Source: Catajapyx aquilonaris
Taxonomy: Eukaryota
Length of the DNA stretch: 55,775 nucleotides
Direction: 5' to 3'
Assembly (NCBI GenBank): GCA_000934665.2
Contig: JYFJ02000634.1
Span: forward strand, 62,001-117,775
The translations under genes were made by a program, and so were the position numbers. Below, piece after piece: positions 1-55,775 of this stretch; positions within the stretch are counted from its first letter, which is position 1; every line of letters starts with the position of its first letter. The notes beneath the pieces were generated by a model, which did no database searches, had not been told where the DNA came from, and saw nothing but the letters and a program-made list of their open reading frames with translations.

Positions 1-200
1 GCTCGCCATCATCATTATTACTTGGGCCAGAACAATGAACCAAGCATGTCGGAATAACACTCAATAACTTGTTTTAGAAATATGATAAAAGTATTCAACA
101 TGAATGTTAAAATGATTAGTCACGATGAAGAATACAAATCGGATTATTATGACCTGCAACTGACAAGTTATGCAGTTTACAATGACATGCTACGATTATA

Positions 201-407
201 CAGGGTGGTCCAAGTTCAAGTGTCGTTTTATAACGGCGATTAATAGCAGTGATTTTGCAATGACGTAGCAGCGACGCGTAAAATGTCCCACTTCGGCGCA
301 TCTTCGGCGCAATCGAAGTGGGCAATTTTACACGTCGCTGCTACGTCATCGTTAGGCGCTTCTATTAATCGCCGTTATAAAACGACACTTGCACTTGGAC
401 CACCCTG
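201..407. mobile_element. Tc1/mariner-type MITE (copy 1)
   Basis: Terminal inverted repeats CAGGGTGGTCCAAGT...ACTTGGACCACCCTG, TA on both flanks, almost fully palindromic; near-identical copy at 37387-37581. Confidence 0.85.
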
Positions 408-2539
408 TATAACAAAACTGATTTTTTTTTGCAGTAATATCTGGTTAAACCAAACGCTTTAAAAAATAAGTTCCTTTATGTAGCCATCGTTAGTGAAAGT
501 GCTCGTTTCGCTTTTAAAAGGCAAATCTAATCCCGCTAATATTATGATATTTTGGCGACATCCGCTGTGTTCAAATTAAACAGTATATACGTGGCGGTTA
601 GTTATTTCTGTCCCTAACTCGATTGTTTTTTAAGAAGCTACATTTGCACCGCTATTTTTAGAGAACGTCCGAATTATTGGCCGCTAATATTAGATCGAAC
701 GAGTTTACCATTTTAAACCAAAGCAGGAGTGTGGGCTATATGGGGAGCGGACCTCGGGTGCTACTGGGTCAAACGAGGTCACGAAAATAGAGAGGCTGCG
801 AATTGAACGCTTGAAATGGACATAATATTTTGAACGCTTCGAAAATACCTACAGAATAATCCCCTATTCGTGTTGTGTATATATGCTGCACGTGTTGTAC
901 AGCCAAACGGGGGTGTAAAATCAGTTTGAAACAAATATTTGCGCAAATATTTATCTCCCGCTTTGAACCCGAGCCAATCGCGTATTTATCCTCCCCACAC
1001 AAAAAAGAGAGCATAAAACCCGGGTTAAATTTAGACCACATGGAAATATTTCTCTCGCCCATTGAACTCCAAGCGACGGGCAGACACAAAGCTGACCATT
1101 TCGACCACCGGTAATTCGGGATGGCCCGACCTCAAATCCTGGTCGCTGATTGGGCCAGTGGCCAACAGCGACAAGGTCACCAGGTCACTGGCGAGAAAAG
1201 GGTGTTAAGTACCGAGCTACGTTGCCAAAGGTCGGTCCCAAAGATAGGACCAGTCCACCTGAGAGGAACCGGGTGCTCCGCTACTCGGCCGAGTTGAGAT
1301 TTTTTTTCATCTTAGAGTTTCCGCAGTATGTGAGAGGCAGCAGATGGCGGCTCATTTGGAGAGTAGGTAAAGCAGCAGAAGCAGCAGGCCCAGCCAACCT
1401 GCATGCCTACCTCACACAGATCGATGCCATCGATTCCAGGCCCCCAGCACCAACTCTCTCTATACCCCTGGCCAGGAAAAGCAGTTTGAGCCAGGAAAAG
1501 CAGTGTTGTAAAAGACAAAAGATATGTGCATCCAATGGTTCGGCCCCATTACACGACAGCTCATCCGACTATTTCCAGGGACCTTCTCATGGCAACCCTC
1601 GAAATAGTTTGGATTCCACAGGATCTGGCAACAAGTGGGGGGCTATCAGTCTATAAAAAACAACAGCGCTATCTCTCCATGTCGCGGTAATAGCTACCGG
1701 CATGCGGCTCATTAATTAATTAGCGGGGAAGGGACTGGATTCCAACCATTGTTATTTAGGTTGAAGGGTTTCGGGTTGCCATTACCCCAGGGCATGGACA
1801 CGCCCTGTCTCGTTACATATTTTTAAACAAAAATTAAATTCGCGGCACGGAGTTGACACTAGGGAGAAAAAAAGGGGTGGGGCACATATGTTGCAGAAAA
1901 GCTATAGTCCTTCTTAGTTGATAAGCAGCTACAGGCGCTGCCATTTGGCTGGTGGCGGTCTCAGCAGCGTGTATGTTCCATTCACGAGTAGTTGAGATCA
2001 ATCATAAGGTTAGGGCCTTTCACCCCCCTTGATTGGCTGATCCATCAATCCATCCATCCAAACTCCATCAATCGATCGGAATCCAATCGGATGGATGCAG
2101 CTAGGGAACACCATCAGATAGAGAAAGGGCGTCAAATCCTGGAATGTCTGTAGCCTTCGTTTCATCAACACTCGGCTCGATCTTTTCTACTCTGGCCTTT
2201 TTTTGGTCGCAATCTCCTCCCCCACCTGCCCCATTTTCTCCACTTTTTCTCCCCCTCCCCTTGGCTTCCTGCAAGAAACGAGCGAGGAGGATTTGCGGCC
2301 AGATTGAGGGCCGCCTAAAAGAGAATGGGGTTTAAAAGGGAGCCAGAGGAACAGTTTCGGGGGCTCCTTTTACGACCTCTTTATACGTATGGGACCTAAC
2401 ACCACCTTGCCCCGCCTCCTTTTATCGGCCTCCTGCCATTGGCACCCTGGTCATTCAGACACCATCTGCTATTGGCTCATTAGCCACTGGCTAAGAATCA
2501 CGCGACCAATAGGGACGCAAATGGTCGAGGGACCTGCTG

Positions 2540-2850
2540 ACTAACCCTGATCGTCTGGCAACGCTGGTCATTCCGAATCATCTGGTAACCCTGTTCATCT
2601 GGTTACACTGGTGACTGATCATCTGGTAACCCTGATCGTCTGGCAACTCTGGCCATTCCGGATCATCTGGTAACACTGTTTATCTGGACGCATTGGCAAC
2701 TGATAACCCTGTCATCTGGTAAGCCTAGCAACTGATAACCTCGGTCATCTGGTAACACTTGCAAAACTGGTAACCCTGGTCTTCTGGTAACGCAGAAAAC
2801 TGGTAACTCTGGTCATCTGGTAACCCCAGCCATCCTGGCAACCCTGGAAC
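2540..2850. repeat. Degenerate minisatellite (CATCTGGTAACCCTG-like)
   Basis: Many imperfect copies of catctggtaac/ctggcaac; reverse-orientation remnants near 3070-3140. Confidence 0.7.
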
Positions 2851-4469
2851 GTGACTATACTGGACACGAAGCTCACTGGCAGCCATGACAGTTTAGGGCA
2901 ACTCTGTCTCGGGCGAGGTCTAGGGTGACTTAATAGTTATTGACTATTTCCTATCAATAATAATCTATTAATTCATAGTTGGTTTACATGACTGAAAATC
3001 ATGTCTCCTGTCCAACAATGAGTACCAATGGTCATCAGAACTTACGGCCGTATGTGTTCATGTTGGTCATGTGCCAGGGTTGCCAGGGCGGGTCAGGGTT
3101 ACCAGTATATCATGGTTGCCAGCGTGGTCAGAGTTGCCAGTTTGACAGATGACCGGGGATGCCAGTGTCCCTGGCCATGTCGGCTGGTGAGAAGACTAAT
3201 GAGCGGAGGCCCCATAGAGCAGGTTCCGTGCTAATCTATCCTGGCCGTACAGTGCGAGTCCAACCGGCGAGTAGTGTCCCCCAATTAGCAGCATCGCATC
3301 GGGGCCTGAGCTGGACGGCGCAATCAAGCCTGCCCTCCCAATTGGTGGGCTGTGTGTGTGGGTCACAAGGACGGGCCTATAAACGACTATCCCCCCGGCC
3401 GGACGCTGCTATGAATAATGCCCATAATAGCCTTCAACGGCTTCCCGCAAAACTCTCCCTCACGCGAAAAAAAGGCCAGAGAGAGAGAAACCTAAAAAAG
3501 TTAGGCCGAATAAAATCCTACAGTACTCTTAGCCAGATCAATGATATTCGGACAGTTCTTTGCAATGTCTGGCCACAGTCGGCCAAAATGTGAAGGCTCG
3601 CAATCAAGGAGATGGTGGTCTTAATTGGTGTCTGCGGCATCGACCCGCAGTCTTCCTCCCTTAGACGCCAATTAGCGCCCCCTTTGTTCGAGGACTCCCA
3701 GATGACGATAATTATTTCACCATAGCCTCGTTTCCACCTCAAAACTGCCATCGCTTTTATCTCTTCTCTCTCTCTCTCTCTCTGGCCGTATATACAGGTA
3801 GGTAAAGGCATGAGACCTGGCGGAATGAATGAACTAGTTCCCTTTGATCGAATCCCGATCATCGATCCCCTCTCGCTCCAGTGGCTGACTTGATCCGTGC
3901 CAGTTGCAGCTCTAAGCCTGGGCTCCATTGGCCCGGAGGCAGGGATGACACGGGGATGAGAGAGAGGTCCATAATCATCCTGTGTGGATAGGCAGGCAGC
4001 GAGGCGGTGTCTTCTTCCGGCACAACCTGTTGCCGGACTTGTTTGGCCTCCTGCCAGCCAGCTAGGGATGAATGTATTCAACCCCTAAAAACATGGGGTG
4101 GCCAAAGTGTCAGCGGCCCCCCCCCCCCACCCACTTGATCGGGGGTCCCTTAGAACGACCCCATCGCGTGAGAACAGATCGCCTCTGAAGCAACTGTTGC
4201 TCATCCCCCATTAAACACTGCCCTTTCACACCTCATTCAATCCTTCCGTTTCCCTCCCGTCTCCCCTTTTGTAATCAGAACCCGCCAATTTCCCGATATT
4301 TCCCGATTGTTTCTGCCATTTTTTTTGCCAATACGCGCGTGACCTCCCACTAATTCGTTCGTGATGTGGCTAGAAACGGCTCGTTCCGGGGCATCAGCTA
4401 CCTGTGATTGGACATATTGCACTGAAGTGAGTTTTATACTGCGTATTCCGGGGTACAATCCATTTGTGA

Positions 4470-5445
4470 TTGACTGATTGGCCATCAAGCCTTGGAATTA
4501 GCGTTTAATGACATGCGATTGGCCACAGTCTTGCCTTGAAGTGAGCTTTACAACGCGCAATCCGTGGTACAAACCAGGTGTGATTGGTTGGCAAGCCTGG
4601 AATAAGCGTTTGGTCGCGTGTGATTGTCCCGATCGCCCTATCAGGCTCGTTCTAGGGCACAATCCAAATGTGATTGGTCATCAAGCCCTATAATGAGCAT
4701 TTGGTGGCGTGTGATTGTCCCGATCGCCCTATCAGGCTCGTTCTAGGGCACAATCCAAATGTGATTGGTCATCAAGCCCTGTAATGAGCATTTGGTGGCG
4801 TGTGATTGACCAGATAGCCCTATCAGGCTCGTTCTAGGGCACAATCCAAATGTGAATTGGTCATCAAGCGGCCCTGGAATGAGCATGGCATGGAATTGGA
4901 CTCAACTCTGCCCTGAAGTTAGCTTCACAACGCGCATTCCTGGGCACCAGATAAGTGTGATTGGTCAGCAAGCCCAGGAACGAGCGTTTGGTAGCATGTA
5001 ATTGGTCAGATTTCCCTGTCAAGCTAGTTCCAGGTCACAATCTCAGTGTGATTGGTCAGGCGCATTCTGGGACACAATCCAAGTGTGATTGGTTATCAAG
5101 CCCGATAATGAGCGTTTCGTGGCATGTGATTGTCCACAGTCCGGCCCTGATGCGAGCTGTACAACGCGCGTTCCGGGGTACAAGCCAGGTGTGATTGGCC
5201 ATCAAGCCCAGGAATGAGCCTTTGGTGGCGTTTGATTGGCCAAAACACCCTGTCAAGTTAGTTCCAGGGCACAATATGTGTGATTGGTCATCAAGCCCCG
5301 GAATGAGCCTTTGGTGGCGTTTGATTGGCCAAAACACCCTGTCAAGTTAGTTCCAGGGCACAATATGTGTGATTGGTCATCAAGCCCCGGAATGAGCGTT
5401 TGGTGGGGTGTAATTGGCCAGAGCGCATAAGGCTCGTTCCAGGAC
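4470..5445. repeat. ~91-bp tandem repeat array
   Basis: Unit gtgattggtcatcaagccc...gggcacaatccaaat recurs at ~91-nt spacing (e.g. 4670, 4761), about 10 copies. Confidence 0.85.
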
Positions 5446-8400
5446 CCAAACCCTCCAGTTTTTTTTTTGTCGAAGAAAAGCAATATGTCGGGTTATTTCT
5501 GGCCGGCTGGAGCCTAATCGCGTGGGCGAGTGACGGCGGAACTAGTTTTCCCATTGAGCGAGGACACAAAAGGAAGCCGCCGATATATCTTCCCTTCCCT
5601 TCCTCTCCTGCTGCACCGGATTCCACATCAGTTATGCGGGCGTGCTTTTCAAGCCTCATTGCTCCTATCTCATCTCTCAGCCAGCCAGCCCACCACTGCT
5701 GCATGGCTCAAAGCTTTGACACAAAATCTTGTCAAAGAATTTTCATCCCTTTCTATATTGGTCGAGTGCGGCCACTCCATTTGGGACAAGTACTCCCCGT
5801 TACTCTTCGCAAATCCGATTTGATTGGCCCAAGTGGCCGGACTCGACCCAAAATGGAGCTGCCTATCAGCCAACCAAGACGACACATGTGTGAATCACTG
5901 TCGTTTGTACCTGGATTGGGGGAGAAAAAAGGTCGAGCTGACAGGAATTCCGTAAGACTCATTCCGCATCGAGTGAAGCAGCGGCCTTTGTCAGATCGAT
6001 CGGATGCAATCACTCGGTAAGAAGGAAGGAAGGAAGGACACGCCATTCCAGCAGAGGAGGGGGGGAAGAAAAAAAGAAGACGTGTTTCGGGGAATCTTGC
6101 CGGATTCCCTCGCTCCGGGCAGGACTCCAACAAATTTCCGGGGTGGGAAGAGGTCATCCAGATTCATGCGCCACACGAAATTAATCTCCAGCAATTAGTC
6201 GGGGATGGATGACCATTGCACGTCCCTCTAAAATGTGTGTCCGGAAGGATGGGAAGGAAGGAAAGGTCCATTAGGCAGCCCTTTCCATCCATCCTAGTCA
6301 GCCAAGGGGAGGAAATAAACACCCACTTGAAGCCCCATCCCAGCCACTCACTGGGTAAAATCCCTCCCCCACTCATTATTCTTCCTCGCTTCATTCCGGC
6401 CGCAGATTTAATTGCATTCCTACCAGCCTCGCAATATTATAATAGGTCAAAGGTCGCAACCACGCTCTTATAATGTGAAGGTATAAAAACTTCTCCTATC
6501 GCGCGTGCCCTTATCAGCTGTAGGGAGGGGGGTTTCCGCTTCGGCGCTGGTGTAGTGTGTGGCGATCCTGGTGGCGGACGAAGCCTCCCAAACGGCTTGT
6601 ATTTGAACTAATGGTTTGGGAGACTTGGTACACCAACGCCAAAGCCACACAGGTACAGCGCGGGTGTCTCCATAAGGTTGGTGTAGGAGTATCGGTTGCT
6701 GGGATGAATAATCAGTGCGTGGGGATTGAACCAGCCTTGTATACAGCAGATAGGGGCTTATGTTGTTAGGGAGTTTCCTTTGTAAAGTCTTGTTTGTTCA
6801 TCCAAGCGACCCCCGCCTGTCTCCCGGGGTGACTTTGAGCGGCGGGTGGGGCATAGAATGCCTGCATAGAGCTAGCTGCATGTATGCCCGCTCTACCGGA
6901 AAGAATAGATAATGAGCAGTGGGGCTTTGCAGAGAGAGTACACCTGACTTTCGATGTACTGTACAGTGCAGGGGAGGGGGGTGGGGGAACTGTCGAGCTC
7001 CGCCTAAAAACTACGCAGTATAATCAGCTAAGGAACAGACAACAACCGGGTTAAGCTCCGACCTAATACACAAGCCTGGGTGCCTGGGCTTGTAACATAA
7101 CCAATCTGGTGAATGGATTGCCGGATCAGACAAGGCTAGGGGGGCGGCAGGTGTCAAAAACACGGGAGAAATATTGGAAGCGAAGCCTGCCAATGGGGAA
7201 ATTACCGGCTGCCATATTTCTGTGCCCTACATAACAAGTCTACTCACTCGATTGGCTCGTTCATCAAATCACTGCAATAATATCTATATATAAAAGAGAA
7301 AGTCAGTCCGGATATGGCGCAATGTGACGTCAATTGTGATTGGCTGTGTCCACTTTACGATTCCTCTCACTTTTTCAGATATCGTGAATTTCCCTTTTAT
7401 ACTATAAGTGTAATACTAGCACGGGAATCGATCTAGTTATCGAGTATATGAAAGTTCACAAAATATGCTTGTCCTCAAATTTGGTTTTTGGTACTTTTTG
7501 AACATACCGCGCCATTTCAGCAACGCCATCTATGATGCATAACCGGATGCGCCAGCCTCCAATTAGGCCCCGCCAGCTAACGCCATCCGTGGCGTATACC
7601 TGAACTACCAGAACAACCTCTCCCCTCACATACACCAAAATCTTAAAATGTGGGCATTTAAACTTTTAAAGATGCAGTTTTCGGCAGGTTTGCCATCAGT
7701 GTGCTAAGTGTCAGTGCTCTCAGAGGTGTGGAAGTGAGTTAGGTAGCCCGGTTATTCCCGTTTATTATGAAAGATTTGGAAATATTATTCTCCTGTTAGT
7801 AAATAAATAAAAACCCGGGTTTAAATCCTTATTTCCTGGCTGGACTGTAACTGGTAGCCTCGAATTGAATTTGCAGCATCAGCATCAGGTAGTTGGCATC
7901 ACCCTGTAGCTTTTATCCCCCAGCAGGGAGCCAAAGAGTGGCGGGCCATAAAAATGAATAAGTCAGGCGTCCAATCAGTTGGCTTCACATCAAATGGGCC
8001 CTTTTTTACTATTATTTTCTGCGCTGCCAGGACCCTTTTAAACGCACCTGGGAAGTGGCGAGAAATCTTGCGCTAAATAGTCCCAAAAACTAGTCATAAA
8101 CACCATCGATAAGCGCATGGCAACACACTTCCCTGGAAAATCCATCAAACTGAATCCGTAGCAACGGAAACAAAAGCCACAGGCTGATTGTCTTAACGAC
8201 ACTGGACATTTTAGGGTTGCCACGCGTCTGTTTTATTGGCTCACGATAGCAATCGCCGCTTCAGACAACTGCATAACTATTCATTCCCCCGAAAGAACCA
8301 GTCAAAATGGAACTAAATCGACATATCTTGCAGGTCCTGGATAAAAGGGCCGGATTTTACGCGCCATTAATGTCGCTTAAAAAGTGAGTTTACTCGCTGA

Positions 8401-11039
8401 ATGATTTAAAAAGTGCTACGCGGCAGAAAGAAAAACAAGCTTCATTCCCAAAAAAGAAAAGTTTTCTCCGTAAAGAACTGTTCGGAGAAGTGAACTCCGG
8501 TTGATATACTCCCGAGTTGCAACTCGACTTACTCCAAAGTGACATTTCAAAAAAGAAAAGTTTCTGGCAGCCATCCGAACAGGGACCGGATTCTCCTCGA
8601 CTTTTTTTATTTTTGTCTGTCTTCGAGTTGCTTAAGCGGAAAAAGAGACCAACAGGTTTAGCACTCGGGTCACTTTTTTATTATACTGTGCAAGGATCAA
8701 GTTTACCACTTCTCAAGACGTGGGGTCGGAGAGGTTCTGGACCGGAAAAGGCGCAAAAAAATGTCAAAAACTGCAGTCCCAAGAAGAAACGCTCTACCTC
8801 CAGAAACCAGGAGATATGGTGTTTCTTCTTGGGACTGTAGTATTCAAGAAACTGGACTCGCTCCGGACCCGGTCCACTTTGTCCTTGATCCGGGAAGCTG
8901 GCGACGACAACGCAAGAAGAGAGGTCCGCACGAGCCAAAAGCAATTTGGCAGTAGTTGCAACGCAGCGCACTATACATTGATTGCGATTTAATAAACACT
9001 GCAGCAAATTCCGCGCAATTTGCGCCACTCGCTTTTACTCGTAACGATTTACCAGCTGACCCTTTCAACAAACAGTTCACAGTTCATAAGGTCACCACTT
9101 TAACACTCTTTGTTCTTCAATAGTAGAAAACCCCTCGCTTTTTAGGGCGCAGGCCTAGAAAGCCACTCGCTTTTAGCTCGCTTCTTTTTATAGGCCTGCG
9201 GCCTGCGGTGGTGGAGGACGTATTGTTAATTGCCGTCCCAAAGGACATTCTAGGATGCACCTCCCATTTTCAACTTTCCATGAAATTACCTCAACAATAT
9301 GAGCAAACAGTGTCGACGAAAGGGCACTGTTTACTCGTATTGTTGTCTGAGGGGGCCAATCGGAAGTGTCGCTGTAACAATACAAACAACGAAAGATTTA
9401 AATGTTGTAGATTAAACAACCAAGAGCGTCGATTATTGTTCGCAATCCATTTAATCTGATATCAGCTAATACATCAGCCCCATATAAATATCCGAGATTT
9501 TGCAATTTTGGCAAGTTGTCTGCGAAAAGTGCAATATTGAATGCAATTTTTTTGTGGCACTTGCAAAAGGCAAAATTTTGCAGTCGTGATCCGACCTTTT
9601 AATCAATTTTGGATCGCGTGCAATGTTGTCTACTGCAATAACAGTACTTGACGTGGACATCGCTTGATCCCAACCAGTGTTTCGCAATCATCCATCAAAA
9701 GTCTATGGGCATATCAGCAGCTATGAGAAACAATGTGTGCTAATACATCGCCACTAATTAACAATACTGTCATCTCTATACAGTACTTATAAACGTGAAA
9801 GTTTGTACACATATTCGCCAATTTTCTTTCGTACCGGTTCTATAACTTTTGCTTACCTTCCTGCCGTCGCAAGGGTCGTTGTCGAGTGACGGTGTTTGGG
9901 ATGATTGGGCGCAGAATCACCCCCCAAACACCGTCATCCGGCAACGACCCTTGCGGCAGGAGGGTAAACAAAGAGTCGCGGACACCACACGGATAGAGTG
10001 CGACAATCTTTTTGTGTGTTATAGTACAAGCGACTCTTTTAATTAATTTTCCTATTTCCGTTACGTTTTCGGTGACGTCCACGTTTCACGTTGTCATGTC
10101 GATTGCGCTCTTGAGATGTCCCAGCTCTGTACGTACCTCCCCAATCGATCAAAGCGTCTATCGGTTTTACGATGGTTGAGAGCGCAATTGATTGCTCCAA
10201 TTGGATTGTCTCTCCCTTCTTTTATGGGATCCTATCCGATTAAGGAATCCGGATAGAGACACAAGGAGTCGCGTGCCATGCGTGTGACCCAGGTCACGTG
10301 CGCACACACATGTGTATGTGTAATGATACTGCTGCGCTCTCTCTCTGTATGTACCTCGCGTGAGAAGGCTTATCCTCCGGGGGACGAGCGACATTTCCAC
10401 TATCGATCCTCGGGTACTATGCATGTAATAGCCTCTAACGGAGCAGGAGGGGTTGGAAGAGTGTCCCCCACACGCACCAGCACGCATCTTCACACTTGGT
10501 ATAGCGCTGAATGAAATGCGTGAACCCGAGTTGGCAACACCGTCCGCCTAAAATTAAACCCCTGTTTCCCAAAGCGCCAGAGCAGCACACGCCCACATAT
10601 CCGGCTCAGAATCAATGTTTTTTCAACCGTCCGTAACATATGTGCGTAAGTGCAAGTACTTACCGGTAATTGTAGGCACAGTGGTGTTGGATATGACTTG
10701 GTTTCCTGGTTAATGGTTAGGGGGGGACTTGTGTGGTTGAGTCCGGGTCCTGCTGGGGCTCCGGCTCGATTCAGACTCTGGCCAGCTAGGCCACCTCGCC
10801 TCTTGTTTATCCTCGGCCAACGGCGGCGCTGCTGACGACGCTGACGACGCCGACGACGCTCAAAGGGCGGCGGCGCACTCCCCTCCCTCCTTCCTTCCCT
10901 CAGGAGAGAGATAGCTGTAACCAAATTACACGATGGGTTGCCCACCTGCAGGCTGTTTCAAAATGCATGCCAGGGAGACGCCAACGACGCCGCAGACGCC
11001 ACAGACGCCGACACACACAACTGTACACTAGGAAGAAAC

Positions 11040-12025
11040 AAAAGTTGCGGGCTTAGCCCCGCAATGAGCATTGCCACGCTCGATCCAGGGCATATTTAGT
11101 TTCGCCGTGCTCATTCCAGGGCCGCAACTGGTGACGTCACAAATTTCTATTACCATCTTGCTTACATTACTTGCAGCTCATTCCAGGGACAAAGGTTTAA
11201 GCCGCGTTTACATGCGAGCGATTTTATCAGCGATATTGCACCGATATGACATCGCTCGCAATTGTTTGGGGCGAAAATATATATTGTTGCCACGATTGTT
11301 AATTTCGCTCAGCAATGTCATCGCTGCAACATCGCTGATCAAATCGCTCACATGTAAACGGGGCTTTACATTGGTAAGAAACAAAAGTTGTGCGCTTAGC
11401 CCGGTAATACGCATTGCCACGCTCGCTCCAGGGCATATTCGGTCTGATCATGCTCATTTCGGGGCCGCAACTGATCACGGTGTAAGCAAGATGCCAGAAT
11501 TGTGACGTCATCAGTTTCAGCCCTGGAGTGAGCATGACCTGATCGAATTGGCCCGGGACCGAGCCAATTGCTGCTCTCTCAATAATTGGTTCGCTCCTGG
11601 GCCCATATATTCGATTTGATCGTGCTCATTCCAGGGCCGCAATTGGTGACGGTGTAAGAAATTTACCAACGAATATTTTCCATTGTGACGTCACTAGTTA
11701 CGGTCCTGGAATGATCATGACCAAAACGAATGGGCCCCAGAGCGAGCCTTTGATGCCGTCTGTAAGATTAGCACTGAGGCGGTCCTCGAACAGACAGCGG
11801 GTGAGTAAGACACGCCCTGAGCTGTCAAGATCTGTCAACAATACCTGTCAGTTGACAACCTGACAGTCGTGCCGACTGGCCAACAATATACTATCAATAA
11901 GCTCGTTCCGGGGCCCATTCGATCTGGTCATGCGCATTCCAGGGCATGTACTGGTGGTCACCATGGAAAATTTCTGTTGTCATCTTGCTTACATTCTTTT
12001 TCCGCTGTAGCTCATTCCAGGGCCT
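11040..12025. repeat. Degenerate repeat cluster (gctcattccagggccgcaactggtgacg)
   Basis: Motif recurs in both orientations at ~11110, 11175, 11450, 11625, 11935 and 12010. Confidence 0.55.
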
Positions 12026-13327
12026 GTGTCATGCGACAGGTCTTCAGGATGTAGAAATCGCACTATAAATCGACTGTCTGTCTGTCTGTTTATCCGGAGT
12101 GATCACCTCAACCGGTAGTACCACTAACCCTTGCACAGGTAGGGCGTACTCCCTTTCACCACGCGAAGGATGAGCCATCTATACGAGAGGAAACTACGCG
12201 GAAGTTGAGGTGATGACTCACCCCGGACAAATAGTAATCAGCTTTGCTCAGTTTAAGCAAGGGGTTCACAGCGATTCCCTAATTAGGACAGATACGAGAT
12301 AAATTAGTCGGGCGAATGTGTCCCGCACGTTCATTACTGATACCGTATCTGCGCCTGATACGGTGCGCAAGGTGGCAGGACCTGATTTTCTGCCGCCAGT
12401 GTTGCCAGGCCCGGAGGGAAATAAACTCTGGGCTACCTACGCAATACTTTCAAACATTTAACACCGATTTATTATTTACTGGAATCTCCGAGAGCAACGT
12501 GCACAGAATGAGCCACAAGGCATTACCACATTGGTATACAACGTGATCAAAAATTTAGTCCATTGACTCTCGCTTCAAGGGTGCCAACACACATGGGGGG
12601 ACAACTGGACCCGATCTAGACCCAGATCAGTTGAACCAGCATTGCTTACACGGACTAGATGTTGACATCACATGGTCAATCAGTGTCCGGTCTAATAGTG
12701 GACAGGCTCCAGTTCACGTGTGAATGGCCACCCTAGAGACACATTGTCATCAAAATATTCGCACCTCCGAATATTTGCGGTTACGCCCATAAGCGGCGCA
12801 CTTCAATTCTGCAAAAAGTAATTACGACACACCGGATGTAATTACTCCTAAGAACACACCCTGATGTCCCACGAGACAGTGTCACATCTGGGACGGGACA
12901 CCGCCCTCCTGTCCCGATCAGGGTGTAATTAAATGCCATTTTAATTATGAAAAGATAGTGTTAGATTTTTTTAACGAGAGCAACCGAGTGCGCACTACAC
13001 TCGCGCAAGTCCATTGAAAACAAAGTTGCCACAGTTATTCCTCCTGGGTCAAATTCACACCGTGGCAACGTCGGAAAAGCCGGCCAAGCGTAGGGTTGGA
13101 AACAAGTGCCGCGCTTGTTTAGCAGCATCTGCAGAGAGCTTACCAGCTATTACTGATAATTCCAACCATGAAAGTTGTGCGAACTGTGTTGCGCATTTGG
13201 TTGCGCTCATTTAAAAATTCATTTATAGTCACCTCTGCTAAGTCATGCTTTTGCAATCAGACGCGCTCGAGATGTGAGTGAACCACGTCTCGAGCGAGTC
13301 TACATGCATATACTGTAGTAGGACCAC

Positions 13328-13609
13328 CGAAGCAGGTTGGCATAGTGGATAAGGCGTCCGACTGCTAATCGGGAGGTCCTGGGTTCGAATCCCGGGGCCG
13401 GCAACTCTGACCGTGGTTTTCTGTGGTTTCCCACGGTCCTTCCAGGAGAATTCCGGAGTTGCTTCCGTAATTAATAAGACACAGCCGCTTCCTTCCGTCC
13501 CTGTCCTATCCTAAAAAGCAAAGTAAAATGAAAAAGCAAAGAGTTCCAGTCAAAACAAAACTTCCCCCCTAAAGAGCCGATAGGCTGATAACGGGGTGTG
13601 AATTATTAT
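13328..13609 (+). mobile_element. tRNA-derived SINE with 19-bp target-site duplication
   Basis: A-box (tggcatagtgg), anticodon-like arm ccga-ctgctaa-tcgg, B-box ggttcgaatccc, (ATT)n tail; tatactgtagtaggaccac duplicated at 13309-13327 and 13610-13628. Confidence 0.9.
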
Positions 13610-14756
13610 TATACTGTAGTAGGACCACTTTCAGAAAAGGACGTGACGTATGCTTGTGACGCTTCATAAAGCACCAATCAGAGGCACGATCAGGAATACT
13701 TGAAGCTCCTTGGGCAAGAGGGGGAAGATCGTGCCTCTGATTGGACCATCATTAAACGTCATATTACGTCACGTCCCTTTCTGAAAGTGGTGATACTTTT
13801 AGTATACAGTGCTGGGCATTTCTGGTGTCGTACTGGTGGCGCCACGAGCCAATGGCGGCATAAAAATATTATTCATCAATTCCATTCGCTCTCTTGCCGC
13901 CATCAGTACGACACCATTACAAGCCATAGGATGCTGCCATCTCTGCTTAGAGTTGTGGCAGGGAGGCAACCAGATGGCCCGGCCCGAAAAAAATAATTTG
14001 GCAATTGCCTAGAACGATAAAGATTGTTGTCTAGACCGCGACGTTGCGACATTTGACATGCGACGTCCAGAGAATTGTCTGCTGCTTTATTGTATGCGAT
14101 GGATGGCGAAACAATATACCTGCATGAAGAGAAGGTTGCTGATCGATCTCCACCTCTACAATCTATAAATACTGCAGGGGGGGAGGTGATGGGCAGAGTG
14201 GGTGGAGGGACAGACAAACTCATCGTGTCGTAAAAGTCAGGTGTCGGAAATAAAAGGAGCGGACATCCTCCTTATGATCTTATCCGGCACTGGGAGAGTC
14301 GCAGAGAGTAGTAAGGTGGCAGACTTGAAATTAGCCTCCAATAGAGGATCTGTTGTGGCCCTGCCAGGCACGGTTCGTCGCCCATTGTGGGGCTTGAATC
14401 CGCCAACAATACGGTCCTAATTGTAAGCCGAGGCCAACGAACGTTATTGTGGCTATGGCAATAAATCCTCGCTCCTTTCCGCGACTGTACATTTTTGGTG
14501 ACGTCTATTTCCCATGGAGTGTGACAGACACAGATTGTGATTGGGGCTAAATGACTCGTTCCAACGAGTTGACATTATCTCGGTTTCGTTGCACAGAAAA
14601 AAAGTGTCCGGAACATTTTTTTGCGCGTGGCTTATCGAACGTGTCCGGTTTGTCCCCTCTAGGGAAGGACAGAGTAGAAATAATAAATGGGCGCAATGAA
14701 AGCCCCCTGATGGCACCCTCTTGGATTTATGGCGTTTTCTCCTTCCCTCCCCTGCC

Positions 14757-14757
<1 letters not shown>

Positions 14758-14815
<58 letters not shown>
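14758..14815. repeat. (GA)n microsatellite
   Basis: Pure GA run. Confidence 0.95.
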
Positions 14816-14817
<2 letters not shown>

Positions 14818-16947
14818 TCCCTCCTTTTCTCTCCAACATTTCTATTGAATTATAGCCTCCTCGCACAACCTGCCGCTGCTGCTACAGCCACACTCTGGCT
14901 GTACTCAACTAGCCAATCAAGAGCCTGCTGGAAAGGAAGAGAAAAATGTTGGGAAATAGAGTGGTGCTAGGGTTTGTTGGTGCGCAGCTGTTGGATGAAG
15001 CCGCTCTTGCCAGAGCCAATATTGACACTATTATTATGTCATGGGCTGTTGAAAAGAGCACGCCTGCCGGCCACTCTCCTATGGGGGACAGCTCCCACAG
15101 TCATTTCAGGCCTGCTGTGTCAACGCCTAGCAAAGGTTGCTAGGGTGGCGTGATGTACCAGCGGGGAACTCCCGAAATTTCGGCTGATCTTTACTACGCG
15201 ACGAAATGGCGGGGGGACTTCACAGAGCGCGTCCGAATGGGCATCTCGCTGTGACAAAGCCACAATAACGTTCATGATTTTTTGCGATTACAACCCTTAC
15301 AATTACCGCCCAAATCTACCATTATCGTGCTAATGGACGGACCATGCCTGGCGGAGCCACAAAGAGCGACAGTACCCGTTCGGAGGAGCTCTCTGACACT
15401 TCGTCGCGTAGGAAAGACCAGCCGAAATTTCTGCTGGATCGGTGTCTGACTGGTGGATCCTAATTGCAACAACCTAAAACACAGACGCCCGTGTGAACCT
15501 GCAATAATTAATGGGTCAATCCACAAAAATGTCAAAATTGAATTAAGCCCAGGAATATACACCTAAGGATTCAGTTAAAATCAAGGAGGCGAAATCAGCA
15601 TATTTCTGCCACAAATGACCGAAAGGAACACTGAATCAATTTCACAGGTATGACCTTCAAATGCCCCTTTATTAAACCTGTTCTCGGGTGGGTTGACTCA
15701 TTATTGCATAACACCGTCCAATTGATCCAACAGATCCCGACTGAAACATAGTAAACGGGAGGAGCGAAAGAAACCGGTCATATTCGGCGGCCTCACATAT
15801 TTTTATTTCTTTTTATTGCGTCCTTGCTAAAAGGTGACATGTGGACAACCATAACAATATTGTTTATTTCATTTATTTATATTATATATTTTTTTCTGAA
15901 TGAGCACGACTCGAAGGTACACCTGGTCTCAAAACCACGCACAGGATGGGTATGGGGAAAGGGGGATGGAGTCAGGTAGAGACAGAAAGTACACAGCAGA
16001 GACTGACTGGAAAACTTTGATGGCGTTTTGTCCTCTTTGTACAGGATAGAAAACTATTTACTACGGAAGAATAGGGTGGGTCACTAAAATTCCCTACTCC
16101 GCACAGGGGGGGTCTACTTGGATAAGTCGGGGGAAGTTTTAACCAAGCTACTAGTCCTGTTGGTCCTGAGGAAACATATTTGGGGGGGAAAAAGGAACCC
16201 ACATCGCTTCAAAATTCCAAATGGAAAAGTGGCGACGTCATCAAATAAATAATCGGCTGCATTGTCGTTCGAGTAATTTTTCCAAGTCGAATTTTGGGTC
16301 AATCTGGAGGCGCTTTAAAAGGCGGCAGAATAAACGTCCCTGTATGCGGATTCTCACTATTCTTATCGGCGCCTTTTTTTTCTCTCGTCGCGTTTAAAAC
16401 GCCTGGTGTAGCCCACACAAAGCGTTTAAAACGCGTCCAAAAAAAAGGACATCCATATGGCAAGCTACACGTTTCAAAAATTTTCATTTTGCTGAACGTT
16501 TTTCATTGGAAATGATTTTGGTAGCAAACTTCACGCCCCTGTTGACCTTGCGGACGAAACGCGACGTTTTTTGAGCCGCGTTTTAAACGTTCAAGCGCGG
16601 CTGAAGGTTGGCCCACTCGGTGACGTTTGGCAGGTTTACGGAAGAGTCACGGCCCTATGATTGTCCTCCTGTATACTCGTCGATGTGAAATTTCCAAAAT
16701 GAGCCATGCCGTTGTGTGAACGTGGCCACGAGCGCCGCTCACAAACCGAACGGCTAGCCACGCCCTAGCCTAGCCACAATGATGTTACTGGTTTTCTCGT
16801 CGTGGGTGAGCCAACCGCGTCGCGAATGACTCGGTGGGTGGTTGGGAGGGAAAGGGGTGGGAGGCAGTGTCGGTGGCGTCTACCAGCGTCGCTCCACACT
16901 GGCTGCAAGGAGCGACCCCATTCCATGCACAACAAACTTCCACGTGT

Positions 16948-16953
16948 TTTATT
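16948..16953 (-). promoter_or_regulatory. Candidate polyadenylation signal of the Nav-like gene
   Basis: AATAAA on minus strand ~60 nt after the stop at 17014. Confidence 0.55.
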
Positions 16954-17013
16954 TTTAATTTTTTTTTGTTTTAAATAGTCTACTCGGGCAGCGAGGAAAA
17001 GAAACAACTGTCT

Positions 17014-17972
17014 TCAGCGTAGGTCGTATTGACCTCCGAATGTCTTGTACTTGTGCCAGGCGACCTGAATGACCCGGGCTGACCTGTCCTGCCTCTGCCG
17101 GAGCATGGTGGAGGACACCACTCGATAGGCGGCGGCGTCGCGACGGTGGGAAAGCAGGCTGGGAGGCGGCGTTTGTCTGGGAGGCAGGTAGCGTCGGGAG
17201 TGACCGCGACGCTGGAGCAGGTCGGTCAGCAGGGCGTCGGCGGCGTCCAGTGGATGCACGGCGTCGCCTTGCACCACTGGTATGCTGAGGGCGGCCACCT
17301 TGCACCTCCCGAGCTGCAGTGGCCTTAGAGGCGCCGGCAGCATCGCCAGCGCCTCGGCCACGTGGCTGGCAGGAAGCAGCTGCCAGCGGTTACCAGTGGA
17401 CGGCGACGACGCTCCGTACGCCGCCGCTGACCACACGGCGCCTCTCCACGCCCAGTGGAAGTCGTCCGCTATCCACTCGGTCACCCCAGTCTCAGCCTCA
17501 TCCTCGGCGGCCATCACCTCCGCGATCAGGATGGCCGGAAAGAACGCAGTCAGCACCACCGACGGCAGAAGCGACGCCAGCACAAAGACCATCACCACCA
17601 CACGCGACGCTGGCGACGCCTCCAGCAAAGTGGCTAGCAGCCGGTGCCAGCCGAACCCGCCCAGGAGGACCGGGAGGAGCGTCCCGGCGGCGGCGGGGAA
17701 GGTCTTGAACATCGCCTCTTGCTCCACCACCACCTGGGGCGTCGGGAGCGTCGGAGGGACGACGCCCGGGACGCCCAGGATCACCCCTCCCACTCCGGGC
17801 TTAGGGGGAGGCATCGGTGGAATGGGGCCTCCAAACAGGGCCATCCCCACCGTCGACAGGACCACAGTGTGGAGGGACAGCAGGATGGCCACTGCCACCA
17901 GGTTGGCCGTCGCGTTGGACATGGCCGACCATGCCACGCCCAGGGGCCTGCCCCGGGGCCGAAAACACAATA
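17014..17972 (-). CDS. Nav-like exon 17: DIV S4-S5 linker, S5, pore, S6, C-terminal domain, IQ motif, stop
   Basis: GMALFG...MFKTF...GGFGWHRLL...[19 protein letters not shown]...[28 protein letters not shown]; acceptor ctaccag (phase 1). Confidence 0.85.
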
Positions 17973-20900
17973 CTGGTAGGTTGGTTCACCTCATCTGACC
18001 ATCACGGTCAAGGTTCATGCAACTGTAGATAAATTTTTACAGATCGCAACCGTGTGCGCACCATAGTTCGCGCAGCTTGCACGGGTTGGCATCAGCCCGG
18101 CTTGCAACTCCATATTAGTTAGCGTGCGCTTAACGAGTATCCGCATCCCTGGATGTGGCGCACTGTGGCGCACTGTTCCAAATCCTATTCGGGCTGACGA
18201 CTTCAGAACGGTTCAAAAGTCGTCCGCCCGAATACGATTTGGTACAGTGCCCGACAGCAGCGCCTAATCCGGGGTGGCGCAGGACTCGTTAAGAGCACGG
18301 CCGTCCCCATAAGGCTAGGATGGGACTTGCGGGGGGCTAGTTGGCCTAAACAATGATAGCTCTCTCCGTAGTGGGTGTACTGGTAATTATGCATTGCAAT
18401 TGTTTCCAACGCTACGTTTGGTGGGGACAAAATGGCTGACGGTTTGCGATGTTCCCTCTGGGAACTAAACTCACAGGTGAGTTATTTGTTGGCTTCTCGG
18501 GAGTAAGTGTGGCAACGTTGTTATCGGAACAGTATAGCTGCGCGAGTGTGGGTGCGCACTCGGTTGCGTTCGTTAAAAATTCATCTATGAAACTGAGACT
18601 TGCGCCCTGAGCTGTCGTTAAACTCCTTACCGTGTCATCCGACACCGCATGAGCAGTGTACCGGTTCGACCCCATACCCTGACCAGACGCAACAACGCAG
18701 GAGACGGCAGTTGGGCTACTGCAGTGGCGCCAATCACCCTGGGAAGAGCACCGGTCCCTTCTGCAAAGACCAAGCTGGAGGGTCAGTACAGGATGATTAC
18801 ATTCGGAGAGATTAAGATTGTCTGACCCATGAGTGCTCCGATGGCTCCGACTGCGTCTGCAAGGTTCAGGGCGGAGCAGAAGAAGGTTTTCGGTCCGGAG
18901 AGGAACCTTGCGGCCGACTCGAAGCAGAGGAGCAGGGCCATGGAGCAGCTGATGAACTTGAGTCCGTCTGCCCAAGCCGGGTGGGCAGCACGGGCCGATA
19001 GGGACAGTGGGATCAGCTGGAGGACCCCTAGGGCCACGCAGCCTGCCTCCCAACCGTGGGACTGCACGTTCTGGTGGAGCGCCCTACCCAAGCGCCACTA
19101 CACGGACGGGGAAAGGAAAACAAAAAGGTAGGCTTATTGCAGGGCCTCCACAAGACAGCGCATGCGCAGACACTTCATGAGGCCCCGATTGAGTATGATT
19201 GACGCTCAATCGGGGGCCTCAGACCACGCCTTGTCCAAAGACGCATGCGCAAACTGTTCATGAGGCCCCGATTGAGCATGATTGACGCTCGTTCGGGGCC
19301 TCAGGCCACGCCTTGTCCAAAGACGCTTGCGCAAACTGTTCATGATGCCCGATTGAGCATGACTGACGCTCAATCGGGGCCTCAGACGTCCTATCTAGGA
19401 CACGTGATCGATGTTCCGTTTGGGGAGAAAGGTAGAACGCTATCCGCTTTTTTTTCCTTCAGGAAGATGGCAGAGAGTCATGACATGAATGTTATGTGTC
19501 ATCCTCATGGAATCATTCTCTGCTGACATGGAGTACACTGAAATTACGATTCAAGCTCATTTTCTCTCTCTCTCTTCCTTACTAGCAATATTCTGATGAT
19601 TAGTATATCCCCTGCCGATAAGGAAGTCTCGCCCTTTGCCCATAAATGTTATATCTGCGGTCACCAATGTCACCCTTTATTCAGTACGCCCTTGAGGATT
19701 GAGGAGAAAGGAGTCGTCTGATTGAGTCAAGTGCAGCATCCTCCGAGATGATGGCCAACATCGGCAGTTTTGGTCTGTATTTGTTAGCCATGTTCCTGTC
19801 AGGGGTCAATCATTCCCTGGCCCTCCCAAATAACGCGGCCGAAAATATTCCCCATGGTGCTGAAACGGAACAAATCAGTCAGATAGACAGACTGGAACTG
19901 GCCATACAAACAATGATGAGAGCTGTGGAGGATGGATTTGCTCGATCAGGTAATAATAAAGGGCCAATAGATAATTATCAAGTATTGTTAAAGTCCGTTG
20001 AATATGCTGTTACTTTTCTTCCATTGCGCAGCCCGAGAGAGGCGAGAGATCAAGGAGGAAGTGGGTTCATTAAAAGAGGAAATGACAACATTAAAAGAAG
20101 GAATGAAATCATTAGAAGACAAATTGAAGTAAGTGAGCAACCAACGTGTATAACGCAATATTTCTTTTACTGCCACCAACAGCCAAGGATGGAACAATCG
20201 TGATGTTACCACAATGATCCTTTGCTAACATGTTACGTAGATCATGTTAAATGTGTTCTGGAAAAGACTGAGAACTACTGATGAGAAGAGCATGTTGACC
20301 GAAATATGGCTACTTTTTCCATCAAATTGTGTGCAAATATTATTCTAGTGTCTCATCGAGTTGTGTGGAAGGTCAGACCCCTTCGACTGGAGACCTTGAC
20401 CCGGCCACGAGTGACCTGCAATGTGCGTCTGAAGCGAGTCTCGCAGCAGAAAAGAGACTCAAGGCAGAGATTGGTCAGGCAGTGGACACTTTCACCTCAT
20501 CGGTCAGTGGACAGAAATTGGGCAACACAACTGCTTGTCCGACCGAATCTGGTAAGTGGACAGATCATTGCTGCAGGGCCATAAAAATACCGTATACTGC
20601 AGCCCTGCAGGTGCTCCGGAAGAACTTTGCAGAACCGAAATGGTTTCTTATCTACAAAATGGTTGAAGACTAACTCTGGCAATAATTTATTATAGACCCG
20701 ACACCTCATGCAGTACCTCCATCAAGAAATTGCTACGACATGAAGCAACGAGGACACAGCTCTTCTGGCGTGTATTCTGTGACCATCGCTGGAAAACAAG
20801 TCCAGGTGAGGCTCGCGTAAAAAGGTTGCATTCAGCACCCTGAATGATTGCAGATTACATTTTTACTGTCGTCTTGCCCTCAGGTGTATTGCGATATGGA

Positions 20901-23900
20901 GTCGGATGGAGGAGGGTGGACAGTAGTGCAAAGAAGAGACGACATCGAGCCTCACGTGGACTTCAACCGTGAATGGGATGGTTACAAGAGAGGGTTTGGT
21001 GATCTGAATGGGGAGTTCTGGCTGGGTAAGTTACACTCTTATCACTTGTCACCATCACAGTACACGAATGGATTGACAGGCATAAAAGGCCTGGTTTCAA
21101 AATGCTGGGAAGGGTTATTCACTGTGGATATAAAAGTAGTCATTTCTTCTCACCAGTCAGTCTAAATCTACACTATTGTGGTGCCATAATGGCTTAACTC
21201 CCTTTTGATTGTAATCCCCATAAAACATAACCCGCATTGTCCCACCCCGTACAGGTCTGGACAACATCCACGGACTGACCACTTCCACTCCGATGAGACT
21301 CCGGGTGGACCTGGAGGATTGGGAGGGGGAGAAGAGAGTCGCCTTGTACCACACTTTCATGGTCCAAGATGAAGAGGAGAAGTACAACCTCACTGTGGGA
21401 GGGTACAAGAAGGGATCGGGAGGTGATGATCCGGGGAACGCTCTATACTGGCACAATGGCAAGGTCTTCTCCACAAAAGACCAGGACAACGATGGTTATG
21501 GAGTGAACTGTGCAGAGATGTACAAGGGTGGCTGGTGGTACATAACATGCCTCTCTTCCAATCTGAACGGAGTTTATCTCAAGGGAAGGCACGACCAATC
21601 CGGTCAAGGTGTCCACTGGTACTACTGGAAGGGATCGTATTACTCTCTAAGAAGAACAGCCATGAAGATCAGACCCAGATAAAAAGACCAGTAATGACCT
21701 TCTGCACATTTCCCACTTCAATACTCACCACCTTCGCCATTTTATAACTGATCTGCATATTGGTGACATATAGAATCGGTCATAATTATGTCTGTTTTGT
21801 TTCTTTTGATTAAGTCTACCGAAGGCTACGAATGTACCAGAAAACATCCGAATATTCTTTTGTATGTTACATTCCACCTTGAAGTTTCAATGAGGAATTT
21901 ACATTGATAATCTAATTAATGAAGTTCAATTATTCATTTGTGACTGACCCCATGAAACTCGAAAATTGGGGTCTCATCTAACACTACTATAATTATGATT
22001 GTGTTCTTCTATTTTTTAAAAAAATGGATAACATAAAACATGTCACTGGAGGTCTGGAGGTATGTGTCAATAAACTCCTTTTTTCAAAGACGCATGCGTA
22101 TTCAGTTCCTGAGGCCCCGATTGAGCATAGTTGACGCTCAATTGGGGCCTCAGACCCCTCCCTTTTGGCCCCATTTTTTTCCAAAAAGCGCATGTGCAGA
22201 GTGTTCCTTAGGCCCCGACTGAGCATGATGGACTCTCGGTCGGGGCCTCAGACCACGCCTTCTCCAAAGACGCATGTGCAAACGCTTCATGAGGCCCCGA
22301 TTGAGCATGATTGGCGCTCGGTCGGGGGCCTCAGACCACGCCTTCTCCAAAGACGCATGCGCAAACGCTTCATGAGGCCCCGATTGAGCATGATTTACGC
22401 TCCGTCGGGGCCTCTCAAACCCCGCCTTCTCCAAAGACGCATGCGCAAACGGTTCATGAGGCCCCAATTGAGCATGATTGACGCTCGTTCGGGGCCTCTC
22501 AAACCCTGCCTTCTCCAAAGACGCATGCGCAAACGGTTCATGAGGCCCCGATTGAGCATGATTTACGCTCGGTCGGGGCCTCTCAAACCCCGCCTTCTCC
22601 AAAGACGCATGCGCAAACGGTTCATGAGGCCCCGATTGAGCCTGATTGACGCTCGGTCGGGGCCTCAAACCCCGCCTTTTTTCAAGTTTCTGAGGCCCCG
22701 ATTGAGCATATTTTACGCTTTTTTTCCATCCATGCAACGCCGCGGGAGTTATCTAAACCAGCTAACTGTTGGACAGTAGTTGTTTACCTTCGGAGGAGAT
22801 GAGTAGTGCTGGGGCTGCCATCTTTCCAGCTTTTTCATGGCCGAACAGTACTGCCTCATGGCCGCCTGATGGAACATGTCCAGGGTCGTGCCCCTGACAA
22901 ACAAACAAACAAAACAAGTCCATTGTAATGGCCTACAAGAATCCCGCAAACACATCCATCTATCTCTCCATGCACGCTGTTGGCGTCTTGCCGTACTTTT
23001 GCCTGAGCAGGGCTTCGAGGAGGGCCACGATGAAGAGCCTTATGTAGAGGAAGGCCGCCAGCAGCAGGAAGAGACCGAAGTATGCGCACGCGTAGAGGTT
23101 GACGTCCCTGATGGGCTGCAGGTTGGGAGCCCTGGCGTCGGTGGCGTCGGTCACCACCCCTTCCCATCCTTCCAAGGTGGCCACGTGCAGGAGGGACAGC
23201 AGGGCGCTCCAGAAGTGGTCAAAGGTCAGCTTGGCGTTCTGCCAGGTCAGCCCTTCCTTTTCGCAGGCCGCGCGGGTCGGCACGGCGTCGTGCGAAACCG
23301 CGTTGCCTCCCTGATCGACACACTTGTGGAATAGCCCTCCGAAGAGCTGGACGCCCATGCAGGCGTAGATGAAGAGGCAGCCGAAGCAGGAGAGGAAGGC
23401 GGCCAGCAGGGAGGGAAGGGCGTCGATCAAAGCGGCGCCCAGGCGTCGGCATCCACGCCACCAACGGAGAAGACGGGCCAGGCGGAGGCTGCGGGACGCC
23501 CTGGACGCCCGAAGCAAAGGGCCGTCCCCGGGGCCGCCCCTGGGCGCTGTCAGACCCGCCAGACTCAGCTGAAACGGGCACCGTTAAACTGTAGGCTGTC
23601 ATAATTTGGCAACACTGCCCAGCTCGTTACTTGGAGGTAGTACTATAAGCCACTAACACTGCTGCCGCTCCCAGGGGGAAAGTAGTAGGCTACTACATGC
23701 ACGTTGGTGATGAGTCACAGCCCGCCACTGAAGTGAGTCCCACCCTCTCTGACCGCTCTAATTGTTGAGGTGGAAAGTGAAAACTATGGGAACTGCTACG
23801 GACATGCAGACGGACTAGTAGTATGATAGCAAAGCCCTACAGGGAATATGATGTTCATGTCAGAAGATGAAATGAAGGTACCAGCTGTGTCTAAATTGCG

Positions 23901-26900
23901 TTTCTAAGCCGGTGAGCACACCTCAGTTGCGGTAATCAGAGAGGAAACGTATGTGGCTTATAACACGATTTGAACGGGTGCCAAAATCTTCTTTGTTAAG
24001 AGATCAACCCCTCAGAGGCATCTTGGCAAAGTTACTGCTTCACTGCGATGTAACCTTAACCGCTTACATAATTAATTACGAGTTACGGCCGCAGAAAATT
24101 TCCAATTTCAACTTTGGCCAAGTACAACCCCCCCTCTCATGGGGCCTATTCTAAAACACACGCGGCAAAGACTTGCACCAGAATTTATGACAATTTTTTT
24201 TTGTGTGTTGCTCCACCGCGATAAATTTGCAAGGAGGTGAAATTACTGCCCCCGAGTTTATGCAGCATTACGCCGAGTGCTCGGGAAGACTAACTTTCCT
24301 CCACATTTTTTAGTAGAATTTAACGACATCATATTACGAGGAAGGAGGGTCGCATGGCATAGCTATCACTTAAAAGTGTCCACAAAAAGCGACATTAAAA
24401 TTAAGGCTTAATAGAAAATTAGTAAGCAGAGCTGTGGACATAAACAAACATTCAAATGGGGGGCCAGCACCCCCTCAGCATAATGGAAGGGGCGGCCGGT
24501 TTAGAGGAGAGTCCTTTTCACACACACACACACGGAATTCCAATGAGCTCAAATGGAACTTGTGCACTTGCACCCAACTAATCAGCATTCATTTACATGT
24601 TAATTAACAAGCAGACAACGGTTGGCAGGTGCAAACCTCACCGCAGACATGCTCACTTAAGCTCCACTTGCACGCGTTGACTCATCACCAACGTGCATGT
24701 AGTACTAATTTCCTCCGCAGAGCGCCATCTAGTGGTGGCATGTCGTACTACGTTCAAGCCTGCCACATTTTCACAACTTCTGATGCCATGTTATTACTCG
24801 AGTGTAATTGGGCCGGATTTTCCCCAACGTACACAGGCTGATCGAAATGGCTTTTGTGAGGCAGACCAGCCATTTGAACTTTGCTGAGGTCAACGGCTGA
24901 GGTCACACCGGCCTCAATACATGCAGTGCATATCGCAAACAGTAGCTATTACACTATCAGTTCCCAGAAGAGTGATTACTATTGGCACGAGACCAACACA
25001 AAAGAGGGCACTATTATGCTATGCAGGCCCAAAAAGAAGCACGGGTTGGGGGCCACTGCCTCAATGCAACAATGGTTAACTGTCGAGGGTCACGAATACG
25101 TATCGATCTCTCCAGATCAATAGGCCATGACCCACAGCTATGCACATTAATTTTTGACCAAAAAAAAAAGTCCCAGGCACAAATGGCTTTCTTTTTTTTG
25201 CCACACACAGATCCATGCAAAAATGGGGCTGGAATATTCTTGCTCTTTAAAAAGCGGTAAGGTCGATAGTGCAGCCCCGCAGCACTCCATCAAAAAGAGA
25301 TGGGCCGCTCCCTACCTGCACACATCCATTTCACTCTCAATTATTTGGCATGCTTAACTAGAAACCTAATTAAGCGGGAGTCCCCACTGGTTACATGGGA
25401 ACAGCGCATACACTTTGCGAGGAAAGTACACCGGTCATGTTCCCACCGGAGCTCAAAAGTCTGAAACAAGTACAAAGTTCCCCGTAGTGTTCAGATAAAA
25501 AATCAGCAATGTTCAGTGCAACATTAAAAAAATTATGCAACATTCAGAAAAATTATGCAATGTTCTTAACAAATTACACAATCTTCAGAAGAAATTCTGC
25601 AACATTAAAAAAAAGATTATGCAACGTTAAAAAAATTATGCGAAGTTCATAAAAATTCTGAATTGTTCCTAACAAATTCTGCATCATTCAGACCAAAACT
25701 TGCGATGTTCATAAAAATTCTGTAAATTCTGCAAATATTCTGCAATGTTCAGAAAAAAATATATTTCAACATGAAGTAAAAATTATGTCACATACGAAAA
25801 TAAAATAAAATCTTTAACATTCAGAACATAATTCTGCAACGTTTGTTCAGAACAATTTCTGCCACATTCAGAACAAAATTTGCAATGTTCATAAATAAAT
25901 TGTGCAATGTATCACAAAAGTGAGGCAAAAACTAACTCCGTTAAGTGTCACAGTTCAACAGTCCGCGCACTTGCTACAAGCAAAAACATGAGGCCCAGTC
26001 CCAGAATAGAACCGGCTCCGAATAAACTCTTGTGACGCCTAGTGCGGAGAACAAGGTTGTATCAACATGGCATAAAGGAAGTGTTTTAGTTCGGAATGGA
26101 TCGATGCCTATCCATTCATGCAACTGGGGCCACAATCAAACAGCATTAATGCATGCTCTGCCATGTTTCAGAGATTGATCTGTTGCGCTCCCCCACGTTT
26201 TATGCACGTCACCCACTAGAAATAGACCCGCATTTGCAGAATATAGACCAGGCTCTATGAATAAGTCATGCGAGGGCATACATACATAAAGACTGCTTGA
26301 TACAACTAACCGAGAACGTGCTCAAACGTTCAGGAAAAAAGGCCGCTGATGGGATTACATTGCGCTTGGATTCACCTGGGAATTGCTTATTGCTATGTGC
26401 ACACTAACCATATTGTTTGTACACGAAGATACGCAGACAATAGCTCATATATTACTCAGATCAGGTGTAACGCAACGGAACGTACTGTTTATTTTATAAA
26501 TTAGAACATTTTTGATGTTTACATAATAATACAGAATAAGTTCGCCACACATCTGTTTACGTAAAATGAACGAGCCGTTTTTATCCTACAGAAATAGTTG
26601 TGGCGTCCTGCAGATGCTACTCATTTCAGTTGCTGTCACGACTTATCGGACATAGTCGACGAGCATTACGTGTAACAGCAGCATTATTTTAGAGCTTGCG
26701 ACTTGGAATTCGTTGCGATGCAGGTTGTGTTCAGCCTAATATTAAAAGTTGTACTCACGAAGAGAATGGCAAAGTCGAGCCCCTGCAGAGGGTCCTGTAT
26801 GAGATGCGTGGGTCCGTGGGCCAAGATGCGGAGAAGCAATTCCAGGGCTAGAAATGCGGTGAGTCCAGCGTCGATGAAGTCCATTGCGAAGGCGATTCTG

Positions 26901-29900
26901 GGTCGCTGCTCGAGTGTGTTGTCGTCCAGTCCAGCCACCACCACACCCGCTATGATGACAAGCGTCACAGCCAGTCTGAACAGACAGTTGTGCAGGATAC
27001 GGAAAGATGCGTTTCTCAGGCAGGCCCACCGCTTCCCTTGCGTCCATGGGCAAGCACCGGCTACGAACCCGCCAGTGGACGCAGTCGATGCTCGTGGCGT
27101 CGCCTCAACTTCCATCTGCTCCATTGAGTTCCCTCGGCTGGAAATAAGAGACGATGACTTATGGTTCTGCGTTGCGTTTTTCAGGACTTACCTTCTGTTG
27201 ATTCCGGCTGCGGCGTTAGCGGTGGTTCCGACTGTTGTCTTGGCCGCTTTGTGTCCGGCTCCGCACTTGTGTCTGATCCAGTCGACCAGCTCCGGCAGCC
27301 TCGATCCGCTCCAGAGGGCCAGCTCATGACCTCTCCGCCAACCTCTAGGTCGCGGGTTGACCAACAGACTAGCCAGGAACAGGTTGCTGATTATCAACTT
27401 CCCTGCTAGGAGAGCCAGCAGGAACAGCGGCAGAGCAGTGGCTAAGGGTACTGCGGGTTGAAGGGCTGCTAGGGGCTGGCTCCATCGGCCGAGGAAGGTT
27501 CGGAACATAGCCAGCAAAGAGTGGGCAAAGGATGCGCATGCCCATCTAGGAGGAGGCTGACCTTTGGCTGACCAGTACTCTGAAACGACAACAGAACAAT
27601 TACGCTGCGGAAGAACTTGTCGTGATTCAATCAATGTGAGATTCGCTACCTTTCCGAAACCAAGTTACGTCAGAGTTGGCAGAATTCTGCCAGAATTAAT
27701 TACTGGACTTAAGCTCCAGTTCTAATCAGCAGCCCCGGATTCCCGCATCAAATTACACCGGATTTGCACCGGATTCCCGATGTTTTGATTGGAAAAGCTC
27801 AACCTTTGTATTCGGGACTCAAAGAGAAAAGTAAGCTGCTTTACTCCACTAGTTTCGAGGCGAGAGCTTATTATCTTTGTATCAATCCCGGGCCTGTGAT
27901 AACAATAGACTTTTAATAGATAATGACATTCATTTCCGAGTCAGCCTCATATGCGGATATGCAGCCGATCCAAGCTGTTAAATAAATCACAGCTAGTGTT
28001 ACATCACATAAATCATGCCACTAATGATTAAATTCATGTATCACCCACTTTGGCGAGGCTTGTATACAATGCTAATAAATGTTTTGTCAGTTTAGCAGCT
28101 TATTAGCATTGCTGCGGTTTCAGCATTAGACGCTAATGTTTATGTGTATTTATGGGGGCCTCGTGAGAGCAGCTGTCGCTAATGCTATCCATCAAGCGGA
28201 GGATGATGGAGAGCCATGATGATCGTCACAAACGCCAGGGATGTTAGACTCACGTATGAGCATGGGCTTGAATATCCGTGTGCAGACTATTGCCAGGACG
28301 ACCAGGAAGCCGCTCAGATGAAGGGTAGTCAGGGCCAGCATGCGACCAGCAGCTCGGATACGACGCTCCAGAAGAGCAGCTGGACGCCACAAGGATGCAA
28401 GGGTCGCAAGTCGAACTAGACGCATCTGGAAATACAAAAATGCACCATCGAATCACTAAATTCCCAATTAGCACGTAGATATCCGTGGGACATCCCATGT
28501 CGATATCCGTCGGACATCCCATGTAGATATCAGTCGGACATCCCATGTAGATATCCGTCGGACATTCAATGGAGATATCCGTCGTACATCCCATGTAGAT
28601 ATCTGTATGACATCCCATGTAGATATCCGTCGGACATTCAATGTAGATATCCGTCGGACATCCCATGTAGATATCCGTCGGACATCCCATGGAGATATCC
28701 GTAGGACATTCCATGGAGATATCCGTAGGACATTCCATGGAGATATCCGTAGGACATCTCATGGAGATATCTGTATGACATTCCACGGAGATAACGGTAG
28801 GACATTCCATGGAGATATCGGTAGGACATCCCCTGGAGGGCAGAACGATCATGGATTAATTTATCCAAGATGCAAAACAGTTTCTTATGTAAAACCTGCA
28901 TACGTTAACTCTCGCCTACATGTTTCAGGATACGTAGAAATCAACCAAACCTTCTGGGGTCATTCACATGTTACGTCAGTGCTACTTGAACGGTGTACAC
29001 AATAAGTGATTAACTTAAAGCTAGATGTTTCGATATGATAACAGCAGTAAACCACTAATGGGAGTGGAATTAGAGTTTATGATACGCAGTACATGTTCGC
29101 AATCTAATCTGCTCCTCTTGTTTGCTTAATTACTTTGCAACAAACGCAGATACACGTAAAACGTAACAGTGTCAAATTAGCAGGCGACACAGTTACTACA
29201 GAGAGCTACAAGGTGAAATAAAATACTGAAGTTTGCTGGTTACGGCCCATAAATGTATGCGAGTATCGTTACGTACTTACTAACAAATGTTAATTATTAT
29301 TAAATGAACAATTCATATTTGACGTCCAATTTGTACACACATTTGCTTAGCATAAACGGAGTTTTGACATGGACATTATTAACCTGGTTGGGATAGTCAT
29401 AAATTTGACGGCCGCAATTTTTGAGGTTGCAAAGTGAAAAAGATTTTTATCGGTGTAGCTATAACTCCGCTTCTTTTTCTAATTTGAATCAGCTGTTTTA
29501 TGGGTACCGCTGAAAATGTCTGGGCAGCCAACTTTTTTTTAACGGCTGATTATGTAATAAAGTGGAGACAGGCTAAGCGATTCCGGCAATTTATGGCAAA
29601 GATTGGGCTGGAAGCGAAAGGTTCCAAGACGCTGGAAAAGTAACGACGCAAGTATTATGCGACAGACAGCAAATTTGCGTAATGCATGTGGTAAATGGCA
29701 GACACAAGTCGTGGACGTCAGGTCATTGCACAAATTCATCCACATTGAGCTGTCAATCAATCAGCTCAGTCAGTCGCATACGGCTTAAAGGAATAAGTGA
29801 GTCCACTGGCTTAACTTACCGTCGTAGCAGCCCGGAGCAACGGCAGAAGTGCTTCGTCTCTGACCAGATGTGTTGAGGCCGAAGTGAAGGCCATGGCCAG

Positions 29901-32900
29901 CTCGAACAGGTGACACGCATCCCGCAGGTAGATCCTGGGTCCCAGGGCTATCAGCTTCAGCACAGCCTCACCGCCATACACGCACGTGAAGATGAAGTCC
30001 GCCTTCCTCAACTTGGCCAGCAGCGATGCGTCCAGCCCATGGTGGAAGCTCACCATGGCCACAGCGTCGCATCCGAGAGTCCCCAGCAACAGTAACTCGA
30101 TCCGTGGGTCACTTATGATTTTCTGCAGACATGTCCTGTTAAGAAGAACAATCCCGTTACTAATCCGTTACATTCCCAGTATGTATAAAATTGCAAGTGT
30201 ACCTGAGACACCTGCACTTAGCAGGAGCTGCTACCTCTACAGGATCCCTGCCACTTGAGGACGAGCTCTCGGTTGTGATGCCGGGTGATGGGCACTCTTC
30301 GTCGTCATCCGCATCGTTGTCCGTCTCGTCCACGTTGGTTATCGTAGGGTCCTGCCGATGATCTGATTTGGATGGTGACGGAGCCTCGGAAGCCACAATG
30401 TACGGTGTCCCAATTGTTATCGAAGTTTCTTCTGCCGTGTGGCGCGGATGGTGGTCTTGAAGGCGCTGGAATTTAATTCCACGCATTCTTTTTTTAGAAA
30501 ATGCTATGAAGAAACAGAAGCCGAATTCCCCCAATAAAAGGTGCACTATTCATATTTCCAAGGCGTAACTTGAGCCCCTAGCAATCATAGTTTACGTACA
30601 AAACTACAAAAGAAAACGACTGCAAATATCTACAGAATTTTCTGTCAATGTGGCTCGTCGTAGCAAGAATTTTAACCAATTTTACAGCCACGTTTACATG
30701 TGAGCGATTTATCAGCTGATAAAAAGTATCAATATATTTTCGTCCCAAACAATTGGTCTCATCGCTGCAACATCGCTGATCAAATAGCTTCCGTGCAAAC
30801 GTGGTTTAAGTAACGGCTCACTCATCGCACATGAAATAAGGCGTAACGACCATACCTGTAAACGTCGCTGCAACCTCACAACGCTTTCGAGTGAGGACAC
30901 AACAACTGCGGAGACCAGATTGCAGGTCAGCAGGGCACAGGTCACCAGCGCAGGAAGGAAGAAGGTCAAGCACATCGGGCCAGCCACGCGCATAAACTGC
31001 AGTAGAAATAACGGTAAGTCACGAGGTCGAATTCCCTCTTTTCCACGTGTGACAAACCTTGTGGAATAGGTCGGAGAGCGTGTCGGAGGTCATGATCCTG
31101 AGGGCAGTGAGCAGCCCATCTGTGAACGAGTCAAAGGTGGACTGGGGCATGCCTTGCGGACTCCTGCCGTACCCCTGTCTGCAGGTGAAGTTCATCAGTG
31201 TCTGCAGGAACCCATCCTCGTCATCCGAGGCTCTGGCTACGTGACCCAGCGGACACTTCCATGCACCGGTGGTGTTTCCGCACAGTGCGTACTCGCCAGA
31301 CTCTTCCGCATACCAATTCGCTTCGGGTCATAACCAATGAGATTATGCACACTTTATTACAATAATGAGCAGGCCATACCTGGATTTGAAAAGAACGCTC
31401 TGAGGTCATCCGGTGAGAGTGGTGGTGCCCCAGGTGGCGGGTCTCTTACGCACTTCCGGGTCAGGACACCCGCGTTGAGCTCAACTCCGACCAGGCTGAC
31501 CACCCCGAGAGACAAGAGCAGCAGAGGAGCCGCGCGGAAGATCCCAAGCAGTGCCGCACCCATTCCGCCAGTAACCGCTTTATGTTCTGCGTACACGGAA
31601 AGCAGTGCTTACGTCCACATATTGAACAAGCAACGGGGGCTCACCTGGGCTACAAGACGTACTCTCCTGCACGTAACGGATGACACGGAGAGCTCGAAGT
31701 GCTTGCAGTGCACCACTTATCTCCCAGTACGGTATCATGCAGGCGCTAAAGAGCAAAAGCACAAATTATTCGTATCCATATTTGTAAAAACCCTGTCAGT
31801 TAGTGTTGACGTGGGTGCGACATATTAATTAATCTGTTTTCAGGTGGACACATTATATGCTTGCCAAAACATGCTCCATTCCTGTGGGCCGATGCAGGTG
31901 TTTACAGTTATTACAATTACGAACGTTCATATCGTTTGTATTCACACAGTGCGCACAATGGGTGGTAACACTAATTGCGAAACGTATCCCCGAGGCAGCT
32001 GCGGTTTGAATGGACTAATTCAGTGCATCAATTACACTCGTCATAACCCTCATTTTCCTGGCAGAGCGTTACAAACCGCAAGTAGTTGCATTTTAATAAA
32101 ATGTAATTCACATTATGATTACATGCCAGTAAAACAATGCTCTACGTGCAATTAATTCAGTACGGAAAAAAATATTGCGGAACAAACTCTGTAAATAATA
32201 ATTAATTAATTTCTTGAACAGGTATACATTTCCCCTATGCGTCGTGCTATGAGAGATATTACGTCAATGCACTGACCACCAAATGACAGTGAGTAATCCA
32301 TCCAGCACGTTCCAAGGGTCCCTGAGGTACGAGAAGGGCTGCATGAAGAACCCGCGGGCCACGATCTTGAGGCCCATCTCATGAGCGTAGACAAAGATGA
32401 AGGGGAACTCGTATGCGGACGTCCCTGGGAGGCTGATGAAGAGGACCTGGGCAGCCAGATGAGCCAGGATGAGAAGGAGCATGGTCCGCTCGAAGCAGGG
32501 GACCACGCAGACTCTGAGGGCCAAGCGACGGACCGCATTGTGGGGGCCAAACAGCCACAGGGACCTCTCCGCACTGAACCGATGGACACGACGCTCAGCA
32601 TTCACCACCACAAACGTCTGCAATATCACATCGGATTAGTCTCAGATTGACGCCGGTTGTCATACCGCACCTTATGCGAGTTCCTGTAGTACGGATCCAG
32701 GTCTTCCAAGGGGTCACCCAGCAGACCGAGAGGAAGGGCTTCCCTCAGCCGCGGTGCCAGGATGGTTCCTTGCCCCAACGACTCATCCGGGTGACGACGC
32801 TGCTCACCGTCACGGAACAATGGAGCCGGAGACTGCGGACGGAAAAATTCATTTTTAATTAATTCGCTCATTTATTAATATGAACTATAGCTGCCAGAAT

Positions 32901-35900
32901 TTGGCAACACTGCCCAGTGCCCAAAGTGTGTCCCAACCTCTCTGACCACTATAGAGAGTGAACCTGCTGTTGTGTCCTCCCATCATTGAACAGGGAAAGT
33001 GATAAATATGGTAACTACATGCACTTTGGTGATGAGTCAACGCGGGTACAGGGACAGAGTCACATCTAGCCAATTCTGTGCATGATTACGCTTAAATATT
33101 ATCCTTCTAATGGCGTAAAAATATATCAGATATTTTTTTTCCTCATCTGAGGTCGGAATGACGCCTTGACTCATCACCAACGTGCATGTAGTTACCAAAG
33201 TTGTCACTTTCCCCATTCATTAATAACGAGATGTACGATGTAGTAATGTACGAAACTCATGTACCAATAATGTACTAACTAATGTACTAAATGTTACCTG
33301 TGGCAGTAGCCTACTAATAATGTATACGAAATATGTATTGTGTACGTCCTACGGATATCCATATATCCAATGTCCCTTCAGTGGAGATGTGGATATCCAT
33401 AGGATGTTCCAGGGAGCTTCGTTCTACCTGGGAGATTCGCTCATCTCTAGAGCGGTCAGATAAGAGGGTGGGACACACTTTGGACTCCAGTGTTGCCAAA
33501 TTCTTTTGTGTAATGGATTAGCTATACTTTAGTCATATGTACAGAATTGGCTAGGCGCGACTCTGTCCCTACATGTAGGGCCTAGGTGCATGTATTTTAC
33601 CATATAGTTATCCCCATTCAATAATAATGAGAAAACACGAGGCGGTTCACTGACTGTACGGTGGTCAGAGAGGTTGGGACAGTCATATACTAGTTGGGTA
33701 CTGGTTGGGTACTAGTTGAGTACTGGTTGGGTACTAGTTTGGTACTGGTTGGGTACTAGTTTGGTACTGGTTTGGTACTAGTTTGGTGCTAGTTGGGTGC
33801 TAGTTGGGTACTGGTTGGGTACTGGTTGGGTACTGGTTTGGTACTAGTTGGGTACTGGTTTGGTACTAGTTGGGGCTAGTTTGGTCTAGTTGGGACAAAA
33901 TGACTCATATACAGAATTGGCATATACAGGCATATTTACAGAATTGGCTGCCTGTGACTCTGTCCCTGCAAGCGTTGACTCATCGCCAACGTGCATGTGT
34001 CATTTTCCCTGTTCAATGATGACCAGGACACAACAGCAAGGCTTATATATTGACCGTATGGTGGTCAGATATAGGTTATTGGGACACACTTTTGCTATCA
34101 GGCCAAATTTTTGACCTGGTGTCCAGCAGCCTTTGACCCGTGTTGATGACCTCCCCTGACCCACCCCACCCCCTGCAGTGTAATCAATATGCAGCGTGTA
34201 GGTCAGGAGGATGGTTCAAAGACACACATTTATGGGTGCGGCTTTTGGATCGATATGCCGTACAATGGGTATGGGTACCCGGGCCATGCAGTATAGGCTA
34301 TACTCACAGGTGCACCGGTGCAGGAGGTGCTGGCGCCGTCCAGGGCGGCCATCAACCTGGCCAGAGTGGCGCAGGTGAAAGGTCGGAAGGGCAGGTTTGA
34401 CCTGGCCCCAGCCAAGGCCGCCTCCCATTCGACCCTGTCTCCATCGGCCCTGGAAGGCACCACCTCCTCCTCCATCACCACCTCCTGGTGATGGTGGTGG
34501 TGGTGGTGATGGTGATGCTGGTGCTGGGCCTGCATCACCACACGTACGGTGCACTGACCCGACCAACCCCCCTCCGCAGGGGGAGTGTGTGTGTCTCTAC
34601 ACCCAACAGAAAGGGTGTGTGTCCAATGGGATCAATATTGTTGCGCCTGCCCCCAACAGAGCACCTCTCTCTCTCTCTCTCTCTGGCTACGACCCTCTCT
34701 TCAGGGGTACATATACAGCGTTGTGTATATCCATCACCTGAGAGCCGTGATTTATATCGAGTCATGCCGTGACACACGACACTGCATCAACTTCAATGGG
34801 CTTTGCCGAAGAACATGTTAACCGCCACTGATGGCAACACTGGCGGTTAACATGTTTTTCGCCCGAGCCGTTCAATTGATTAATTGTCAGTCTCTGTGTG
34901 TTGTACACACGATCATGTTCTCTCCGCAAAATGTATGTTGTTACTCGCACATATATGACACGCGCACCTTATTTTTAAACCTTTGCGTTCAATGGGCTCC
35001 AAAATGGCAATCTAATTAGACTTAATTTATATCGAGGAAAATGTTGCTGTCATAAATTACGGGTTGATTTTTCGCCCCACTGCTACACAGTAGGGGCAAG
35101 ATAACTCATGCGTTTTATGGGAGGTGGCTTGTGTCCTTGGCAGCCATAATTAGCCCCGCCCCCTATACCGGTCGACCAATCAGGATTCGATTTCGAAGGA
35201 GATGTTCTCAAAAACCTCAAGAATGAGATCGGTTTGTTTACACTAACGCAGTTGGCAACCCAGCAGGGGGCGGAGCTAATTATGGTCGCCAAGGACACAA
35301 GCCACCTCCCAAAACCCTTAGGCAGGGAGCATATACTGCACAAGAGGCGCAAACATTCGATTTCCGCGTCTCTCTGTTTGGGGCGTTACCAAGGCTGGCG
35401 GCCCCAAACAGAGAGACGAGGACATCAAAGGCGCCAACAGAAGTTTGCGCCTCTTATGTACAGTAGTATATGCTCCCTGCCTTAGGTTATTCTGTCCCTA
35501 CTGCAGTACCTGCTAACTTAGTACCATTGCCAATGGGGGATAATTTTCCCAATAACTGTCCACAGTAGGTCAGTGACAGATGGGAAAATCACCTCCCTTG
35601 GCAATGGTACTGTAGAGTTAGCAGTGTAACTAGCAGTGGGACGAAAATTCCACTCTTAATTTTTAATTTCAAAAGTAAAGGTGAAGTGGGGTAAGTGCAT
35701 ACACGGGGTAAGTGCATAAACAGGCCGCCATATTGGAATGAAAATAGCTGACGACACCAAATCGCATCAGGCACTCTTCGTGTAGCTGCACATAACATCC
35801 CCGGACGCGTTTTGGTGTCGTCAGCCATTTTCATTCCAATATGGCGGCCCGTTTATGCACTTACCCCGTGTATGCACTTACCCCACTTCACCTTACGTAA

Positions 35901-38900
35901 AAGTGCATAATCGCCTATGAGAATTTTGCTGTCCAATCAGAACAACAGACTGCGTATTTTCGCCGGAAAATATTTGTGTCGACATTTAATTATATATATA
36001 TTTAAATTATTCAGGAATGATCGTAGAACAAGAAGAAACATCAGGATTACCAATAGAGCAAGAAGAAACAGTCCGATTACCAATAGGTACAAAATGAAAA
36101 ATTCAGGTAGCCAATGACGCCAAAAGAATCCGGATTGGCCAGAGAGCTCCAGTTTTAAAATCTGGATTGCCTATATAGACCACGAAAATCCGGGTTCCCA
36201 ATAGAGCAAGAAGAAAGATCCGGATTAGGCCTACAGAGTAATAAGAAAAATCCGGATTGACAATACATCAGGGGGAGAAATGCAGATTTCCCAGAAAGCA
36301 ACAATATAAATCCGGATTGCCTGCATAGCAAGAAAATATACGGATTACCAATACAGTTCAAAAAAAAAAATCCGGATTGCCTACAGATCAAGAAGTTAAA
36401 AAATCCGGATTGCCTATACAGAATACGAAGAAATATCCAGATTGCCTAACAGAGCAAGAGAAATCCGGATTCCCAACAGAGCAAGAATAAAGATCCTGAT
36501 TGCCCAAAGAGCAAGAATAAATATCCGGATTGCCGCTGGAAAAAAAAAAATTATATTTCTTTCTCGAGTCGCTATAGAGAAACATTCAGAGCTGTCGACA
36601 CAATCTGGAGAGAAAAAAAAAAAAAAACCCGGGGGTTAAAAAATTGAAGGAGCCATTGGCACCTTTTCCTCTCTCCGGATAGAGTTCCGGGGGGAACTGG
36701 ACTGTTGCCAAAGTGATGCAACCGACCCCAAGACAAACCTCTGCAACCGGAATGGAGCCCCGGACACTAATGAAAATGGCCTTCCAATCCCCACACAGGT
36801 CCACTCCAATCAATTCTTTTTTTGGGGAAAAGAAAAGAAGAGTGATCAAGCCATGGCTCCATCTGGCCATTTTCCACCCGGAAAATCCGGGGGGGGAGAA
36901 ACACGTCACCCGCCCCCAACCACCCACTCTTTTTTTCCCCCCCGTCTCTCTCTCTCCAGTAACGACCTGCTGCATAATACCTCCTGCGATATTTTTATCT
37001 CCGGGTGCCGACAGCCGCTTTAAAAAAATAAAAAAGGGCCAAAAAAAGATGACGGTTGCAATCCCCCCCGCAAAAAAAAATTCGCAACGTTTTTTGCGCT
37101 TGGAATCGTACGATTTCCATTCCGATGACTTCATTCAGATTCGGAACCCTTGCCAAAAAATGCGAGTTGCATGTAACGTAATGACCACATATTTTGACGT
37201 ATGTAGGCCAATAATTCAAACCACTCGCTGGATTTATGACCAGGTGCGAAAGCTACTCATTTTTCGCAAAACTTTTGCCATTTTTTCGGCCAAAAATTGC
37301 GCTTTGAAGCTTTAAAAAAAAAAAGAGAGAGCCGAATCGCATTTCGCCTCCTGAGGCCTTTTGGCGACAATGACACGAATCATATACAGGGTGGTCCAAG
37401 TTCAAGTGTCGTTTTATAACGGCGATTAATAGCAGTGATTTTGCGATGACGTAGCAGCGACGCGTAAAATGTCCCACTTCGGCGCAATCGAAGTGGGCAA
37501 TTTTACACGTCGCTGCTACGTCATCGTTAAGCGCTTCTATTAATCGCCGTTATAAAACGACATTGAACTTGGACCACCCTGTATATGAATTTGTTACGAA
37601 CGCAAACGAGTGCGCACTACAGTTCGCGCAGCGAGCACGGTTGGAATTACACCATATTTGTCCATGGAAATTCGTCGCTATTTCCAAGATCACTCGTAAC
37701 TCATAATGACCATTCATTTCGTCTGAGATTTTTTGTTTTTGATCTCGGGGGGTAACTCTGGCAACGTTGTCAGAACAATGGAGCTGCGTAATTGTGGGTG
37801 CGCACTCGTTCAAGCTTGTAAAAATTCGTATACAGCAGTAAACCCGTTGGGAACACTGTCGACCTACACGCCACAGCCAGATGGCGCTCCTCCCTCTCTG
37901 TCCACTGCTGCCTTCTACGGAGGAAAGTAAATACTGACTAAATGCACGTTGGTGATGAGTCACCGCGTACAAGCACAGTCTCGCCTGTACAGTGTACTCT
38001 ATTTATGATGGTTCAATAATTACATGCTTTACAAAAAAAAAACGTGTAATGAGTTTTTGTGATTACGATTCCACCTTTTGGAATCCGTTTCTAGGAGAGG
38101 CCGTCATTTGCACGCAGATGCAGGTCGCAAATGTCAATATTGCGTTTTGCAGGGCCCAACACCTCGCACATCTGGGCCTCTCCCCCACTTCTCCCTCACC
38201 CCCCTCCATCTCTGCCAGAAGCCTACAAACAAGATTACAGTAAACCTCATATACCCCTGCGCAAATTGCAACTAAACGAGCATTAAAACGAGGCGGAACA
38301 CCGCCACACCTACATACACAATTCCTGCGCCGCAGCCCACAAAAAAATGGTGCACAAATCCTGCACAATCCGCAACATCATAGCCGCTAAAAGTAACCAC
38401 TAATGTGTCACACAACAAGCAGCTATTTATAACTAACTACAAATCTACAATAGCTGTTCAAACATCAACTTTTAGTTGGAATACAGACGAGTGCGCAACG
38501 CAGTTCGCCCGAATTGTTTCCAACACTACGCTCGAGGGGGTAACAATAATGGCCGACTTATACGATGTTGCCAAGGCGCTCCGGAACGAATCTTAAAGGC
38601 TACCTGTAACTGTGGCAATGCTGTCGGAACTATGGACTTGCGCAAGTGTGGATGCGCACTCGGTTGTGCTCGTAAAAAAATTCATCTATACTTACAGTAT
38701 AGATGTGCGCCATCTTGTAGTGGACTATTGTACTACGTCAAAGTGGGGCCGGGCAGTGTTGCCCAGTTTTGACAGTGTGTTTACTACTATTCATGTACGA
38801 CGTTTGGCTGCCCGTCAACTGGCTGCTGGTCATTTGTCTGCCGCGACATTTAGTTGCAGTATACAAATGGCACTGCAGCCAAATGATCGGCAGCCAAACG

Positions 38901-41662
38901 TCGTACATTCATAGTAGTAAACACACTGTCAAAACTTGGCAACACTGCCCGACCCGCCCACAACTTGGACGTAGTACAATAGGCCACTACAAGATGGCGC
39001 ACATCCCCCCCCCCTCTGTCTGTCTGTCTGTCTCTGCATGCTACTGCCGTTCTACGGGGGTAAGTAGTACTAATGCACGTTGGTGATGAGTCACCACTAT
39101 TGGCCACTACCATACGGCGCGCATCCTCCCTCTCTGCACGCTGCTGCCGCTCTACGGAGGAAAGTAGTACTACAAGCACGTTGGTGATGAGTCACCGCGC
39201 GGACAAATGTATCCCCACCTCTGACCGCTATTATAGAGAGTGACCCTGTTGTGCCCTGTGAACGTGGATAGTAGTAACTACATGCACCTAGGTGTTATAG
39301 GGGCAGGGTCACTCCTAGCGAATTCTGCCAACCAACTGGTCCGTCCTGCATACGTAAACAATCGCCTCTAGTTGTTTCCGGCAGGTGACGCAACCCGATA
39401 TCGGTTTTTCGTTTTCCGATCCGGGTTTTGTTGTCCCACCGACAATAATAGAACCGGTTGAAATCAGGGCGGTTTGCTGGCCCCCATAGTCAAGCGGGTG
39501 ACCCCGTAAGTCTGGAGAGTTGACATATATTGTCCGTTGACGTGACAAGTGCTGGGAGTCACGGCACTAGGTCCTATTAATAGACCCGGCTTTAACCTCG
39601 AGTTTTGGGGCCCCTCCCACCCATCCCTAGCATTCCATCATGTCTGTGGAGCCGCAGGATTAATTGCTCATGAATAATCCAGTCCAACAAGACCTGCACT
39701 TTACCAGGAAAGCCTCTCTGCATGAGCTTCACTTCACTAGGACGGCCCCCCGAAATCAACCTCGAAAAAACTCGAGTTCTTTACTCATCAGCATGACAGT
39801 CAATCTGAACCAATGTGTTGACACAACTGACCCTTAACGAGCTGTATAAGCTTGGAGAAACAAAAATCTGGAGTTACATCCCAAGCCATCTAGTAAGGAG
39901 TTGGGTCGTCTCCTGCTCCGTCTTGGGTGGGCCTCCCATAGACTAACCACCCGGGGGGAACTCGCAAAAAAAACACCGCAAATTACATATTAAAAGGTCG
40001 ATATCCTCGCAGTGAGGTTAAGAACCACCCGGATTATTGTAATAACTAGTAGCTAACGCCAAAATTTGGCAACACCGCCCAGCCCGTTCGGACTCGGAGG
40101 TCAGTCGGAGGTAGTACTATATGCCCCAACCAGATGGCGCGCATTTGCACACTACTCCCACATGGTAATTACAATCACCTTTGTGTTGAATCAATGTAGG
40201 GACAGAGTCACGCCCAGCCAACTCTGATTTCACTATAGTAGCGAACCCGTTAAATTTGGCAACACTGTCTGACGAGTCCAAAGTGTGTCCAAACCCTCTC
40301 CGACTACTACAGTGAGCCTGTTGTGCCCTGTCACTGTTGAGCGGGGAAAGTAATAAGTGGCAACCATGGTAACTATACATGCACGTTGGTGATGAGTCAC
40401 AAAGCCTCCGTTGAAGTGTGCCCCCAACGACTCCGACCGCGCGCTACAAAGAGCGAACCTGTCATGTTGAACAGGGAAAGTGATAACGACGGTAACTACA
40501 CGCACCTAGGTGACGAGTCAACGCGTGCAGGGACAGATTCACACCTAGCCAATTCTATTCGGAATATTCGGCACAACATATTTTACAACGTAACATTTTT
40601 GTCAGGCGCAGTCAATCAATGAATCAATCTTCATTCGAGCATAAAATCCAACCTTGTGAACGCGTTTCGACCACGTCTACATGTCTGGGCCCCTCCAACA
40701 TTCACACTGTAGTATATTCCACAAGGGTCGCCTCCTTTACAGCCAAAACCATTTACCGCCAACACATATTTTCATTTACCGCCAATTCCCTGGCAGCCAA
40801 AAGCCCTGGCCGCCAAAATCTTTTACCGCCAATTACCTGGCAGCCAATTTCCTCTACAGCCAAAAGCCCTTAGGGGTCGTCCATATACCACGTGACCGAT
40901 TTTTGGCCACTTTTTGACCCCCCCTCCCCCCAAAACGGTCACGTGGTATATGTAGGACCCCTTACCGCCAATTCCATTTACAATCAAATGCCCTTACCGC
41001 CAAAAACTTTTGGCGGTAAAGGTTTTTGGCTGTAAGGGAAGCGACCCCTGTGAAGCCCACGAATAATCCAGCTCAACAAGACTGCATTTTTAACACAGCC
41101 GACTTTTAACGAGCAGTTACGTTTTGAGAGTTGGGTCGTCCCTGGCTCCGTCTTGGGCGGGACTCCTTCAGACTAACCACCCGGGGGGCATCACACTTTG
41201 CACGCTACTGATTGTAATGGACACGTTCCTTACCTCCAATGCTCGTTGTCGTCTGAGGCGTCGCAAGGCCCTCCGACGCTCCTTGAGCTGCGGTAACGAC
41301 GCGGGCGTCAGAGGCCGAAACATCTGTACCAGGTGCTTCGGAGGCGGAGGCTGCTCCGCCATCCTTCGTCTCCTGCTGGATGTCCTCCTTCGAGACGACC
41401 TGTTCGACTGTAGGGTACCATTGCACGTCGGGTTGTTGTTGTTGCTGTCGTGGTTCGTGGCCGTGCTCAGGTTGGTCCTGCTCCGGTTGAGCATCGCCTC
41501 CAGTGGCGATCCCGGAGGCCTGGGTGGCCACGGAGGGTCCGGTTCGTCTCCGGGGTGAGCCGCGACCACCGTGGTCTCGGTGGCGGTGTCACCATCGACA
41601 GTCTCCTCGCTCTCCTGGAGCCTCCCTCTCCTCCAGAACTCTCTCTGCAGCTCCTCGCACAT
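17014..41662 (-). CDS. Divergent four-domain voltage-gated sodium channel alpha-like protein (para/Nav1-like paralog), spliced, ~1650 aa with exon 1b
   Basis: 17 coding exons with GT-AG boundaries and compatible phases (one DIV S4 junction uncertain). Recognisable Nav motifs: FRPx[46 protein letters not shown]...[40 protein letters not shown]......Y..AMKK, SP.LLRLVR, FKTF, VSST..RQR...SARVIQ.AW. Confidence 0.9.
18662..18760 (-). CDS. Nav-like exon 16: DIV S3-S4 (SPALLRLVR)
   Basis: Not in the ORF track; translates [33 protein letters not shown], matching para SPTLLRVVRV; 3' boundary uncertain (18662 vs 18678). Confidence 0.65.
18827..19097 (-). CDS. Nav-like exon 15: DIV S1-S3
   Basis: Acceptor ccgtgtag|[17 protein letters not shown]...FESAARF...LNLADAVG; donor G|GTCAGA. 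Confidence 0.8.
19152..19390. repeat. Hairpin-containing ~82-84-bp tandem repeat, left array (~3 units)
   Basis: Unit agacgcatgcgcaaac..ttcatgaggccccgattgagcatgattgacgctc..tcggggcctcagaccacgcctt.tcca. Confidence 0.85.
19748..21682 (+). CDS. Secreted fibrinogen-related protein (signal peptide + coiled coil + FReD; techylectin-5/ficolin/angiopoietin-like), 393 aa, nested antisense in Nav intron
   Basis: Exons 19748-19949, 20032-20128, 20349-20551, 20696-20805, 20884-21025, 21255-21682 (1182 nt, phases 1/2/1/0/1 consistent). Motifs [80 protein letters not shown]...GGWWY..C..SNLNG.Y, MKIRP. Confidence 0.93.
22085..22715. repeat. Hairpin-containing ~84-bp tandem repeat, right array (~7-8 units)
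   Basis: agacgc starts at 22268, 22351, 22435, 22519 and 22603; same unit and orientation as 19152-19390. Confidence 0.9.
22788..22893 (-). CDS. Nav-like exon 14: III-IV linker (inactivation gate region)
   Basis: [35 protein letters not shown] vs para [23 protein letters not shown]; acceptor ttgtcag, donor AAG|GTAAAC. Confidence 0.85.
22997..23568 (-). CDS. Nav-like exon 13: DIII S3-S6
   Basis: S4 [53 protein letters not shown]; acceptor gtttcag, donor AA|GTACGG. Confidence 0.92.
25490..25915. repeat. AT-rich ~21-bp degenerate minisatellite
   Basis: Recurring aaattctgcaatgttcag-like unit. Confidence 0.75.
26759..27137 (-). CDS. Nav-like exon 12: II-III linker end and DIII S1-S3
   Basis: [16 protein letters not shown]...[10 protein letters not shown]...[11 protein letters not shown]....QDPLQGLDF; donor TTC|GTGAGT. 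Confidence 0.88.
27192..27579 (-). CDS. Nav-like exon 11: DII pore and S6
   Basis: [27 protein letters not shown]...[14 protein letters not shown] vs para [27 protein letters not shown]...GNLVVLNLFLALLL; donor AG|GTAAGT. Confidence 0.88.
28254..28425 (-). CDS. Nav-like exon 10: DII S4-S5
   Basis: Acceptor tatttccag|[18 protein letters not shown]...[11 protein letters not shown]; donor C|GTGAGT. Confidence 0.8.
28474..28830. repeat. 24-bp minisatellite
   Basis: tagatatccgtcggacatcccatg about 15 times; produces the spurious [11 protein letters not shown]. Confidence 0.9.
29820..30135 (-). CDS. Nav-like exon 9: DII S1-S4 start
   Basis: [10 protein letters not shown]...HHG...[17 protein letters not shown]...FE...LLRAATT; donor ACG|GTAAGT. 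Confidence 0.88.
30203..30465 (-). CDS. Nav-like exon 8: short I-II linker
   Basis: Open acidic, Ser-rich frame; acceptor aattccag, donor AG|GTACAC; phases match neighbours. Confidence 0.75.
30856..30996 (-). CDS. Nav-like exon 7: DI S6
   Basis: FMRVAGP...FF...[10 protein letters not shown] vs para LRAAGP...FF...NLILAIVAMS. Confidence 0.85.
31058..31320 (-). CDS. Nav-like exon 6: DI extracellular loop and pore
   Basis: Not in the ORF track; [22 protein letters not shown]...[10 protein letters not shown]...[25 protein letters not shown]. Confidence 0.88.
31380..31586 (-). CDS. Nav-like exon 5: DI S5
   Basis: [22 protein letters not shown] vs para [22 protein letters not shown]. Confidence 0.88.
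31645..31745 (-). CDS. Nav-like exon 4: DI S3-S4
   Basis: [15 protein letters not shown]; acceptor ctttag, donor G|GTGAGC. Confidence 0.8.
32277..32617 (-). CDS. Nav-like exon 3: N-terminal domain and DI S1-S3
   Basis: TFVVV..RFSA..SLW.FGP.N.VRR.A...[20 protein letters not shown]; donor at 32277 or 32280. Confidence 0.92.
32671..32832 (-). CDS. Nav-like exon 2: N-terminal domain
   Basis: PDESLGQG...RL...[13 protein letters not shown] vs para PDPTLEQG..RL...PPELASTPLEDIDPYY; phase-0 acceptor ccgcag, donor AAG|GTGCGG. Confidence 0.9.
33688..33892. repeat. 11-bp minisatellite (tactrgttkgg)
   Basis: About 18 tandem copies. Confidence 0.9.
34308..34535 (-). CDS. Nav-like candidate first coding exon 1b (poly-His, PFRPFT motif)
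   Basis: ATG at 34535; [18 protein letters not shown]...[14 protein letters not shown]...; phase-0 donor CCT|GTGAGT. Confidence 0.7.
35676..35896. mobile_element. MITE with ~70-bp terminal inverted repeats
   Basis: aaggtgaagtggggtaagtgcatacacgggg...ccccgtgtatgcacttaccccacttcacctt. Confidence 0.8.
36030..36540. repeat. ~30-bp degenerate minisatellite (aatccggattgcc core)
   Basis: About 16 copies of core plus A-rich tail. Confidence 0.8.
37387..37581. mobile_element. Tc1/mariner-type MITE (copy 2)
   Basis: Same TIRs and TA flanks as 201-407. Confidence 0.85.
38700..39005. mobile_element. Long palindromic MITE-like element
   Basis: ~110-bp arms (catcttgtagtggactattgtactacgtc...gtttggctgcc / ggcagccaaac...gacgtagtacaataggccactacaagatg). 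Confidence 0.75.
40720..41052. mobile_element. MITE with a nested Harbinger/Tourist-like MITE (40873-40961)
   Basis: Outer TIR cacaagggtcgc...gcgacccctgtg; inner GGGGTC...GACCCC with TTA on both sides. Confidence 0.65.
41234..41662 (-). CDS. Nav-like candidate first coding exon 1a (MFRPLT motif)
   Basis: ...[31 protein letters not shown] vs para LFRPFTRESLVQIEQR...RAEGE; strong phase-0 donor GAG|GTAAGG; 5' end uncertain (ATG 41662 or acceptor near 41730). Confidence 0.72.
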
Positions 41663-42129
41663 CCTCCGCCTCCTGGCACCTTCCAGGCTGTACACCTCCA
41701 CTGTATATTTCACATCGGTCACTGGAACCACTGGAAGGGGAGCGACTGGAGTCCTGGACTACTCTGGACAGCCGGAGCGAGGCCACTGATGGCGCAACAG
41801 GGAGAGCTCTCAAGGTCACGTGCGAGCCTCCCCTCCCTCCCTTCCACCCTCCCTAAAACCAGTGCTACCAACAGCTGGCCTACTTTTCTCCAGCGCTTCC
41901 AGCCCACCCCTGACCTAGTGTGGCACCAATGTCAAGGTCACTTTGCTACCCACCACCCAAAATCTTCGATCACCGCATCGCCCCGCATCATCATCCCGCC
42001 TATTCGGCGCCTGCGTACTACTGGAACATTTTCTCCAGCTAGCAGACCTCCCCTTTTCGCCCGGAATCGGCTCAGCAGCAGGATCACACAAAAAAACAAC
42101 CCCGATCGTCATTTTCCTCCTGGATATAT

Positions 42130-43670
42130 CTATTGGGACGGGAATCGCCATTATCCGATCCATTCCAAATGAAAAATGTCGTAACTGCACAAAGAGATAA
42201 GGCCTAGTACGACTACGTTTCGTCCAAATCAAAAACCTCGTATCTGCATAATTAATATTGGGACGGAATCGTTATTATCCGATCCATCCCAAATGAAAAA
42301 CATCTTATCTGCACAGAGAGGTAAGACCTAGTACGGCGACGTTTTGTCCTAATCAAAAACGTCGTATCTACACAGAGATTAGGTCTAGTACGACATTTCG
42401 TCCAAATCAAAAACGTCGTATCTACACAGAGATTAGGCCTAGCACGACATTTCGTCCAAATCAAAAACGTCGTAACTGCACAAAGAGATAAGGCCTAGTA
42501 CGACATTTCGTCCAAATCAAAAACGTCGTATCTGCATAATTCATATCGTGACGGAATCGTTATTATCCGATCCATCCCAAATGAAAAACATCTTATCTGC
42601 ACAGAGAGGTAAGACCTAGTACGACGACGTTTTGTCCTAATCAAAAATGTCGTATCTACACAGATTAGGTCTAGTACGACATTTCGTCCAAATCAAAAAC
42701 GTCGTATCTACACAGAGATTAGGCCTAGCACGACATTTCGTCCAAATCAAAAACGTCGTAACTGCACAAAGAGATAAGGCCTAGTACGACATTTCGTCCA
42801 AATCAAAAACGTCGTATCTGTATAGTTAATATCCGGATGGAATCGTTATTATCTGATTCATCCCAAGTGAAAAACGTCGTATCTGCCCGTAACAGCTAGG
42901 TCGTTTCATATATTAATAAAGACGTATCTGCACAGGGTTATGGTCGCACATACGATATTTTTCCAAATGAAAAACGCTGCATCTCCGATTCTCCACAGAG
43001 ATACGGGCCAGTGAATATACGATTTGTTTTCTAATGAAAAACGTCGTTTCTGCTCAAAGGAAAATGCCGAACTGCAGATGAGACATTTTTCCATATGAAA
43101 AGGTCGTTTCGTTTGGAGAGAAAAAAAAAAGTCGTATCTGCACAGAGAAAAGGTCGCAGATAAGATGTTTTTCCAGATGAAAAACGTTTCATCTCCACGG
43201 AGACATAAGGTCTAGCGTAGATCCGTTTTCTTCTTCTTCAAATGAAACACTTCGTTTCTTGCTCACAGCAAGGCCTATTGTAGATGCGGTGTTTTTCCAG
43301 ATGAAACAAAAAGGTGTATCTGCATAATTAATATTGGGACGGAATCGTTATTATCCGATCCATTTTATGCAGTGCACATGCTTTTTTGATGGACCGGCAA
43401 ATTGCCAAAAAAAAAATTGTATGGCCGAGTTCTAATCGGGGTCAGCAAAAATTTAGGGTTATGTATACGACGTAGTTGAAGGCCCTCCAGCTTCAGAAAC
43501 ATTGGCACCCCTGCTGGGCACGAACAGCCAATGGGGAGCCAGATTTGGATCCCATTCAACGCTACAGCTTGATTCGTGATGCGGTCGTCATTTGGAAAAA
43601 CGTCGTATCTGCACAGAGATAAGGCATTGTCGACTTTTTTTTCCAAATGAAAAACGTCGTATATGCTCAT
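42130..43670. repeat. Composite tandem repeat (~55-bp subunits, ~295-bp higher-order unit)
   Basis: aaatcaaaaacgtcgtatctgcacagagataaggcctagtacgacatttcgtcc repeated, decaying toward 43670. Confidence 0.85.
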
Positions 43671-43749
43671 AGCAGTTTATGTAACGACTATTTCCATAAG
43701 CAGTGACAGCTTTCTGAATATTCTCAGGCTCAGGTTGCATCAGTTGGCA

Positions 43750-44130
43750 GACCTGTTTTGGCGGTAAAAAAATTTGGCTGTCAAGGGTTTTGGCTGTAAA
43801 GGGAACTGGCGGTAAAATATTTTGGCTGTCATGGGCTTTGGCTGTAAAAGGAATTGGATGTCAGGGAATTGGCGGTAAATGGTTTTGGCTGTAAGGGGTT
43901 CTGGCTGTAAAAGGAATTGGATGTCAGGGAATTGGCGGTAAAATATTTTGGCTGTCATGGGTTTTGGCTGTAAAAGGAATTGGATGTCAGGGAATTGGCG
44001 GTAAATGGTTTTGGCTGTAAGGGGTTTTGGCTGTAAAAGAAATTGGTTCTCAGGGAATTGCAGTAAAATAGTTTGGCTGTCCGGGTTTTTGGCAGTCAGG
44101 GAATTTGCGATAAAAATTTTTGGCTGTCAG
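43750..44130. repeat. ~32/63-bp minisatellite (ttttggctgt/ggcggtaaa)
   Basis: Tandem copies; reverse-complement relatives inside 40720-41052. Confidence 0.8.
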
Positions 44131-45625
44131 CCAGGCGACACAGATAAGGCCTATAGTACAGATGCGATGTTTTTCCCAAATGAACAGAGAGATAAGGCTA
44201 AGTGCAGATGTGACTTTCTTCCAAATGAGTGCCGCATACTGATGTGACAGTAGATGCTGTGGGTACAGTCTCCGTCAAGAGAATGAGGCTGAGAGTGTGC
44301 TTCGAAGGAAGATATGTTCGATCGTGCGGAAACAGCCCTTGGGAGGCAGGGGGGGTCCAGATCGATTCTGTGACGTCACTCCCAAAAAAAGAGACGTCCC
44401 CCCCTCCCTCCCAATCCCTCTCTCAAAAGGAACCTTTTGTTGCTTCTGTACACACAAGTCTTCTTCTCCATTTCCTGCCAATCTGCACCTAACCGAAAGA
44501 CGTCATTACAAACTTTTGGGACTGATTATAGTTGAAGGCCTCCTCACTTGAGAATATCCGTCACGTGATATGAATCGACCAATGTCATTGGTTGGATTGT
44601 ATCATGTGACCATTCAGACACTACTGGACCTAGTTCACTATTAGCCGACACAGCATAGAAATTTTCCCATTGCAGCCTGCACTAAATGGCTGCGTTAAAT
44701 GCGGGCAATTAAGCAATCAATGTCCATTGAAAAGCAGCTCGTGACAGTGATGGATGAAGTGGCCGCTTTAAAAGAAAAAAATGGATCAATTTGTACAAAA
44801 GGCCATCACCGGCTTGCAAAGTCCGATTATGCCGACAGTTATGTCCACTCATTTTTTACCAGCTGGAAAATTGCTTGTTAACAATAGAGTGAGATATGAC
44901 CCATTTACAATTCCTGGTAATATCGCACCTGCATGATCAGTATTCAGGAACGTTGCAGTCGGACTAATAAAGAACGGCTCATCAAGAATGCAGATTTTGT
45001 GTACTTGCGTATTTGCACAGTTCAAAGTTTGTCCCTGCAACAAGAACTGTTGGAGCGTGTCATTCCCGTCGGTAAACAATTACGGCCGTAACTTTTGCAT
45101 CATCAAGCAGCCGGCTGAAATTCAAGTAACTGAATACCAGTTGATTCAATGGTACACTCCCATCTCTTAGCGTAATCACACCGTTTGATAAGAACACTGC
45201 TCCATTTATTACGTTCAATTTTCAAAGGAATGCGAAACGAACCTGAAAAAATGTCTCCAGCGGATGTCATACGAAGAACTCCACTTGTAATTACGCGTAA
45301 CGATAAACAAACAAATCATGCTACGCCACAGCTCGCAACACAAATACTCCACTAATTGCACAAACACTTCATTAGTTTGTCACAGTTTATGTCATTTTTC
45401 TGTTCACATCTCTCGTAATCATGTCAGCAGGCAATGAATTATTCTGTACGAATTTAAAGCAATCATAAGCCGACCATTTAACAAAATTGTAAGTTAGTCA
45501 ACCTCTCTCAATTCCACCCACAAACACATGCACATTGCAATTATTACCATGCGCATGAAACGTTACGTTCCCGACCTGACACAACTCCACTTCACTGGCA
45601 CTTGATTCGACAATTCTACTGTCCA

Positions 45626-48600
45626 CTACACCTTTGCTACCGCCGGGAACGGACTAGAGTAGGAGAAGCCATGTGGAGTTCCCTTCTGCTTGTGCAACCC
45701 AGGGGCAGACCCAGGGGCAATCGGAGGGAAGGCTGAAATGTTGAGCGGGGCCAAGGTCGGCTCCACTAGTCTTACTGATCCGAAGAAATCTGTGACCGGC
45801 ACTTTGGCAGGGTCGGTGCCAAACAGATCGGATCGGACACCAACGGTGGAGATGCAGAGGCGACGTGGGCATACCTCAAGCTGGAAGGTGCAGAAAAGAC
45901 TACTCACATAAATGTCATCATTTGCATACTCTCCATAAAATCAATACTGAATTTATACGTCCAACCCAGCAATGATCGTGCATTAAATGCCAGGAGGACT
46001 CGAGCCCATCTGATTGCTGACAGGATTTATAGTTCGCCTGAATCAATTATTCTGCAGATGCCAAGTTAATATCCTTTTTACGCTCCTCTGGCCATTACAC
46101 AGAGTAGGTCAAGAGTCTTTGCCAGGCAGTTACGCAGTAATTGGCGTATCCACAGCAACATTTATGGCGACCAAAGAGTTCTGCTATTATATAATATAAT
46201 ACCTAGAGGAGGTACTCCATATCCTTTTCCATTAGACAGGCTGAGGCAGCCGCCATCTTGTTGGAGGTCATATTGTTGTTCTAACAGTTGTCTAGCAACT
46301 GGGACAACAACCAATAATGACAACTGGGACGACAATTAGTTCAATAATGTCAGGCAGCCGCCATCTTGTTGAAGGTCATATTGTTGCCTGCATTGTTGCC
46401 TGCCTCACATTTCAGGCCGAGTACCTCCTCTAGGTGTATATATAATATAGCAGAACTCTTTGATGGCGACTGATTGGAGGCAGTGTGCTAAACCCTCATC
46501 GCAAAGGCATTGGTGAGGCAATAAAATTGAAAGCAGTCGTTAAGCAGTGGATACGACCGGTCGAGGTTTTTTCCCAGTTGTAATGTTCGTTTGGCAGAAA
46601 AATGACAAATCCTGATTGTATGACACTAGCGATCAACAGAAGTTAATGCAACCGGTCAGCTTATGGGAAATCTACTCACAAACTGAGCAAGTGTGTGGCT
46701 GCTCCCCGGCACAACCTTCTCCAGAAACTCCAATGCGTAGTAGGTGTATCTGTCGATGATGTACACGCCAATGGCTGGATCCACGTGGTGAGAGAGCGAG
46801 TCCTCTCCTACAAGGCTGGAGGCCACTGCCAGCACATTCGGCGAGTAGAGCCTCCGATACATGGATTCCGCTTGGCAAGTGTCCACCATCAGGAACAGCT
46901 TGTGGAAGCGGCCTGTTGAAGAGGAAACATGCATATTGCATTTTTGATGGATTTCATTAATCGGTTTGTAGTAGCGAGTATTACAGTCATATGGAAACCA
47001 GAAATCTCTCGTTCTCGTTGCAAAAGTGACGATTTGGCTATGGCAGACCTCGGTTATAACAGACTTGTTTCTGCTGTTTCTTGAGCCTGTTTTATCCAGA
47101 TGCAACTGTATTATTAACTCATTCGCTACCTGCTATATCGCCATCGCCTAGATTGTCGCTTTAAGTACTATGAACATAAGGACAAGATATTTTACATAAT
47201 AATAATACAGTAACAGCTACATTTATACACATTCATGCTGTGCATGTGACAAAAACAATTTACTCGTCTAGAAGACCCTAAATAAATTTTCAATAAGATC
47301 TCCGTAAAAACTCGAAATTCAGGTATTTCCGGCCAACTGCTGATTTAATTATGAAATACGATACAGGATGCAGAATATCTACCTTGAGAACTGTGCCAGA
47401 CGAATTTGCTGAATCGTTGTATTTCACGAGGATTAAACGAATTTGGGGATTTTTCCGAAGTAAGCCGCAGATAAGAAACCACATTTTCTCGGGAAGTACC
47501 ACGATTTCAGCGAATTCCTTTGGCGCAGCTCTCAAGGTTGACATTCCATATGTTTTAATGGAGGCTATTTCATGTTTCAATCACACTAACAGTACTTTCA
47601 TTCTGCCACGGAGGTCTTACTACCCTTTTTTTCACTGAAGGGAATGTCTTTGAGAAATACTATCACATACGAGGGGGGTTCATAAAGTTCAAGCCTTTGG
47701 GTTGAAGGATGTGAGAGAAACTGTTCACATTGCACACATGCATTAATCCTTTCTCTCTATATATTAACCCTGCAAAGCCACATATTTTTCCCAACGATGC
47801 ATGACTTGTTGGACACCATTATTGCCGAAGTCGACACTTTTTACTTGAAAAAAAAGTTTTCAACCTGGGTGAGGCTAAGGAAATGCTGGCGATGTTTCGC
47901 TCCGAAGATGGCAATTTTTTCATCCGACTCATCGTCATGGACGAATGTTGGGTGCACCACTACGACCTAGAGACCAAATTACAGAACAAGCAGTGGAAGC
48001 CTTGTGAAAGCGACGAGGGGGTGACCACAGAAGTTGAAAACAATTTTCAAGCGCAAAGTGTAGACTTCTATAGTGATGGTGTCCCACAGGTCGTGAATCA
48101 CTGGGAAAAATGTGAATGGCTTTGCAGGGTTCATGCAGAGAGAAGCACTAATACATGTGTGCAATTTGAACGGTTTCTCTCATTTCCTTCAACCCAAAGG
48201 CGCGAACTTTATGAAGTCCCTCTCGTACATGCTCTAGTGAACAAAGTATTTATCAATATTAGATCAAAAACTTTCCCTTCAGTAAAAAAAAGAGAAGTAA
48301 GACCTCCGCGGCGGAATAAAAGTACTGAAACAAGGCAGGCGCACGTAAGACCTTCACCAATTGATTTAAGCTGTACCATAGGTCTTACTCAAGCAATTAC
48401 CAATTGAAGGGGTTAGTGCCATAACGTGCTAAGCCACACTTTCGCGTTTTTCGAGCTTGCACGTGTCTGAAAGTCCCACCATCGTGCTTCACAAGTGGGC
48501 ATCACGTAGTTAGAAAAATTCCCCATAGATCACGAGAAAATCACGAATCAAGTTCCTTGTTTTGTATGATTTGCCATATTACGCCAAACTTTTGAAAGCC

Positions 48601-51600
48601 CATATCTCAGAATGACGGTTTTGTGGCTTAGCACATTATGGCACTAACCCCTTCAATTTACTACTCATGAAGTCTCCTTTCTGAAAACAAATTTGTGGAA
48701 TTTCTGTCGTACTACTAGCTACTTCTAACTTAGCAGTACCAGTGTAGTGCAATGGTATACTGCTAAGTTAGCAGTAACTACAGACCTATAGTTAATAGTA
48801 ATGGTAGTACGACGAAATTTCCACCCATTAATTTTCCATGAGCCACTCCATATTAGTGTTTTATGAAATTAGGAACTTCAATATTAAGCGCATTGAATTT
48901 CTATGCGATTATGCAAATAATTGCTATGAAACATTTATGCAGAATCGTCACCTCTTTTAGATGCTGATTTTAACTCTAACATTTAATTTTTCACATATAA
49001 ACGTTAATTGGTGAATTTTAGAGGGTCTTTTTCGATTGGACCAAGTCTGTTAGAATGGGTTTAGTTTTCCCCCCATTTTTTTTTCCCTTTCATAATAAAA
49101 TCCTACCTACTGCTCTGAGTAGTTTGCAGCAGTCATTTTACGAGACGTTCCATACCGTACCTGAGAATTGCTTGAGTAAGACCTATGGTACAGCTTAAAT
49201 CAATTGGTGAAGGTCTTACGTGCGCCTGCCTTGTTTCAGTACTTTTATTCCGCCGCGGAGGTCTTACTTCTCTTTTTTTTTTACTGAAGGGAAAGGTTTT
49301 GATCTAATTTCAGTTCTTTTTTGACAGTAGGGCCTACACATAACTTATGCTCTACATACACTATACAGTCTGCACTATGAATCCATTGGAGACGATTTTC
49401 GTCGCTTAGAAGTTCCTAAAATTATTTTCACAGAGATAGTCGTAAAAAAACGAAAGTCGAGTGCTACCAGCCAACGGTTAGTCTGATTTAATTAGTCTGG
49501 CTTAATAGTACAGTTGAATCCGGATAAAACAAACTTCAAGAGACTGCGGAAAAAGTATGTTATAACCGAGGTCTGTTATAGCCGAATCGTCACGCAACGA
49601 AAACATAAATTTCTGATTTCCATATGGATGTACTATGCACTACTAGACTACATACCGATTAATGAAATCAGTCACAAATGCAATATTGGCTCACCCGAAA
49701 ATTATGCAGGACCAAATTATCCGAAGTTTCCTTCTGCCGTCTCCTTTTTGCAAATTTTATACCTGGAAAACAATACTGTATTTTCCCACCGAGGGTTTAA
49801 GAAATGGTCTGTTATACCGGAGGTGAGGTGAAAATGAGTCTGTTACATCAGGAGTGCAAATACACAGTGCCTAATGGAAGCATGCCGGGACGGCCTTTAT
49901 AACCAAGTCTGTTATAGCCGAGGCTGTTATATGCGGATTCAACTGCAAATCTGTAATAAGTGCAATGCGTTCACACCAGCGCCAGGGTAACATTTGGCTA
50001 ATAACAATATGGCTAGTGGGTAAACAAGATTGTCGTTTCTAGGTGATGGGATTATGAACAAGTGAATTAATGACAGAAAAATAACAGGTAAAAAAATCAC
50101 AGCTCCAATCCTGTAGCAGTGGGAACTGTGATATTTTGAACATAGATCCGCACCATCCCACTGCACCTTCGACCTTTTGATGAAGGAACGGAATTCCGAA
50201 TAGTTATTGAGCAAAAAAATATAGACGTATTTTTAGGTGGGTTTAACTTTTTTGCGGCGTTTTGAAGAGGAATTGAGTTTAGCCGTAAATGGTAGGAATG
50301 CACTTCACGACGGTGGGCATCTGTGTCCAAAATTTGGAAGCTCTACCTACAGCAGAACTTGAGTTAGGGCGAATAAAAAAAGCGTAACAACAAGAAGAAG
50401 AAGAAGAAGAAGAAGAAGAAGAAGAAGATGTTGAAGAAATTCATTGTTGAAATCTATGCTACGGTCTTACTTAAGGGCTATCGCCCTTAAAATAAAAATT
50501 ACAGTGAACAGGTCGTAACTGACGTCATAAAAAATGATATGTAAAAAGTGTGCTTCTATCCTCGTCTCCCATATGGGAAGGCCATGTTTCATCACGTTTT
50601 ACATTAATTACCCAGAATGGCAACATATTTGAAGAGAAAAAATCGCACAAATTTCAATAACACACATGGCTGCGATGCTTGTGAGTCCAGCCATGCAATA
50701 GGCACACTCTTTGTTTCTCTTGGAGAATTTAGTATTGTTTTACAACGTTTCATGGTATGACTCAGTTTTGCTAGAACCAAACCGCATTGTTAAACAGAGG
50801 CTACCTCTATATTGTCGCAATATGCAATCCATATGCAACACATTATTAGATTAGCAAAAAAAAAAGATTAAGGCACCTTTCTGCCACATCTGCTCAAGGG
50901 CATCAGCCAGCTCGACGTTGGTGACCTCCTCAGAGTCCTGGAACTTCAGGAAGCCGTCCCCTCCGTGACCTGTCATGTAGACCAGGACATTGGAGCCTGA
51001 GTCAGTCAGGAGGCGCTTCGACCTGGGGGTGGACGGAGCATGGCGTCCGGTCAAAAGGCGGACAAAGTTCTCCACAGTCACCTCGTAGCCCCTGAAATGT
51101 TACAAGTGCGTCACGTTACTCGCATCTCCTGAGAATAATGCAAACTGTTGAATTTTGGATTCCAGAGTTGTAAGCATGGTCCTTAAAACAATGGTGAAAA
51201 ACCTGCTTTATGTACTAAGCGGTTTAGTATGAAATAGTCCCTACAGGGCCGGATGCAAATTATAGTTAAGTCCTCCCCAGGCACCAAATGCCCTTGGTAC
51301 GCCACTGCCGCAGAATCTGCTGGTGCAATACGCCAAAGTAACTTCACCTTTTGGCCCGGACATTGCAAAATGAGCTGCCAAAATATTATACAACATGACA
51401 TGATTTGTAGGACCAGGATAGTCTTCACTTTACTTTTTCGCATCTGGAATATTCCTGAAGCCGCACAATGGCTCACTGCCGCGTGGCTTACGGCTCCACG
51501 ACTGGGCGGCGGCCGCCGGATTCCGGCAATGAGCCAAGCGGTGTGGGTTCCGGAATCTTGCGGAATGCGCCCACCACAATTTTATTGTCGATGACGTTCA

Positions 51601-52699
51601 CCATGTCGCAGGAGCACAAAGCTTCCATGCTCTCGCAGATTGGCCATAAAATGCCGGATGAACCGTTCTCCAGGGTGTTCCTGTATGCGTACAACCTTGC
51701 AGTACGTGCGGCGACCTCTCCGCAACTAGCATGGAGCACAACCATGTCCCACATCTCCGAATTCGGATATGCTGGACACATGGCTGCTTGAATGGCATTC
51801 GAATTTGTTCAAATCGATCTTAATTTGTTTTGTGTTGTTTAATCCCTAATTATCAACTGCTGTTATTTCCGATTTCTGATTCCAACAACTGGTTGCTAGC
51901 CACGGACATCGTGCAGTACTTCCGTCAGATGTAAGAAGACCGTAACTCAAAAACCAGTAAGGGTGAAAGTCGCATGCATGTCCTGGACTAATCCCTACTG
52001 ACTCAGAGGGGATTAGCGCAGGGCGTGCATGCGACTTTCACCGTTACTAGTTGTTGAGTTACGGTCTTCTTACATCTGACGGCAGAGTATGTCTGCATGC
52101 CCACGAGCTACTGCCATCCAGGTACTTTACTTAATGTCTTAATCATAGGGACATGAAATATTCTTGGAAAATGCTGTCACTAAATATGATCGTGGAAGTG
52201 GACGGGTTAATGAACCTGTAGTCGACTTCGACGTCGTCCCCGTACACGTTGATGTGCTCGTTTGCATTGTTGAACACGGTGGCCGGCCTGGGGTTCCTTG
52301 GGTTGCAGGCCATGTCGTCCGCAACCATCAGGATGATCTGCGAGTCCGGGATCCCCAGTCGCCGCACCTGAAAAGCCGGGCCAACAGCGGCTGAGTTTCT
52401 GTCCTCCTTGTTGAGGAGGAGGAGGACACAGTGTGGTGGGGCATGGATGCTTCCTCCAACGGGGGGCATATACTCACGCTCCTGTACATGGAGAGAACGT
52501 TGGCTACATGTCGGTAGTTGAACCAGAAGCGCGACGTGTCCACCAGCACAGCCCAGTTGTTGGTGTGTCTGGAGGAGGAGGAGGAGGAGGCGAACTCCTC
52601 CGGGATGCCGTCCTCCTGGACCGACGAGGCACGGCTTCCCAAGGCGGCAGCCGAAACGAGGAGAAGGAAGGAGAAGAACGCCCCTGGCCCGGCCGCCAT
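45626..52699 (-). CDS. PIGK: GPI-anchor transamidase catalytic subunit (PIG-K/GPI8, peptidase C13), 358 aa
   Basis: Exons 52478-52699, 52216-52367, 50877-51091, 46680-46912, 45626-45880 (1077 nt, phases 0/2/1/0). Motifs [69 protein letters not shown] (catalytic His), DTCQA (catalytic Cys), [16 protein letters not shown]. Confidence 0.96.
46172..46462. mobile_element. Non-autonomous TIR element with 8-bp TSD (hAT/P-like)
   Basis: TIR caaagagttctgcta...tagcagaactctttg; atggcgac duplicated at 46164-46171 and 46463-46470. Confidence 0.85.
47670..48225 (+). mobile_element. Internally deleted mariner transposon relic
   Basis: TA-flanked TIRs cgagggggg.ttcataaagttc / gaactttatgaagtccctctcg; peptide [20 protein letters not shown] matches the mariner first-D motif, then C-terminal remnant FY.DG...V..WEKC. 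Confidence 0.85.
48258..49308. mobile_element. Element with ~140-bp near-perfect terminal inverted repeats, containing a nested MITE (48402-48658)
   Basis: 48258-48398 is the reverse complement of 49166-49308; nested TIR aattgaaggggttagtgcc...ggcactaaccccttcaatt. Confidence 0.8.
49511..49947. mobile_element. Pogo/Tigger-like MITE
   Basis: cagttgaatccg...cggattcaactg ends with internal ttataaccgagg repeats; inverted partial copy at ~46933-47110. Confidence 0.7.
50391..50427. repeat. (AAG)n microsatellite
   Basis: Pure AAG run. Confidence 0.9.
51917..52089. mobile_element. Palindromic MITE
   Basis: ccgtcagatgtaagaagaccgtaactcaa...ttgagttacggtcttcttacatctgacgg, TA flanks. Confidence 0.8.
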
Positions 52700-52832
52700 C
52701 TTTGTTTGGAAGGAAACGGGCCCGTTCCCACGCACGGACACTAGGAACTGTTCGGAGGTCGCGTTCGGACCCGCGAAACAGTTCGGCGGGGAGTTCAAAC
52801 GGATTGAGACAGTCTATATATTTCAATAAAAA

Positions 52833-53060
52833 GGCGACACGGTGGCGGAGTGGTTAGCGCCACAGCCTTCCACCTCTAAGGTCCCGAGATCGATCCCCGG
52901 ATCGGACAGAGTATATGCTTATGTGGATATAGTTTCGATGGGTTCTCTCCGTGTTCGCGTGGGTTTTCTCGGGGGTTCTCCCGTTTCCTCCCGCAATCAA
53001 AATCCATCACAGCGCAGGCAATGATTACAGTCGGTCATTTAAAAGATGATCCCCTAAAAA
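52833..53060 (+). mobile_element. tRNA-derived SINE (second family) just upstream of PIG-K
   Basis: A-box ggtggcggagtggttag, degenerate B-box gatcgatccc, core gcgtgggttttctc...ctcccgtttcctccc; 3' end approximate. Confidence 0.75.
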
Positions 53061-55494
53061 CTTCAACGAGGCTTATCACCACTGTCATCTGTTGTGGCCC
53101 CGCCAGGCAGGGTTCGTGGTCCCGCAGGATATTTTCAGGTAATGCGGAGCTGGGCGATTATTGTGGGTTTCGTATCCGCAACATTTACAGTGCTGTCCGT
53201 CTTGTGGCGGCGGAGGCCAACGAACGTTATTGTGGCTTTGCCAACTTTCCAATTCCCTGCTGATCCCACCGCTGATATCTTGTTTGCTTGCTCCTGGAGG
53301 CTCATGCGACTCCGCCAAATAAGTCGCAAGAGTTTACTCGAACCTATCCGCTGAAAATGATAATAAGTTGCTAGATCCGGATCCAAGATGACGGCACAGT
53401 TAGAAAGTGGGACTGAAAGTAGCAGCGTATATGACAGCTTTCTGAATATTCGGAGGCTCAGATTGAATCAGTTGGCAGACCTGTATTGGCGGGTAAGGAA
53501 ATAGGTGGCGGTTAGGATTTCTGGCGGGAAGGGAAAGTGGCGGTAATGGCTTATGGCGGTAAAGGTAATTTGCGGGAAGGACTTGCGAGGGTAATAATAA
53601 GGCAGGCGACGCCAGCCACTACGCCCCCCGGCCTGATGGATTAGTGCCGTGACCAAAAGGTGGCAGCACTCACCTAGGGCCCGTCCCTCTTTCCGCCTTG
53701 ACCAAAAGGTGGCAGTGAGGGGCCCTTCCCCTTCCGGAGCGTTCCGGAGGCGAAAAAAATAAGGATATTATTATAGGGGGATGTAATTATTATTCCTGTA
53801 ATTAATGGAGATACAGGGTGTAACAAAAGTTTCCGCCGCTACTTCCGACTCAATGACTTATGGATGACGTAATCGTAGATTAAAAAATCCATATCTCACC
53901 AACGGCTCGTGTTAGCCCTTTGCTTCATAATATATCATTCGAACCGCATTGAAAGGCCGCTCTCGCCAGATCCACTGCGCAGCTCCCATAGTCTAGGCCA
54001 TGCGCAGCATAACAGCTAGAACTATTTCTGTGCGGCTACTCGGGAATCATAAAAAACGTTGCGGTGAAGTTTACGGGTTCAAAGAACGATTACACGAAAA
54101 ATATTGCTTAGAAGCCAATCTAATTAATTGCTAAATTTCCCATAGTTGTGATAAGCTGATGGATGCCGAAAACCGCATTCCTTTAGGATTGATCGATTCT
54201 GTGCAAAAAAAATAATTAAAGTGGGTGTCCGTAAATCACGCACACTTCGCGTCGGGCAGAGGGTTAATAATTTTTTAATTAACATAAGGTGTCTATATAT
54301 GCTGAGTTAAACATGTATTCAGACATGGAAGGATGTAAGGTGTGTTAATATATTCAGTATGCATACCATTAATTTGTCTCTCCAAAGACTGAGCTATACA
54401 CCTCTTCCCAAACTGTCCACAAGTTTGAATGTACATCTCGTGTGACAGTTGTTCATTCCTGGTCAACTCTCTTATTAACTGGTCATGATTTCTTGGCCTG
54501 GCTTGCTTACAGACGCTGTCTAACACCTGGCCCACAATTATCAGACATTGAGAACAAAGCACTTGCAAGGAATCTTCACGTCCAACACTTGCATTGCACA
54601 CCTCTCATGAGCACGGAAGCAGAGTCAGTGGATGAGGATATGGATGGGAAAATCAGTCACACAAGGGATTATGGGAGTACAATATCAACATAAAAGATGA
54701 CAGGTGACTTTAAAAAACTGAGAATTTCCCTTGTATATTATTGACTACGGCAGAAACCTCTTGCTACACCCTGTATTAAATGGAAGAATGCGAAGCGTAT
54801 AAAAATATAGGGTCGGTTATCGTGTTTTTCCCTTTGCGGAAGTGTCTGAAAACGTGGCATGTTGGTTATCATGTAGCCCGTGTTGCCGTCTGGTGCATGA
54901 TATGTGAACTTTGAGTATGCCAAAATGTTTGCCATGTCTTTTACATAGTTGCTAGGTGTTTAGTTCAAAAATGACAAAAATAATTTCAGTTATCATGTAT
55001 TTCCCCCACACACCTCATTTCAGGTCATTCAACACACATTCAGGCTCCGTGTTGACCAGTTTGAATCCCAGGTCAGGTAACCGTAAAATAAAGGTGTGCA
55101 GAAGCCAGTCTTTCGCGAAATTTAAGTTCCGAAATGGCGACATGTGCAGCAGTGTACTAATGTCCTATACAATTATCTAAATATGGAAAGTACAGTACAT
55201 GACGAATATCAACAGACAACAACAAAGCAGATACTTTACCTTTTTATAACCCATTAAATAACCATTAGTTGGACCATGGAGGATTACGGCTACGTGTTGT
55301 GGCAAGTACATAATATCGTATTATATAACATTAATACCTTCTGCGAACCGTGGTTGCTCCATCAACTAAGTTATTCCTAAATCCACTGCGGCACTTCACC
55401 CCAACTGGTAATTAGGGATTGATTTCAGTGCCAATCCGTGGAAACAACATTTCGAGGCTTAGCTGACATTAATTGCCAGCTGTAGCCAGACATT

Positions 55495-55773
55495 TCATAG
55501 AAATGCCTCGGCAAGCGACTGCTGGAGGGGCAATTTGGGACTTGAATATTCAAGTGTGTGAGGGGACACCAGGTGTGCTTGGGCCACGTCGTCAGCGTCA
55601 GTTGGTGGATCTAACATGTTCGGGTTGCAAGTGCTGGTCCTTAGCTCCGTGGCCATGGCCATGTTTGGTGGCCACACCTCATCATCATCATCACCATCAG
55701 GTGTTGGGAAGAACGTGTCTGGTCTGATGGGAGAGCAGGAGAAGAGGAAGGGTGGGGAGGAAGGAGAGTGGTG
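55495..55773 (-). CDS. Possible 3' coding end of a gene entering from the right edge
   Basis: Frame open from the window edge to TGA at 55495 (..PDGDDDDEVWPPN...SLAEAFL*); no recognisable motif. Confidence 0.3.
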   Translation of the reverse strand, partial: HHSPSSPPFLFSCSPIRPDTFFPTPDGDDDDEVWPPNMAMATELRTSTCNPNMLDPPTDADDVAQAHLVSPHTLEYSSPKLPLQQSLAEAFL

Positions 55774-55775
55774 GG

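Follow-up and report, generated by a model that had tools for sequence, protein, structure and literature searches.

Ion selectivity can be set by a few ring residues, and Nav-family pores are the textbook case. The locus considered here, which lies within a window of 55,775 nucleotides from Catajapyx aquilonaris (GCA_000934665.2 JYFJ02000634.1:62001-117775), raises the question of what to make of a sodium-channel-like gene whose filter departs from the familiar forms. The original prediction described an intact para-like paralog with a D-R-E-F/G filter. Here, we ask whether the gene is real, to which channel family it belongs, how far its pore has changed, and whether that change reflects descent, decay or a new role.

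The gene model consists of a single frame of 1594 codons plus stop on the minus strand, from 17014 to 32871, assembled from 16 coding exons (Table 1) with no internal stops. The claim that no stop or frameshift is needed to read the gene therefore stands, whereas the predicted count of 17 exons was one too many and the predicted gene start at 32832 gives way to the ATG of exon 1. All 15 introns are GT-AG, and 8 of the 15 span only 53-103 bases. The stop-free frame is beyond chance, because the other two frames of the spliced coding sequence hold 65 and 31 stops, and 1000 shuffles of it gave a mean of 45.1 and a minimum of 24. A stop codon sits immediately upstream of the ATG, and exon 1 ends at the donor AAG/GTGCGG, followed by a 53-base GT-AG intron. 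Alternative in-frame donors are possible for exon 2 (at 32280, 3 bases upstream), for exon 3 (at 31663, giving an S4-S5 stretch 6 residues shorter) and for exon 7 (at 30212), whose acceptor is the sole one in phase 0. An in-frame TAA at 27188-27190 is absent from the coding sequence because it is spliced out with the 54-base GT-AG intron between exons 10 and 11. Exon GC is 0.614 and GC3 0.713, against an intron GC of 0.442; since GC3 is 0.71-0.88 in the adjoining Peptidase_C13 (GPI-transamidase-like) gene, the Nav-family gene matches the coding usage of its genome. Arthropod, annelid and snail proteins match this neighbour about equally well, at 495-529 bits, which places the DNA in an animal, possibly a protostome. 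Elsewhere in the window, a candidate mariner-like transposase at 47805-48404 was set aside, as Pfam gives no match there.

Table 1. Coding exons and selectivity-filter codons of the Nav-family gene (positions counted from the first letter of the window)
Feature	Residues	Position	Strand	Content
Coding exon 1	1-67	32671..32871	-	N-terminal cytoplasmic region; ATG at 32871-32869
Coding exon 2	68-180	32277..32617	-	DI S1-S3; Pfam Ion_trans E 3e-08 (enclosing ORF)
Coding exon 3	181-214	31645..31745	-	DI S3 end to S4; acceptor and donor identified
Coding exon 4	215-283	31380..31586	-	DI S4-S5 linker, S5, extracellular-loop start
Coding exon 5	284-371	31058..31320	-	DI extracellular loop and pore loop
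Filter codon, DI	D363	31082-31084	-	
Coding exon 6	372-418	30856..30996	-	DI S6; preceded by 61-base GT-AG intron
Coding exon 7	419-505	30203..30465	-	I-II linker, acidic and Ser-rich
Coding exon 8	506-611	29820..30135	-	DII S1-S3, S4 start; Pfam Ion_trans E 1.2e-07 (enclosing ORF)
Coding exon 9	612-668	28254..28425	-	DII S4-S5
Coding exon 10	669-797	27192..27579	-	DII pore loop and S6, then II-III linker
Filter codon, DII	R700	27485-27487	-	CGA
Coding exon 11	798-924	26759..27137	-	II-III linker, DIII S1-S3
Coding exon 12	925-1114	22997..23568	-	DIII S4-S6; Pfam Ion_trans E 2.1e-27
Filter codon, DIII	E1057	23170-23172	-	GAA
Coding exon 13	1115-1150	22788..22893	-	III-IV linker
Coding exon 14	1151-1240	18827..19097	-	DIV S1-S3
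Coding exon 15	1241-1283	18631..18760	-	DIV S3-S4
Coding exon 16	1284-1594	17014..17947	-	DIV S4 end, S5, Pro-rich loop insert, pore loop, S6, C-terminal domain with IQ motif; TGA at 17014-17016
Filter codons, DIV	G1381/F1382	17653-17658	-	

Spliced transcripts of the gene were sought among the X5 contigs, which share neither sample nor study with the DNA runs and whose library type is unrecorded, hence "transcript-like" in what follows. One of these contigs (record 19) spans 18630-18760 and then 17946-17804, joining exons 15 and 16 across 683 bases; shifted by one shared G, it yields the donor ACACG/GTAAGG at 18631 and the acceptor CAG/G at 17947. This is the one bridged splice junction among the X5 matches listed, and it overruled an alternative junction that paired a donor at 18662 with an acceptor at 17972. 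Further X5 contigs end exactly on exon borders, at 19097, 26759, 27579 and 18760, while the DNA contigs X1 and X4 run across every one of these borders. In particular, a contig at 18939-19097 ends at the 5' border of exon 14, another starts exactly at 26759, and a third, at 27253-27579, ends at the 5' border of exon 10. Exon 16 is covered by contigs at 16977-17404 and 17470-17698. X5 depth across the exons is low, at about 1.4-7.8, and X5 cover was not seen on 31318-32900 or 28648-30249, stretches that hold exons 1-4 and 8. We attach no weight to these gaps, but it is splice-site logic and homology that carry the 5' half of the model. Taken together, the gene is probably expressed. All four filter codons are covered by X1 and X4 with 0 differing letters, and the X5 contig over exon 10 includes the Arg codon, likewise with 0 differing letters; X4 is from the same sample as X1 and X1 is possibly the source of the assembly, so the agreement of these two is not independent.

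The protein carries four tandem 6-TM Ion_trans-type repeats in one polypeptide, with a full-length para-type alignment spanning DI-DIV; Ion_trans was detected in 6 of 10 minus-strand ORF pieces, and the pieces come from all four repeats. Its relatives are distant. A word-based protein search with the DIII ORF returned 36 matches, the best at 40% identity, and the last exon as query returned none among 8000 candidates. An HMMER search of 1.84 billion representatives returned 3337 matches, and the best 150 all lie at 28-39% identity. The top HMMER match, P0037 (189 bits), is a NALCN/Cav3-like protein, its score inflated because domain III is duplicated in it. The ESM Atlas yielded generic sodium-channel clusters alone (0.89-0.91), and a metagenome scan matched 601 patterns, none of which was confirmed. 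Thus, neither a closer relative nor an ortholog came out of the three protein searches or the metagenome scan, the best matches standing at 33-40% identity in domain III. Among solved structures the best matches are Nav1.x and NavPaS, the cockroach paralog PaFPC1 (PDB 5x0m); for the DIII exon, NavPaS scores 160.9 bits, a T-type Cav 130.2, Nax (7tj8) 116.8 and NALCN (7wji) 23.8. The best whole-length BLAST match is a short damselfly 'para-like' protein, P0141, with 25.7% identity over 1371 aa.

Two maximum-likelihood trees were built from 42 of 185 proteins, with 33-34 Nav rows and 9 Cav-type rows. Both separate Nav from Cav-type channels with SH-aLRT support of 100, and the gene falls on the Nav side: it belongs to the Nav1+Nav2 family, not to Cav. 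Its divergence is extreme: the end branch measures 4.01-4.28 changes per site, about sevenfold the median of 0.57-0.58, and the highest identity to any tree row is 30% over 885-887 columns. In one tree, the gene is sister to the tick protein P0140 (support 81), a placement that the tool flagged for long branches and that is probably an artefact, the BLAST match being unremarkable (22.8% identity, 291 bits). In the other tree, it groups with the Ciona Nav2 protein P0065 (91), in a set of five that includes lamprey, shark and coelacanth Nav2 (97). Composition is also skewed: GARP residues make up 33% of the protein, against 20-21% in seven relatives, and the drift to GC-rich codons is strong at all three codon positions, which fits relaxed constraint as well as adaptation.

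The pore itself has changed throughout. The four predicted pore-loop strings are present in the exons assigned to them, with the DI and DII exons at 31058-31320 and 27192-27579 as predicted, the DIII string ...VATLEGWEG in 22997-23568 and the DIV string in the last exon. Alignment to para-type proteins and solved Nav structures places the inner filter ring at D363, R700, E1057 and G1381 or F1382, in agreement with the predicted D-R-E-F/G. D363, R700 and E1057 take the places of D, E and K in DEKA, while the position of the DEKA Ala falls on F1382 in one alignment and on G1381 in another, where F1382 is a single inserted residue; this DIV assignment is anchored solely by the GW motif, because HMMER aligned the DIV pore loop to no solved chain. 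In DI, comparison with NavPaS residues 359-424 sets D on D, with L and S where NavPaS reads W and E, and the DI pore Trp is lost. In DII, LGRWSQ aligns with CGEWIE of human Nav1.1. The DIII stretch ATLEGW aligns on ATFKGW of NavPaS (NavPaS match E 1e-45), with E1057 followed by G, W, E1060 and G1061, and the DIV pore helix is wholly changed and unrecognisable, with a bulky Phe at or beside the filter site. The outer-ring positions read S366, Q703, E1060/G1061 and H1385, so that none of the four acidic positions is kept, while the net charge of the inner ring is -1, as in DEKA and DKEA. The Lys of Nav1-type filters is absent from both DIII, which has Glu, and DII, which has Arg, and a K-to-R change in DEKA degrades selectivity.

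A 2018 review of Nav pores (PMC6259924) lists no more than a handful of ring patterns. In it, the Na+-selective filters DEKA, DEKG and DKEA have a Lys in DIII or DII, and the Nav2 filter is given as D-E-E-(A/S/G/T). The latter is likewise absent here, given the DII Arg and a DIV site occupied by F or by G plus an inserted F. The predicted unfamiliarity of the filter held up: an Arg in DII or a Phe in DIV was found neither among the filters listed in that review nor in a literature search with coverage outside subscription journals, and R or K occurs at the DII filter site in none of 165 other aligned four-domain channels, although these reference rows were aligned by MAFFT in fast mode and a few of their filter calls may be misaligned.

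Outside the pore loops, loss and conservation stand side by side. S4 charges are fewer in DI, DII and DIV, with 3 Arg retained in DI and 3 Arg in DII, where there is a 3-residue insert and the two Lys are replaced by T and S. The DIII voltage sensor is fully charged, its S4 retaining at least 6 Arg. Two of the four S6 Asn residues are lost, that of DI being kept. The III-IV linker reads LDMFHQ in place of EMFMT/EMFLT, keeping an MF-type motif, and the C-terminal domain with its IQ region aligns to NavPaS (E 5e-09). The DIII S4, the DIII pore helix, the DII S6 motif and the IQ region are all conserved well, while no similarity to other channels was found for the I-II linker in exon 7. Because the outer ring, the DI Trp, the DIV helix, the S6 Asn residues and the S4 segments have all changed, we regard the gene as a case of general pore remodelling or degeneration rather than of a single-lysine swap.

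From which branch of the family the gene descends bears directly on how much of the filter is new. If its ancestor was a Nav2 channel (DSC1/60E, with a DEEA filter) rather than para/Nav1, then the DIII Glu was inherited, which leaves the DII Arg and the DIV change as the sole novelties. We hold such a descent to be a serious possibility, if short of an even chance. In its favour, both trees put the gene among DEE-type rows, and the Pro after the DII outer-ring position and the Val after the DIII motif are both as in those rows. However, a branch of this length cannot be placed reliably, and constraining the gene to join 11 DEK-type rows costs merely 0.53 log-likelihood units (AU p 0.477). The N-terminus points the other way, being 46% identical over 80 residues to a Nav1-type protein; its first 100 residues score 77 bits at best and 63 at the median against 9 Nav1-type proteins, compared with 50 and 25 against 21 DEE-type ones. 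A 3-residue N-terminal insert, a diagnostic derived from our own alignment, is present in 15/15 metazoan DEE-type rows and absent both here and in 10/10 DEK-type rows. The DI pore helix also follows the Nav1 pattern R-x-M-T, as opposed to Q-x-I-T. Intron positions could in principle be informative, as the I-II and II-III linkers of Nav1 carry additional introns according to the Figure 10 legend of PMC6259924; here a single exon with an intron on either side encodes the I-II linker (419-505), and the II-III linker is interrupted once, at 797/798. The description of the gene as a para-like paralog fits its N-terminus but is unproven, because the trees do not separate para/Nav1 from Nav2.

The strangeness of the pore could also be plain decay, in a dying gene recently freed from selection, still transcribed, and with its frame open for lack of time. 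The branch of 4.0-4.3 and the skewed GARP content would fit, as would the loss of hallmark residues throughout the pore and in three of four S4 segments, the low X5 depth over the exons and the failure of the searches to find an ortholog. Both exonic variants in the DNA contigs, at 27541 and 27568, are non-synonymous, although two are too few to weigh. Yet neutral decay would not be expected to change a protein on this scale and still leave 4785 bases and 15 introns free of stops, frameshifts and lost splice sites, and the well-conserved segments listed above, from the DIII S4 to the IQ region, have been spared. Nor have the exons relaxed to background, since their GC is 0.61 against 0.44 in the introns, even beside introns of 53-67 bases. 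On balance, we find decay improbable. Most doubtful of all is convergence on the cnidarian DKEA filter in a channel that still works and selects for Na+, with the DII Arg acting as Lys: the basic DII residue, the DIII Glu, the inner-ring charge, the retained DIII S4 and MF linker, and the association of a DII Lys (DKEA, DKEG, EKEE) with Na+ selectivity in PMC6259924 speak for it, but DII carries Arg instead of Lys, the Na+-selective filters listed in that review contain no Arg, and the change goes beyond two residues to an outer ring of S, Q, E/G and H, the DI Trp, a DIV helix with a bulky Phe, S6 and S4, which weakens the convergence that had been suggested.

We therefore return to the reading that we consider probable, namely a real Nav-family paralog, lineage-restricted and highly divergent, whose pore has been remodelled and whose function we infer from its sequence. 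Probably an additional paralog, it may stem from a gene duplication in a lineage that public protein sets cover poorly, and may then have evolved fast under selection that kept the fold and the frame but not the classical permeation pathway. Because the residues that normally give Na+ selectivity are lost, it is probably not a classical nerve sodium channel. Its product would most likely be a voltage-sensing membrane protein with a pore that is of low conductance, poorly selective for cations, or absent, and is unlikely to be the Na+-selective channel of the action potential. A bolder proposal, that the gene represents an undescribed functional class kept in the lineage, with a D/R/E/F ring and no outer acidic ring, acting through an Arg-based DKEA-like filter or as a non-conducting sensor, strikes us as rather unlikely on present evidence. 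In invertebrates, the Nav family is usually single-copy and slow-evolving. If naturally maintained, the gene would be a natural experiment on the Nav scaffold, whether it follows another rule of selectivity, serves as a leak or sensor, or is a voltage sensor lacking a pore, and would add a further case of extreme rate acceleration after duplication; as a decaying copy, it would be ordinary.

Set against known channels, the gene shares with Nav1/para the four-domain layout, the N-terminal region, the Cys pattern of the DI extracellular loop, the MF-type linker and the C-terminal IQ, whereas it lacks the filter Lys, the acidic outer ring, a recognisable DIV pore loop and the greater number of S4 charges. 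Among solved structures, NavPaS matches exons 5, 12 and 16 best, and this paralog is not known to give currents upon heterologous expression. With Nav2 (DSC1 / 60E / BSC1; DEEA, DEES/G/T), the gene shares the DI Asp, the DIII Glu and the Pro after the DII outer-ring site, but Nav2 has a DII Glu and, in DIV, A/S/G/T followed by GW-N-D, where the gene has Arg and G/F, and the metazoan Nav2 insert is missing from its N-terminus. Cnidarian Nav2.5-type channels combine a basic DII residue with a DIII Glu in a DKEA filter (PMC3809514; PMC6259924); they have Lys in DII and Ala in DIV, unlike the Arg, Phe/Gly and lost outer ring found here. The likeness lies in the filter, and the aligned sequences, which included no DKEA row, do not bear on kinship. 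NALCN, with its EEKE/EKEE filter, differs already at the first position, where the gene has D, and its match is the weakest of the solved structures named above. Vertebrate Nax/SCN7A, whose filter is DENA, resembles the gene by analogy, as a Nav relative with a non-standard filter, and is a weaker solved match. Other off-pattern filters are the DENS of a heterodimeric aphid channel (PMC4332693) and, among the aligned rows, D-D-Q-A in amphioxus P0072 and D-E-D-A in Trichoplax P0107. Nav paralogs with non-standard filters thus recur in animals, but the DII Arg and the DIV Phe occur in neither the aphid channel, Nax, P0072 nor P0107, and the off-pattern relatives in our trees have end branches of 0.71-1.26, far shorter than that of the gene described here.

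Alignment of the four pore loops revealed a selectivity filter that reads Asp (D363), Arg (R700), Glu (E1057) and Gly or Phe (G1381/F1382) in domains I to IV (DI–DIV). The DI loop, for which mollusc and crustacean para proteins, solved Nav structures and 165 other four-domain channels gave concordant alignments, reads T-S-D-T-L-S versus T-Q-D-Y-W-E, retaining the Asp while losing the Trp and replacing the outer-ring Glu with Ser. In DII (L-G-R-W-S-Q versus C-G-E-W-I-E), the inner Glu is replaced by Arg and the outer Glu by Gln; neither Arg nor Lys occurs at this site in any of the 165 other four-domain rows of a fast-mode alignment. The DIII loop (T-L-E-G-W-E-G versus T-F-K-G-W-x-D) carries Glu in place of Lys, and the DIV loop (G-G-F-G-W-H versus T-S-A-G-W-D) carries His in place of the outer Asp. 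The Ala position of DIV is occupied by F1382 in the alignment to para proteins and by G1381, with the Phe as an inserted residue, in the 165-row alignment. HMMER aligned the DIV pore loop to no solved chain; its pore helix, which terminates in a Pro, is unlike the pattern of the family, and the loop between S5 and the pore has gained a Pro-rich insert of about 40 residues. The odd D-R-E-F/G pore described in the original prediction was confirmed against para proteins and, for DI–DIII, against solved Nav structures.

The gene encoding this pore lies on the minus strand (17014-32871), where Pfam Ion_trans was detected in six of ten submitted stop-to-stop ORF pieces. All minus-strand junctions were read, and the GT and AG sites were then tabulated by coordinate. 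The resulting model comprises 16 coding exons, rather than the 17 predicted, separated by 15 introns that are all GT-AG (eight of 53-103 bases, the remainder of 390-3690 bases). Its ATG at 32871, immediately preceded by a stop, lies 39 bases upstream of the start proposed earlier; for the exons that hold the pore loops of DI–DIII, the coordinates agree exactly with those proposed. The frame runs for 1594 codons to a TGA with no internal stop, as had been claimed, and needs no frameshift; the other two frames contain 65 and 31 stops, and 1000 shuffled coding sequences contained 45.1 on average (minimum 24).

Among the voltage sensors, the S4 segment of DIII retains at least six regularly spaced Arg residues, that of DI retains three, that of DII also retains three but contains three inserted residues and neither Lys, and that of DIV retains the first two and is irregular beyond them. 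The S6 Asn is present in DI and DII and absent in DIII and DIV. The III-IV linker reads LDMFHQ, versus EMFMT in Nav1 and EMFLT in bilaterian Nav2, and at the C-terminus an alignment to the C-terminal domain of NavPaS extends through the IQ motif (E 5e-09).

Of the five public runs that cover the stretch, four are of DNA type and share one sample, possibly the one used for the assembly; the fifth, X5, derives from a different sample and study, contains 8% of the sampled words and is of unrecorded library type. Contigs of the DNA runs X1 and X4, mapped on 16900-32900, cross exon-intron borders without a differing letter (e.g. 16977-18083, 18555-19724 and 24687-28531). A single 319-base X5 contig covers 18630-18760 and then resumes at 17946-17804, and further X5 contigs terminate precisely at 19097, 26759 and 27579; all four places coincide with exon borders of the model. 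The bridging contig fixes the exon 15/16 junction (18631/17947, donor ACACG/GTAAGG) and gives a DIV S4 of usual length. The DII Arg codon is covered by X5 contig 27253-27579 without differences, and the DIV Gly/Phe codons by X5 contig 17470-17698, which contains one difference somewhere along its length. Together, these contigs are good but incomplete evidence for the spliced transcript sought in the original prediction: contig ends fall at exon borders and one junction is bridged among the contigs listed, but no X5 cover was seen on exons 1-4 and 8.

The surrounding DNA is of animal type, with intron-bearing genes and a window GC of 0.40-0.57, and two genes, one with a fibrinogen domain and one of the Peptidase_C13 type, lie close to the channel gene (Table). 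Exons of the former show a summed DNA contig depth of 326-1123, compared with about 30 in single-copy parts, and an X5 depth of up to 161; the contig depth points to numerous similar copies across the genome. The interspersed repeats, one of which (23603-23700) sits just upstream of exon 12, reach a summed DNA contig depth of 380-2900 versus about 30, and many contigs diverge at 18536-18539, 18579, 23603, 24671 and 24712. The 24-base repeat holds long open frames on both strands, which are not exons.

Table. Genes and repeats in and around the channel gene
Feature	Coordinates	Strand	Remarks
Fibrinogen-C-domain (FREP-like) gene	19703-21682	+	nested in intron 13, opposite strand; Pfam Fibrinogen_C E 5.7e-20 and 2e-46
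Peptidase_C13 gene, GPI-anchor transamidase (PIGK) by homology	45644-52666	-	five tblastn pieces, 52-92% identity to termite protein
82-84-base tandem unit	19159-19387 (2.8 copies); 22180-22678 (6.0 copies)		both ends of intron 13, either side of the nested fibrinogen-domain gene
24-base tandem repeat	28477-28838		15.1 copies, 88% matches; intron 8
Interspersed repeats	18081-18580; 23603-23700; 24671-24712		introns 15 and 11

Several observations argue for a living gene. The frame is open and the splice sites are intact despite enormous protein divergence, and spliced X5 contigs, albeit of unrecorded library type, are present. Exon GC, at 0.614 (GC3 0.713), contrasts sharply with an intron GC of 0.442, which is equal in the eight short introns, and the codons used are similar to those of the housekeeping gene nearby, Peptidase_C13 (GC3 0.71-0.88). 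Conservation is also uneven, with DIII 36% identical to para and linkers without shared sequence. Against these, or neutral, GC-rich codons are increased at all three codon positions, which a GC-biased process acting under relaxed constraint could explain; GARP residues make up 33% of the protein versus 20-21% in seven relatives, and FYMINK residues 16% versus 29-33%. A minor haplotype in X4 (depth 11 of 44) differs at 27541, 27568, 27594 and 27613; two of these changes fall in exon 10 and are non-synonymous (Ala to Ser, Ala to Pro), and the other two lie in the adjoining intron.

A word-based search with the DIII ORF returned 36 proteins, the best being abalone para-like (40% identity) and mantis-shrimp para (37%), while a protein search with the last exon gave no matches. 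HMMER, run in full against 1.84 billion cluster representatives, yielded 3337 matches, the best 150 of which all lie at 28-39% identity; the top scorer was rejected as closest relative, its score being inflated by duplication of its NALCN/Cav3-type domain III. The best full-length BLAST match was a short damselfly 'para-like' protein (25.7% over 1371 residues), and a metagenome scan found no relatives. The protein is absent from the searched collections, which yielded no ortholog either, and the lineage may therefore simply be unsampled.

Membership in the Nav family is secure, and maximum-likelihood trees (LG+C20+F+G4, quick search, SH-aLRT support only) of 42 proteins chosen from 185 (11 D-E-K, 20 D-E-E or near, 2 odd, 4 E-E-D and 5 E-E-E) split Nav from Cav-type rows with support 100. 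At 4.01-4.28 changes per column, the channel's end branch far exceeds the median (0.57-0.58); in composition, too, the channel deviates from the alignment. In the first tree, it was sister to a soft-tick DEE-type protein with the second-longest Nav branch, flagged by the tool as long branches meeting; once this row was removed, it joined Ciona Nav2 (support 91) within the chordate Nav2 group (97). Constraining it to the 11 DEK rows cost 0.53 log-likelihood units (AU p 0.477), so the 'para-like' label of the original prediction is unproven. In piecewise BLAST, Nav1-type and DEE-type sets were equally close in every region but the N-terminal 100 residues, which are clearly Nav1-like (best 77 versus 50 bits, median 63 versus 25). 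A 3-residue N-terminal insert, present in 15 of 15 metazoan DEE-type rows, is absent here and in 10 of 10 DEK rows. The DI pore helix likewise looks Nav1-like; the residues following the DII and DIII filter sites look Nav2-like. Overall, these signals tentatively and slightly favour para/Nav1 over Nav2 as the channel's ancestor.

Among the rings named in a review (PMC6259924), Na+-selective ones (DEKA, DEKG, DKEA, DKEG, EKEE and EEKE) all contain Lys, and Ca2+-selective or non-selective ones are DEEA/S/G/T, EEEE and EEDD; D-R-E-(G/F) falls in neither group. It resembles DKEA in its net charge of -1 and in placing a basic and then an acidic residue in DII and DIII, but differs in that the basic residue is Arg rather than Lys, the outer acidic ring is lost and the DIV loop is rebuilt. 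Because of these three differences, a classical fast Na+-selective pore is unlikely. Convergence on DKEA is unlikely as well; the original interpretation is supported in part, as a lineage-restricted channel with an altered pore. More likely, the pore would conduct cations weakly and with poor selectivity, or not at all, on a scaffold that could still sense voltage through DIII and may retain calmodulin binding at the IQ motif. Analogous cases are NavPaS, which reportedly gives no currents when expressed heterologously, and Nax, whose filter is non-standard and which acts as a sensor or leak channel.

Our case concerns one gene in one unsampled lineage, at the level of sequence, and off-pattern filters in Nav paralogs are already a known phenomenon. 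An aphid channel is described with a DENS filter (PMC4332693). Among our rows, an amphioxus protein (P0072, Branchiostoma 'sodium channel protein 1 brain-like') has D-D-Q-A, together with a 3-residue insert in DII S4 at the same place as in the Catajapyx protein, and a placozoan one (P0107, Trichoplax sp. H2 'sodium channel protein 60E') has D-E-D-A. What is notable in the Catajapyx gene is the DII Arg, the Phe at or beside the DIV site, the loss of the entire outer ring and a branch whose length is some seven-fold the median of the family.

Follow-up and report, generated by a model that had tools for sequence, protein, structure and literature searches.

The closest described channels

Few animal proteins are as strongly conserved as the four-domain sodium channels, and the two rings of residues that form their selectivity filter are textbook invariants. 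In Nav1 channels the inner ring reads DEKA and the outer ring EEMD (repeats DI to DIV), while the inner ring of Nav2 channels is DEEA. Several natural departures have been described. The DKEA ring of cnidarian Nav2.5 constitutes a natural sodium-selective cation filter (PMC3809514, PMC6259924), and the heterodimeric Nav of aphids has a DENS filter, for which its authors predict a loss of sodium selectivity (PMC4332693). Nax (SCN7A) is described as the most diverged Nav, lacking voltage gating and thought to be a sensor (PMC6259924). The American cockroach channel NavPaS (PaFPC1; PDB 5x0m, 6a95) is reported to give currents that are difficult to record (PMC9388133).

The gene considered here lies on the minus strand of a 55,775-nucleotide window of the Catajapyx aquilonaris genome (assembly GCA_000934665.2, contig JYFJ02000634.1, forward-strand positions 62,001 to 117,775; coordinates below count from the first letter of the window). 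It is read, with a probability of roughly 0.55, as a live, extremely fast-evolving Nav1 (para-type) paralogue under relaxed constraint, whose pore changes are part of a protein-wide erosion.

With Nav1/para channels the gene shares the four-repeat build, the R-x-M-T-x-D motif of the DI P-loop, the N-terminal box, the MKKL linker box and the IQ motif. It differs from them in having D/R/E/F for DEKA, S/Q/E/H for EEMD and MFH for MFM, in its degenerate DII and DIV S4 segments, in the loss of the S6 asparagine in DIII and DIV, and in a branch five times the median length. Among PDB entries, the DIII exon finds its best match in NavPaS (E = 8e-46), as does the C-terminal exon (39 bits, vs 28.7 for Nav1.7). 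This protein and NavPaS are both compact (about 1600 residues), have short linkers and end just after the IQ helix, and at the DIII S6 Asn site the Arg1098 of this gene has a basic counterpart, Lys, in NavPaS. This likeness derives from pairwise comparison, the tree set being one without the PaFPC1 sequence. In contrast to the present gene, NavPaS retains D-Y-W-E in DI, F-K-G-W in DIII and S-A-G-W-D in DIV, all of which are changed here, and it binds TTX (title of PDB 6a95).

The Asp in DI, the basic residue in DII and the Glu in DIII recall the DKEA ring of cnidarian Nav2.5 (PMC3809514, PMC6259924), but the Lys there is Arg here, the Ala is Phe or Gly, and the genome is of arthropod type. Moreover, Nav2.5 selectivity needs the whole P-loop context, which this gene does not share. 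The tree shows no grouping with cnidarian Nav2.5, no cnidarian sequence having been identified in the tree set, and the resemblance would be one of working principle, not of membership. Nax, itself an intact, diverged Nav paralogue, provides a functional analogy for a non-canonical Nav, but belongs to another lineage and gives a weaker match to this gene (119 bits) than Nav1.x or NavPaS. The aphid channel is likewise an arthropod Nav with a non-DEKA filter; it is, however, the sole Nav of its bearer, is split in two genes and keeps the acidic Glu of DII (PMC4332693). Unlike it, the gene described here is a single four-repeat unit and is probably an extra paralogue.

Gene structure

The gene was rebuilt by hand from the sequence as 16 exons and 15 introns, all of the latter GT-AG, yielding a coding frame of 1591 codons with no stop and no frame break:

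32671..32871, minus strand: exon 1 (provisional first coding exon); N-terminus, FRP motif, PLEDLDPYY box
32277..32617, minus strand: exon 2; DI S1-S3, DPWNVLD motif kept (Pfam Ion_trans E = 3e-8; AG/GT checked)
31645..31745, minus strand: exon 3; end of DI S3, and S4 (Q-R-R-R, 3 of 4 charges kept)
31380..31586, minus strand: exon 4; DI S4-S5 linker and S5
31058..31320, minus strand: exon 5; DI turret (Cys residues, N-x-T sites) and P-loop
30856..30996, minus strand: exon 6; DI S6, conserved Asn397 kept
30212..30465, minus strand: exon 7; I-II linker, short and acidic
29820..30135, minus strand: exon 8; DII S1-S3 and start of S4 (Pfam Ion_trans E = 1.2e-7)
28254..28425, minus strand: exon 9; DII S4, where two of five canonical charges stay in register, and S5
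27192..27579, minus strand: exon 10; DII P-loop, S6, start of II-III linker
26759..27137, minus strand: exon 11; end of II-III linker, DIII S1-S3 (Pfam Ion_trans E = 7e-5)
22997..23568, minus strand: exon 12; DIII S4, S5, P-loop and S6 (Pfam E = 2e-27; NavPaS E = 8e-46)
22788..22893, minus strand: exon 13; III-IV linker, MFH particle, MKKL box kept
18827..19097, minus strand: exon 14; DIV S1-S3
18631..18760, minus strand: exon 15; DIV S3-S4 loop and degenerate S4
17014..17947, minus strand: exon 16; DIV from the S4-S5 linker through S5, a turret rich in Pro and Gly, and the P-loop to S6, then the EF-hand-like C-terminal domain, the IQ helix and the stop codon

The position of the start is uncertain, two more FRP-bearing open reading frames lying upstream of exon 1 (34233-34631 and 41171-41758), and alternative donors exist for exon 3 (31663) and, in frame, for exon 7 (30203). 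Ion_trans (Pfam PF00520) matches occur in exons of all four repeats, and alignments to Nav profiles span residues 22-416, 503-738, 827-1319 and 1395-1582 of the 1591-residue model. Judged by its sequence, the product is a Nav-family channel of four repeats (24 helices), each with S1-S6 and a P-loop. Exon 12 is the most conserved stretch of the gene, and exon 2 has 36-38% identity with Nav1 proteins in tblastn. Exon 16, the only one folded with AlphaFold, gave a model of mean pLDDT 75 that Foldseek matched to Nav1.7, Nav C-terminal domains and NavPaS.

Placement and search for relatives

The Nav1 profile scores 613.5 bits against the protein and the Nav2 profile 547.0, with Nav1 ahead in all four segments, and the top full-length matches are Nav1-type proteins of a spider, an abalone and a mantis shrimp. 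Nav2-like motifs are also present (P-L after the DII ring, E..V in DIII). The mixture-model tree does not place the gene, which groups there with another long branch; the probable descent from Nav1 is drawn from profile scores and motifs.

A word-index protein search with the DIII exon found no orthologue, the best hit being an abalone para-like protein (40% identity), and an exhaustive HMMER search of 1.84 billion representatives reached no more than about 42% identity, its top match (P0036) being a NALCN-like record with an internal duplication. The C-terminal exon likewise retrieved no orthologue among 8000 scored candidates. A nested fibrinogen exon, used as a gauge of how well relatives are represented, gave a best identity of 54%. 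Close relatives are probably absent from the annotated proteins in the collections searched, and the missing orthologues are for this reason weak evidence.

Voltage sensors and inactivation

The voltage sensors have fared unequally. The DIII S4 carries eight arginines at three-residue spacing in perfect register and that of DI keeps three of four charges; VSD-I and VSD-III are largely kept. The DII S4 is degenerate (2/5 charges in register), as is that of DIV, in which two arginines in register are followed by a one-residue slip. The inactivation particle reads M1118-F-H1120 (22869-22877, minus strand), at the site of the MFM/MFL particle (MFM in invertebrate Nav1), and is followed by Q-A-A where homologues have T-E/D-D/E-Q; the IFM or MFM of Nav1 is thus not found.

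The selectivity filter and outer ring

Ring and S6 residues were scored in a MAFFT alignment with 45 homologues, complemented for DII by HMMER alignment to human Nav1.1 and Nav1.8. The ring codons are the following:

31073..31084, minus strand: DI, D363-T364-L365-S366 (homologues D-[FY]-W-E)
27476..27487, minus strand: DII, R697-W-S-Q700 (homologues E-W-I-E; HMMER to Nav1.1 and Nav1.8 agrees)
23158..23172, minus strand: DIII, E1054-G-W-E1057-G1058 (MAFFT alignment)
17641..17655, minus strand: DIV, F1379-G-W-H1382-R1383 (homologues A-G-W-D/N-G/D)

In this alignment the inner ring is D363/R697/E1054/F1379 (or G1378) where Nav1 has DEKA, and the outer ring is S366/Q700/E1057/H1382 where Nav1 has EEMD. 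Three of the four inner and all four outer positions are changed, D363 being the only one retained. In DI the filter Asp is followed by Thr at the aromatic position, Leu replaces Trp and Ser the outer Glu; in DII the filter Glu has become Arg (CGA) and the outer Glu Gln; in DIII Glu1054 occupies the position of the Nav1 Lys, with Glu1057 at +3 and Gly1058 for Asp at +4. The rings therefore differ both from DEKA, which has Lys in DIII, and from the DEEA of Nav2, acidic in DII and DIII, where this gene has Arg697 in DII. The acidic EEMD ring and the aromatic residue after the DI Asp that make up the TTX/STX site of Nav1 are absent, the latter position being T364.

The DIV P-loop requires some caution. 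It has a one-residue insertion, and MAFFT pairs the family Ala with G1378 and treats F1379 as the insert, while HMMER leaves this stretch unaligned. In the AlphaFold model of exon 16, G1378-F1379-G1380 lie in the turn between two pore helices (pLDDT about 60-79), and this P-loop also has a Pro in the middle of a helix and places a Phe at the filter turn.

The pore residues listed in the first-pass annotation, namely the outer-ring Ser of DI (DTLS), Gln of DII (RWSQ) and His-Arg of DIV (FGWHR), hold their places in the alignment, the only reservation being the F1379/G1378 pairing caused by the DIV insertion. That list had not brought out R697 at the inner filter position itself, the filter Glu1054 of DIII, or the change of the DIII +4 Asp to Gly1058. 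The toxin contacts comprise both rings, DEKA and EEMD, along with the aromatic that follows the Asp of DI (PMC9698786); D363 is the one position out of these nine that has stayed the same. The earlier expectation of TTX/STX insensitivity is sound on this evidence, and that of weak cation conduction is plausible.

Taken together, the four P-loop windows have a net charge of -2, whereas 38 homologues average -7.9 and span -11 to -2. Acidic residues (D363, D367, E1054, E1057) are still present in them, and the formal charge of the D/R/E/F inner ring, -1, is the same as that of DEKA.

The S6 segments

Three S6 sites depart from the family pattern, all as previously noted (GKL for GNL in DII, YIRLF with Arg at the conserved Asn in DIII, and a DIV S6 with two prolines and no Asn):

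27398..27400, minus strand: K726 (AAG), DII S6, at the G-N-L site of the family, here G-K-L
23038..23040, minus strand: R1098 (AGG), DIII S6, at the conserved Asn site (Y-I-R-L-F)
17536..17565, minus strand: DIV S6 stretch from P1409 to P1418 (the family N-M-Y pairs with A1415-F-F)

Lys at the DII GNL site is also found in 2 of the 35 homologues displayed, and N731 in the same segment is kept (27383-27385). The DIII column is Asn in 168/194 rows, in a preliminary parse that may have taken the wrong repeat for some of them. The AGG codon of R1098 is one step from AAG, and NavPaS has Lys at this site; among the fetched proteins, such a NavPaS-type Lys turned up in scattered non-Nav1 cases only. 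The conserved S6 asparagines are thus kept in DI and DII, replaced by Arg in DIII and lost in DIV. They are described as making gating and inter-segment contacts rather than providing permeation charges (PMC8876033). A loss of S6 Asn specific to the pore was considered and rejected, since 17 of the 24 conserved Asn columns across the protein have lost this residue; because only 7/24 are kept overall, the S6 losses (2/4) match the background rate.

Divergence and composition

The terminal branch of the gene measures 4.61 substitutions per site in the mixture-model tree, five times the median (0.87), and its best identity is 28% across 1340 columns. Near-invariant residues of the family are kept at 108 of 188 positions (57%) and lost at 80 (43%). 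Identity to the family consensus climbs with column conservation, from 17% through 25%, 31% and 43% to 57%. Relative to homologues, K, N, D, E and I are depleted throughout the protein and A, P, R and H enriched: K makes up 2.1% vs 5.8%, N 1.9 vs 4.7, D+E 7.4 vs 12.1, R 7.4 vs 4.9 and A 12.4 vs 6.2. GC in exons is 0.635, 0.496 and 0.713 at the first, second and third codon positions, vs 0.443 in introns.

New basic residues, defined as K or R at columns where at most 5% of the family is basic, number 2/37 in P-loops and 1/116 in S6, together 3/153 vs 19/773 elsewhere (Fisher p = 0.73). Conserved acidic columns, 22 of 39 of which are kept protein-wide, show a different picture, with 1/6 kept in P-loops vs 21/33 elsewhere, a post hoc and marginal difference (one-sided Fisher p = 0.046). 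This excess loss of P-loop acids could reflect selection on the pore, not mere relaxation, and is the one point in favour of the first-pass reading of the pore, discussed below.

Proposed interpretation

The preferred reading is that of a compact paralogue resembling NavPaS/PaFPC1, which retains the fold with its four repeats, all the charges of the DIII sensor, most of the DI sensor, the core of the III-IV linker and the C-terminal EF-hand/IQ module. Its pore changes would stem from relaxed constraint combined with a GC-rich substitution bias (K/N/D/E/I to R/A/P/H/L), and would be unlike a directed charge reversal, with the pore still net negative. Binding of TTX/STX would be impossible, and fast inactivation is expected to be missing because the particle is MFH and the DIV S4 degenerate. 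At best, the channel might let through a small current of monovalent cations, with poor selectivity and little Ca2+. At worst, it may be electrically silent and serve as a voltage sensor or a scaffold, much like vertebrate Nax or NavPaS, which is hard to record. Some observations sit less comfortably with this interpretation: an intact frame is compatible with very recent gene death, and the charge pattern of DEKA/DKEA persists in the inner ring, a hint that permeation may still matter.

An intact paralogue with altered rings, its basic filter residue shifted to repeat II, that has given up two S6 asparagines and the inactivation particle but kept the fold and two good sensors amounts to a natural experiment on the need for each of these elements. 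If it conducts, it tests Arg for Lys in DII and the dispensability of the outer ring; if it does not, it joins Nax among the few non-channels derived from channels, as an invertebrate case. The gene also illustrates how a drift in composition across a whole protein can look like a 'designed' change of charge at a functional site.

Alternative explanations

A rather unlikely alternative is that the filter was adaptively rebuilt, with the base moved to DII, the acid to DIII and the outer mouth neutralised, giving a working cation channel that possibly prefers sodium and is proof against guanidinium toxins. The D/R/E/x ring indeed has the formal charge and the DII-basic/DIII-acidic layout of DKEA or DKEG, which are counted among the sodium-selective filters, the fourth position being described as taking no part in selection (PMC6259924). 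DKEA also works in NvNav2.5 P-loop chimeras (PMC3809514), Nav1.4 K1237R (DERA) channels have been expressed and recorded (PMC3457692), the P-loop acid loss exceeds background and VSD-I and VSD-III are largely kept. However, NvNav2.1-DKEA and Nav1.2-DKEA are non-selective, meaning that DKEA alone is insufficient for sodium selectivity (PMC3809514), and the residue here is Arg, not Lys, K1237R being said to alter selectivity dramatically (PMC3457692). The pore Trp of DI has also become Leu, the DIV P-loop has its insertion, its mid-helix Pro and its filter-turn Phe, the protein as a whole has lost 80 of 188 near-invariant residues, and no orthologue holding these sites was found.

It is unlikely that the odd residues represent plain decay in a relic that was recently inactivated or is not transcribed. 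The 43% loss of near-invariant residues, the fivefold branch and the failure to find an annotated protein or orthologue in two large protein collections would fit such a fate. Yet about 4.6 changes per site have accumulated without a stop or frame break over 1591 codons and 15 canonical introns, and coding selection must therefore have been needed for most of the gene's history. Exon GC3 (0.71) has not relaxed toward the intron value (0.44), the retained identities fall at the most conserved columns of the family, and the eight DIII S4 arginines are in register.

A bolder possibility, which can be put forward only as a long shot, is that a Nav1-derived arthropod channel independently reached a cnidarian-style D-R-E-x filter with a nearly uncharged outer mouth, forming a toxin-proof cation channel gated mainly by the DIII and DI sensors. 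If true, it would represent a third natural solution for a sodium-permeable filter in four-domain channels.

The first-pass annotation had gone further, proposing that a coordinated gain of positive charge signalled a different permeant, such as anions, rather than random decay. This is very improbable. Arg at the DII filter, His-Arg past the DIV Trp, and the Lys and Arg in the S6 segments of DII and DIII, respectively, together with a vestibule holding 3 to 9 fewer negative charges than in homologues, did invite such a proposal. But the P-loops are still net -2 with an inner ring charged as DEKA, new K/R are not in excess on the permeation path (p = 0.73), the compositional shift is protein-wide, and the S6 Asn losses occur at the background rate. 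Furthermore, a basic DII with Glu in DIII is a known cnidarian cation filter (DKEA; PMC3809514, PMC6259924), the R1098 site corresponds to a gating contact and not to a lining charge (PMC8876033), with Lys there in NavPaS, and K726 has precedent in 2/35 homologues. The literature consulted on selectivity-filter variants, which was not aimed at this question, held no anion-selective four-domain channel.

Finally, a wrong gene model or assembly errors can hardly account for the odd residues: the model is hand-built, with two ambiguous donors (31645 or 31663; 30212 or 30203) and an open 5' end, but all ring and S6 codons lie deep inside long open exons so that no residue claim hinges on splice choice, the changes are many, independent and spread over four exons, and single-exon HMMER alignments to solved structures give the same pairings.

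The channel gene and its family

The channel gene was reconstructed by hand from the stop-to-stop frames and raw sequence of the window, on the minus strand, and comprises 16 exons between 32871 and 17014. Its coding sequence forms one 1591-codon frame closed by a TGA, with no stops or frame breaks, and a script working from coordinates only found AG before each internal exon and GT after each exon except the last. Pfam Ion_trans was matched in exons from all four repeats (DI-DIV). Among solved structures, the DIII exon was closest to NavPaS, the cockroach channel PaFPC1 (E = 8e-46), followed by human Nav1.x and then by Cav channels. PaFPC1 reportedly entered the literature as a second para-like gene in that insect. 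NavPaS was also the best match of the C-terminal exon (39 bits vs 28.7 for Nav1.7). At full length, the best matches of the model among the fetched proteins were Nav1-type channels of spider, abalone, mantis shrimp and damselfly, with a wasp Nav2 coming next, and the model scored 613.5 bits against a profile built from nine Nav1 proteins vs 547.0 against one built from nine Nav2 proteins, the Nav1 profile being superior in each of four aligned segments. In the AlphaFold prediction for exon 16 (mean pLDDT 75), S5, the two pore helices and a long S6 can be recognised, along with a Pro/Gly-rich turret that is disordered and a C-terminal domain made of helices; the Foldseek partners of this prediction were Nav1.7, calmodulin-bound Nav C-terminal domains and NavPaS.

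Judged by these sequence comparisons, the gene belongs to the four-domain channel superfamily and is nearest to Nav1. It lacks the DEKA ring, the EEMD ring and the inactivation particle that define Nav1, as well as the DEEA ring that defines Nav2. A mixture-model tree with 39 rows put the model in the Nav1/Nav2 part, where its exact position is not fixed, on a terminal branch of 4.61 changes per column (median 0.87); its best identity was 28%, and its row was flagged by the composition test of the tree.

Pore rings and S6 segments

The first-pass annotation had described a pore deprived of its acidic outer ring and carrying new basic residues in the P-loops and S6 segments. All these residue changes were borne out when the pore was read from an alignment of the model with 45 homologues, and the charge shift had been, if anything, understated, since the DII Arg occupies the filter position itself.

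Pore rings of the channel model (positions in DI, DII, DIII and DIV; reference ring)
Inner ring: D363, R697, E1054, F1379; Nav1 DEKA, Nav2 DEEA
Outer ring (+3): S366, Q700, E1057, H1382; EEMD

Because the DIV loop has a one-residue insertion, G1378 may be its inner-ring residue in place of F1379; the DII pairing was the same when exon 10 was aligned by HMMER with human Nav1.1 and Nav1.8. In DI, T364 stands at the aromatic position and L365 at that of the pore Trp, and at the +4 positions the DIII Asp is replaced by G1058 and the DIV Gly by R1383. The S6 asparagines of DI (Asn397) and DII (Asn731) are kept, that of DIII has become R1098, and DIV S6 reads A-F-F at the N-M-Y of the family and contains prolines 1409 and 1418. 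The Asn of the DII S6 'GNL' motif, usually regarded as cavity-facing, is replaced by K726. The net P-loop charge (K+R minus D+E, filter -1 to +8, summed over the four repeats) was -2 in the model vs a mean of -7.9 in 38 homologues (range -11 to -2); DEKA channels lay between -5 and -7, bar P0145, a fetched database protein with an aberrant DII P-loop, at -2.

Voltage sensors, inactivation and filter function

Near-invariant columns (n = 188; conservation of 95% or more across 24 Nav1/Nav2 proteins) were kept by the model in 108 cases, with losses in every module (kept: VSD-I 13/16, PD-III 21/35, VSD-IV 6/15, PD-IV 10/22). The DIII S4 has eight Arg in perfect three-residue spacing and the DI S4 reads Q-R-R-R; two canonical charges are kept in the DII S4, and two in the DIV S4 before a register slip. 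The inactivation particle is M-F-H. TTX makes contact with each of the two rings as well as with the aromatic residue of DI (PMC9698786), and the open pore is stabilised by state-dependent hydrogen bonds that the conserved S6 asparagines form between segments (PMC8876033).

The encoded protein is an intact, very divergent Nav-family member with changed pore rings; it retains a net negative vestibule and two good voltage sensors, and its fast-inactivation parts are degenerate. Such a channel would not bind TTX or STX, would be devoid of fast inactivation, and would either conduct monovalent cations weakly and with poor selectivity or serve as a silent sensor or scaffold. We favour, with a probability of about 0.55, the view that the gene is a relaxed Nav1-type paralogue.

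A filter with a basic DII residue and a DIII Glu has known counterparts, and the gene could alternatively encode a working channel with an adaptively rebuilt, DKEA-like filter, which we consider rather unlikely. A 2018 review lists DII Lys with DIII Glu (DKEA, DKEG) among sodium-selective filters and states that the fourth filter position plays no part in selection (PMC6259924). Experimental work reports that sodium selectivity is conferred by the NvNav2.5 P-loops and that DKEA alone in NvNav2.1 or Nav1.2 yields non-selective cation channels (PMC3809514), and that Nav1.4 K1237R channels express with a selectivity described as dramatically altered (PMC3457692). The channel gene resembles cnidarian Nav2.5 in filter layout only. 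Its D-R-E-x inner and S-Q-E-H outer rings are absent from the filter sets in the available part of the review (PMC6259924), and neither is mentioned in the excerpts of the literature found on Nav filter variants. With NavPaS it shares the overall build, both proteins ending just past the IQ helix, and a basic DIII S6 residue (Lys in NavPaS, R1098 here), but NavPaS keeps the canonical rings. NavPaS is described as hard to record (PMC9388133), and Nax as the most diverged vertebrate Nav, without voltage gating (PMC6259924).

Probable coding selection

The losses just described could also be those of a recent relic, a reading that we regard as unlikely. The GC content of the three codon positions is 0.635, 0.496 and 0.713 vs 0.443 for introns, and identity to the family consensus increases with column conservation, being 17% at the weakly conserved end and 57% for near-invariant columns. 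Divergence this large with an unbroken frame cannot be neutral and argues for coding selection through most of the history of the gene. An orthologue was not found in a word-index search with the DIII exon, by HMMER over 1.84 billion representatives, or among 8000 scored candidates for the C-terminal exon. This absence is weak evidence, because the fibrinogen gene nested in intron 13 has its own best database relatives (ficolin or techylectin-like) at only about 54% identity, so that close relatives are probably missing from protein collections.

Charge along the pore and across the protein

A coordinated gain of positive charge, which the first-pass annotation had taken to suggest a changed permeant, did not withstand a direct test. 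New K/R, counted over the 926 columns in which no more than 5% of the family is basic, were found at 2/37 P-loop and 1/116 S6 columns, that is 3/153 vs 19/773 elsewhere (Fisher p = 0.73); the pore shows no concentration of basic residues. The shift is instead protein-wide, composition having changed in favour of residues encoded by GC-rich codons and at the expense of K, N, I, Y, D and E. Conserved basic columns are mostly kept (32/43, 26 as Arg and 6 as Lys). The loss of two of four S6 asparagines equals the background rate, as conserved Asn survives in only 7/24 columns protein-wide. Several of the pore changes lie a single nucleotide step from the canonical residue:

E1054, codon GAA, one step from Lys
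Q700, codon CAG, one step from Glu
H1382, codon CAC, one step from Asp or Asn
R1383, codon CGG, one step from Gly
K726, codon AAG, one step from Asn
R1098, codon AGG, one step from Lys, the residue in NavPaS

The sole signal in favour of a coordinated shift is a loss of P-loop acids above background, conserved acidic columns being kept in 1/6 cases in the P-loop windows vs 21/33 elsewhere (one-sided p = 0.046, post hoc). A changed (anion) permeant we hold to be very improbable. An artefact of the gene model or assembly is hardly credible, the ambiguities of two donors (31645 or 31663; 30212 or 30203) and of a provisional 5' end being without effect on the pore codons, all of which lie deep inside exons. 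The 5' end has three candidate N-termini, each with an FRP motif:

34233-34631, minus strand, frame upstream of exon 1, FRP motif like a channel N-terminus
41171-41758, minus strand, frame upstream of exon 1, FRP motif like a channel N-terminus
32671-32871, minus strand, exon 1 of the model, with its own ATG and FRP

Neighbouring features and related records

Other features of the window are as follows:

19703-21682, plus strand, opposite-strand gene nested in intron 13: Pfam PF00147 (fibrinogen C-terminal domain) matched in two frames (E = 6e-20 and 2e-46), with a further frame of 166 aa upstream
22135-22780 and 19130-19450 (introns 13 and 12/13 flanks), long repeats, tandem or dispersed, seen by eye in translations and raw sequence, with one family present both at ~19.2 kb and at 22.1-22.8 kb
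28470-28860, tandem array with a short period, spanning about 390 bases of intron 8, seen by eye
46656-47132, minus strand, Peptidase C13 (legumain/GPI8 family) frame, E = 4e-5
52143-52853, minus strand, Peptidase C13 frame, E = 1e-6

The Peptidase C13 frames are probably exons of a neighbouring upstream gene. Among the fetched proteins, the damselfly 'para-like' protein P0138 (1426 aa) likewise represents a diverged para paralogue of an arthropod; it keeps DEKA, its S4 charges are eroded in DI and DIII, and it shows G-W-L-Q after the DIII Lys, as does NavPaS. Para-like genes of this compact, diverged type may occur widely among arthropods. In the fetched records P0036 and P0041, channel segments are duplicated internally, with one and the same stretch matching the window twice; both are probably gene-model artefacts, and the duplication placed P0036 at the top of the HMMER list.

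Follow-up and report, generated by a model that had tools for sequence, protein, structure and literature searches.

Two exons carrying the Nav N-terminal motif in a divergent sodium-channel-like gene that probably makes two alternative N-termini

The voltage-gated calcium channel gene for Cav1.2 (CACNA1C) has alternative first exons, termed 1a, 1b, and 1c, which are used in a tissue-specific manner and give N-termini of 46, 17, and 10 aa (PMC3634016). A more general route to homologous N-termini, the combination of tandemly duplicated 5′ coding exons with alternative promoters, is described by Martinez-Gomez et al. (2021, PMC8373072). According to the same account six human SCN genes retain an ancestral duplicated exon pair; that pair is internal, its splicing, as shown for SCN2A, is mutually exclusive, and it is not the first coding exon, unlike at the locus described here. 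Our searches, which covered open-access literature, yielded descriptions of alternative first coding exons for Cav1.2 but for no Nav gene. The window that we analysed, a single stretch of 55.8 kb, contains a sodium-channel-like gene with two separate 5′ exons, here called 1a and 1b, that each carry the FRPxT motif of the Nav N-terminus. Like Cav1.2, this is a four-domain voltage-gated channel gene in which alternative first exons would lead to a common second exon (PMC3634016). Unlike the first exons of Cav1.2, for which that account mentions no common conserved motif, both exons here keep FRPxT, and in both it lies about equally far from the exon end. The use of the Cav1.2 exons was shown experimentally (PMC3634016), whereas use of the exons here is predicted; compared with the duplicated-exon class of PMC8373072, the putative homology at this locus has also shrunk to 12 residues.

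All coordinates given below are positions of the window, and all features lie on its minus strand. Exon 2, common to both predicted forms (32832–32671), comprises 54 codons, begins and ends in phase 0, and contains the sequence LEDLDPYY; its phase-0 acceptor at 32832 reads ...tttttccgtccgcag/TCT, the slash marking the splice site here and below. When exon 2 was compared with solved structures, all 30 of its 30 matches were sodium channels, the best being NavPaS (E 1.1e-6). Exon 3 (32617–32282; TFVVVN..., domain I S1–S3), the 3′ end of which is not fixed, corresponds to positions 91–202 of the homologue profile, matches Pfam Ion_trans, and also has NavPaS as its best solved-structure match (E 1.7e-25). 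The remainder of the gene, from domain I S4 to domain IV and the IQ motif, was followed from 32281 to 17017 as ORF pieces by tblastn and Pfam Ion_trans. Eleven ORF pieces line up in order along a profile built from 17 homologues and span its positions 47–1563 of 1594, and Ion_trans matches fall on pieces of domains I, II, III, and IV, giving the gene the full set of four homologous six-TM domains. The structure matches of exon 2, together with the N-terminal profile matches of 1a and 1b described below, identify a Nav-type N-terminal region, in which an FRxFT-like motif is followed by a further motif immediately ahead of domain I S1. In having four Ion_trans domains, an N-terminal motif, and a C-terminal IQ motif (...RVIQ.AW..YK), which is kept, the gene resembles NavPaS (PaFPC1) and other Nav α subunits.

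Pairwise alignment with P0041, an arthropod-like Nav1 homologue, placed D/R/E/F at the four selectivity-filter positions that are D/E/K/A in P0041, and MFH opposite MFM, the hydrophobic inactivation triplet (IFM or MFM in Nav channels) of its III–IV linker. Nav selectivity filters are described as DEKA for Nav1 and DEEA for Nav2 (PMC6259924); the filter found here is neither of these and is non-canonical. A HMMER scan of 1.84 billion representative proteins with exon 3 yielded 1099 matches at E<=1e-3, of which none had E<=1e-30, and the closest relative in that scan was 39% identical. It follows that the collection lacks both the product of this gene and any close relative of it. A word-based search of longer proteins with exon 3 found 2 distant four-domain channels among 249 candidates. 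Judged by its sequence, then, this is a very divergent, fast-evolving sodium-channel-like gene.

The coding part of exon 1a (41662–41234) is an open frame of 143 aa rich in Arg, Ser, and Asn. Its start codon, read from the sequence, is the ATG at 41662–41660, which is preceded by an in-frame stop upstream, and its FRPLT motif lies at 41320–41306, with the Phe 29 residues before the exon end. A second, internal ATG (MAEQ...; 41362–41360) stands 14 residues before this Phe and in the profile alignment coincides with the initiator Met of canonical Nav N-termini. The coding signal around the exon spans about 41698 to about 41255, and the donor, GAG/GTAAGG (intron bases 41233–41228), is in phase 0. 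The 600 nt upstream of the first ATG contain no TATAWA. Comparison of exon 1a with solved structures gave three weak matches, none of them a channel (E>=0.099), and a search of the protein collections in the longer length class gave 6355 candidates, of which none scored.

Exon 1b lies between exon 1a and exon 2. Its coding part (34535–34308) is an open frame of 76 aa in which a run of 10 His is followed by an acidic stretch; it begins, as read from the sequence, with the ATG at 34535–34533, carries FRPFT at 34388–34374 with the Phe 27 residues before the exon end, and is followed by the phase-0 donor CCT/GTGAGT (34307–34302). Both donors are compatible with the phase-0 acceptor of exon 2. Reading and translation of the sequence thus confirmed what an earlier note on this DNA had given as the end of 1a (41234), the limits of 1b, the acceptor at 32832, and the two donors with their common phase, as well as its description of two N-termini, one Arg-rich and of about 140 aa, the other poly-His/acidic and of 76 aa, both of which exist as open frames. 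Against solved structures exon 1b gave 704 matches, which were due to His tags and included no channel in the 60 that were listed, and its residues 21–76, searched in the protein collections at near lengths, gave two candidates, neither of which scored.

Several lines of evidence suggest that both open frames are coding. The codon-usage score was 0.327 bits/codon for exon 1a and 0.591 for exon 1b (0.649 without the His run); neither value was reached by any of 200 non-coding control ORFs, the highest of which scored 0.082, although these controls are less GC-rich than 1a and 1b. Leave-one-out scores for eight homology-supported exon pieces ranged from 0.08 to 0.64. Part of the score is an effect of GC content, the antisense frames of the same stretches also scoring 0.303 (1a) and 0.434 (1b). 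GC at codon positions 1/2/3 was 0.70/0.47/0.80 in exon 1b compared with 0.62/0.46/0.76 in the homology-supported exons, and the coding signal of 1b fell to the non-coding level directly past its donor. We built a Nav N-terminal profile from 23 homologues and used it to scan every one of the 1889 ORFs that the window has in six frames. Exon 1a ranked first (E 3.5e-4) and exon 1b second (E 0.087, a value above the HMMER inclusion threshold), with the third ORF at E 6.9. Pfam had no match on the ORF of either exon. Apart from a 9-nt periodicity due to the His run, no repeat family was found over either coding part, and a transposon-borne origin of the exons was dropped for this reason. An Rfam scan of the sequence showed a single tRNA, distant from both exons. 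By codon usage and profile rank, 1a and 1b both look like true coding exons of the channel gene, and both are similar to the motif region of the Nav N-terminus.

A GC-rich open stretch might contain a motif as short as this by chance, and we asked how often. The six frames of the window contain the pattern FRP.T three times, with 1.2 expected, and in simulated single strands of 9.2 kb (n=200) it was present at least once in 11.5% and at least twice in 1.5%; the frequency of at least one occurrence speaks for a chance match. Far rarer is an open frame with a phase-0 GTRAGT 24–34 codons downstream, a combination shown by 0.08% of 63270 non-coding positions, and the two requirements together (0.115 × 0.0008) give a joint probability of about 1e-4. 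Moreover, exon 1b is the second-best profile match of 1889 ORFs, sits on the right strand between 1a and exon 2, and exceeds all 200 control ORFs in codon usage. We consider it very unlikely that the second motif arose by chance.

The similarity between the two exons is slight. Smith-Waterman alignment of the 1a and 1b proteins aligned 12 residues, 7 of them identical, with a score equalled by 37 of 1000 shuffles; BLASTP found no match between them, and at the DNA level the local score of the 1a and 1b regions was 14, whereas shuffled sequences averaged 11.7 and reached 21 at most. Both exons do match the same Nav family profile at the same motif. As the alignable part is 12 residues long and the DNA shows no similarity, any duplication would be ancient. 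The idea of the earlier note that the first coding exon was duplicated stays a proposal: the shared motif, the common end phase, and the similar motif-to-donor distance speak for it, and the 12-residue limit of the similarity and its absence from the DNA speak against it. From the two features that support kinship, the motif and the exon architecture, we infer a common origin of 1a and 1b.

In another reading one of the two exons is not used by the channel gene, being either a relic of an old duplication or part of a different, unrecognised transcript. In its favour, exon 1b matches the profile weakly (E 0.087), the protein searches (longer lengths for 1a, near lengths for 1b) returned no relative of either exon, and the whole gene evolves fast, as the 39% identity of the best exon 3 relative illustrates. 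A relic that had diverged this far, however, would be expected to lack an open frame, a consensus donor, and codon bias as well, and both exons keep all three; in addition, the coding-like signal of each ends at its own donor. We therefore regard an unused exon as improbable. The long retention of frame, donor, motif, and codon bias where nothing else can be aligned argues instead that both exon copies are under selection.

The manner in which each exon would be joined to exon 2 was assessed from the spacing of the motif. Direct splicing would place the Phe of the motif 70 residues from LEDLDPYY for 1a–2 and 68 residues for 1b–2, both values lying within the range of 55–86 seen in ten homologues with the strict motif, which favours direct joining of each exon to exon 2. 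Splicing of 1a, 1b, and 2 in series would instead set the 1a motif 144–158 residues from LEDLDPYY and create a protein with two N-terminal motifs, an arrangement present in none of the 21 homologues that have the motif; nor did any homologue examined have two N-terminal motif exons.

Features at the 5′ side of exon 1b bear on the same question. Its ATG sits at the onset of the three-base, GC3-periodic coding signal; the portion of the ORF 5′ of the ATG scores −0.10 bits/codon and lacks codon periodicity. The ATG is preceded by an in-frame TGA (34634–34632) at a distance of 33 codons, and a TATAAA, a candidate core promoter element, is present at 34756–34751, 221 nt upstream of the ATG. A start at the onset of coding, flanks that score as non-coding, and an upstream stop and TATAAA are what would be expected of a first exon. 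The TATAAA is located where the earlier note had placed it; the further proposal of two promoters fared less well, being consistent with the ATG of 1b, its upstream stop, and the TATAAA, and weakened by the occurrence of 19 TATAAA on the minus strand of the window, which makes a single one near 1b weak evidence, and by CpG observed/expected values that gave no CpG-island signal at either putative promoter.

If exon 1b were internal, transcription would start at 1a and a second promoter would not be needed, 1b being either constitutive (1a-1b-2, with the motif in tandem) or a cassette. Three phase-0 AG sites located at or upstream of the ATG (34573–34529), with first exon bases at 34571 (gag/G), 34553 (cag/T), and 34529 (cag/G), could serve as its acceptor; each would give 1b a length divisible into whole codons, and including or skipping the exon would then keep the frame. 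At positions −20 to −4 the site at 34571 has 12/17 pyrimidines with a disfavoured G at −3, that at 34553 has 5/17, and that at 34529 has 8/17. For comparison we used the six acceptors of the gene that could be fixed, four through a profile gap and the frame and two by eye, which have 8–13/17 pyrimidines; five of them have 11–13/17 and a T-rich tract, and the sixth, that of exon 3, has 8/17, the same as the candidate at 34529. The roughly 20 codons upstream of the ATG have weakly positive codon scores, a point in favour of an internal 1b, but these scores are non-periodic. Most tandemly duplicated exons are described as becoming constitutive (PMC8373072), which is in line with the tandem version; the 144–158-residue spacing and the lack of any two-motif homologue oppose that version. 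In the cassette version each isoform would still have one motif at the canonical distance. Overall, we judge an internal position of exon 1b to be fairly unlikely.

We propose that 1a and 1b are alternative first exons, each spliced straight to exon 2, and give this reading, which is drawn from the sequence, an even chance of being correct. The gene would then have two homologous 5′ coding exons, each encoding a tail that ends in the region of the Nav FRPxT motif. The likeliest mechanism would involve two starts of transcription, one upstream of 1a and the other within the intron between 1a and 1b; from the latter, upstream of 1b, we infer that 1b would supply its own ATG. Two isoforms would result that differ solely in the tail ahead of the shared core of the N-terminal domain, one tail being of 143 aa and Arg/Ser-rich, the other of 76 aa and marked by its His run and acidic stretch. 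These tails might plausibly cause the N-terminal domain to be trafficked or regulated differently. Tentatively, at somewhat short of an even chance, we extend this to an ancient duplication of the first exon in a fast-evolving Nav-like channel with a D/R/E/F filter, in which two promoters would deliver tails that share just FRPxT about 70 residues from LEDLDPYY.

On this evidence the gene probably makes two alternative N-termini. If both junctions exist, there would be two channel isoforms differing just in the cytoplasmic tail before the N-terminal domain, a domain that in Nav1.5 is described as lying under voltage sensor I and forming salt bridges with domain I S6 that affect inactivation and current density (PMC13022357), and as binding calmodulin and being the site of dominant-negative mutations (PMC7515574). 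It would then be the first case of alternative first coding exons in a Nav gene, and in genome annotation, models of the locus should carry two 5′ ends. If the tails have nothing in common but FRPxT and its fixed distance, this would point to the motif and the place where it lies as a selected, functionally constrained unit, and the isoform pair would offer a simple test system, a natural experiment on the function of the extreme Nav N-terminus, which is poorly understood.

A four-domain Nav-like channel gene lies on the minus strand of the window, which is animal genomic DNA. A 17-homologue profile was matched colinearly by eleven ORF pieces from 32811 to 17044, covering positions 47-1563 of 1594, and pieces from each of the four domains matched Pfam Ion_trans. 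The best solved-structure relative was the cockroach channel NavPaS (exon 2, E 1.1e-6; exon 3, E 1.7e-25). Exon 2 (32832-32671, minus strand) has 54 codons and phase 0 at both ends; exon 3, which starts at 32617 on the same strand and begins TFVVVN, was 39% identical to its closest relative in a search of 1.84 billion representatives. Alignment to the Nav1-like homologue P0041 gave selectivity-filter positions of D/R/E/F in the channel (minus-strand pieces 31046-31321, 27353-27559, 22996-23511, and 17044-17652) versus D/E/K/A in P0041, and the Arg at the domain II position suggests that the channel may be non-canonical or non-conducting. The inactivation triplet of the III-IV linker (22773-22895) is MFH in the channel versus MFM in P0041, and the IQ motif is retained in the alignment to P0041. 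The long open exons, together with the codon bias, argue against a pseudogene.

Re-reading of the sequence confirmed that two minus-strand exons upstream of exon 2 each carry an FRPxT motif, at exactly the coordinates of the earlier note. Exon 1a runs from an ATG at 41662 to 41234 and codes for 143 aa; its motif, FRPLT, is at 41320-41306, and its donor is GAG/GTAAGG. Exon 1b runs from an ATG at 34535 to 34308 and encodes 76 aa including a run of 10 His, with FRPFT at 34388-34374 and the donor CCT/GTGAGT. Both end in phase 0, as had been claimed, and match the phase-0 acceptor of exon 2. In the profile alignment an internal Met of exon 1a (41360-41362, MAEQ), 14 residues before the motif Phe, fell on the initiator Met of canonical Navs, which gives exon 1a the appearance of a canonical first exon with a putative N-terminal extension; a shorter form begun at Met 41362 would resemble a standard Nav N-terminus.

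The bare FRP.T pattern is weak evidence, and its strength comes from context: the six frames of the window contained three matches where 1.2 were expected, and among 200 simulated 9.2-kb strands 11.5% had at least one match and 1.5% at least two. We built an N-terminal profile, from the protein start to the equivalent of the exon 2 start, with 23 of the 25 homologues that exon 3 had retrieved (P0079 and P0129, homologous channel proteins without a recognisable motif region, were left out), and searched it with all filters off against all 1889 stop-to-stop ORFs, 20 aa or longer, from a six-frame translation of the window. The ORF of exon 1a ranked first (17.4 bits, E 3.5e-4) and that of exon 1b second (9.7 bits, E 0.087), followed by a third at 3.5 bits (E 6.9). 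On codon-usage log-odds, derived from 825 codons of homology-supported exons versus intron triplets, exon 1a scored 0.327 bits/codon and exon 1b 0.591, or 0.649 with the His run excluded; eight training exon pieces scored 0.08-0.64 when left out one at a time, and 0.082 was the ceiling among 200 control ORFs, each 60 aa or longer and located away from known coding sequence. The antisense frames scored 0.303 (1a) and 0.434 (1b), so that this score is partly compositional. The flanks of the 1b ORF scored -0.10 upstream of the ATG and -0.11 downstream of the donor, and its GC by codon position (0.70/0.47/0.80) mirrored that of the training exons (0.62/0.46/0.76). An open frame followed 24-34 codons on by a phase-0 GTRAGT occurred at 0.08% of 63270 non-coding positions. 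Taken together, the profile rank, the codon usage, and the rare phase-0 donor put a chance origin of exon 1b at the order of 1e-4, and we consider a chance match very unlikely.

As proposed for duplicated first exons, the two share an end phase and a compatible acceptor, exon 2; the sequence similarity between them is slight. BLASTP gave no alignment of 1a with 1b, Smith-Waterman aligned 12 residues (7/12 identical, a score equalled in 37 of 1000 shuffles), and DNA similarity between the two regions was no higher than in shuffles. What the exons share is architecture, with 29 (1a) and 27 (1b) residues from the motif Phe to the phase-0 donor. The duplication, if such it was, would be old. As each copy keeps its frame, consensus donor, motif, and codon bias, both are probably under selection; that one of the two goes unused is unlikely.

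How the exons are used is more evenly balanced: alternative first coding exons, each joined directly to exon 2, are about an even prospect, and the interpretation in the earlier note is partly supported. Each exon has an ATG of its own with an in-frame stop upstream, and each may have its own promoter. In favor of alternative first exons, the 1b ATG marks the onset of the periodic coding signal and is preceded by an in-frame TGA at a distance of 33 codons and by a TATAAA farther upstream, and only direct joining to exon 2 restores the usual family spacing, giving 70 (1a) and 68 (1b) residues from Phe to the LEDLDPYY of exon 2, compared with 55-86 in the ten homologues fitting the strict motif pattern. 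Two N-terminal motifs ahead of the conserved motif just before domain I S1 were found in none of the 21 homologues bearing that conserved motif. Use of 1b as an internal exon, constitutive or cassette, is a rather doubtful alternative. Phase-0 AGs occur at three sites at or shortly before the 1b ATG, and an exon 1b begun at any of them would span a whole number of codons; one of them, cag/G, would make 34529 the first exon base and has pyrimidines at 8 of the 17 positions from -20 to -4, equal to the exon 3 acceptor, whereas five of six acceptors taken as real have 11-13. Over roughly 20 codons before the ATG, codon scores were also weakly positive, though non-periodic, and tandemly duplicated exons mostly become constitutive, according to the part of PMC8373072 consulted. 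The minus-strand TATAAA reported upstream of 1b is present (34756-34751, 221 nt from the ATG), but taken alone it is weak promoter evidence since that strand of the window contains 19; CpG content marked neither putative promoter. Exhaustive search with exon 3 and word searches with 1a and 1b returned no product of this gene, transcript-derived ORF, or close relative.

Upstream of 1b the 12-mer CTCGATATAAAT occurs twice, 275 nt apart, each copy containing a minus-strand TATAAA (35031-35026 and 34756-34751) and starting 5 nt upstream of it. A near-perfect palindrome at 34799-34869 (35-nt arms, 83% complementary, 1-nt spacer), 43-113 nt upstream of the TATAAA preceding 1b, could be a regulatory element or hairpin; its core 20-mer had no second copy in the window. 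In the introns around 1b (33688-33894, 32982-33224, 35678-35894, and 38746-38955) there are a microsatellite of 19 copies of an 11-nt unit and several short MITE-like inverted-repeat elements, whose end sequences recur at 37937, 39169, 40374, and 40495. Much of the sequence upstream of 1a consists of satellite-like tandem arrays (42131-42886, periods 286/54 nt; 43755-44093, periods 126/63/16 nt), and the unit of the second has inverted copies at 40773-40872, inside the 1a-1b intron. A Peptidase_C13 gene (legumain/GPI-transamidase family; 46659-52853, minus strand, three ORF pieces matching Pfam) is the same-strand upstream neighbor, about 5 kb from exon 1a. On the opposite strand, a fibrinogen C-terminal-domain gene (20848-21679, plus; Pfam Fibrinogen_C, E 2e-46 and 5.7e-20) lies in the channel intron between the III-IV linker exon and the domain IV exons, and a single tRNA gene (13332-13403, plus; Rfam RF00005, 39.7 bits) lies downstream of the channel gene.

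The predicted arrangement would work like two known systems: the duplication-derived N-terminal substitutions among tandemly duplicated 5' coding exons with alternative promoters, a class described in the portion of PMC8373072 consulted, and, within four-domain channels, the Cav1.2 exons 1a/1b/1c (PMC3634016, in excerpt). The open-access literature searched yielded no Nav gene described as having alternative first coding exons, and the terms 'first exon' and 'N-terminus' were absent from a Nav evolution review (PMC6259924). In Nav1.5, according to the sections consulted, the N-terminal domain sits under voltage sensor I and forms salt bridges with S6 of domain I that influence inactivation and current density (PMC13022357), and it binds calmodulin (PMC7515574). 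The tails ahead of the N-terminal core differ strongly in charge, that of 1a being Arg/Ser-rich and that of 1b having a His run and an acidic stretch; the most plausible consequence of two such tails would be isoform-specific trafficking or regulation of the channel.
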